Source: Salpingoeca rosetta (lineage: Eukaryota > Protista > Choanoflagellata). From it: a stretch of 64,000 nucleotides of DNA. Below are positions 1 through 64,000 of the stretch, piece after piece (the stretch's first letter is position 1; every line of letters begins with the position of its first letter). The notes beneath the pieces are model-generated. The model ran no database searches and was not told the DNA's origin. It was given only the letters and a program-made list of their open reading frames with translations. The stretch is taken from contig JAWQFM010000028.1 of NCBI GenBank assembly GCA_033442325.1, positions 912,558 to 976,557 on the forward strand. The letters are read 5' to 3'. A program made the position numbers and the translations under genes.

Positions 1-54
1 CAACAGCAGCCAAGGCAGCTGTGTCAGCCACACCACACACAGAAAGGAGAAGCA

Positions 55-5402
<5,348 letters not shown>

Positions 5403-5447
5403 CACGCAGCGCTGCTGCTTACGTTTCGATTTGTTTGTTTGTTTGTT

Positions 5448-5503
<56 letters not shown>

Positions 5504-5784
5504 TTTGTTTGTTTGTTTGTGTGTGTGTGTCGTGGTGTCGAGTGTTGCAGCATGTGCTTCGCCGACACGTGCGAATTTACGGCTGGATCACTGTTGTGTT
5601 GTTGCATCTTTACCCCTTTAGCTCTTGAGTTTGCTGCCTCTGGAATTGTCCTAGTTCACATTTTCGATCATGTGTTGTTGCGTGTGTATATGTGTGTGTG
5701 TGTGTCTTGGATCGTTTCCCGCCTGCTGGATTTGGCGGGAACACGGCACAGCTGTCAACACGTCTGCTGTGCACTCGTTTGATT

Positions 5785-5845
<61 letters not shown>

Positions 5846-6024
5846 CTCTTGCCTGCTTCGTTTGCTGAGTTGAAAACAGTTCACTCACTGGCATTTTAAA
5901 TCGTGTCAATTCATGCATGCATGTCAACAATGTACGTGTGCCTAACATAAGCGAAAGAAAGAGGGACTGCGGGCGTTGTACGTCTGCATGCGTGCGTTTG
6001 TTTCATTCTGTTGCTGCGTATTCA

Positions 6025-6055
<31 letters not shown>

Positions 6056-6071
6056 GCTGCTGTTGGTTAGG

Positions 6072-8021
6072 TTAGGAGTCGTAAAACCACTCATGCGAGG
6101 AGGGAAAGCAAAACTTGTCCCGTTCGCCCTTGAATTGCATCCATCCAGTCACGGCAATCCTCTCCCGGTCCAGACCTTACAGAAACACGTGGAGGGCATG
6201 GAATATTGTGAGGTGGGCGTGTGGAAATAGACAGACAAAAACACATTCATCGGGGGTGGGTGAGTGATCAAACAGACAAGCATAGATGAAACAGATGTGC
6301 ACACACACACACACAGACACACAGACACACACAGACACACAGACACACACACACAGACACAGACACACACACACAGACACAGAGACAGAGACACAGAGAC
6401 AGAGACACACCCACCTGCCACGACTTCGGTGACGAGATGTGGAAGGACGCGTCGCTCTTCGCTGACGTCAAAGAACGTAAACGCATTTCGTTGAGGCACC
6501 AGAACGCGCTCTGCTTGATCCCAGTTGTACTGGTTGAGGAAGAGCAGCAGGCCCCCATACTCCAGACGCCAGTCCTCTGTCAAGTGAAACGTAAACGCAA
6601 TTCTCCGCGTTTCAACGCTGTCCGAGTGTCGATCGAGAAAGTCGCCAGAGGTGTATCTGCTGATGAACAGGACGGTGAGCTCGTAGCTGCGCTGTGAGAT
6701 GCGCGTGAGCAGCTGCTGCATGCGCCGCGACTCCATCACGCTCGCCATGTCGCCGAAGAAGTGGCGGTAGAAGCGGCGGTACTTTGGGGGCGCCGTCGAC
6801 ACCGTGCGCGTGAAGCTGTACGCGTACTTCCCCTGCCGCCTGCGCGTGTGCTGCTGTGCAATCATGCGCTCGATGCGCGCGTTGTTCGCCCTGCTGCGCG
6901 GGACGGTGGTTGCTCGGCTTGTCGCCGGGTCCACAAACGACGCCTGCCAGAACTGGGAGTGCAGCGGGCGTGTCAGCTCCTCTTGCAGCGCCACAAACAC
7001 GTCTTCACGGAAGAAGTTTGGGATGGACACGATCCCCGTTGTGCGGAACAGGCGCGTGAAGCGTTCGATTTCGTCATCTGAAACGTCTCTGATCCAGTCG
7101 CCGCGGTCCTCACAGGCCAAAATGCCGCCGTCGTCGGTCATTGCATCGTGGATGAACTCCATGTTGGCGTGGGCGGTGATGTAGTAATCGAGACATTCGT
7201 CATCACCATGATCGCACTGCGCAATGCTCTGACACACACGCAGGTCGTCCACAAGCGGCGCAGGCCCAGCGCGCTGCTCCCACGACTCCCATCCTGTGCG
7301 TGAGTGAGTGCGTGAGCGCGCGCGCGTGTGTGTGAGTGAGTGCGTGAGTGAGTGAGTGAGTGAGTGAGTGAGTGAGTGAGTGAGTGAGTGAGTGAGTGAG
7401 TGAGTGAGTGGGTGAGTAAGTGAGAAGAACATCTGCAAGTTTGCCTTGAAGTCGGCTATCATCAACCAGCGCATTCAGCTGTATGCGTTGCGTGCAAGCA
7501 ACGCATCACAGCTGCGCTCGTTTCACACGACAACGTACGGATGGCGGTGGGGTCCGTGCTGTCCTTGGTGACGGCCTTTCCGTACACGACAGACCCAAAT
7601 CGCACCTGCCCAGTCTCGGCGCTCTTCACCACCTCCTGGATGTTCCACCTGATCACGTGCGTGAGTGAGGCGTCAATGAGCTTAGCTGCTGGGATTGCGG
7701 TCGGATGCACAAACGCAAGTGGACAAAAGGTACGACACGGTGAGAAGCGAAGAGAAGAGTGAACCGTGCACGCGGCATTCGTGTTGCTGTGGTGCTGTAA
7801 ACACGCCTTCCTCACCAGCTGCCATCCTCTGTTTGATGAAGAAAGAGCTCGTAGGCCTTGGTATCATTCACCCGCCGCTGAAATTGAGGGGCACCTGCAG
7901 CGGTGATGGCATTTGTGTTTGCCTTGAGCGTTAGCAAGTGAAGGCCCTGATCTGATCGCACGCAGCTGCACCAGCTGTACGCCACAACACATTAAGAAAT
8001 TACGCGCACAATTCTTACTCG

Positions 8022-8085
<64 letters not shown>

Positions 8086-8579
8086 AGATCACCACGTGTT
8101 GCACGCACCGTTGTGAAGCCCAAGCATCTCGTGCCACAGCCCGTTGACGTCTTTCATGCCGGCATCTATCAAGAGCAAACGAGTTCATGTACATCAAGGG
8201 AGAGAACAAAAGGGCACGTGCATGCAAGCAAGGGTTGCGGTCACCTCACATCACAATCATGTGCCAGCCTGCTCAGACAAGCGCAAAGCCCCCACCACAC
8301 AAACAAACAAGGCGCGACAACCTGCGCACTTCCCCCCCACCCATCTTTCTCCCCTTCACTCCAAAGCACACCTCGAAGACGAATGACGTTGAAAGATCGC
8401 GGCTGTGCCGAGAAAGAGGAACCCACTCTTCCACCATCACCACCAGCACCAGCACCAGCACCAGCACCAGTAGCAGCAGCAGTGCCAGCTCCGTTCTGTG
8501 CAGCTGCCACGGTCAACACGCCGAGCAGGAGAAGCGCAGCGCAGCAACAAGCCTTCCACAGCCCAGCACAACGAGTCAT
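6072..8579 (-). CDS. 2OG-Fe(II) dioxygenase (prolyl-hydroxylase/OGFOD1-Tpa1-like catalytic domain) with predicted signal peptide and a small N-terminal domain, about 6 exons
   Basis: GDFLDRHSD...RRIAFTFHLTEDW...GGLL...PHLVTEV, and a last exon RIAVTGW, give the HxD...H...R set. Exons spliced in frame from MTRCAGLWKACCCAALLLLGVLTVAAA (ATG 8579) to TAA at 6072. Confidence 0.8.
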
Positions 8580-8691
8580 CTTGCTTCTTCGCGGCGCAAA
8601 AACCGTCAATGACCTGCCGCCAATTTCTGCTGAATCAGCACTTTTCCACTCGCCGCTTGACGACAACCAGCAACAACAGCAGCAGCAGACG
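8580..8691. promoter_or_regulatory. Putative compact bidirectional promoter region (112 bp between divergent ATGs)
   Basis: The inferred starts of the dioxygenase (8579, minus) and CFAP65-like gene (8692, plus) face away from each other. Confidence 0.45.
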
Positions 8692-10581
8692 ATGGCGCTT
8701 GGTGTGGCACAGCCTGCGGCGACGGGGCCCAGTGCCGCTGCATCCACGCGACGATCAACAACAACGACAAGAACAGCAACGACGGCTCGCTTGCAGCATC
8801 AACACGCACAACCAGACACGGGCGTGCAAACTCCAGGTGGGTTGGTTTGTTGATGTGACAGTTTGTGCTTGTGTGTGCGTGTGTGTTTGTGTGTGCGTGT
8901 GTGCGTGTGTGCGTGTGTGTTTGTGTTGATGTGACAGCTGTGAGGGTGTGCGTGTATGCTTGTGTGTTTGTGTGTGTGCGTGTGTGCGTGTGTGCGTGTG
9001 TGTTTGTGTGTGCGTGTGTGCGTGTGCGTGTAAATGTGGGTCAATGCGTGTGTGTTATTGCTTGGAACTGCGACTGCTAAGCACGCATTCGCACGTTCAC
9101 GTGCATACCCGTCCAACCACCTGTTCACCTCATTTATTCACCAACACCCACACCCCACCCCACAGATGAGGTGGCGTTTGTGACGTGGGTGCCGGGTGAG
9201 GAGTATGTCAAGGCGCTGGTGGTGAAGAACGTGCGCTACAAGGCCATCAAGGTGTCGTGCGAGAAGCGCGGGAGCCACTTCTCCCTCCGCAAGAAAATCA
9301 AGAACGTCATGGTGAGCCCAGGCACCACGTTGCACATCCCCATCGTGTTCACCCCAACAGAGGCCGTCGATTACTCCGACAGCATCACTGTCGCCGTGGA
9401 CGATGGCAGCGCCGTGCACGTGCGGCTGCGGGCGGATGCACCGCGCCCAGAGCTCAAGATGCCGGGCATTGTCGACCTCGATCTCCTCGCCGTCGGCAGC
9501 ACCACATCCAAGGTCGTGCCCATGCAGAACACCAGCAAGTTCACCATCACATGGAAGCTGGGCCAGCCAGAGGATTTCAGCATTGCCCCCACCTTCGGCG
9601 TGCTCGCGCCCGGCGAGACGCAGGCGCTCACCGTCACCTTCAGCCCCACGCGCGCCGACCGGTACGAGGTGGCTGCGCCCATCAAGTACGACGCCGATGA
9701 CGGCGAGCACTGTGGCCAGACGGAGCTGTGGCTGCGCGGCGTGTCCAAGTATCCGCACGTGGTGCTGGCCAACGGGGCGCGCGAGGAGCTGGTCGACTTT
9801 GGCGAGGTGCACGCAGGCGGCGTGGTGGAGCGCAGCGTGACGCTGTACAACCACTCGCCGGTCGATGCCCCGTATGTGATGCGGCACTCCTTCCTTGGCA
9901 CATCGTGCCTGACGCTGTACGGCAACACGGGCACGGTCCCCGCCAACAGCACCACCACCATCAACATCACCTACACCGCCGGTCGCCTCTACCACCACTG
10001 CAACGAGTATCTCACCTTCAAGTTCCACGCGGGCACGCAGCTGCGCATCGCCTGCAAGGGCGACACCATCTCTCCGTCTGTCCTCTGCAGCCACAGCAGG
10101 GTGGACTGTGGTCTTGTTCCTGTCGGCGACACGCACACGCAGTCAATCACCCTGCGAAACATTGCCGACATGCCCGTGCGTGTGTCGTGGATCTCAGCAC
10201 ATGCCGCAGCCGTCGTTGTGCGCGGGAAACAGCACAGCACTGACGGTGATGGTAGTGGTGACCGTGATGGTGGCGATGCGTATATGTGCACGATGCCCGA
10301 GCTGAGCACACTTGAACTTGAGGTTGTCTTCACGCCAAGTGCCGACGTGCACTACTGCCAGCGTGTGGAGATTGCCATTGAGAACCACAAGCCCGTGGTC
10401 TTGGAGGTGGTTGGTCGTGGCACGCGTGGTGATGGTCGTCATGCCGTGATGGGCATGGAGGCAGACGCTGCCATGCGCCAGCGGGAGCGGGGTGGATATG
10501 CACACCTCGCACCATCGCAGGTCGCATCATACGTACAGTCCGGTCTGCTCGCCCTCAAGGTAACGTCACACGTGCTCTGCT

Positions 10582-10627
<46 letters not shown>

Positions 10628-11008
10628 CGTGTGCGTGCGCGTGTGTGCGTGCGTGTGTGTGCATGTGTGTGCGTGCGTGTGCGTGCATGTGTGTGCATAT
10701 GGCGTGTGTATGTGTGTGTGTGTGTGCATTCGTTGCACGCACGTGTGCTTGGTGGCATGTCACCATGTCTCATCATCCCACCTTTCCCCTTCCATTGCTC
10801 CCTCGTCCCATTATTCCTTGCTGAACTGTCCCCCTGGTCAACTGTCCCCGTTTGCAGGACGACAAGTTTGTGCCGGTGGAGAAGGAGCCCGTTGAGCCAA
10901 CACCGGACCCAACACCCGTTAGTGCCATTGGCTCATGTGTGCACATGCGCGCAATACTCAGGGCTGGCAAGTTGTGAGCTCACCCCTTTTCATTTTGTCT
11001 CACCCACC

Positions 11009-11056
<48 letters not shown>

Positions 11057-13340
11057 NNNNNNNNNNNNNNNNNNNNNNNNNNNNNNNNNNNNNNNNNNNN
11101 NNNNNNNNNNNNNNNNNNNNNNNNNNNNNNNNNNNNNNNNNNNNNNNNNNNNNNNNAAACACACACACACACACACACAACACTGACATGCACACTGATA
11201 CACACACACACACACGCACACGCATGCACACACACACACACACTCACACACACTCACTGACACACACGCACACACACACACACTGACATGCACACTGATA
11301 CACACACACACACGCACACACACACACACACACAATCGCACATCTACACCCACGGCCTTGCCAGGTTGAGAAGCGAGGGTCGATGGTGAGTCACGAGCCG
11401 ACAACCCCCGCGCCATCGCCGCCGCAGCCGCAGGAGACGGACGCGCCGTTGACTGTGCTGTCACCAGCCATTGTGGACTTTGGGTCGTGCCCTGCCGGCT
11501 CAAAGAAGAAGGTGGCGGGTATCGCGCCGCAGGTCATCAGCGTCCAGAACACGGCGCAGGCCGACGTGGAGGTCGTCTGGCCAGACCTAAACGCGTTTGG
11601 GTACCCGTTTTCCATCCAGCCACAAACGGCCACAATTGCCCCGGAGGAAACAGCCAGTTTCCAGATTGTGTTCCGCCCCGTGCACACGGGCCAGCAGTAC
11701 AACTGCACGGTGGAGGGTGTGGTGAACTTTGCGGAGAGCATTCGCACAGACGACGGCGCGCTCATGAACCACCCGTGGACCATCATGGCGCACATCATGG
11801 GCAACACGCACCAGAGCGACGCGGAGACTGAGGCGTTACCGGCGTTTGAGGTTCACCCAACCGCTGTGGCGCTCCCGCCAACCAGCCCCAACCAGCCATC
11901 ATACGGCACGGTGGAGCTGAGCAACCCCTCGGATGCCCCACTTGTCGTGCTGCTGACACCGCCATCGCACCAGCACAGCGACACGATGACACTTCGCCCC
12001 ACGACGCGGCGCCACCTGCTGCTGCCGCGCCAGGTTCGGCTGGCCTCCTTTGCTGCGATCCCAACCAAGGCCGACTTCATGGAGAGCGTGCTGTGCGTGT
12101 CGATGGTCAACAGCAGCGATGAGCGGGAGATGGAGGACACCACCAACGTGCGCGTGAGTGTGTCGAGTGTGACCCCATCGCTCCGCTTCAGCACAGACAT
12201 GCTCAACCTTGGCATTGTCCCCGTTGGCCACGACCTGCGGCGGTCTGTGCGCCTGCGCAACACGTGTGCGCTGTCGTGCTTCTATGAGCTGCGGTGCAGT
12301 GCCCGCAATGGCGGCGTCGTTCAACTCGTCACCACTGGCGGACTGCTCGAGGTCTTGTTTATGTTGATGTTGATGTTGATGTTGATGTTGATGTTGATGT
12401 TGGTGTTGATGTTGTTGTGGGGGGGGGGAGGAGGGGAAGGAAGGAGGGAGTGATGCGTCATGGTTCCGTTGCATGACTTTGTTGTTGTTTAAAGTTGTTG
12501 TTTAAGTTGTTGTTGTTGTGTGCGTGTGTGCCTGGTGGCGCGTGATCTACTTTCAAATCTGTGTGTTTGCTTCATCACTCAGCCTCACCACACGCAAATC
12601 CCGCATTTGAACCACGCTCACACTCCCCCCCCCCCTCGTCCATCACTCACTCCTTTTCACAGCCCAACGACGAGCAAGACATTGCTGTTGTTGTGTCTGC
12701 GCAGGACAGCGGCTACAGGGAGGAGACCATCACCCTGCGCTACGGCAGCGTGAAGGGCCAGCACCAGCACGAGCTGCGCCTCCCAATTGCACTCACTGCT
12801 GAGTTTCCGCTGTTGCAAGGGCACATGCGCACCGCTGATGGCGCATGTGTTGAAGCCGCAGCCAGCGGTGGCAGCAGCAATCAGGATGGCGACGCAGCGC
12901 AGCAGCAGCAGAAGCAGCAGCAGCAGCGGGAGTCGAGGACTACACCGACACCCTCGCCTGACAACATGGATGGAGAAGCAGGCATCAACGCTGTCAGCAC
13001 TTTTGACATTGGCACACTTGTCGTTGGAGAGACGAAACGGGTGGAGGTGGTGTTGACCAACGTGTCGAGCGTCACAGCGCACTGTCAGCTCGAACACAAC
13101 ATCGGCTCAATCGCTGCCCTCAGCGAACACATGGTGCGTCGCGTATTTATGCGCGTGTGCGTGTGTTGTGAATTAGCAAAGTGCTTTCTCTGTCTCTGTG
13201 TATCTATCCATCTTCTCCTCTCGGCACCCTTCCCCTCCTTCCCCAAACCTTCACCCTATTCCTCTCCCTCTCTCCCTCTGTCTCACTCTCTTACACCCTT
13301 CCACCTTACCCCTGCTCCCTGCCATCACCCCCTCCACTCC

Positions 13341-13433
<93 letters not shown>

Positions 13434-16327
13434 CAACATCACCAGGTGACGCTGCCACCGCGGTGCAACAAGAGCGTGTGGATGTCGATAACGCCGCGCC
13501 ACGAGGGCGAGGACATGTTCATGCTCACGGCCGATGCGCTGGATGCAGACGGCGTTGTGCTGGCGTCCCACCCGGTCGTGGCCGGCCTGTATCGTGGCAT
13601 CCGTGCAAAGCTGATTGTGTCTGACGTGCGGTCCGAGCACTGCGGACCGCTTGCACTGCGGGCGCAGCTGAGCATTGATGGTGTGAACGCAGCGCTCGCC
13701 CCCATTGGCAACCGTACGCCGCCAGAGACAGAGTTCAACCTCGACCTAGGCTGCCGTGCGCACCTCACCAGCGACACGGTCGTGACGCTGCAACTGCGCA
13801 ACTGCAGCGGGTGCGTGTGCCGGTGGAAGGCGCTGTTGCCGCGCGACCACACGTGGAGCGAGGCTGGCTGGGCAGCGGAGGAGCCGCTCGAGGTCACCAT
13901 GCGCAAGGCAGGACGCGCCACGTCACACGTGTCGGCATCGACCGCTGCAGCCGGCGGCGGTCGCAGTCACGGCGGTAGTGGTGGTGACCGCCATAGTGAT
14001 GATGACAGCTTGTTTGAGGTTGAGCCACGGCGTGGGGAGCTGGCGGCGGGTGCAACGTGCCTGGTGACGCTTCGCTACCGCCACGATCACGTGGGCGACC
14101 ACGTTGTGCCGCTCATCCTGAAGCAAGACCTGACCCCAACCACGCTGCGGCTGAACCTTTGTGGACAGACCCTGCCTTCAGGCACGCCGCATCTCGTTGT
14201 CCATCCGCAGGCGACGTGGACCCTGCACCCGGTCTCCATTGGCATGCACAACCCGCCACAGCAGTTTATGCGCCTGTACAACCCGAGCGACGTGGCTGCG
14301 GCGTTCCGTGTGGATGTAGCGGCGCTCGAGGCGCTGGCCGCAGCCAACTATGGCGTGGAGGTCTTCCACTGCAACACGCTGAGCGGGCGCGTTGGTGCTG
14401 GGGAGAGCATGGATGTGTCGTGGGTGTTTCGCCCCATTGAGGCGCGCGAGTACCAGGTGACGGTGGCGGTGCATGTGGACGGGATGGCGGACAGCCCCGT
14501 GCTCATCACACTGCGCGGAGAGGGCGTTGATCCGCGCCAGGAGCAGGAGCAGCGCGCACTGCAGGAGACAATTGGCGGCAGCGGCAGCGCCACCGACCAG
14601 GGCGGAGCGACGGACGCGTTTGGTGATGGATTGGCGCTGCCTGCATCCAGCCCCAACACTGGTGCTGGCGGTGCTGGCGGTGGTGGTGATGATGACATGG
14701 AGCAAGAGCAGCAGCGCCGCACACGCGAAGTGCCGATGAGTCAACAGTTCCTTCTTCCCGGCCAGCCCGCCGTTGTGTCCTCGGATGTGCTTGACTTTGG
14801 GACGCTGTGCCTGCATGCATTGTCCCGGCGGGTGCTGTTTCTGCGGAGTTGCACGGACCGCGTTGTGTCCTTCGCCTTCTCGCTGGGCAGTCTGAGCAAT
14901 GCGCTGAGCGTTGAGCCGCAGTCTGGGCTGCTGCATCCACACGAGGTGCAGGTGTGCAAGGTGACGCTGCGTGCGGGTGGACTTGCCAGCCGGTATGACC
15001 AGGACATTCGTTGCACATTCCGCGACCACGAGGGCGAGCAGGCGTACATCGCGCACATGCGCGAGAACGAACAGCGGGAGAAGGAGGCGGAGGATCTGTT
15101 TACATACACGGACGCGTATCGCATTGGGCGCGGTCGCTCCGGTGCAGTGCGGGCACCACGCAACACCGCCAGCGGCACAACCAGGACCATCGTGTCCACC
15201 CGCACCAGCACCGACGCAGGGTCTGTCGTTGTCGACGCCACTGCCTTTTCCCACAAGGTGCTTGACCCAGGCCCTGCCCCCACCCTCTCCAACACGCTGT
15301 CGCGCTCGCTACGTGACTCGAGTAGGCCACCCTCTGGCTCTGTTCGTCTGCAGCCCGTGGTTGGTGCCCGCAAGGTCGCTGTCTCAGACACAGACCTCCG
15401 CTCATCAAAATACCAGGTGCGCCGTTTGTATGCGTGTTTTGCATCTGTGTTTGCGTGTTTTGTGTGTGTGTGTGTGTGTGTTTGGCATGTGCTTGTTTTG
15501 TGTGTGTGTGTGCGTGTGTGTTTTGCATCTGTGTTTGGCATGTGCTTGTTTGTGTGTGTGTGTGTGTGTGCATATGCGTGAGTCAGTGTTTGTGTGTAAG
15601 TCAGTGTGTTTGCTTGCTGTGTATCAGTTAACATGACCTCCACTGTACTTGCGTTTGCCACTTTGTTATTTTGTTTCCTCTTTGCGTCGCTCACATGCCT
15701 GGGCAACTGATGTGTTTTCAGACTCTGCCGCCGATCAAGGTGAAGGAACAGCCACGCCTGTCCACCCCTCCACCGCCCGCGCACCCGTTTGATCTGTTTG
15801 TGCGCGTGCGCTGCGAGCTGCTGTGCCGCCACGACATGCCCGCCACCCGCGTCAAGAGCATGTTTGTCGACCAGTCTGTTGTGGAGACGACGGCGAGCAC
15901 AGGCAGCGATGGCAGCGATGAAATGGCGACGCTCAAAGCGATGGCAGATGTGGATGACCACGTGCAGTCCGCAGCAGATGTCCTCATGCTGATGCTTCGC
16001 GAGGCAACGAGCGAGGCAACCTTCCTTGACGCTCTCAACACAACAGCCGACGAAGCACCGCCAAGCTTCCTCTCCATTCGCGCGTCAGCAGCGTCCCACC
16101 AGTCATCCTCGTCGTCATCCTCGTCGTCATCATCATCGCCCCAGCTGCAAGCGTCGCAGGATGTGGGTGATGGCGAGGTGCGCCCGTCGGAGGTGGCGTT
16201 TGTTGAGCGCATCTTGGACGAGACCTTGTGCAATCTCTTGCTGGAGCTCGAGGAAGACGAGGCGAGTGATGATGCTGACGATGGTGAAGGTGGTGGTGCT
16301 GGTGATGATGGTGAGGACAGGAGGTGA
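8692..16327 (+). CDS. CFAP65: Cilia/flagella-associated protein 65-like (multiple ASH/MSP Ig-like domains), multi-exon
   Basis: N-terminal [16 protein letters not shown], repeated DFG...LxNxS...F.P.(G)L.PGE Ig-like modules, and [12 protein letters not shown]...[11 protein letters not shown]. Probable ATG 8692 with donor at about 8837; stop 16327. Confidence 0.8.
11057..11156. other. Scaffold gap (100 N) inside a CFAP65 intron
   Basis: Run of N flanked by (CA)n. The flanking exons join in phase 0. Confidence 0.99.
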
Positions 16328-16371
16328 TGGTGAAGGTGGTGGTGCTGGTGATGATGGTGAGGACAGGAGGT
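16280..16371 (+). repeat. 46-bp tandem duplication spanning the CFAP65 stop codon
   Basis: gatggtgaaggtggtggtgctggtgatgatggtgaggacaggaggt occurs twice; the TGA forms at the junction. Confidence 0.9.
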
Positions 16372-17129
16372 GATGGTGGTGGTGGTGGGTGATACGACCG
16401 GCTTGCAGCAGCTGCTTTGTCCGTGCTGTGGTTTTGTGTGAAGTGAGGGCTTTGTTGCTGTTGACTGTACACATGGGTGACTGGCGTGTCTCGCTCGGCT
16501 TACGTTGTGTTGAGTGTGATGAAGATGATTATATGTCAGTGGAGGGCGTGTTGTCATTCAATGTCATGAGTGAACTGAGCAATAATGAGAATGAAAACAA
16601 CACCACCAGGAGGCAACACACAAGCGAGCCAGAGCAACAGGAATAACACACTTGGATTGTACGACAAAAGAACCAAAAAAAAAAAAAAAGGGCAACAGAA
16701 ACCACGGAGCGACCTAAGCCCGAACCAATGCACAGACAAGAAAAGACAGACAAACAGAGAGACACAGACACAGACACACACACACACACACACACAGACA
16801 GACAGACAGACAGACACACACACATACACACAAAACAGAGTACAAATTGGGCAGAGAAGAGGCTAGCAGCGTCCAATCGCGGACAGGAAGGCAGAAGAAA
16901 CGCAAAGCAACCGCATGATCAAAACAAGACGCAGGGAACGTAGGATGTGACAGCAGCAACGGATGACATCAGCCTAACACAAGGAAGATAGAGCAAGAGG
17001 AGGGGTGGGGATGGCAGCAGAGCCACTGGTGACACATGCGCGGGCACGTGAGGACGTGTCAATACGGGTGCCGGCAGATGGAGATGCTGCCTCTGCTTAA
17101 CTCGGGACATGACGCGACCCGATTCAACC

Positions 17130-19004
17130 TTAACGCCAGGCACCACCACGGGGACGCTGCCCCTGCTGCTGTTGCTGCTGTGGCCGGCGCTGGGAGTCGC
17201 CATCACGCCAGCCGCCACCAAACCCACCGCTGTCACCGCCGCGGCGATCACGGTCATCAAAGCGGCCGCCACCACGGCCATCACGATCGAAGCGGTTGCG
17301 GCCACCAAACCCACCACTGTCACCGCTGCGGCGATCACCATCATCACGCCAGCCGCCGCCACGACCACCAACCCTGTCGCTGTCACCGCTGCGGCGCTCA
17401 CGATCATCATAACCGCTGCCACCACCGCGGCCACCAAACCTGTCGCCATCACCATCATCACGCCAGCCGCCGCCACGGCCGCCAACCCTGTCGCTGTCAC
17501 CGCTGCGGCGATCACGATCATCAAAACCGCTGCCACCACGGCGTTCGCTCTCAGCAGGCTGTCTGCGACTTGGTTCCCACCTGTCGCCGCCAAACCCACC
17601 GCGGGTGTCGTCGCTGCGGGAAGAGCGGTTGTCGCTCAGGGTGGCGGGGGCAGCGCCGCGCGGGGGGCGGTACACGTTCTTCTCCTGGGCAGGAGCAGGC
17701 TGGGTCGGGGTGGTGGCACCCGTGGACGAGGAGGAGGTGGCGGGCGGAGTGGACGTGCTGCCCTTCTTGGTCTTCTTCTGGGCCTTCTTCTCCTCTTCCT
17801 CCTTCATGGCGTCGCCGAGCGAGGGGAATGCAATGGTCGACTCGAGAGCAACGTCCTCCACGCGTGGCAGCATTCCCCCGGGGGCGTTGACCATCCCGCG
17901 CTGGGAGGGCGGCACGTACTTGCTCGCCACAGGCGCTGGGCCGTGCGCCGCGCGCAGCTTGTCAAGCAGGTGCTTCTGCTCCCCTCTGGTGGTGTTTACG
18001 ACGCGGTGGTGGTGGTGGTGGTGGGGGATGGTGGTATGGTTGGGAGGAGGAGGGGGTGTTTATGATGTGGTCGTGGTGGAGGATGCAGTTGTGGTGAGTT
18101 GAAAGCGAGGGCGCGCACACAGGCAACAAACCAAACAAAGATGCAGTGGAGCAAAGAGCACAAGAACAAGAAACAGAAGACCAAGAACAAGAACAATTTC
18201 ATGTAGGCATCATCAGCTTACGTGATTGTGTATTCCTCTGTGGAGTTGACAGCTGTGAACTTGATCTCGGGGAAAGCGCTCTCAAACTGGTGCAGGAACG
18301 TGTTTGGCCGTGCGCCGAGGTGCTGGTACGCGCCCTGGTCACGGTACGCAACAATCGTCACAGCCCTGTTGGCATCACATCACACCAACGACGAGATCGC
18401 GCGAATGGGAGGTGAGTTGATTGAAGTGGTTGAGTACGTGTGCATGAGAAGCATGAAAAAAAAAAAAAAAGCACGCGCATGTTTTCTGTGTCAATGTCTC
18501 TGTCTCTCTGTCTGTCTATGTGTGTTGCTGTGCATGGGTGGCTGGCGACTGACTTGAGCTGCGGCAGCTCCTTGATGGTGAGACGGAGGAAGCGCTCGTG
18601 GAACTTGACGCGGTCCAGCACCAGCCGCTGCAGCGACTTGAACGGCATGATGTTCTGCAGCTTGATGGGCGCGCGCGGCTCCTCGGCGGCAATCCAGCCA
18701 ATCACCACAAGCTCTTCAAGTGCAGGCAGCAGCGATGCAAGCTGCTCCACTTGCTCCTCCCGAAGAGGGATTGAGTCGAGCGTCAGCGACGTCACGCCGC
18801 TCACGGCCTCGCCTGTGGTGCAGCGGAGGAGGTGCGGTGGACAGCAGTGGTGAGGAAAGGGTGTGCGTGCAAAGGGAAGTTGGGGGGGGGGGGTCTCAGG
18901 AAAAAGAGTTGCGGTGTTCAAGCGAAATCGCACACAGCAGCAACGTGTGTGCAACAAAGCGCCACAACTTATCCATATGCACACACACACACAAGAGCAT
19001 GCAT

Positions 19005-19036
<32 letters not shown>

Positions 19037-19048
19037 GAGCATGCATGC

Positions 19049-19082
<34 letters not shown>

Positions 19083-20212
19083 GAGCACGCATGCACGCGT
19101 CCAGAACAAGTTGCAGCGTACCAAATGCCTTGAGCGTCTGCTCGTTGAGGGTCATGCGGTGGGAGGCGTTGAGGTAGTGTGCAAGGTCGTCGTTGAAGAA
19201 GCGTGTGCCGACGAGAGCAACCGCTTTCAAGCCGTGCTTCTTCATCACCTCAAACACGTTCTTCGGCTCCTTGGGCTCCTCCTTGGCCTCCTCCTTAGGC
19301 TCCTCGCCCTCCTCAGACGTGGCAGGGGCGCTCTGCTCCAAAAGCGTGTTGAGGTCGCCTTGGGTGATGGGAACAGGGACGGTGTTCCACTCGTCTGGCT
19401 TGCGATACGCGGCCAGAAACTGCCGGCACGCCTTGGAGGCCACCGACAGCTCACGCACGCGCTACGATGACAGCAAAGAAAACAACAGCGAGATTGGCCA
19501 AGAGCACGGTGGTGAGTGCGACCAAAGCAAGACACATGGCACAAGGGTGATCAATCCGCCAGAGTAACCGACAGCTTGCACCGCCATACTCCCCCACACA
19601 CCCACACCCACACCCACACCCACACATGTCGACGTGCCAGCAACGCAAGCAGGGGACACGAAGAACAACGCAAGCAGGGGACAAACACATCAAGCAGACA
19701 CAGGGGTGTGTGTTTGAGAGGTTGCATACCTGCATGTATTCTGTGAGATCGTCCAGAGGGGAGTCAACCAGCTTGGGCCCCTCGGGTTCCTTGGGCTCTT
19801 CCTCGGGCTGGGCTTCCTCTGCAACAGCAGGCTTGGCCTCCTCCTCGGGCTGCTCGGCGCCAAGCGGGCGGCTCTCAGGCACGACGACTTGCTCCGGCTT
19901 GCTGGCAGCCACCTTGCGGTAGTTGATGGAGGCAGAAGTGGGCTTCTTCTCGCCTGCAGCCTCTGCGGGTGGCTCGTCTTGCTGCTGCTGCTGCTGTTGC
20001 TGTTGCTGCTCCTGCTCCTGCTCGGTCTTGGTTGGCTCCGGGGTTGGCGTTGTTGTCGACTTGGAAGCCGACTTCTTCTTCTTGATGACGCGGACGGCGC
20101 CCGTGGGCTTTCCACGACCAGCGGCTGTGGAACGGCGCGCACCCGCGCGTCCTCGCCCGCCTCGTGCGGAGCTCGCTCTCAGCTGCGCAAGCGCAGCGTT
20201 TGGGGTCGACAT
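17130..20212 (-). CDS. Hypothetical protein: basic/Q/E-rich N-terminus, LRR-like middle, C-terminal YxPP/FPSL and RGG/DR-rich tail, 5 exons
   Basis: Exons join in frame: MSTPNAAL...EYMQ | RVRELSVASK...KAF | GEAVSGVTSLTLDS...LPALEELVV...FKSLQRLVLDRV...LPQLK | AVTIVAYR...EYTIT | GEQKHLL...SKYVPPSQRG...AFPSLG...RGGAWR*. Confidence 0.75.
17190..17545 (-). repeat. Coding tandem repeats (GFDDRDRRSGDSDRVGGRGGGWRDDGD-like units)
   Basis: Several imperfect copies are visible in both DNA and protein. Confidence 0.8.
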
Positions 20213-20569
20213 GGTTGAAGCTATGAAGAAAGGGATGAAGGTGTGTGTGTCTCGCGTCTCGTGTGCGTGTCTCGTGTGTCTCGTGTGTGTCGTTGAATGT
20301 GAATTGTGGATCGTGCGACAAATGGCGGGTCCACGAAACACACGTGTGATCGACAATTATTTATATCATCCACAATAATTCTACATGCAACTGAATCCAG
20401 TCGTTGTTGTGTTGTGTTGTGTGTGTGTGAGTGTGTGCGTGGGTGTGTGTTGTGTGTGTGTGTGTGTGCGTGTGTGTTGTGTTGTGTGTGTGTGTGTGTG
20501 AGTGTGCGTGTGTGTGAGTGTGTGTTGTGTTGTGTTGTGTTGTGTTCGAGGTAGCAGCTTGGTTGTTTG

Positions 20570-25358
<4,789 letters not shown>

Positions 25359-25430
25359 CTCCGCTGCTCGGTCATCAGTCAGTTTTTGCGCGCACTGACA
25401 GTGATGATGACAAGCAGCACGAAGCTTAAG

Positions 25431-25527
<97 letters not shown>

Positions 25528-26454
25528 CTTCACCTTCTCACTCTGTGCCTTTGTGCATACACACATACACACACATGCACATACACACACGCGCCCTGTC
25601 CCTCCCGGTCTCATTTGCAATGCCAATCGTTTCTGCGTTCTCCAACCAGGTCCAACGTGCGTGCGCTTGCGCGGATGCTTCGGATCCTGAACAAGGCCAC
25701 GACTCAGGCGCGCAGCCCCACACATGCCCACGAGTTGGGGCCTGGCGTAGCCATTGCTGCGCCCTGGCGCCAGCCGTGTGCCTCCCACATGCCACCAGGC
25801 ACCCGTGTGCACCTCCATCGCCACCTGGAGACGGTGCGGATGGTGGCAACCGCCTTTCCACACGACGGCACCGCTTCGAATACCCCGACCACCCGAGCCA
25901 CACCAGCAGCATCCTCGCCCCGCACCCGCTAGCGCCGGCACATGCGCGCTGCCATCACCACCAGCAGCGGGCAACACCAGCAACAGCATTCAAGACACCA
26001 AGATCATCACTGACAGACAAGAGGAGCCACCGTGAATGAGGTGTTGTTGATGATGATGATGATGCGAAGCATTGTCTTTGGTCAGCAGCAACATGAACGA
26101 CGGCGCAATGAACCGGAACGCGAACAAGGTGTCAGCAACAGCAAAACAAGGCAGAGTCCTTGGTCACAAACGAGCACGTCTCTTCATCTGATGTGCAACA
26201 CAGAGATAACAAGCAAGCAAGCAAGCAAGCAACAGCGGCAGAAATTGCAAGAATGGGCACGCCGGCTGAATGGGCACGCCGGCAGCGTGCAGCTGCGACA
26301 ACTACAGCAACAGGTGCACCAGCGCACATGAACGGGTCAACAGAGCAAGCAATACGGGCAAGCAACAACAGATGATCAAGCAACAACAAGTGGTCAAGCA
26401 ACAACAAGTGATCAACAGCGACCACAGGAGCGGCAAGGGGAAGTGAGGTCCCGT

Positions 26455-27284
26455 CTAGGCGGCGCTGTTCCTGTTGGCGAGCTGTGCGCGGGAAATGCTG
26501 AGTTGCTCTTCAACAGCGGAGAAGTGTGGCCGCGCGTTTGGATTCTGCTCCATGCAGTCTGCACACAGCGCCTGGTACCACGCAGGCGTATCTGCAGACG
26601 GATGTGTTGTGTGTGTGTGTGTGTTGTGTTTGTGTGTTTGCGTGAGTGAGTGAGTGTGTGTGTGTGTGAGTGTGAGTGAGTGAGTGAGTGAGTGAGTGTG
26701 TGTGTGTGTGTGAGTGTGTGTGTGCGAGTGCGTGCGTGAATGTGCCTGTGATTGTATTGTGTGCTCGCACACGACGCACATATGTGCAACATGATTGCGT
26801 GGTTCATGGCTCGATGAATAAACCGCCGCCCCATCACCACCGTCACACGTGCCAGCGTGCCACATGTCAGCAACCCCAACCTGTGTCATCGGGAAAGCGG
26901 AGCCGCTTTCCTTCCTCCAAGAGACTGATGAGTTTGGAGTTGAGGGGCCCACCGAACACGGGGCACTCCTGCTCAATCAGGTCTGGCCGCCGCTGCGTCG
27001 CAATCTCCCACAGCAGCACGCCAAAGCTGAACACATCTGCCTTTGCGTCGTTTGCCGTGCCGGCCAGGGCCTCCGGGGCCATGTACGCGGGCGTGCCAAC
27101 ACCGCATGCCATGGACTCTGCCACCACGCTCGCAGAGTACTTTCGGTCGCGCTGCAGCAGTGTCTGCACGTCCATGCCTTTCTGTTGCGACAGCTTCACC
27201 GTGCCAAAGTCTGTGATCTTGGCCCGTAGCCTGTCCGTCACCAGCACATTCGCGCTCTTCAAATCCCTACACGAGCCCGGGAAG

Positions 27285-27335
<51 letters not shown>

Positions 27336-30300
27336 CGTGGGCACGTATACGCATGTATCATGTATGTGCGTGAGCGCAATGCGACAAGATGAGACAAAAA
27401 GCTGTCGTAGCTCCACCCATACACAGACACGCACGCACACACACACCAACAGACACCCCAACACAGACACCCCAACACACACACACACACACTCACCTGT
27501 GTACGTGGCCGAGGGAGTGAATGAACTTCATGCCATTGGCGACGTCTTGTGCGAGTTGCAGCTTCAGGCCCCACACGGTGGTAGGTCGTGCCGTGGTGTT
27601 GCAAAACGCAGTCACGTGCACAAGATCATCCTCCTCTGCAACAGCAATACCCTCGCCGTGCGACCACACGCTGTTGGATCGATGCCGCGTGTTGCTACCA
27701 CCACCACCATCACCAGCACCACCACCACCACTGTTTCGAGTAGCAGCAGCAGCATCAATCACCACGCGTGTCTCACCGCCTCCAGCACGCTCGCCATCGC
27801 CATCCTCGCGGTTGACGAGCAACGGCACCGTGTCTGAGGTGTTGGGCACGCCTCTGCTGTTGCGCCGTGCACCGCCAAGCACCAGGCTGCCAAGGCGTCC
27901 AGCAACACTCCCACGCCGTTTCACGCTGCCCCCGCGACCACCACCACCACGACGGCCACTGCGTTCTCTCGCCGCCAGCAGTGCGGCCATATCAGCCTGC
28001 AGCAGGTCCTCCAGCGTGCCGCGCGACACAAACTCGAGCACGAGAAAGGGAGCGCCGGAGCCAGGCTTTGTGCCTGCTCCAAAGAAGCGTACGAGATTCG
28101 GGTGCCGCGTGCGCTGCAGGAAGTCCAACTCCTTCTCAAAGTCGGCAGCAAAGTCAGGCGCACCCATGTCACCGCCATCACCACCATTGCCACTGGTGTC
28201 CGTGCATAGCCCGTTGGATGACTTGAGGATCTTCACGGCAACGTCGATGTTGTCCCAGCGGGCCAGATACACGTCTCCAGTGGCCGTGCCCGCGCTGATG
28301 CGTTTCGTGATGTGCAGTTCCTCAAAGCCAATGTACCACGCGCGCTTCAGCTGCATCACCTCCTCGTCCTTTGCCTCCAGCAGCTGTTTCTGCAGGTCGC
28401 CGCGCTGCCGCAGCCGCCGCACGGGCTTGTAGTGGCACTCGTACAGCAGCACCAGGAGCCCGTTGGTGGCAACAATGGCGAGCACAATGCCAACAATCGC
28501 CTCGGTCGTCAGTGCGGGGTTGGGCCGACACGTGCTGCCGGCCAGGTGGTGGCCTTGGGCGCAATCGCAAGCGAAACTGTACACCAGTGCTGACTGCGCC
28601 AGGCTCTGTGCCTCGGTGTTGGTGCGGTTGGTGCTGCGGTGGCTGGTGCCTCCTGCTGGAATGAGCTCGTTCACATTTGTCTCGTCCCACAGCGTGCTGC
28701 GGCCGGCGCGCAGCTCCAGGCTGAGCTGGCAGGAGACGGGCATGTTGTCGGTGATGAAGACGGTGATGACGTTTGCGTTGTCGGCGTTGATGCACGCGCC
28801 CTGGTCCCTGCCCACCTCCACACTCGGCAGCGCAGCGTTGAGGAGGCTCGGGTCTCGCAAGACCGTGTTGTTGGAGATGTCAAACACCTGCGTGTTGTGC
28901 ACACAGCGCTCAAGCATGCTGTCCAGCCGTTGCCGCTGGCTGTCTTGTAGCAGCTCGGGCATGGACGCGAGCTCGCGCATGAAAAGCCGCGAGTGGCCAA
29001 GCGTGTCGCACAACTCCACCAGGTTGTTGAAGTTTGTGCCGCTGATGTCAAGCGTGAACACCTTGGGCACGTCAATCGTGGTCAGCTTCTGGCACTGGGA
29101 CACGTTGAGGATGTGGAGGTCTGACGCAATGTGGACGGTTGTCAGCTCTGGGTTGTGGATGATGTACACGTTCTCAAACACAACGTTGTTGCTGCTGCTG
29201 TCATTGCTGCTGCTGTCATTGCTGCTGCTCTTGCCCTCACCACCACCACCACCACCACCATCTTCACCACCACCACCATCTTCACCACCATCACCATCTT
29301 CACCACCACCACCACCACCAGCGCTGTCATCGTTGTCGCTGTTGTTGCTGTTGGTGGTGCAAAGGTCAACCGTCTTGTGCCGGGTGCCAACCAGCTTGAG
29401 CTCGTTTACAACGCCGGTGCTGCTGCTGTCGAAGAGGTGGCACAGGGAGGGGATGGGCAGGGTCTTGTCGTTGAACATGCTGTGGCCAATGTGCAGCTTC
29501 ATCAGGTGGGCGTCCTTGACGTTGTTGAGCGTGTGCTTCTCAAAGTACATGTTCTCCAGTGTGAGGGCTGTCAGGTTTGGCGCGGACACCTGCTTGTCGA
29601 TGACGAGGCGCGGGGTGTGCTTGGTGTCAGGGCTTGCGCTCAGCTCCAGCTCGCGAAGTGGCAGCAGGCGCACATCGCTGCCGATGGACACCTCGAGAAT
29701 CCGGTGGTTGGCCAGGGACAGCACCTCCAAGTTGGACGGCAGGTCTGCAAAGTTGACGGGGTCTGAGATCTTGTTGTTGGCGAGGCTGAGGGTCTTGAGC
29801 GATTGCACCAGGGCCTGTTTAGCAGAGGTGAGCTGGTTGTTTGCCAGGCTGAGGGTGGTCAGCTGCTGCATGCGTTTGAACGCGTCGGCCTCAATGTGTG
29901 CAATGGCGTTGTTGCTCAGAACCAGCAGCTCCGTGCGGGTGGCGCGGGACAGCGCCTCAGCAGACACTTTGGTGAGGCAATTGTTGGCCAGGTTGAGGTG
30001 CGCAAGGTTGCCCAGCGTGCTCAGGAACGCGTCGGGGAGCTGCGTGATTCCGTTGCCGCTCAGGTCAAGCGTGTGCAGGCTGTTGCTGGCTGGTTGCTCT
30101 GGAGCAAGCAGTAGCGCCTCGCTTTCGCTTGGGGCACCACCGCCATCCACCGCATCCAGGTTTCTGTTGTGGCTGTTGTGGTTGCTGTCATCTTCGGTGC
30201 TGTCTGCCTCCTCAAATTCCTTGAGCGAGAGCGCCTCATTCGAGTGGCGGCAGCCGCCCGCACCAGAGCGGCCTCTGGTTGCACCGTTGATGTTGTTGAG

Positions 30301-32213
30301 AAGAAGGATTTCCAGCGCGTGCATGGAGCGGACTGGCGCTGGGATGGCGCCGAGTGGGTTCCCGCCGAGGTTGAGCATGGTGAGCCCGGTGACCCCAAGC
30401 AGCGCGTTGGACACGCGCGTGAGCAAGTTGTCGGCCAGGTTGAGGGCGGTGAGGGCGGTGAGGTTGCGAAAGTGTGTGTTGGGAATGGCGCTGAGGCTGT
30501 TGCCGCTCAGGTCAAGCGAGGTGAGCTGCGTCAGGTTCTTGGGGAAGGGCTCCGTGATGTTGGTGATGCGGTTGGCGCTGAACGTGAACACCTTGAGGCT
30601 GACCAAGGGCTCCAGGATGGCTGGCGTCAGCTTGGTGATGCGGTTTCCTGCCAAGGAGAGGTACTGCAGGCGCGAAAGCCCCTTGAGCGTGACGTCCCCT
30701 TGTGCAACTTGCTCCAGCCGGTTGTCGGCGAGATCAAGGTGGGTGAGCGCCCCGAGTGGGGCCAGCATGGCGGTATTCAGGCGAGGGAGCCGGTTGCCTG
30801 CGAGAACCAGCGTAGACAGGCGAGTGAGGCCGTTGAAGGTGGCGTTGTCCAGGGTCCTCAGGGCATTGGAGGTGAGATCGAGGCGCTCCAGAGCGGTCAG
30901 GCCATGTAGCACCGTGGAGGAGAGGCCGGTGAGGCCGCAGCGCACCAGCGTAATGGTGCGGAGGGTGCTATTAAACTGGTGCTCTTCCGCGTGCTGATCT
31001 TCGTTTCGCCGCAGGAAGCGGAGGTTGGCGTTGGTGGCGTTCAACACCTCGAGGCTATGAAACTGGCGCAAACTGGCAAAGTGGAAGTCGCTCTTGAGCT
31101 CAAAGTCCCGCATCTCAATGCTTTTGACGGAGCGCCATGTGGTTGCATTGAACATGTGGTGGAGGACGTTTGCCTCCAAGGTCGGCAGCTCCAGGGTGTG
31201 TTCGATGCGCCTGCCCCTGATGATGAGATGGTTGAGAGAGCCGTTGATGTTCAAGGCCTCAAAGGCCTTGGTCACGTCTGCGGTTGGCGGGCTATCCTCG
31301 GGCAGGACGATGGTGAGCGTGGTGACCTTGGGAGGTGTAGCACAAGCCTGATTCAAGACGTCCGTCAGCACGCACTCCGCCACCTGGACGTCACGGGTGT
31401 CCTGGTCATTGGTCCTTGAGAGGGGCGACGCCGACTCGCGTCGAATGCGTTCGTGCTGGGGTTGGTCTTGGTGTGAGGGTAGGTAAGGTTGCCGCGGGTC
31501 TCCAACTGCGTCATCGGGTTCGCGGGCGGTGACGTTGCTTCGCTGAGTGTCGCCGTTTGCGTCAGCGTTGCTGCTGGTTTTGTGAGCGTCGGTTCGGGTA
31601 ACGGCGGTTGCAGTGTCGCGCACGTGATCAGACCTGCTGCGGTGGTTGTCGTGGCCGTTATTGTGGTGGTGGTTGTGGTTATTATCAAGACGATCGTCGT
31701 GGCCCTTGCTGGCAGTTGAAACAAAGACGGCTTCTTCTCGCTGGTGATGTGACTGTGAGGGTTTCGCGGACAGCAGCCCTTCTCCTTCTTCGCCATCGTC
31801 ACACAGGAGCGTGACCGCAATCTCCAAGGAATGGGTGGTGGCTGCAGTAGGGAGGTGCTTGCGCGCCGTCTCCAGCTCTCGCCACGCCTGCTGGCACAAC
31901 TGTGCCTTCAGCGGACAGCCTGTCCACTGCATGGAAAGAGGGGTGTCCGGAGAAGGACCACTGCGCGAAGTGCGCAAGTGTTCTTGTTGTTTTGGTGACT
32001 GGTTTGAGTTTGTGCACTGGGAGATGAGGGCACGGGCGCTTGCCTTAGCTTTGGCGGAGCCCGCGGGTGCCACCCATTGCTGCTGCTGCTGCTGATGTGG
32101 CAGTAGAGACGTTGTCACTGCATCCTGCGCAGCAGATACACCCAAGCAAAAAGAAAGCACAACAACAACGACAACAGGACACGACAACCCATCTCCGGTG
32201 TTGTGGAGTTGCC
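26455..32213 (-). CDS. LRR receptor-like transmembrane kinase (TKL-group Ser/Thr-type); start codon not resolved
   Basis: Hydrophobic signal-like segment VVVVVVLSFCLGVSA; many LxxLxLxxNxL repeats; Cys-rich juxtamembrane CDCAQG...C; TM AIVGIVLAIVATNGLLVLLY; kinase VAVK, HR|DLKSAN, DFG, GTPAYMAPE, DVFSFG, RP. Exons approx 32213-27497, 27265-26882, 26591-26455. Confidence 0.9.
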
Positions 32214-32348
32214 TGCAGGCTCCCTGTGCTTTTTGTGCGCGTCGAAAATTAACTAAAGGTTTCCACCAATCGCCATTTGACGGCAAACGTTTGCACGAGA
32301 GAAGGAAGGAAGATGGCGACGAAGACAGCAGAGGTCAGTGGCGTGGTG

Positions 32349-32413
<65 letters not shown>

Positions 32414-32624
32414 CTTGCGTTGGTTGCCCGAACCGGGATTACTTGAGATGCTTTTGTGCTTTCCCCGGACTTGGACAACGATTGGACCCAGACATGGGGG
32501 GTGGCGGAGTAAACTGTAAGGAAAGAGGTGATCTCTATAAGGGAGCATCGTCAGGGTAGCCTGATATAATGTTTGCGCATGAGTGACAACGTGTCTTCTT
32601 TTTATTCTTTTTTATGTTTTATTT

Positions 32625-32724
32625 NNNNNNNNNNNNNNNNNNNNNNNNNNNNNNNNNNNNNNNNNNNNNNNNNNNNNNNNNNNNNNNNNNNNNNNNNNNN
32701 NNNNNNNNNNNNNNNNNNNNNNNN
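32625..32724. other. Scaffold gap (100 N) with AT-rich, low-quality-looking flanks
   Basis: Run of N lying between the divergent 5' ends of the kinase gene and SF3A1. Confidence 0.99.
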
Positions 32725-32935
32725 TCCCCCTTCTCCGAGCAGATTAGATAAAATAAAAAAAAAAAATAGTTTTTTCTTCATTGTGTTTACTTGTCTAGGG
32801 GTGCGCGTTATTGAAGTGTAGGAGGAGGTATAAGTTCACGCGGATGCGAATATAAATAAAGTACAAAATAACACTCACTTTTCTTGCGCACTTTTTAAGA
32901 TGTTTGACACACGCTCACACACACACACACGCACA

Positions 32936-33026
<91 letters not shown>

Positions 33027-33029
<3 letters not shown>

Positions 33030-35865
33030 CGTTGGCCAATCTGAACATTGCTGAAGAGGAAGAGGTTGAGGTAAGTGCATGAAAGTTGTTATGGCCCAGC
33101 ACGTGTCGGTGTGCATTATTGCGTTCGTGTGTGGTAAAACGTAGGTCTCGTGTCGCTTTCAAGGGACTGACATGCACGTCCGTCTCGCCTGTAGGACACA
33201 ACGGAGGCGGTGGTGAAGGAGCCCAAGCCCTTTGGGTTTGGGGACGAGCCCCCGCCCATGTCGGTGCAAACCCTCGACATGCTCAAGCTCACGGCCCTCT
33301 ACGTCGCAAAGAACGGCAACCAGTTCCTCCAGGAGCTCATGCAGGTGCGTGGTTATGCGTGCGTGTGTGTGTGTGTGTGTGTGCAGATGCATATGCGTGT
33401 GCGGGTGTGTGCGTGTGTTTGTGTGCGTGTGTGCGTGTGTGTTTGTGTGTTTGTGTGTTTGTGTTTGTGTTTGTGTGCGTGTTTGTCCATGCCACGATGG
33501 CACACGAATGCCACAATGGCATGCACGCATGCCCACAGCCGTCATATTCCTCATCTGTCAAACACTCATCTCTGTTCCACCACGTGCACGCAATGCAATA
33601 CACAACACCAGCGGGAGGCACGCAACTACCAGTTTGACTTTTTGCGGCCAAACCACTCCCTCTACAACTACTTCACCAAGCTCACCGACCAGTACAGACA
33701 GGTGCGTGCGCGTGTGCTTGCATGTGTTGTGTGTTTGATGTATACGACGCAGTGGGGGTGATTGTGTGTGTGTGTGTGTATGTGTGTTGTGTGTGTATCC
33801 AAGCAATGTGTGAGCCATCTCTTCCATTTGCCTTTTCGCTTGTTGCAATGCGTTACCCGTTGTCCGTCTCCCCTGTCCTCCACCCACCACCTTCATTGCA
33901 ACCGCACAATTCACGCGCAACACGCACACAATGTCGCGCCTGCTGCTGTCGACAGGTGCTGATGCCGAAACGTGAGATGCTGTCGTCGCTCGCGGACTAT
34001 GCCAACGGGTTCAGCGCGCCCCTCAAGCGCATGCAGCACGTGGCCGCCTGGGGCAAGAAGCTTGCACAGGAGCAACAGCAGCGCGCAGACGAGGAGGAGG
34101 CAGAGCGAAGTGCGTCATGCTGTTGCTGATGGTGGACGGTGGTGGTGGACGTGATGGGCGTCTAGCGTGGTTGCAGCGTTGTTTGTGTTGGCATTCCACC
34201 TGATGTGCTCCCGGCTTGTTTCACAGCACTCACGTTGTATTTTGCACATGGGTTTGCACATGTGTGTGTGTGTGTGCAGTTGCGCGGGCGCAGATTGACT
34301 GGCATGACTTTGTCGTTGTTGCCACCATTGAGTTTGGGCCTCAAGACTCTGGTATGCACGAACATGCACTCGTTCATCTGTCGACTTGGGTTGTGTACTG
34401 TCCATCGTCCGTCTACATTGACCACGGACTGCCACAACCACATCATCATCATGGCCTCATGTTGCCTGATCGTGCCTCTCACCCTCCCCCCCCCCTCTGC
34501 GCGCCCTTCAGACCTCCCGCCGCCCGTGGATCCCGAGGAGCTTGGCGTGCGGGTGATTGAGATGGAGCAGGCCGAGCAGCAGCTGAAGGAGAAGTTGGAG
34601 CAGCAGCCGCGCGCACGCACCGCCCCGCAGCAGGAGGACGCGAAGGAGCACAAGGAGGAGAAGGTACGGGGTATTGGTGATGGACACGCTGGCGGTGCTG
34701 GGGTCGCGTGTAGGTGTGTAGATGTGTGTGGATGTGCGTGTGTGTGTGGATGTGTGGATGTGTGGATTTGTGGATGTATGGATTTGTGGATGTGTGTGTG
34801 TGTGTGGGCGTGTGGATGTGTGTGTGTGTGTAGTTGTGTGCTCTTAACCGGCCAAGCGTTCTTCCTTTCCCATCTCCGTGTTTCACCAATGCACCCTCCT
34901 TCTGCCCCCCCCCTTCAGGCGATGGATGTTGGTGGTGAGGGTGGCGAGGAAGTTGCCATGGAGGTTGAGGAGGAGACAGCGGCGGCAGAGGAGCCAGCAG
35001 CACCTCCGCCAACCACGACAACCGCCGCCGCCGCCGCGGCTGGCGGTGGTGACGAGATCAAGATCAGGTTTGTGCGTACGTGCGTGTGCATGCGTGTGTG
35101 CGTGTGTGTGTGCGTGCGTGTTTGCATGCATGCGTGCGTGCGTGCATGCGTGTGTGCGTGTATGTGTGTGTGTACATGCGTGTGTGCGGGCGTGCGTGTT
35201 TGTGTATGTGTGTGCGCGTGTTTCTGTATGTGTGTGTATCTTATTGTGCCACGACGTTTGTTTCCTGCGTCTCGTTCTCCTCCTCACCACAACCACCACC
35301 ATCACGACCACTCGTGCTGCCATTGCATGCATCAGGGAGTATGATCCAAAGAGCAAGACGCGGCCCGCGGCAGCAGCGGCCGCCGGCAAGGAGGAGATGC
35401 TTGTCTCTCCGCTCACCGGTCAGTTCCATACAAATCAACATCACCTCTTTGTTTGGTGGTCATCGTGTGTGTGTGTGTGTGTGTGTGCGTGTGTGTGTGT
35501 GTGCGTGCAGAGCCACGCCGCAAAAAGCTTGACCCTTCGTTGCAAGCGTTAATCATCGCCGTCTCGGATATGTCTTTACGTCGGGGGACTCTGGGTCATA
35601 ATTTAGGTGTCGCTATCGTGCACATTTATTAAGTTGCGCACGGGCGGGCCCGGGGCGGCCCCCTCCCGTGGAAATCTCTAGAGATCCCTGGAAATCCATA
35701 GGAGGTTCAGCTTATGCCTATCATCTAGTAGCGTTAGGGTATGTTCCAGAAGGACTTGGGGATATGAGAGCCGTACAGGTGGCATGAGAGCGGAGGTTAT
35801 CCATACCATTTCCAGATGTTAAGGAAATTATCCTACACGTACATGTGCATGTGTGTGTGTGTGTG

Positions 35866-35928
<63 letters not shown>

Positions 35929-38355
35929 TCTTGTGTGAATTAGAGTGACCCCCCTCCTTCTTTTCCCCCGACATGCACGGGTTGCTTTCCATTCGGCAGC
36001 CAGTTTGCTGCTGCTAACACGTTACGATGATCATGACCACCACCGCCATCGCGACTGTAGGCGAGCTCATTCCCGCGTCGAAGATGCAGGAGCACATGCG
36101 CATCAGTCTCCTCGATCCAAAGTGGCGCGAGGAGAAGGAGAGGTACGACGCTCGCATTCGTCCTCGTGATTGTACACGTTTCAAAGATGGTTCGCAGTAC
36201 ACCACTGCGCCACTGCACCACACAGCCTTCCTGTTGGCACAGATCACCGCTCCTCGTTGACCTGTGTGACGCGTGCTTGCCAACACACTCCCTCACACTC
36301 CAACACACTCCCTCGCATTCACTCACACTCCCCACGTGTGTGCTGTGCGCCCCTTGCAGGCAGGAGCGTGAGGCTGCGAAGCGGAAGGAGGATTGGATCC
36401 GCAGCGGGCAGCAGACGATGGACCATCTAAAGGACATTGCTGCCCGCCGTACAGATATCTTCGGCTCTGGTGACATCGAAACAGAGATTGGCGAGAAGGT
36501 ACACATGCTACACGCGCGCAACACATTCGCATCCAGCGTGTTGTTGTTGGTTTCTGGCAGACCTGTGGATGCCGTAATGGGTGTGTGTCCTTTGCTTGTG
36601 CCTGTGTCTTTCCACTCTCTGTTTTGGCCTTCTTAGTCCCCCCTTGTGTGTGCTGGTGGTTGCATTTCCGGCCCTTGTGCACCCACCGTCTTCTTCGTTT
36701 GTTCGCTGACCCCACTTGTGTGGCGTACAGATTGGCGCGGAGGGAGCAGCAGAGACAGGCCCGCAGCAGAAGCCAGCGACCACCACAACCACCACCACCA
36801 CAACCACCACGACCAAAGCAACAACGTACCGTACACCGTTTGCACACGTTGATGGCACATTATTGCATGTTGCAGCTGCTCATGTGCGCGCTTTGGCTGT
36901 CGCTCACAGACTCACTGCATGTGCCACTCCTGTCATTGCACACATCATTGTACAACCGTCTGTCTGTTGTGTCTGTTGTGTGTGTTGTGTGGTGGTGTGT
37001 TGTGTGATGGTGTGTGTGTGTGTGTGCGTGTGCGTGCGTGTGTTGTGCTGCTGTCTGTGCTGCCTTGCAGCAACACCAGGCCTGCGCCTCCGCCCATCTC
37101 AAAGCCGCCAGCATCCACTGCCCCGCCCGCAGCCAAGTGAGCCCGAGTAGTCGTCGTCGTTGGTTGCTTGAGTCGTTGTGGTTGTAGTTGTTGTGGTTGT
37201 CGGTGTTGTTGCTGGTGTTGTTGTGGTTGTGGTTGTGGTTGTAGTTGTAGTTGTCGTTTGCGGCATGTCATGTCGCGTGCTAGCAACGAAACGTTCCATG
37301 ATCACTCTGACATGCCCAACCACCACCACCACCACCAGGCCTGCTGTCCCCGCCACGTCCGCTCCCTCGACCAGCACCGCTGCTGCGCCCCCGGCATCGC
37401 GGCGGCCACCGCCTCCGTCCACCACCGCTGCACCGCCGCCGCCGCGACCAGGGATGCCGCCAATGGGGGGTATGCCCCCTCGGCCGCGCATGCCCTTCCC
37501 CATGGGCCCGCCGCGTACCCGGCCCATGTACCCGCACCACCCGATGGGTCGCCCCGGGTTCCGCCCGCCCCCGCCGTTTGGGTTCCGCCCGCCCCCGCCA
37601 ATGGGGCCAGGCATGCACAGGCCTCCCATGCAGCAGCAGCCGCAGCACCAGCTCGTGCAGCAGGCACAGCAGCTGGCAGCAGCCCAGGTGTGGCCAATGA
37701 CCTTTCTGTGTGTATGTGTATGTGTGTGTATGTGTATGCGTGTGTGTGTGTGCGCGCGTGTGTGTGTTTTGCCCGTTTGGGTGATTCATTGAGCTCTTTC
37801 CATATCCTTGCACGCGCCTGCATATTGCTTCCGCGTACCTCATGCCTCGTGTGCTGTGCCTCATGTGTGGTGTGCAGGGTGGGCCGCCCACGAAGCGCAG
37901 CAAGACTGACGAGATGGTCAGCGCCCTCAAGCCCGAAGACCAGTTCCTCAAGGACCACTCGGTACACTTTCCTGTCATCCATACAATATGTTTTGAGTGT
38001 GTCGTGTGCGTGTGTTGTGTGTTGTGTGTGTGTTGTGTGTGTTGTGTGTGTGTTGTGTGTTGTGTGTTGTGTGTGTTGTGTGTGTTGTGTGTTGTGTGTG
38101 TCGTGCATGCGCTCTTGCAACTTCTGTGTTTGTTGTGCAAATGGTGCATGCCGAACACCTGGTCTCAGCCGCATGTCAGCTTGCGTTTCAGTTGCTGCTC
38201 ACACACCATGTACTCCATGCCCACGTTGTGTTTTCATCCCCACCTGTGTGCGCAGGGCGATGTGACGGTGAATGCGACGGTTGGTGTGGATGACGAGGCC
38301 TTCAGCCTCACCTCCGGCACCCAAGTCCACGTCACCCTCCCTTACACCGCCAAGG

Positions 38356-38441
<86 letters not shown>

Positions 38442-38898
38442 CTGATTGGCGTGGAGCCATGGCATTGCTCTGCGCTGTTTTTGTCTGCTTTAATTCTTTG
38501 CTTTCATCCAACATCACCATCTCACGTCCCACTGTTGCTGTCTGTTTTCTTGTTCTCTGGTTATGGTGCGTGTCTGCCAGGTGTCTGAGCTCAAAGCCAA
38601 GCTGCAAGGTTCGCTGAACCTTCCCGCCAACAAGCAGAAGCTGCTGCTGAATGGCGTTGCCCTGGCCAACTCCAAGACCCTCGCCTTTTACAACATCACC
38701 GCCGAGTCGAACGTGCGTGCGTGCGTGCGTGTGTTTGTGTGTGCGCGTGCGTGCGTGTGTGCGTGTGTGCGTATGCTTCCGCATGTTTGTTATTTTTGTG
38801 CGTTTGCATCACTTTGATCTTCCACCCTCACCCCCTCCCCACCCTACACATTCACACAGGTTGAGGTTGGGCTCAAGACGCGTGGTGGCAAGCGGTAA
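33027..38898 (+). CDS. SF3A1: Splicing factor 3A subunit 1 (SF3a120/Prp21), 5'-partial, many exons
   Basis: SURP2 [41 protein letters not shown]; [14 protein letters not shown]; [26 protein letters not shown]; ARRTDIFG; Pro-rich region; C-terminal UBL ending GLKTRGGKR*. Confidence 0.95.
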
Positions 38899-38930
38899 AG
38901 GCACAATTCTCAAGGGCTAGGCAACTCCCG

Positions 38931-39048
<118 letters not shown>

Positions 39049-39539
39049 GCACACACACACATCAAGCACACATCAAGCAAGCACACCAAGCACCAAGCAC
39101 CAAGCACCACAAACGACCCTCCTGGCAACGCGTGGTGTTGCTGATTGCGTCTGTTGTGTGTCGCAACGCGACCCCGCCAGCTGTCATGTTTGACAGGGCC
39201 AGTTGGACCTTGAACAATTTTGTTGGAGTTTGGCCACCCTAAATTTTCGGGATCTCGACGATTTGTTTAAATCTCCCGCAAGCTTTCGTCTTGCCGCGTT
39301 GGCGCTTGGTTGGACCGACTCAAAGTTAACGCCCCTTCCCTTCCTGCCTTCAGGCGAAAAAACAAACACGCACGCTCAGCAAGCCAGTGGAGTGCACGCA
39401 CAACAAGCAAGCAAGTCAGCATCACGCCACGCTCCCTCTGCTTTTCATTTTCCCCTTGCTGTTTCCTTCCCTCTCGTGCACGCACCTCTCCTTTGTTGTC
39501 TCCCTCTCTTCCCCAAACAACAACAACCCACCTTCCAAG

Positions 39540-39818
39540 ATGAACGCCCTTGACTTCCTCTCCCCTGGCTTCCAGCAGCCCCTCCTCGGTTGCTTCGGTA
39601 ACCCCATGGAGTGCCTCTTCACCTGGTGCTGCGCCGGTGCCGTGCTTGCCAGCTCCCGCACACACGTCGATGGCCGCGAGTGCGGTATCCTCGACTGCTG
39701 CTGCACCGCATCCCCCTTCCACGTCCGCGCGGTACGTGCGTGCAATCCACACAAGCAAGCACAGCAGCCACAGCACAAACGGCTGCAGCTGGCTGGTGTG
39801 TGTGTGAGAGAGAGAGAG

Positions 39819-39891
<73 letters not shown>

Positions 39892-40528
39892 GCGGCAACG
39901 GGTGTGCTGATCCTGAATGCGCGTGCATGTGTGGATGCGTGGATGTGTGGATGCGTGGATGTGTGGATGCATGATCAGCAACACGCATCAGCGAGAAAGC
40001 ACGCCACCACAAGCAATCTCGTAGCGACGGAACACAAAGCCAACTCATGCTCGCTCACGCTGAGTTGTCATTGACGATTGTTCTCACCTCGCCTGCCCTT
40101 GTTTGCCCCACCACCATGCTGCTGCCACAACCCTTTTGTAGGCTGTGCGTGCCAAGAACGGCGTCGAGCCCAACAAGGTCATGGACTGCCTGGCCATCTG
40201 CCTGTGCCCTGCCTGCTCCATCTGGCAGGCCGCCAAGGAGGGTGGTGCCCCCATCATCCCCGAGAGTGAGTCTCCCGTGCCCTTCTTGCCTCGTTCTAGC
40301 TTGCCCTTGTTTCACCAGCGTGTGCATGCACTCTTTGTTGCTGCATTGCCGAGGATTTGTGTTGCGTTTTCCCTCGGATCACCGCAATGTCTCTCTCTCT
40401 CTCTCATTTGTCGTCGCATCACCACCACCACCAATCAACTGGCCGCTCACGTTGTTGTGCTTCCCTTGTCTCTACCACCGACTTGTTACCGTGCACACTT
40501 TACAGAGGCTGCCTTCACCCGCCTGTAA
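39540..40528 (+). CDS. PLAC8/cornifelin-family Cys-rich protein, 3 exons (39540-39731, 40142-40265, 40506-40528)
   Basis: FQQPLLGCF...CLFTWCC...RAAVRAKNGV...DCLAICLCPACSIWQ matches the PLAC8 pattern; GT-AG introns join in frame. Confidence 0.85.
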
Positions 40529-41479
40529 GCGGAAACACCAACCATCAACAACACCATCAACGACACCAACATCCTTTTTGTTTGCTGGTGATTCAGTGCG
40601 ATGGAGGAGAGCTTAGTCGCCTCTCCCATCCCCTGTTTTGCCTCACCTCTTCCCTCTCTCCCCAACAATCAAGCAACAATACTTGTTCATGTCGTCCTTC
40701 TTGCGGGCAAGTGCTTTGGTTTCCTATCCCACACACCAACAACAATTCTTTGTCAATTCCTTTCTTGTCTCTTCATCATCTTGTTTTGCCTTCCCTGACT
40801 GCGTGTGCTGTTCATCCACGGGGAAGAGCTTTCTGGTGTTTACAGCAGAGAGTAAAAAAACGCCTTACAAGACCTCATCTTTGTTGCAAGGAAGAAGGAG
40901 TCGTTGTGGAAGACAACTTGGTGTGTGTGTGTTGTAGGTGAGGTGTGTTGTGTGTGTTGTGTTTGCACGCTTCGCAACGGGTGTGATGTGTGACATCATC
41001 TCGACCCAATGGTGTGTCAGAAGGAGGAGTGTAATGCGAATAGACCAAACACAGTTCGCAAGTCGCAAAGAAAACAAAAGATCAATCAACATGGGGAGGC
41101 GAAGGAAGCCAGGAACAGTGTGTGTGCGTGCGTGTGCGTGGCCCAGCCACAGCATGTACGCGAGCTTGCAGGGTAACAACATGTCATCACAACCCGACAG
41201 CCATAACAGAGCGTGATCTGCGAACAGGCAAGGCAGTGTTTCCAGGCCAGGGGCGATGAAGGAGAAGAGGACATCAAGTAGAAACAACACAGCACAGACG
41301 AGGCAGACAACATGGCACAAGACAAAACAGAACACGTGACGTGACATGACAAAGCGCAATGCTTCACAACACAACACAACACAGCACAACACAACACAAC
41401 ACAACACAACACAACACAACACAACACAATACAACACAACACAACGACACCACAACACTACACAACACAGGAAAGCACG

Positions 41480-43196
41480 TCACGATGGGTTGATGCGGGC
41501 CTGGCAGCGCTTGATGGCGGAGACGATGCTGGGGCTTGGCCGACCGCTGAGTGCCAGGAATCCGTCTGCCGCCTCCCTGTACAGCTCCAACGCCTCCTGG
41601 TGTCGGCCCATCACCTCCATTGTCACTGCGCGCGAGTGCACGGCCTCCAGGGTGATCTTGTCGTGTGCGCCCCACGCCGCATCGGCAATGTCCTGCGCCT
41701 CCTGCGCCGCCTTGAGCGCATCGTCAAACTTGCTCAGGTACCGCTGCGAGAGCGAGATGTTGAGCAGCGTCGTGCAGACCTTCTTCGGGTCCCGCTTCCC
41801 CGTCGTGCGGAACACGCCCAGCGCGCGCGTGTAGTAGTCCAGCGCCTCTGCATGCTTGTCCATGGCCGCGCACGTGTTGGCGAGGTTGCCCCACACCGCA
41901 GCCAGTCGCACGTCCTCAGAGTCCTCCGTCAGGTTGTGCATGTTGTAGACGACGAGCACACGCTCCAGGTCCTGCTTCGCCTCTGAGAACTCGTTCCTGT
42001 CGAGGTGAATGTTGCTGCGGAGGAGGAAGAGTGCGCTCACTTCCATGCGACACGGCTCAAAGGACGCATCGTGGCGCACGCTCGCCGGGTCCACGTAGCT
42101 GCGGGTGTACGCCTTGCACACGTCAAGCGCTTTCTTCGTCTGCTTGTTCTTGTACAGCACGCCAGCCACCTTCGCAGCCATGCTCAGCGTGTACGGGTGC
42201 GTCGCACCAAGCACGCGCTCCTGGTGTATGTGGCGTGGGGGGGGGGAGGGGTTGTTGTTGTTGGTGGTGGTGGTGGTGGAAGAGGCGACAGAAGAAGTAG
42301 CACATGTCTTAGCGAGTCAAAAGAACGGAAAGCATACACTAGCACACACATACACACTAGCACACACATACTAACACACACATACACACACTAGCACAGA
42401 CAACACACACACACACACACACCTGGACTTTGAGGCTCTGGTTGAAGAGGTCGAGGGCGAGCTCCTTGTCGTCCATGCGATCAACAAATGAGGCGATGGC
42501 GGCCGACTGGTCCAGCACGCGCTTGAGCTTCTTCCCCTTGAGCTGTGGAATCGTCGCCATCAGCACCCGATATGCAGCCGTGCACGCGTCCTTCTTCTGC
42601 CGATCGCTGAGCGCGCCCCACATGCGCTTGATGTACGCCGACCCCGCCGTCTCCGACGACGCCACCAGGTGCAGCAGGAAGCGCGGCTCTCCCAGCGCCG
42701 CCGCCACTTGCTCTCGTGACGCGTGCTCCTGCAGCAGATGCGACAGCTCCAGCGACAGGTGTGTGGTCGTGCCACCCTCGCCGACGAGCTTGCCAAACGT
42801 GGCAATGAGCGTGTCCACGACCGTGCGCACGTGCGCGGCGCTGTAGCGAGCGCGGACAAGGGCGGCAAAGTGGGGACTGGTGAAGGCGTTGAAGTGGTGG
42901 ATGGAGTGATACTGCACGAGTGGACTCAGGGCCTCACGCAGCAGCAGCCACTCGCGCATCGCAGAGGCGACTGGTTTTGGAAAAGGTGTGGAGGGAGGAA
43001 CGGGGTGTAGATAGATAGAGGATGGGGGATGGGTGAGTTCATGGGTGAGTGCATGGGGTGACATGGAACTGCAAGGAGTTGAATGGCGTGCGTGCAGCAA
43101 TGCGGCAAACGCAACCGAATTACGCTGCCGCAAACACACGAAACAGGTTGCAACACACACACACACACATACACACACACACACGCACACACACAC

Positions 43197-43254
<58 letters not shown>

Positions 43255-44827
43255 GTGCATCACATTCCAAACAAGCACAAGCCCGACCACCGCGCAATGG
43301 TGCGGACTGACCGCCGATGGAGCGGAGCATGGTGGCGAGTTCGACGTCGGTGCAGCCCTCCTGGCAGATGCACAGCGCAAGGACACACATGCGCACAACC
43401 TCGACAGAATGTCGCTTCTCCAGCACGTCGATAAACGCGCTCACAGCCAGCTCTGCACCGGGCACGGAGACGGGCGGGTCGTGCTCGTGTGTCCACGTGC
43501 ACGCAATCATCCCCAGCATGGCCAGCAGCAGCGGGGTGACGTGTGACGCGGGCAGACAGCTCAGCAGGCCGGCCAGCTGCTGCTTGGAGACAGTGCGGCG
43601 ACGGAGGCTGAGGTGGCTCTGCAGTGCGCTCTTGAACGCGTCCTTGGTTGGGAGGGCGAGCGGCCGGAACATGGCTTCGGGTATCTTCGTTCGCAGGGGC
43701 TTCACCTCCGCGTCGTTTGTGAGGACGATCATGCGAACGGACCCGGGCAGCACCGGGGGCAGCCACTGCAGCAGGGAGAGCGGGCGCCCTGCCGTTGTCT
43801 CCAGCGACGCCGGGTCAGCGTCCATGATGATGACGACGGGCAAGTATGGCGACGCAAGCCGCATGACACTCGACCACCGCCGCACGAGGTCGGCCTCCTC
43901 GGACGGCTGCTGCTTCATGTCGCCGTCATACACCATGCACAGGTGCCGGTTCAGGTCGTGCAGGAACGACTGCAGGTTGCTCGCCCGCGGGGTGAGACCT
44001 GCGAACCGCGGCATGATGACGCGCTCCGTGTGGCTCTTGGTCGGCAGGTCCGCAGCCAGCGCCGCCATCTGCACCGCTGCTGTTGTCCGGCCGCCGCCCA
44101 GTGGCGCGTGGATCACCAGCGGTGGTGCCGGCTTTTCCAGCAAGATGTACTGCTTGACGACGGGCTCTGGGTACAGCCGCGGCAGCTGCTGCGCTGACGG
44201 CGCCATGCTGGTGCTGAAGGCGAGGTGGTCCTGCATCTCCAGCACCAGCGCCGAGTCTGGCTCAGCGAGCGTGCCGAGCCGCCCGACAATTGCCTGCGCA
44301 AGGCACGCCACGTAGCTCTTGCACACGGCCAGGCAGTACTGTTCCGAGTCGTAGGTGGTGGCCTCCAGCCCAAACGGCATGTCGACAGGGCGCTCCCATG
44401 TCGCGGTCTGCAGCACGGGGGCAGCGGCGTGCATGGCGGTGTCGCTGTCGGCGAGGGCGGGGAAGGAGGACTGCTCCATGGTTGCGCGCACGTTGGTCAT
44501 CTGCAGGTGCACGATGCACTCTGGCTTGAGCAGGCTGTTGGCCAGCGACACTTCCTGCTCCTCCAAGCACTTGAGTTGCGACGATATCAGTGATGCCTGC
44601 AGGCACTCCAGCACTTCCTGGCGCTCCTCTGTTTTGTGTTGGAGGAGGAGGGGGATGTATGAGAGGGTGTGTGAGTGAGAGTGAGTGAGTGAGTGAGTGA
44701 GTGAGTGAGTGTGTGTGTGTGGGGAGGGGGATGAGTGTAAATGAGAGAGTGAGTTGGGGGGAGGGGGATGAGTGTAAATGAGAGAGTGAGTGTGTGTGTG
44801 AGTGTGTGTGTGAGTGTGAGTGAGTGA

Positions 44828-44868
<41 letters not shown>

Positions 44869-46214
44869 TGAGTGTGTGAGTGTGTGAGTGAGTGAGTGAG
44901 TGAGTGAGTGAGTGGGTGAGTGAGTGAGTGTGTGTGTGCGAGCAGCAGGTGATGTACCGTTGCTGAGAGGTGACGTGAGCCAGAGGGTGTGCGGTTCGCT
45001 GGAGGGGCAGTTGTTGTTTCGCTTGTAATACTTGTTCATCAGCTCTGGTGACGTAGGGGACGGCGAAGGTGGAAGGTGGTGAGTGATGAAGACCGCAAAG
45101 ACAGACAGACAGACAGACAGACAGACACACGTGCGCACGCATTTACCTGTGTCGTCGATGCGGGACTGGTCCTTCTTGGTGAGGGAGGACGGGATCACGA
45201 CGCTGCCCATTGCATCAGGGGCTGAGCTGAGCCGCACGAAGATCGGCAGGATCTCATCCGACGCCATTGACCGGATAAACTTGAGGTGCAGCGCCTCCAT
45301 CTCCTCCGTCGTGATTGGCTGTTGGCCCAGACCCTCGTGCCTGTGCATGCGTGTGCGTGTGTATGTGTGTGGATGTGAGCGAGTGAGTGAGTGTGCGCGC
45401 GATGTGTTTGAGAGAGTGTGCGTGAGTGAGTGAGTGAGTGTACGCGCGATTTGTTTGAGAGAGAATGTGTGCGTGCGCGCGATTTGTTTGTGTGTTGATG
45501 TGAGTGAGTACAAGCAAAGATAACAAAGCGCGAGCGAGCGTTTGGCGTGGAAAGTCATGTGGGTAAACAGGGCACGGCACGGAGGCCCAACACAACATGC
45601 ACTCACAGGTCGATGAGGTCGGCGGGCAGGTCAAACTGATTGAGAGACCATTCCCGAAGGAAGACGTGAGCATGCTCGCGGATCGTCTTCACTTCCAGCG
45701 CAGCACACTCCTCGGAGTAGCACAGGTACACGCACACGCGACGTGGCTGGTGGATATCCTCGGGGAGGGCGCGGCCGCGGATGACGCGACTCCTGCGCAG
45801 CGCGGCCTTTTGTGGATTCACCTCGGGCGAGGCCGGCGCATTCGGCAGCTTCATGGTCCGCAATGCCTTGATCAGGGAGCTCTCATCGTGCTCCTCCACT
45901 GCCATCATGAGCATTGTGACAGGCGATTTTTGAGGTCGGGAAGGGAAGGAGGGGGGGGGGGGGGTTGCGAGCAGTGTGCGATAGTACGTGTGTGTATATG
46001 TGTATGTGTGTATGCGTGTATGTGTGTGTGTGTGTGTGTATCGGAAGAAGTGTGTCGAATGAATGCTTCAGGCAGACACACACAAGGACACGCATAGGTT
46101 GTTGTGCTTACGTGCTGATGCGTGGTTTGCTGTGGCGCCGTTTGTGTCTTCATCGTCCTTCTTCGGAGCGCTGCTAGAAGGGGCCTTGGATGGCTTCGAC
46201 GCAGCCTTTCCCAT
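41480..46214 (-). CDS. STAND/NACHT-like NTPase (NWD/NPHP3-like) with N-terminal DUF4062-like region and C-terminal TPRs; predicted N-myristoylation
   Basis: Start MGKAAS; RRVCVYLCYSEE...LIDL; PPLVIHAPLGGGRTT (Walker A-like); PRFAGLTPRAS; PVVIIMDAD (Walker B-like); WLPPVLP; TPRs such as WGNLANTCAAMDKHAEALDYYTRAL. Confidence 0.75.
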
Positions 46215-46419
46215 CCTCCTGATGAGCGAGCGAGCGAGTGTGAGCGAGCGCGTGTCCGTGCGTGCGTTGGTGGGTGGGTGTAAGGTTGTTGTGTTGTGCG
46301 CGTTGTTGTGTTTGTTTGTTTGGGTGTTGTTGTTGTTTCGTGTTTGCCTGTTTTGCACATCATCCAAGACGAAGAAGAAGAAGTGAGTGTGAGTGTGTGA
46401 GGAGCAGAGCAGAGACGTT

Positions 46420-46494
<75 letters not shown>

Positions 46495-46520
46495 CACCAC
46501 AGACACGCATACCCACACAG

Positions 46521-50895
<4,375 letters not shown>

Positions 50896-50907
50896 CACCC
50901 ATGGCCA

Positions 50908-51007
<100 letters not shown>

Positions 51008-51390
51008 TGATGCGCGTTGCTGCTTGAATGTAACGGTTTCTATTGCTGAACAAGGTTGTTACTCGCTTGTCCGGTCTCTCGCCAACAAGGTCAACTTTAG
51101 ACATGTTGCTTTCATTTTATTCATCGTCGCTTACGAAATATGACAGGCCCCATCGAAACGTGGAAATGGCTTGCAGGCGTAACAAAAAGAGATGTGTTTG
51201 GCGAGGCAAGAGGGAGGTGACAGAAGGGACACATGTGTACATAAAGAAAGAGCCACACAGACACACACAGAGACACAGACGCACACAGACACACACAGAC
51301 ACGCAGACACACACACACACACACAGACAGACAAACACACAGACATACACACAGACACACACAAATCACACCACTGCAGTCGGTGTCGTT

Positions 51391-53313
51391 TTACTTTGCT
51401 TCTTCCATGGCGGTGGTGATGGCATGGGACCAGTCCTCCAGTGTCAGCGAACTCTTCCCCTCCACGCATTGCATAATGTAGATGCGACCCGGCACTGAAA
51501 CGCGCAGGTCCCGCCCCTCCACATCAACAGCAGTGATGTGTTCAAGGGGAATGTGCCCGCGTGGAATGTCGCCATCGCGGCTCGACTTGCAGTACGTCAG
51601 CGCCGTGTCCGTCAGCCTGAAGAAGCGAGTGCGAAACCCTTTGTGCCGCCCACCCCTCTTCTTCAGCCATCCCCCCATACGCACCACGCCGCCAAACTTG
51701 CCAATGCCGACCCCCAGCCCGTCGCCGCCCTGCTCTGCCGCAATCCGGGCTGCGCACCCGCGAGCGATGCCCAAGTTGCGCTCTGTTGCCACCGTGAACG
51801 GGTGTTCGGGTCCCAGCGTGCCCATGAACACTGCCACCGCCTCCTCCACCATGCCGACGCCTCGTGCGCCGTGGCCCTGCTTCACCAGCGTCGTGCCCAA
51901 GTTCGCCAGCGCCAGCCCAATGTCCGGGTGCGCGTCGCCGAGCACAGCGCGCTTGATGGCGAGATCGCGCTCGTAATACTCAACGGCGCGGGCAAAGTCG
52001 CCCCTCTCATCGTATGCGTTGCCGAGGTTTCCCACCGCCATGGCCGTGCTCGGGTGCTCCTCCCCAACCGTCACCAGGAAGATGGCCAGCGCCTTGTTGA
52101 AGCACTCGATCGCATCGGCGTACTGCTTGCCCTCCAGCAGCACCGTTCCCAGGCTGTTGTACGACTGCGCCACCAGCGGGTGCTCCTCCCCCAGCGCCCG
52201 GCAGCCCGCCCGAATCGCCCGCTCATACAGCGCCACCGCCTTGCTCGTGTCGCCGTTGTTGTCGTGCGCAAACCCGAGCGTCTGCAGTGCACACGCCGTG
52301 TCGCGGTGGTCCTCGCCCAGTGTGCCCACCAAGATGTCCACGGCCCGCTGGCAGCACGTGACGCCTGTTTCCGCGTCCCCGGCCTCCGCGGCTGCGCTGC
52401 CGATGTTGGCGTACGCCTTGGCCGTCAGCGGATGCTCGTCGCCGACGGTGGCGCGGAAGATGGCCAGCGCCTTTGCGCCGCACTCCGCAGCCTGCTCGTA
52501 GTCGCCGTTGCTGCGGTGCGCCTCGCTCAGGTTCACGTATGTCACGCCCGTGTCCTGGCTGTGCTCGTGGCCATGGGCCAGCGCCACGCCGAGGTCCTTC
52601 ATGTGCAGCTCAATGGCCCGCTCGTGCTCTCCAAACTGATCCAGCACCGCCCCCACCTGTCCGCACAGCAGGCCGTACAGCTGCGTCTCCGTCTCGCCCG
52701 ACTGCTCAAGCTCGTCGACGAAGGACAGCGCTGCCTGCAAGCACCACTGTCGCATCTGGTTCTTGACGGCCTCGTCGAGCGCAGGAAAGCCGACGCTGGC
52801 GCGGATGGCCCCGAAGATCATGTCCCTGTCCTCGGCTTTCCAGGCCTCTGCTTTCTCTGCCTGCACGTCCACCAAGGCATCGGTGACCACGTCAAAGTTC
52901 TGTGCCAGCGCCTGTCGGAGCTGGCCACGCTCCCCCTTTGGCAGCCTGATCTCCAGCTCCACCTCGGGCTGGCTGATGCTGCAGAAGATTTCCCACAGGC
53001 ACCACGCGCGCGTCAGCGGCACGGGGTTGTTCCAAGGCGTCAGCACCAGCAGCACTTTGCCGATGGATGCGATCGAATCCTTGAACGTCGTGCTCCACCT
53101 GCAGCGTTGAGTTGTGGGGTGTTGGGGGGGGGGGGGTGTCGAGGAGGGGTGTGAGATGGTGTGAGTGAGTGGAGTAATTAAGAGTGTGGTACAGTGACAT
53201 GTGACGTTGTATGCGGGGGCCGATCGCCAAATCCCATATGCATACGCACACAGAGGGGGAGAGAGGGAGAGGGAGGGGGAGAGAGAGAGTGTGTGTGTGT
53301 GTTTGTGTGTGTT

Positions 53314-53397
<84 letters not shown>

Positions 53398-53878
53398 CCG
53401 TTGTGCTGGACCATGTGCGTTGCTCTGACCCCAACAGCCATCGTTATCGCTCAATCAACCACACACACATTCACACACACACACACAACACTGACCACTC
53501 TTGGGGGAGGTTGGCGGTGACGTTTTGATGCTGGTTGTTCATGAAGAGATCGAACCAGAAGTGGGTCTTGCGGCCATGCTTGCTCTCCTCCTCCTCGGCA
53601 AACTCCAGCAGCGTGGTGAGGACATCCACGATCTTGTAGCGCCACGCATGCGACACAAACACGGTTGCAGGGCGCACGTCATCACTGCCGTTTTGATCCC
53701 GCATCACGTCAATGTACGCGCACTGCTTCTCCTCTGTTTGTGGCACAACAAACTCCACGCACGCCTCCTGCGTTGTCATGTCCTTGTGCTTCTCTGGAAA
53801 CGCCGTCTCAAGGCCCTGCAGGAAGGACCGGATCGCTCCCGCAGACACCCCATCCGTGTTGATGCCGGGTGGAGGCAT
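51391..53878 (-). CDS. HET/TIR-like N-terminal domain + kinesin-light-chain-type TPR array + C-terminal PH domain, 2 exons (53878-53496, 53098-51391)
   Basis: FVSHAWRY...[11 protein letters not shown]...[17 protein letters not shown]; about seven 42-aa TPRs ([15 protein letters not shown]); PH domain [20 protein letters not shown]...PRGHIPL...WSHAI. Confidence 0.85.
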
Positions 53879-53962
53879 GATGGCTGTGCGCGGGCGTGGT
53901 TTGGTGTTCTGAAGTCGGGAAGAATTGCAACATCACCCAGCAACATTCGAATGCTTTGGGTG

Positions 53963-54055
<93 letters not shown>

Positions 54056-54581
54056 GTGCGTGTGTGTGTGTGTGTGCGTGTGTCTGCCTCTGCCTCTCCC
54101 TCACTCTCTTAATCAAATCCGCACACGCACGCACACGCACGCTTGAGAGCTGTGTTTAATGCTGGGAAATAGACACGACCAACAGAAGATGTCTAGAGAT
54201 GGCATTCATTCATGTACACAGGGAGAAACATCGAGAGCAGCTACATCAAGACAAGCACAGGAAGAAGAACAGGCAATTGCACGAGCATGGACAGGAGGTA
54301 CACGCACACGCGCGCACAATACAATAAACCCACCAACTACGCGCGCGCACGCACAGCCAAGCGGGCACCATGGGCCTAGAGTCGCCTTCGCCATAGCAAT
54401 CACTGCCATCACCAGTCGCTGTCAGCAGCACCAGCATCCACCAGCATCCACCACAACTAGCATCAACATCACCCCTTGCACCACAACACCACCACAACTA
54501 GCATCAACATCACCATGTCAACCTCCCCCCCCCCAATCACATCACACCACCACCATCAATAGCAATAACACCACCACTTTG

Positions 54582-56468
54582 TCATGCAAACGTCCATCTG
54601 TGGACCTTCTGGCGATAGGTGCTGTTCATGTGCTTGTCGGAGGTGTGGATGATGGAGTCTGTCACGGTGGGAAAGGCCAGGGGAGGGTTCAGCACGCGCA
54701 CGGGCACGCCAATGTCTGCCAGCCGGGGCCAGGCGTGGTCGACGGGCAGGTGTGCAAACGCCGGGTCCGCCAGCCACGCGTGCATGAGCCGCACGGCCTC
54801 CGTGTCCACCACAAAGGCAAACGTGCCGTACGTGGCGTTGGCGGCGTTGTAGCAGATGCGGTCTGCAACGTTGGGCTGCGCAGAGATCTCCGTGTCAATC
54901 TGGATCCACCCAGACGTCCACTTGGACACGCGCGGGTACGTGCCCTCGCGCCAGACGGTGCCGCCAAGCAGCAGCGCGCCGCCGGGCGCAACAGACAGGA
55001 ACTGCCCGCACCGCTCGTTCGTGCGCAGGATGTGGTCGAGCTTCTCTGCAAAGCCGGGCCCCAGGATGGTGTCGTCCTCAAGGAACAGGTGCAGCTGCGG
55101 CGCGTCGGCGGACGCGTCTGCTGCCAGCAGGATGTCTCCCATGGCCCGCAGGTACGCCAGCCGCAGCCCAATCACGCTCGGGGACGCCGTCGGCGCGTCG
55201 CTCTTCTCAAAGTTGCCAATCAGGTCCTGGAACAGCTGCGGCCCGTCAATGCCGGCCACCATCTGCGTCGTGACGCCCAGCGACCGCAGCGTCTGCGTCA
55301 GGTTCGTCGCCCGCCGCACAGAGTCCGGGCGGCTCGGCAGGTACACGGTGTATGCCTTGAGCTGCGCCAGCGTCTTCGGGTGCGTCGGCGCCCGCGTCGG
55401 GCACTCGCGCAGGTCAAGGCCGCACAGCTCGTACTGCCGCGCCGGGTTGTGCACGCACATGCGCTGCACGAGCGTCTTGGTGTCGTCGGGCATGGGGATG
55501 GGCAGGTGGAAGAGCGGCAGGCGCATGGCCTGCGTGGCCGCGTGCAGGCTGCGCATGTCCTCGGGCGTCTGCAGCGGACGCACCGTCACGGCCTGCACAA
55601 AGCTGCTGTAGAACCTGTGGTGCACGGGGGGCGACATGGCGCCCATGGGCTTGATCACGGTGCCGTTTGCAGCAACGTCCCAGTACCGGTGCATGAAGGC
55701 CCACTTGAACCTGCGGTCAATGTGCTCCATGCACGACACCTTCGCCACGAGCTGCACAACATACGAGAAGGCGCGGTCGCCGCTGTGCGGCAGCATGCCC
55801 TGCGGCAGCTCCTCCGTACCGGACGGCAGCATGTTGAGCAGCTTGGCGGTGATGACGTGGGCCGGGCCGAGGCAGAAGGGCGCAACGTCCTCCGCAGGGC
55901 TGTCCTCGCTGTCGCCGACGCGCATGCCCGCAAACAAGGGCTTCGACGACGGCATGTGCGTGGCCAGCTCCACGAGGTTGTTGAGGTTGACGTACGTATC
56001 CGCGTGCACCCGCAAGAAGTGCGTGTATCGGCTGCCCAGGATGGACTTGACCTTGTCCCACATGCACAGCACCTTGGCGATGGGCGAGTCCCGCTGCGAG
56101 CACTCGGGCATGTGCATCACCATGTCCTGCTCCAGCGCGGCATCCCCAAAGCAGCCCGGGCGCGAGCCGTCCACCACAAACTTGGCCGTCGCAAACTTGC
56201 GGGCCACCGTCCCTGGCGCGTACCACGTGTCGAGGATGGTGGGCGCCAGCTGCGCCGCGGTGTCGCAGTCCGTGGCAATGGCGATGAACACGCGCGTGCC
56301 CTGTGCCGCCGCGTAGTCGAAGGCAGCCTGCGTCGACTTGGGCAGGGAAAAAGTGGCGCCAACGCCGCTGCCCGCCATCGCCACGGCGCACACGCAGCAC
56401 ATGACCACCACGACCGCCGCCGCGGCCGATGACGTCGATGACAGCGGCAACGGTGACGTGCGCCGCAT
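54582..56468 (-). CDS. Intronless secretory-pathway double glycosyltransferase: GT31 (Fringe/C1GalT-like) domain + GT25-like domain
   Basis: N-terminal hydrophobic segment; IAIAT...ILDTW...FLRVHADTYVNLNNL...KPLFAG...FCLG..HVIT (GT31-like); then YTVYLPSRPD..R...AGIDG...IGL...LFLEDD...YGTFAFVV...PVD (GT25-like). Confidence 0.7.
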   Translation of the reverse strand: MRRTSPLPLSSTSSAAAAVVVVMCCVCAVAMAGSGVGATFSLPKSTQAAFDYAAAQGTRVFIAIATDCDTAAQLAPTILDTWYAPGTVARKFATAKFVVDGSRPGCFGDAALEQDMVMHMPECSQRDSPIAKVLCMWDKVKSILGSRYTHFLRVHADTYVNLNNLVELATHMPSSKPLFAGMRVGDSEDSPAEDVAPFCLGPAHVITAKLLNMLPSGTEELPQGMLPHSGDRAFSYVVQLVAKVSCMEHIDRRFKWAFMHRYWDVAANGTVIKPMGAMSPPVHHRFYSSFVQAVTVRPLQTPEDMRSLHAATQAMRLPLFHLPIPMPDDTKTLVQRMCVHNPARQYELCGLDLRECPTRAPTHPKTLAQLKAYTVYLPSRPDSVRRATNLTQTLRSLGVTTQMVAGIDGPQLFQDLIGNFEKSDAPTASPSVIGLRLAYLRAMGDILLAADASADAPQLHLFLEDDTILGPGFAEKLDHILRTNERCGQFLSVAPGGALLLGGTVWREGTYPRVSKWTSGWIQIDTEISAQPNVADRICYNAANATYGTFAFVVDTEAVRLMHAWLADPAFAHLPVDHAWPRLADIGVPVRVLNPPLAFPTVTDSIIHTSDKHMNSTYRQKVHRWTFA

Positions 56469-57298
56469 CGCTCGTGTGTGTGTATGTGTGGGAAGGGGGA
56501 TGAAAAGGGGAGGAGGAGGAGGAGGAGGAGGAGGAAGGCGGGATGCAGCAGTGTGGGGAAGCAGTGTGGGGAAGCAGGCGCACACTAAAAGGAGGTTTCG
56601 CGCGCAAACGCAGGCGCAGACGATGCGAACGAAGTGGAACAGCAAGACTGAGTGTGAAATGAATGGATGGGTGAGTGAATGAAGGAGTGAGTGGGTGACA
56701 AGGGATGGGGGGGTGAGTGAGTGAATGAAGGAGTGTGAGAGTGTGTGAGGTGGTGCGTGAGTGCGGGTTGCTGGTGGTGTGAGCAGCGTGACTGCCGCAA
56801 TGGATGGATGGGATGGATGACGTTTGTGGCTGTTGTTGGTTGTGTGTGTGGGAAAACGTGAGAAACCCTGAATTCAGGGAACGGTTTCTCGTGCGGCAGC
56901 ATTCCACCGCGGATGGAGGGGCTTGTGTGGGGCGATGCGTGGCTGTCTCTCTCTCTCTCTCTCGCGTCCAGCAAGTCTCAGTGGTTCTCTCTAATAAGCT
57001 CTAAGAAGAGGTGTTGACGACGGAAGGACGGACTGGGTTCACATCACGACATACACAGGACTTTCTTGTCTTGCCACCAAATGAACACGCTCGACAACAA
57101 AGCTCCAATCACGCGATGAGGCGATGCACAGAACAAAACAGCAAGCAAAGTGCCAACGCTCCAACGTGCAAGCTCCTCGTGAACAAAGGGTAACGGTGTG
57201 TCGTCACACAACAAAGGCGGGGGAAACTAAATGGTAGGATGCAGGCAGGCAAACAGACACACACACACACACACAGACACACACATGCACACATGTGG

Positions 57299-60200
57299 CT
57301 AGAGTTGCGCTGTGAGTGCTGCTTTGTTCACCTTGACAAACACTTTCGCAAATGGCAAGACCTGCGCCTCTTGTGAGACTACATACTCCTCAAAGTCAAA
57401 GGTGCCAGGTGTGGGCGCTCTGGTGGATTGGTAGCCCATGCGCTTTGTGACTTGGATGTAGTGGGTGTTGCAGCCTTTATGCAGCGGTTTGCCCCAGAAC
57501 TTCTTGCACTTGTTTTCCCCAGACGATGGGTAGTCCTTACTCCTGGTGATCGGGTATGCGAGGCCGACGCTGACAGCGCACAGGAGCATCACGTGCTCCC
57601 CGTCTGCGTTGGGCGGGCGCCAATTCCCAGTCAGCAGGGTGGTTGCGTAGCCAGCCGCGCAATTGGCTTGCGGCGTGAGGTAGATGCCAGCACCAAAGAA
57701 GCCAGGGTCGTTCGGGTTACTGAGGTTGGCGGTACCCGCGGCGGTGATGTCGTCGGCGACAGCCTCGTCACAGCCGTGGAAACCAATCAGCACGTTGACG
57801 TGCTTCACGCTGTCGGGTGTTTCTGCAAACTGCGTCTTGAGCCGATTGAGCATGCCTTGTTTCTCCGGATCGCCAGCCCCAAAGTCCTTGTTGAAGGGCT
57901 TTTGACCACCACGACGAGTCGCCGATTTCTTCATTTCGGTGTGAAAGGCATCGAGCATTGTGGTGGACTTGGTCATCTCTACGCGCGACAGGGTGAGGCC
58001 CGGCGCCATCTGACTCTCTATCCACCGGTAGAGGTCTGTGTCTGGTGGCAGCGGTGCTGAATACACGCCATGTTCACTCGGTCCGCTCCACGGAAGCTGC
58101 TCATCAAAGGTGTCATCAAGCCGCCACGCGCGGTGGTGCCACTCGTGATCGCGCAATTGCCAGGAGGGCATGACGGGTGATTGTTGCGTGGGTGCTTGCA
58201 GCAGCAGATCGCCAACGCGATCGGACACTGGGTTCTGGCCTTCCCTGTGGTGCGTGGACGTGACGAGCTCGTCTGTGCCCTTGTCCGTCAGGGCCTCGAG
58301 CTTGTGCGCGGCTGGGTGGTTTTCGTGGCGCTTCAGGTGTTTCGTGCTGAGGACGAGGTGGACATGGTCAATCCCCCTTGCTTCCTCTTGCAGCAAACAC
58401 AGCACCTACCATCAGTACCGCAAGCGAGCAGAGGATGAGCAGAGGATGGGATGAGGGTGAAAGATCAAAGCTGGCCATTCGCTGGTAAGCGATGGGCACA
58501 ACAACGCAAGCTCACACACACAACATACATGCCCACAAGCACTCACATTCACTCACAATCGCTCACAAACTGACTTTTGTCATGAATGGCAGGGCCTTGT
58601 GCTCTGCGCCGCCGGGTGCCCTCACCCACACATCCACTTCTCGATCGCCCCGCAGCAGGCCAAGGCACTGCACACCATCACGCTTGCAGCAGAAGGCATT
58701 CTTCCACACCCTAAGGTTTGTGCCAAACGAATTGTGCAACAAAGTCTGCACGTGCGGGAAGAAGCCCGGTGGTAACGCAAGTGCCTTGCTCTCGACCACC
58801 AGCAGTCGTCCACTGTAGACGGGCCAGAAGCCCGTTCGAGGCCAGGCATCGTCAAGATCGACCTCCTTCTCAACATGGCTCGGCAGCATGAATTGCCGCT
58901 GGCCATCGTCCGAAGGCGGCAGCTCGAAGCAGAGGAGCGTGTGCTGCAGGACGTTGATGACGAGGTCTGCGCTAGCAATGCCTCGGAATGCGGTCTCCAG
59001 GTCCGTGAAGGTCACGACGCCTTTCGTGGTAATGGAGCCTTGTTGCACGCCATCTGGCGTCAGCGCTCTCCCCAACACGTCATGAAGCAGCCAGTTCGGG
59101 TCGACGAAGATGAAATCCGCCAAGGATGGGGTGTTGGAATACCACAGAAGATCACCGCGCGAGTGGAGGTACCTGTGGACAGAAATTCAGAAGCAGGGGA
59201 GCAGGTGACGGGTGTGAGCGCGCAACGCACGATTGAGGGTTGAAGGGGTGGGGCATTTTAGTGAACACCTCAACCGCCACGGCGCGTGCACACACACACA
59301 CACGCACACACAGACACACACACACAGACACACACACACACACACACAGACACACACACACACACGCGCGCGCGCGCGCGCGCGCGCGCGCTCGCCCGTT
59401 TTGCCTGCCTGAGTGTTTGGTGAAAGGGGTCCTCGTGGATCATCGAGATGAGGTCGATGCCATTCCCGCTGCCTCGAACAAAGTCCAATAAATCATCCAC
59501 GCGCCACATCGCCTTGCTCTTCGCTGCTTTCTTTAAGGCCCCTGCCACTTCATTCACCACCTGTGGCACCAGCATTTTGAGTCCTTTCAGCCACCGCCAA
59601 TGGTCAACAAGCTGTGATCGGAGCACGTCAAAACCAGCCTCGCCACCCTGATGACAGTTGAGCGGGGTAAGAGTAGCTTGGATATCGATGATGCTGCCGA
59701 AGGTGTGCTGTAGGTGCGCGACCATCGCTGCGCCCCACGGCGGCTGCCCATTCGCATCCACAAGTCTTTTCTTGCGAGCAAGGTCTCTCTTGGTGCCCAC
59801 AATGAGCACTCGCGGCTTCACCTCTTCCATGGCATCTTCTGTCTCGCCGCCGCCCGCCGTTGCTGAAGCGGCTGCCATGCCTTGCTGGAGACGTGTGCAG
59901 ATGAACTGCAGCCAGTAGTTGGCGCGCTCCTTCACATGTTCTTTCGGCTCAGACAGGTCGACACAGACGACAAAGGCAGCGAAGCGATCCGACATCATCA
60001 GCGTGTGGATGACGTGATATGCGAGCTGCCCGCCAAAATCATACACGCGAAGAGACGCAGCGTTGTCACCGTCGTTGCCTTGGCTTGTGGTGTCTTTCAA
60101 CTTCATTTCACAGACTCGAATGCCGGGCGTGCGCTCGTTTCGGCGGTCTGGGTCATTTGCTGGTTGGAAGATGGTGCGTGTGAAGCGGCGAAACAGGCTG

Positions 60201-63200
60201 CCTGGCAGGGACTTGATCATGGTGCTTTTGCCAATGCCGTAATCGCCGCATACAAACACCTTTGCTGTCTCAAGAGGGACGGAGCCGGTTTCAAGCAGCT
60301 TCAGAAGATCGAGCTGCTCTTGATAGGCGGCTTTGGCGGAAGAGTCGAACCTGTCCTCTGTTTCGAAATCACTGAAGAGTGCAGAGTGGACGGTGAATGA
60401 GGGGAGGAAAGAAGATGGAGTGGGACGGGTGTTTAAAGCAAGAACAAGACTGGCACACCATTGCTGTACGAACTCACGCGAAGACAACGTCGAAGTGTGG
60501 CTGCTTGGTGCGGAGAGTGGCCAGTGCACGGGCGACGGCGGTGGAGGATTTGAGCTTGTCCTCGTACAGCCTGTGATGCCGTGAAGAGGGAATGTGAGAT
60601 GAAAGAACTTGAACTGAGGTTGAGTGCGGGGGGGGGGCGTGTGCGTGGAGCGAGGTGGCAAGCACACGTGACCTCACAGAATCTTGGCCTTGGCGTCGAT
60701 GCCTTGCAGCTGCTTCAGCACATTCACCATGCCAGACTCCGTGATACCATTGTGGTAAATGCTGTTGGATGAGATTAAGATCAGGTGAGTTGGCAACAGG
60801 AACGAAGCGGGTCACTGTTGCAGGCAGGAATATGCCCTGCTTGCTTGCAACATGTTCGCGCGGCGGCAGTGACAGCGCAACAGCGACGCAGCCCATTTCC
60901 ATCCATACATGTACATGTGTGCGTGTACACACTCACCCGAGCCATGTGAGGGTCGTGTTGTGCTTCAGCATCTCCGCCAACGCCACGGCGCCCTCAGGGC
61001 CGATGGAGTTCTCACTCAGGCTGTCAAGACGGTATGGTGGATGCCACACAGGGGGATGATGCCACATGGGTGAGAAAGAGTGAGTGAGTGAGTGATGATG
61101 ATTGTTGTAGGTGTCAACACAGTCATCAACCACACATGTGCACGTGATAAGGTGCAGCGGCAGTGACGCAGCATACATGTGTGTGCATGTGTGCGTGTGC
61201 GTGTCCACACTCACCCGAGCCATGTGAGGGTCGTGTTGTGCTTCAGCATCTCCGCCAACGCCACGGCGCCCTGGTCGCCGATGGAGTTCTCACTCAGGCT
61301 GTCAAGATGATATGATGCCACGCAGGGGGATGATGCCACATGGATGAGGAAGAGTGAGTGCGTGAGCGTGATGATTGTTGTGGGTGGCAACACAGTCGTT
61401 GAACCCCACCCCACCCCACCACACATGTGCACGTGATAAGGTGCAACAGGCAGTGATGCAGCATACATGTGTGTGTGTGTGTGTGTGTGTGCATGTGTGC
61501 GTGTCCACACTCACTGGAGTTCCTTGAGGGTCGTGTTGTGCTTCAACATCTCCGCCAACGCCACAGCACCCTCATCGCCGATGGAGTTGCCATCCAGGCT
61601 GTCAAGATGATGTGATGCCACACAGAGGGATGATGCCACATGGGTGAGGAAGAGCGTGATGATTGATGTGGGTGGCAACACAGTCATCAATCCACACATG
61701 GGCACGTGATAAAGGTGCAGCGGCAGTGACGCAGCATACATGTACATGTGTGCGTGTACACACTCACTCGAGCAATGTCATGGTCGTGTTGTGCTTCAGC
61801 ATCTCCGCCAACGCCACGGCGCCCTCAGGGCCGATGGAGTTCTCACTCAGGCTGTCAAGACGGTATGGTGGATGCCACACAGGGGGATGATGCCACATGG
61901 GTGAGAAAGAGTGAGTGAGTGAGTGATGATGATTGTTGTAGGTGTCAACACAGTCATCAACCACACATGTGCACGTGATAAGGTGCAGCGGCAGTGACGC
62001 AGCATACATGTGTGTGCATGTGTGCGTGTGCGTGTCCACACTCACCCGAGCCATGTGAGGGTCGTGTTGTGCTTCAACATCTCCGCCAACGCCACGGCGC
62101 CCTTATCGCCGATGGAGTTGTTGCTCAGGCTGTCAAGACGGTATGGTGCCACACAGGGCGATGATGCCACATGGATGAAGAAGAGTGAGTGAGTGCGTGA
62201 TGATGATTGTTGTGCGTGGCAACACAGTCATCAATCCACACATGTGCACGTAATAAGGTGCAACGGCAGTGACGCAGCATACATGTGCATGTGTGCGTGT
62301 GCGTGTCCACACTCACCCGAGCCATGTGAGGGTCGTGTTTTGCTTCAGCATCTCCGCCAACGCCACAGCGCCCTCAGGGCCGATGTCATTGCCAAACAGG
62401 CTGTCAAGTTGGTGTATTGTCACGCAGGGCGATGATGCCACTTGGGTGAGGAAGAGTGAGTGCGTGCGTGAGTGATGATTGCTGTGGGTGGCAACACAGT
62501 CGTTGAACCCCACCCCACCAACCACACATGTGCACATGATAAGGTGCAACAGGCAGTGACGCAGCATACATGTGTGCATGTGTGCGTGTACACACTCACC
62601 CGAGCCATGTGAGGGTCGTGTTGTGCTTCAGCATCTCCGCCAACGCCACAGCACCCTCATCGCCGATGGAGTTGTTGTTCAGGCTGTCAAGACGGTATGG
62701 TGGATGCCACGCGCGATGATGCCACATGGATGAGGAAGAGTGAGTGAGTGAGTGATGACTGCCGCGGGTGGGTGGCAACACAGTCATCAATCCACACATG
62801 TGCACGTAATAAGGTGCAACAGGCAGTGACGCAGCATACATGTACATGTGTGCGTGTACACACTCACTTGAGCCATGTCATGGTCGTGTTGTGCTTCAGC
62901 ATCTCCGCCAACGCCACAGCGCCCTCATCGCCGATGTTGTTGTCCCACAGGCTGTGCAGGCACACAAGGAAACGCAGGGAGCGAAGGTGAACACAGGTCC
63001 AAACATGCGCAAGCAGGGGAGAAAAGGGGTGCAACGTGCAACACCGCCATCCCAGTCAACCATGCATGTCACACGATGCAGATTCATCATCACCACGCAC
63101 AGGAGCGTTTCGAGGCAGGTGTTGTCCTTGAGCGCCTCGGCCACCGCACGCGCCTCAATGACGCCGAGGCCATAACCACCCAAGCTGTAATTTCAAATGG

Positions 63201-63616
63201 TGTGTGTCATGCAATGGGCAAGAAGACTGAGGATGAAGAGAGCAAAAACATGAGGGTGCCAGTCACAACCTGCCACAAACACACATCGTGTGTCTAGGCG
63301 GTGCGAGGGGACAGGACACGTACACGTGAACACCCAACAGCAAGCCACACCAAGCTCATTGCAACACAAGGACAAGCCAAGCAGCAGAGAGAGAGGGGAG
63401 AATAAGCACAAGCACAACCACAAGAAGTGTCCTTGTGTCCAACACATGCATGCATGTTCCAACACGTCGTTTTGGTTGCTTTTGCACTCACCCCACATTG
63501 TCCCCACACGTGTTGTTGGCGATGGCCCTGATCTCTTCCTTCACCCCATCCTTCAGCTTCGTCTGCGCCAGCAACGCCTCCACCTCCTCCCTCGCTCTCT
63601 TCTCTCCGCCGGACAT
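57299..63616 (-). CDS. ROCO protein: LRR (RI-like)-Roc GTPase-COR-PARP-type ADP-ribosyltransferase, 15 exons
   Basis: Exon 1 63616-63492; ten 84-nt LRR exons; a 93-nt exon; Roc exon 60371-59409 (GDYGIGKST, ERTPGI, DFGGQ, TKRD); COR exon 59172-58575 (YLHSRGDLLWY...FVDPNWL, LPPGFFP); last exon 58405-57299 with FHGC, FFGAGIYLT, AAGY, EEYVV. Confidence 0.9.
60937..62951 (-). repeat. Tandem array of eight near-identical 84-nt LRR exons separated by homologous introns (unit about 250-300 bp)
   Basis: Exons at 60937-61020, 61215-61298, 61515-61598, 61768-61851, 62046-62129, 62317-62400, 62600-62683, 62868-62951. Consensus LxxNSIGDEGAVALAEMLKHNTTLTWL; introns gtgagt...cttgacag. Confidence 0.95.
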
Positions 63617-64000
63617 GGCGACGGCGCGTCGTCTTTTCTCCTTGTGGCTTGTTGTGACGTGTTCGTGAGTGACTGGAAGAAGACGACGACAAAATGGACG
63701 ACGACAACTCAACGCGCTGCTTTGTTTGTTTCCTTTGTTTTGTGTGTGTGTGTTTTGCGACTCAGCCATCTGGACGATTCGCAAAACCTTACAGAGGTTA
63801 TCCGCACAGCAGCGCTTCCGTGGAAGATGTTCGTCAACAATCTCATTCGAGCCCTCGTTGTCGACAGAACACAACAAACAAACAGGATGAAGTGCCTCCA
63901 GCCAACCAGCAGCACGCAACTCGCTTTGTCGCGCCGAAAGGAACAACAGCCGCTCCTCCCAGCATCTTTTGGCTTGCCTGGGTCGGACAATACACCAATG

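What the first reader, a model, noticed from the sequence alone, without database searches (positions are those of the whole stretch)
60678..63184. One-LRR-per-exon cassette array with variation focused at the splice-junction beta-strand
Seen: ten consecutive exons of exactly 84 nt (28 aa), all phase 2/phase 2, so skipping, duplicating or swapping any of them keeps the frame. In the eight core copies the helix GAVALAEMLK(H/Q)NTT is essentially invariant. The residues flanking the intron vary: exon starts LWDNN, LNNNS, LFGND, LSNNS, LSENS, LDGNS, LSENS, LSENS; exon ends TWL, TLL, KEL. The split codon of the xLxL strand gives N, G, G, G, D, H, G, G. Known: the LxxLxLxxN strand forms the concave ligand-binding face of LRRs, and exon-shuffled LRR-ROCO genes have been reported in the brown alga Ectocarpus. 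Inference: each binding strand is assembled from two neighbouring exons, so recombination or alternative splicing creates new surfaces combinatorially.
Basis: partly seen in the sequence, partly recalled or inferred. Interest (0 to 1): 0.85.

Follow-up and report, generated by a model that had tools for sequence, protein, structure and literature searches.

The report
Choanoflagellate LRR exon-cassette receptor array
The sensor end of a Salpingoeca rosetta ROCO-PARP gene is a row of nearly identical 84-base exons, one leucine-rich repeat each, whose ligand-facing codons vary far more than the introns. The design is real and under diversifying selection, but it is already known from brown algae, ciliates and animal NLRC3 genes.

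Summary
On the minus strand there are ten consecutive 84-nt exons with GT..AG introns, all phase 2/2. Eight are near-identical cassettes duplicated together with their introns. RNA reads cover the exons and not the introns.

The gene is Salpingoeca rosetta PTSG_08728, with the architecture LRR-Roc-COR-PARP.

Across 63 cassettes from 11 paralogous arrays, variation sits at repeat positions 2, 3, 25, 26 and the split codon 28. Nucleotide diversity there is 0.53-0.64, against 0.157 in introns. pN(x)/pS(rest) is 4.0 [3.5-4.7]. An AlphaFold model places the beta strand on positions 26-27-28-1-2, centred on the intron.

Paralogs carry 2-9 cassettes and lie mostly near contig ends. Two four-gamete quartets show reassortment across the intron.

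So germline exon shuffling with diversifying selection is supported. Alternative splicing and somatic recombination are not shown.

The kind is known: brown-alga ROCOs (72 bp) and Tetrahymena (90 bp). An anchovy NLRC3 gene has 13 exons of 84 nt, with the same phase and the same place in the motif.

The scan had already reported this family on other pieces of this genome (s1-435316, s1-434355). I class it as a new member of a known kind.

The parts
63492..63616 (-). Exon 1 (125 nt): start codon and N-terminal helical cap (MSGGEKRAREEVEALL...), ending in phase 2
   Evidence: donor gtgagt. It matches residues 1-42 of the annotated protein P0133. RNA depth is present in this bin.
63101..63184 (-). 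84-nt exon: first, divergent LRR (LGGYGLGVIEARAVAEALKDNTCLETL). It is a position-specific cap repeat, not a cassette.
   Evidence: The RNA joint 62951/63101 confirms its downstream intron. The same exon heads the paralog arrays.
62868..62951 (-). Core cassette 1 (LWDNN...MTWL, split codon N)
   Evidence: RNA joint 62951/63101
62600..62683 (-). Core cassette 2 (LNNNS...LTWL, split codon G)
62317..62400 (-). Core cassette 3 (LFGND...LTWL, split codon G); the last cassette kept in the public gene model
62046..62129 (-). Core cassette 4 (LSNNS...LTWL, G); absent from the public gene model
61768..61851 (-). Core cassette 5 (LSENS...MTLL, D); absent from the public gene model but spliced to cassette 6 in RNA
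   Evidence: Joint 61598/61768 is seen in three RNA runs.
61515..61598 (-). Core cassette 6 (LDGNS...LKEL, H); absent from the public gene model but spliced to cassette 5 in RNA
61215..61298 (-). Core cassette 7 (LSENS...LTWL, G)
60937..61020 (-). Core cassette 8 (LSENS...LTWL, G)
60678..60761 (-). 84-nt exon: terminal cap LRR (IYHNGITESGMVNVLKQLQGIDAKAKI), conserved at the end of the PARP-type paralog arrays
   Evidence: RNA joint 60569/60677 (cut +1)
60478..60570 (-). Linker exon (93 nt, phase 2 in and out) between the LRR array and the Roc exon
   Evidence: Read from the sequence; the RNA joint; matches P0133
57299..60371 (-). Rest of the gene: Roc GTPase, COR and a C-terminal PARP catalytic domain (several exons)
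   Evidence: Pfam Roc 4.7e-9 and PARP 2.5e-7; precomputed COR-A on the annotated product
60951..61245 (-). One copy of a 295-bp perfect duplicate (the other is 61782-62076, offset 831 = three units). It covers the last 31 nt of one cassette, the whole intron and the first 70 nt of the next cassette.
   Evidence: introns 5 and 8 are 100% identical
61782..62076 (-). Second copy of the 295-bp perfect duplicate

Best explanation
This is the ligand-sensing N-terminal domain of a cytosolic ROCO protein of the choanoflagellate Salpingoeca rosetta (PTSG_08728: LRR-Roc-COR-PARP).

It consists of ribonuclease-inhibitor-type 28-residue leucine-rich repeats, one per 84-nt phase-2 exon. The eight core exons are young copies of one exon-plus-intron module of about 275 bp. 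They multiplied and were exchanged by unequal crossing-over and gene conversion, both within the gene and among some two dozen paralogous arrays that lie mostly near chromosome ends.

The helix-coding core and the introns stay alike. Selection keeps the solvent-exposed strand residues different (repeat positions 25, 26, 28, 2, 3, plus loop positions 5 and 8). Because the intron lies in the middle of the strand codons, every new neighbourhood of cassettes gives a new strand, so germline shuffling makes new concave surfaces.

Shown here: the anatomy, transcription and splicing, the family, the excess diversity at the strand positions, the variable cassette number and the reassortment.

Inferred: that the proteins are pathogen- or prey-sensing receptors that signal through Roc-COR to an NAD-using effector (PARP, or TIR in sister genes). 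All cassettes are probably spliced in constitutively. Diversification is evolutionary, not somatic.
For: - Anatomy: ten 84-nt phase-2 exons; tandem unit of 271 bp.
- RNA: exon-only depth, strandedness and three clean splice joints, one of them between two cassettes.
- Domains: Pfam Roc and PARP; COR-A on the annotated product.
- Organism and gene name.
- Fold: RI-type LRR by sequence against solved structures (RI-like protein 1e-34, NOD2 3e-32, ribonuclease inhibitor 5e-19). The AlphaFold model has pLDDT 84.8 with strands at repeat positions 26-27-28-1-2.
- Family: at least 119 matches of the exon-intron unit on more than 20 contigs, mostly within 82 kb of a contig start on the + strand or at high coordinates on the - strand.
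- Position of three genes: 22 kb, 55 kb and 18 kb from scaffold ends, with the 5' end outward.
- Cassette number: 63 cassettes from 11 arrays, 2-9 per gene.
- Entropy: about 3 bits at positions 2, 3, 26, 28 and about 0 at most others.
- Diversity: pi 0.525 at x codons and 0.64 at the split codon, against 0.157 in introns and 0.087 in other codons.
- Substitution rates: dN(x) 0.98 against dS(rest) 0.147; pN(x)/pS(rest) 4.0, bootstrap 3.5-4.7.
- Exchange between genes: the intron tree mixes cassettes of different genes.
- Reassortment: two four-gamete quartets across the intron and none inside an exon.
- Recent exchange: the 295-bp perfect copy.
- Age of the design: a diverged paralog (PTSG_13043) keeps the same 84-nt exon structure with unlike repeats, so the exon design is older than the cassette burst.
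Against: - No function has been tested. The immune-receptor role rests on analogy (LRR sensor plus NTPase switch plus PARP/TIR effector, diversifying selection, subtelomeric family).
- The neutral yardsticks (introns, other synonymous sites) may themselves be lowered by gene conversion. The excess at x codons may therefore reflect selection that preserves old diversity rather than faster substitution.
- Inside the x codons dN/dS is only 1.37 and is saturated.
- Only 11 of roughly 25-36 arrays could be fetched.
- Contig lengths of the window's assembly are not known, so 'subtelomeric' is shown for three genes and for arrays near contig starts. It is inferred for the rest.
- Constitutive inclusion is not proven for all cassettes, because short reads cannot be placed uniquely.
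Confidence: 0.75

Rival explanations
1. Alternative splicing engine. Because every cassette is symmetric (phase 2/2) and has the same splice sites, the cell skips or chooses cassettes and so makes many receptor isoforms from one gene, as reported for brown-alga ROCO genes.
For: - All ten exons keep the frame when skipped.
- Splice sites of the cassettes are nearly identical (ttgacag|C ... G|gtgagtgt).
- The public gene model joins cassette 3 directly to the terminal exon.
- Brown-alga ROCOs have annotated splice variants with different LRR content (PMC11378527).
Against: - None of the 15 best-supported RNA joints is a clean cassette skip.
- The odd joints carry extra letters and match paralogs.
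- The exon 5-6 cassette joint that the public model omits is seen in three runs.
- The sister gene PTSG_09285 is annotated with all eight cassettes.
- Collapsed transcript assemblies of near-identical repeats would produce a false skip.
- 20 further joints were not displayed, so rare skipping is not excluded.
Confidence: 0.15
2. Programmed or frequent mitotic recombination. Subtelomeric arrays act as donor libraries, and cassettes are copied into expressed genes within clonal lineages, in the manner of lamprey VLR assembly or antigenic variation.
For: - The family lies near chromosome ends in a common orientation.
- There is a perfect 295-bp conversion tract.
- Cassettes of different genes are intermingled in the intron tree.
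- The same idea was raised for brown algae (PMC3341825).
Against: - The gene is a complete, spliceable open reading frame in germline order. VLR cassettes, in contrast, lack splice sites and flank an incomplete gene.
- The gene sequence is base-for-base identical in a second public record of the species (6318/6318).
- Cassette divergence (K about 0.15-0.18) fits evolutionary time, not ongoing turnover.
- No recombinant reads could be assigned.
Confidence: 0.04
3. No adaptive meaning. The exon ends vary only because they are unconstrained or mutation-prone, and the array is a neutral by-product of tandem duplication, or an assembly artefact or pseudogene.
For: - Tandem repeats are prone to mis-assembly.
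- The public model leaves five cassettes out.
- Saturated x codons give a local dN/dS of only 1.37.
Against: - Diversity at x codons is 3.3-fold that of the adjoining introns, while the interleaved L1, N4 and L27 are invariant in 63 of 63 cassettes. Relaxed constraint cannot exceed the neutral rate.
- The variable sites are exactly the canonical exposed strand positions.
- All cassettes keep the frame and their splice sites.
- RNA shows spliced, stranded transcripts.
- The array is identical in two records.
Confidence: 0.05

Closest known systems
Exon-shuffled LRR-ROCO genes of brown algae (Ectocarpus, Saccharina; Zambounis et al. 2012, PMC3341825; Teng et al. 2024, PMC11378527)
   Same: - LRR-Roc-COR architecture.
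- One LRR per exon of fixed length, all phase 2.
- Variable repeat number and shuffling between genes.
- Positive selection on the concave face.
- Proposed role as an immune receptor.
   Different: - 72-bp exons encoding 24-residue repeats, against 84-bp exons encoding 28-residue RI-type repeats here.
- In the algal exons the selected sites (14, 16, 18, 19 of the exon peptide) lie inside one exon. Here the strand is split by the intron.
- The C-terminal effector here is PARP (or TIR in sister genes).
- The host is a choanoflagellate, far from stramenopiles, so the origin is most likely independent.
Animal NLRC3/NOD-type LRR domains (tested here on Engraulis encrasicolus NLRC3, P0153/L036)
   Same: - RI-type 28-residue repeats.
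- 13 consecutive exons of exactly 84 nt, with the same phase (one base completes a codon).
- The same place of the intron in the motif: each exon starts at L of LxxNx(I/L)G and ends at LxxL plus two bases.
- Rabbit NOD2 is among the best solved-structure matches.
   Different: - In the fish gene the repeats are old and unlike each other, and the introns are long and unrelated.
- The switch domain is NACHT, not Roc-COR.
- There is no sign there of young co-duplicated exon-intron cassettes.
Tetrahymena 90-bp-exon LRR genes (Xiong et al. 2019, PMC6564038)
   Same: - Tandem arrays of LRR exons of one exact length with an extreme phase-2 bias.
- Exon-intron units duplicated together.
- The youngest genes are concentrated in subtelomeric (and pericentromeric) regions.
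- Unequal crossing-over is proposed as the mechanism.
   Different: - 90-bp exons.
- Thousands of genes.
- Association with a LINE-like element.
- No Roc-COR-PARP context is described.
Lamprey and hagfish variable lymphocyte receptors
   Same: LRR cassettes are combined to give varied concave surfaces.
   Different: - VLRs are assembled somatically by gene-conversion-like copying from non-spliced flanking cassettes into an incomplete gene.
- Here the cassettes are ordinary spliced exons of a complete germline gene. No somatic change was seen.

Membership tests
Ribonuclease-inhibitor-type (RI/NLRC3-like) leucine-rich repeats | 28-29-residue period with the consensus LxxLxLxxNx(I/L)GxxGaxxLaxxLxxNxx | tested here: met
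   The consensus of 63 cassettes fits, with L1, N4, G10, A11, L14, L18, N21 and L27 invariant. Pfam LRR_6 is the only hit of a single exon, but below its cut-off (19 against 23.4 bits). Solved-structure matches are an RI-like protein (1e-34), NOD2 (3e-32) and RI (5e-19).
Ribonuclease-inhibitor-type (RI/NLRC3-like) leucine-rich repeats | Alternating short beta strand and alpha helix in each repeat (solenoid) | tested here: met
   The AlphaFold2 model of P0133:1-215 has pLDDT 84.8 and pTM 0.82. One 4-5-residue strand and one 10-12-residue helix occur every 28 residues.
ROCO proteins | Roc (Ras of complex proteins) GTPase domain | tested here: met
   Pfam PF08477, E 4.7e-9, 36.9 bits against a cut-off of 27.
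ROCO proteins | COR domain directly after Roc | tested here: met
   Precomputed Pfam COR-A (PF16095) on the annotated 1101-residue product. My own scan of the single open reading frame 58566-59123 gave no hit, so the C-terminal half of COR is not covered by a Pfam match.
Exon-shuffled LRR-ROCO genes as defined in brown algae | Each LRR on its own exon of constant length with symmetric phase 2 | tested here: met
Exon-shuffled LRR-ROCO genes as defined in brown algae | 72-bp exon encoding a 24-residue repeat with the variable strand inside the exon | tested here: not met
   Exons here are 84 bp, repeats are 28 residues, and the strand is split by the intron. The algal values come from PMC11378527. 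It works like the algal system but is not the same exon family.
Exon-shuffled LRR-ROCO genes as defined in brown algae | Diversifying selection at concave-face residues and variable cassette number among paralogs | tested here: met
Exon-shuffled LRR-ROCO genes as defined in brown algae | Splice variants with different cassette content | tested here: inconclusive
   Short reads are polluted by paralogs. No clean skip appears among the 15 joints displayed, and 20 further joints were not displayed.
VLR-like somatic LRR assembly | Incomplete germline gene completed by copying non-exonic cassettes | tested here: not met
   The open reading frame is complete with canonical splice sites at every cassette. 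Spliced RNA follows germline order. The DNA is identical in two records.

The most novel reading that the evidence does not exclude
S. rosetta might diversify these receptors within clonal lineages. The route could be regulated cassette skipping, or frequent mitotic gene conversion among the subtelomeric arrays. Since every cassette junction makes a chimeric binding strand, a single cell line could then explore many recognition surfaces. That would be a repertoire-generating system in the closest living relatives of animals, built on the same exon module as animal NLRC3.
Probability: 0.07. Interest if true: 0.85.

Novelty: new member of a known kind. Interest (0 to 1): 0.5.

Why it matters
Choanoflagellates are the sister group of animals, and little is known about how they recognise bacteria, viruses or prey.

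This gene belongs to a family of LRR-Roc-COR genes ending in PARP or TIR domains. The family lies near chromosome ends and is fast-diversifying, with a textbook signature of selection on the ligand face. That makes it a concrete candidate for an innate recognition system in this lineage.

The exon module (84 nt, phase 2, intron inside the strand) is the same as in a vertebrate NLRC3 gene. This raises the testable question of whether the module predates animals.

Practically, the public gene model for PTSG_08728 lacks five expressed cassette exons and should be corrected.

I found no description of this family in choanoflagellates in the searchable literature. The principle itself is established elsewhere.

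Tried and rejected
The family analysis therefore rests on 11 arrays, and contig lengths stay unknown.

2. The telomere-repeat scan showed that TTAGGG tracts exist. Its listing stopped at contig 23, so the end of contig 28 could not be checked.

3. RNA reads at 97% likeness were meant to detect exon skipping. Reads of 101 nt from paralogs map in part and give many false 'goes back' and 'skips' joints with foreign letters. Only three joints are clean, so the test is inconclusive for skipping.

4. The joint 61020/61517 looked like a skip of cassette 7. It carries two foreign letters and short sides of 29 nt or less, so I assign it to a paralog.

5. I first took the shorter public protein (three cassettes) as a possible collapsed assembly or copy-number difference. 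I rejected this because the gene DNA is identical over 6318 bases. The difference is in the gene model only.

6. A Mantel test for linkage of the variable ends gave weak values (r 0.08 within an exon, -0.03 across the intron). It shows near-independence but says little on mechanism.

7. Literature searches for '84 bp' NLR exons and for intron phase in NLR genes gave nothing usable. I replaced them with a direct test on an anchovy NLRC3 locus.

8. Look-ups of P0152 and P0169 found no record.
Full report
**What is there.**
The feature lies on the minus strand. Reading the reverse complement of 60350-63700 gives a start exon (63616-63492, 125 nt, ending in phase 2). It is followed by ten exons of exactly 84 nt. 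Each is preceded by AG and followed by GT. Each begins with one base that completes a codon and ends with two bases of the next.

The first and last of the ten exons are divergent cap repeats. The middle eight are 80-95% identical to each other.

The repeat unit is not the exon alone but exon plus intron. Tandem Repeats Finder reports a 271-bp unit, 5.4 copies, score 1773. Introns 2-8 are 91-100% identical over aligned columns.

A 93-nt linker exon (60570-60478) follows the array. After it come exons that carry a Roc GTPase domain (Pfam 4.7e-9) and a C-terminal PARP catalytic domain (2.5e-7). COR-A is recorded on the annotated product.

**Whose gene it is.**
An exact-protein look-up of the neighbouring single-exon gene placed the region on GL832979.1 of assembly GCA_000188695.1. 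A protein search named the products as Salpingoeca rosetta proteins.

The gene is PTSG_08728 (P0133, 1101 residues). Its DNA in that record is identical to the window over all 6318 bases. The public protein nevertheless contains only three cassettes. The model jumps from cassette 3 to the terminal cap exon and leaves out 62129-60937, which holds five cassettes.

**Expression.**
Three stranded RNA-seq runs of the species give depth in the exon bins and none or almost none in the intron bins, all on one strand. Clean canonical joints are seen at 62951/63101, 61598/61768 and 60569/60677.

The second of these joins two of the cassettes that the public model omits. The model is therefore incomplete, and the product is about 1241 residues.

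The remaining joints are unusable. Reads of 101 nt from paralogs match parts of the array and create joints with foreign letters between the sides. None of the 15 displayed joints is a clean cassette skip, and 20 further joints were not displayed. Alternative splicing is therefore neither shown nor excluded.

**The family.**
The 362-nt stretch 'cassette-intron-cassette' finds at least 119 matches on more than 20 contigs of the 55.4-Mb genome. Many matches are 82-92% identical across the intron as well.

Most arrays lie within 82 kb of a contig start on the + strand, or at the highest coordinates of a contig on the - strand. Their 5' ends therefore point outward. A few more divergent arrays are exceptions.

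In the public assembly, PTSG_08728 starts 21.6 kb from the end of a 983-kb scaffold. PTSG_13043 starts 55 kb from the end of a 740-kb scaffold, and PTSG_09285 starts 18 kb from the end of a 916-kb scaffold.

From the 30 loci I could fetch I merged 11 arrays and extracted 63 core cassettes. Genes carry 2 to 9 of them.

Two kinds of genes share the same cassettes. One kind is the LRR-Roc-COR-PARP genes, whose arrays end in the IxxNGITE cap exon. The other is larger genes with ankyrin repeats, Roc-COR and TIR domains, whose arrays continue with LxxNSITPVGG exons. A predicted TNFR-Cys protein also carries related exons.

A diverged paralog (PTSG_13043) has seven 84-nt phase-2 LRR exons whose sequences are unlike each other. 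The exon design is therefore older than the burst of near-identical cassettes.

**Where the variation is.**
Among the 63 cassettes, residues L1, N4, G10, A11, L14, L18, N21 and L27 never vary, and the helix GAVALAEMLKHNTT is almost fixed.

- Entropy is 3.4, 2.8, 3.1 and 2.9 bits at positions 2, 3, 26 and the split codon 28.
- It is 1.2-1.5 bits at positions 5, 8 and 25.
- It is close to zero at most other positions.

In the motif LxxLxLxxN these are the x positions.

An AlphaFold2 model of residues 1-215 of the annotated protein has pLDDT 84.8 and pTM 0.82. It puts each beta strand on repeat positions 26-27-28-1-2, so the intron lies in the central codon of the strand. By the established geometry of LRR solenoids, the strands line the concave face. 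Positions 26, 28 and 2 alternate with the buried leucines.

The domain is of the ribonuclease-inhibitor type. Its best solved relatives are RI-like proteins, NOD2, LRRC34, ribonuclease inhibitor and NLRPs.

**Is the variation more than neutral?**
I chose the classes beforehand from the motif: x codons 2, 3, 25, 26 against the other 23 complete codons.

- Nucleotide diversity is 0.525 at the x codons and 0.64 at the two exon-final bases of the split codon.
- It is 0.157 over 182 well-occupied intron columns and 0.087 at the other codons, with 0.098 at their third positions.
- Pooled Nei-Gojobori values are dN 0.98 at the x codons against dS 0.147 at the other codons. The helix has dN/dS 0.17.
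- The uncorrected ratio pN(x)/pS(rest) is 4.0, with a bootstrap interval of 3.5-4.7.

A caveat applies. Gene conversion probably homogenises introns and helix cores, which lowers the yardstick. Inside the x codons dN/dS is only 1.37, with saturation. The safe conclusion is selection that creates or preserves diversity at the exposed strand residues. Relaxed constraint alone cannot exceed the intron rate while the interleaved leucines and the asparagine stay invariant.

**Is there shuffling?**
- A tree of the introns mixes cassettes of different genes and contigs. Only the last intron of an array forms a position-specific group.
- Among 49 adjacent cassette pairs there are 45 different strand combinations.
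- With haplotypes at least 3 nt apart on each side, two four-gamete quartets exist between the 3' end of one exon and the 5' start of the next. No such quartet exists between the two ends of one exon. This small but direct signal suggests that exons are the linked units and that breakpoints fall in the introns.
- Mantel correlations are near zero both ways.
- The youngest event in this gene is a perfect 295-bp copy (60951-61245 = 61782-62076, three units apart). It has its ends in the helix-coding cores and carries a complete strand with its intron.

So both kinds of exchange occur, and not every event makes a new strand.

**Comparison with what is known.**
- Brown-alga ROCO genes have one LRR per 72-bp phase-2 exon, shuffling, selection on the concave face and annotated splice variants (PMC3341825, PMC11378527).
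[quoted passage not shown] The youngest lie in subtelomeric and pericentromeric regions, and unequal crossing-over is proposed as the cause (PMC6564038).
- I tested the animal side directly. In the genomic locus of an anchovy NLRC3 protein that the search had returned, 13 consecutive LRR exons are exactly 84 nt long. They have the same phase. They start at the L of LxxNx(I/L)G and end at LxxL plus two bases, exactly as here.

The 'strand assembled from two exons' design is therefore the ordinary exon design of NLRC3-type repeats, not a peculiarity of this gene.

What is particular here is the combination of four things:
- young cassettes with co-duplicated introns;
- a family near chromosome ends;
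- Roc-COR with PARP or TIR ends;
- the host, a choanoflagellate.

I found no published description for this host. Two earlier reports of this scan describe the same family on other pieces of this genome, and my results agree with them.

**Verdict.**
It is unproven for alternative splicing and unsupported for any somatic process.

This is a new member of a known kind, of moderate interest. The interest lies mainly in the origin of animal innate immunity and in correcting the gene model.

Noticed in passing
window 60937-62129 (minus strand): The public gene model of PTSG_08728 (1101 residues) omits five cassette exons. These exons are intact in the DNA, and at least two of them are joined to each other in RNA reads (joint 61598/61768). 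The product should be about 1241 residues.
   Followed up: yes
L036 (Engraulis encrasicolus NLRC3 locus), exons at 17975-36160: Thirteen consecutive LRR exons of exactly 84 nt have the same phase and the same intron place in the repeat motif as the choanoflagellate cassettes. The exon module may predate animals or may be convergent.
   Followed up: partly
L035 (PTSG_13176) 8790-10975; P0152, P0163: Related 84-nt LRR exons occur in genes with other architectures. One group has ankyrin, Roc-COR and TIR domains (about 1420 residues, some ten genes). Another gene has TNFR-type cysteine-rich repeats upstream of the LRRs. The cassette module has been joined to different effector ends.
   Followed up: partly
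window 57299-58405 (minus strand): The C-terminal PARP catalytic domain appears, by eye, to keep the His (GFHGC), Tyr (GIYLT) and Glu (FEEYVV) motif residues. An active ADP-ribosyltransferase effector is therefore plausible. The same gene was noted separately in the scan as ROCO-PARP.
   Followed up: partly
window 51391-53878 (minus strand): The neighbouring gene has an unassigned N-terminal part (no Pfam hit), a long TPR_12/TPR_10 array and a C-terminal PH domain. It is another repeat-sensor-like protein next to the ROCO gene.
   Followed up: partly
window 59289-59395 and many other introns (e.g. 50050-50360, 53200-53400): Long (CA)n/(TG)n tracts and a (CG)n tract lie inside introns and between genes. 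They produce many spurious Thr-His or Cys-Val open reading frames in six-frame listings.
   Followed up: no
cassette nucleotides 37-66 (e.g. window 61233-61262): The helix-coding core of the cassettes has nucleotide diversity 0.006-0.044, several-fold below that of the introns (0.157). Several of its codons have no synonymous differences at all. This could reflect homogenisation by conversion or a constraint at the nucleotide level. The ends of the 295-bp perfect copy fall in these cores.
   Followed up: partly
G000 contig 13, 1709588-1716488 (loci L009, L012, L014, L016, L020, L025): One paralogous array is interrupted by gaps of 1576 and 1007 nt between cassettes. It repeats the cassette LQYNS...MTLL twice. 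This may be an insertion or a partial duplication of the array.
   Followed up: no
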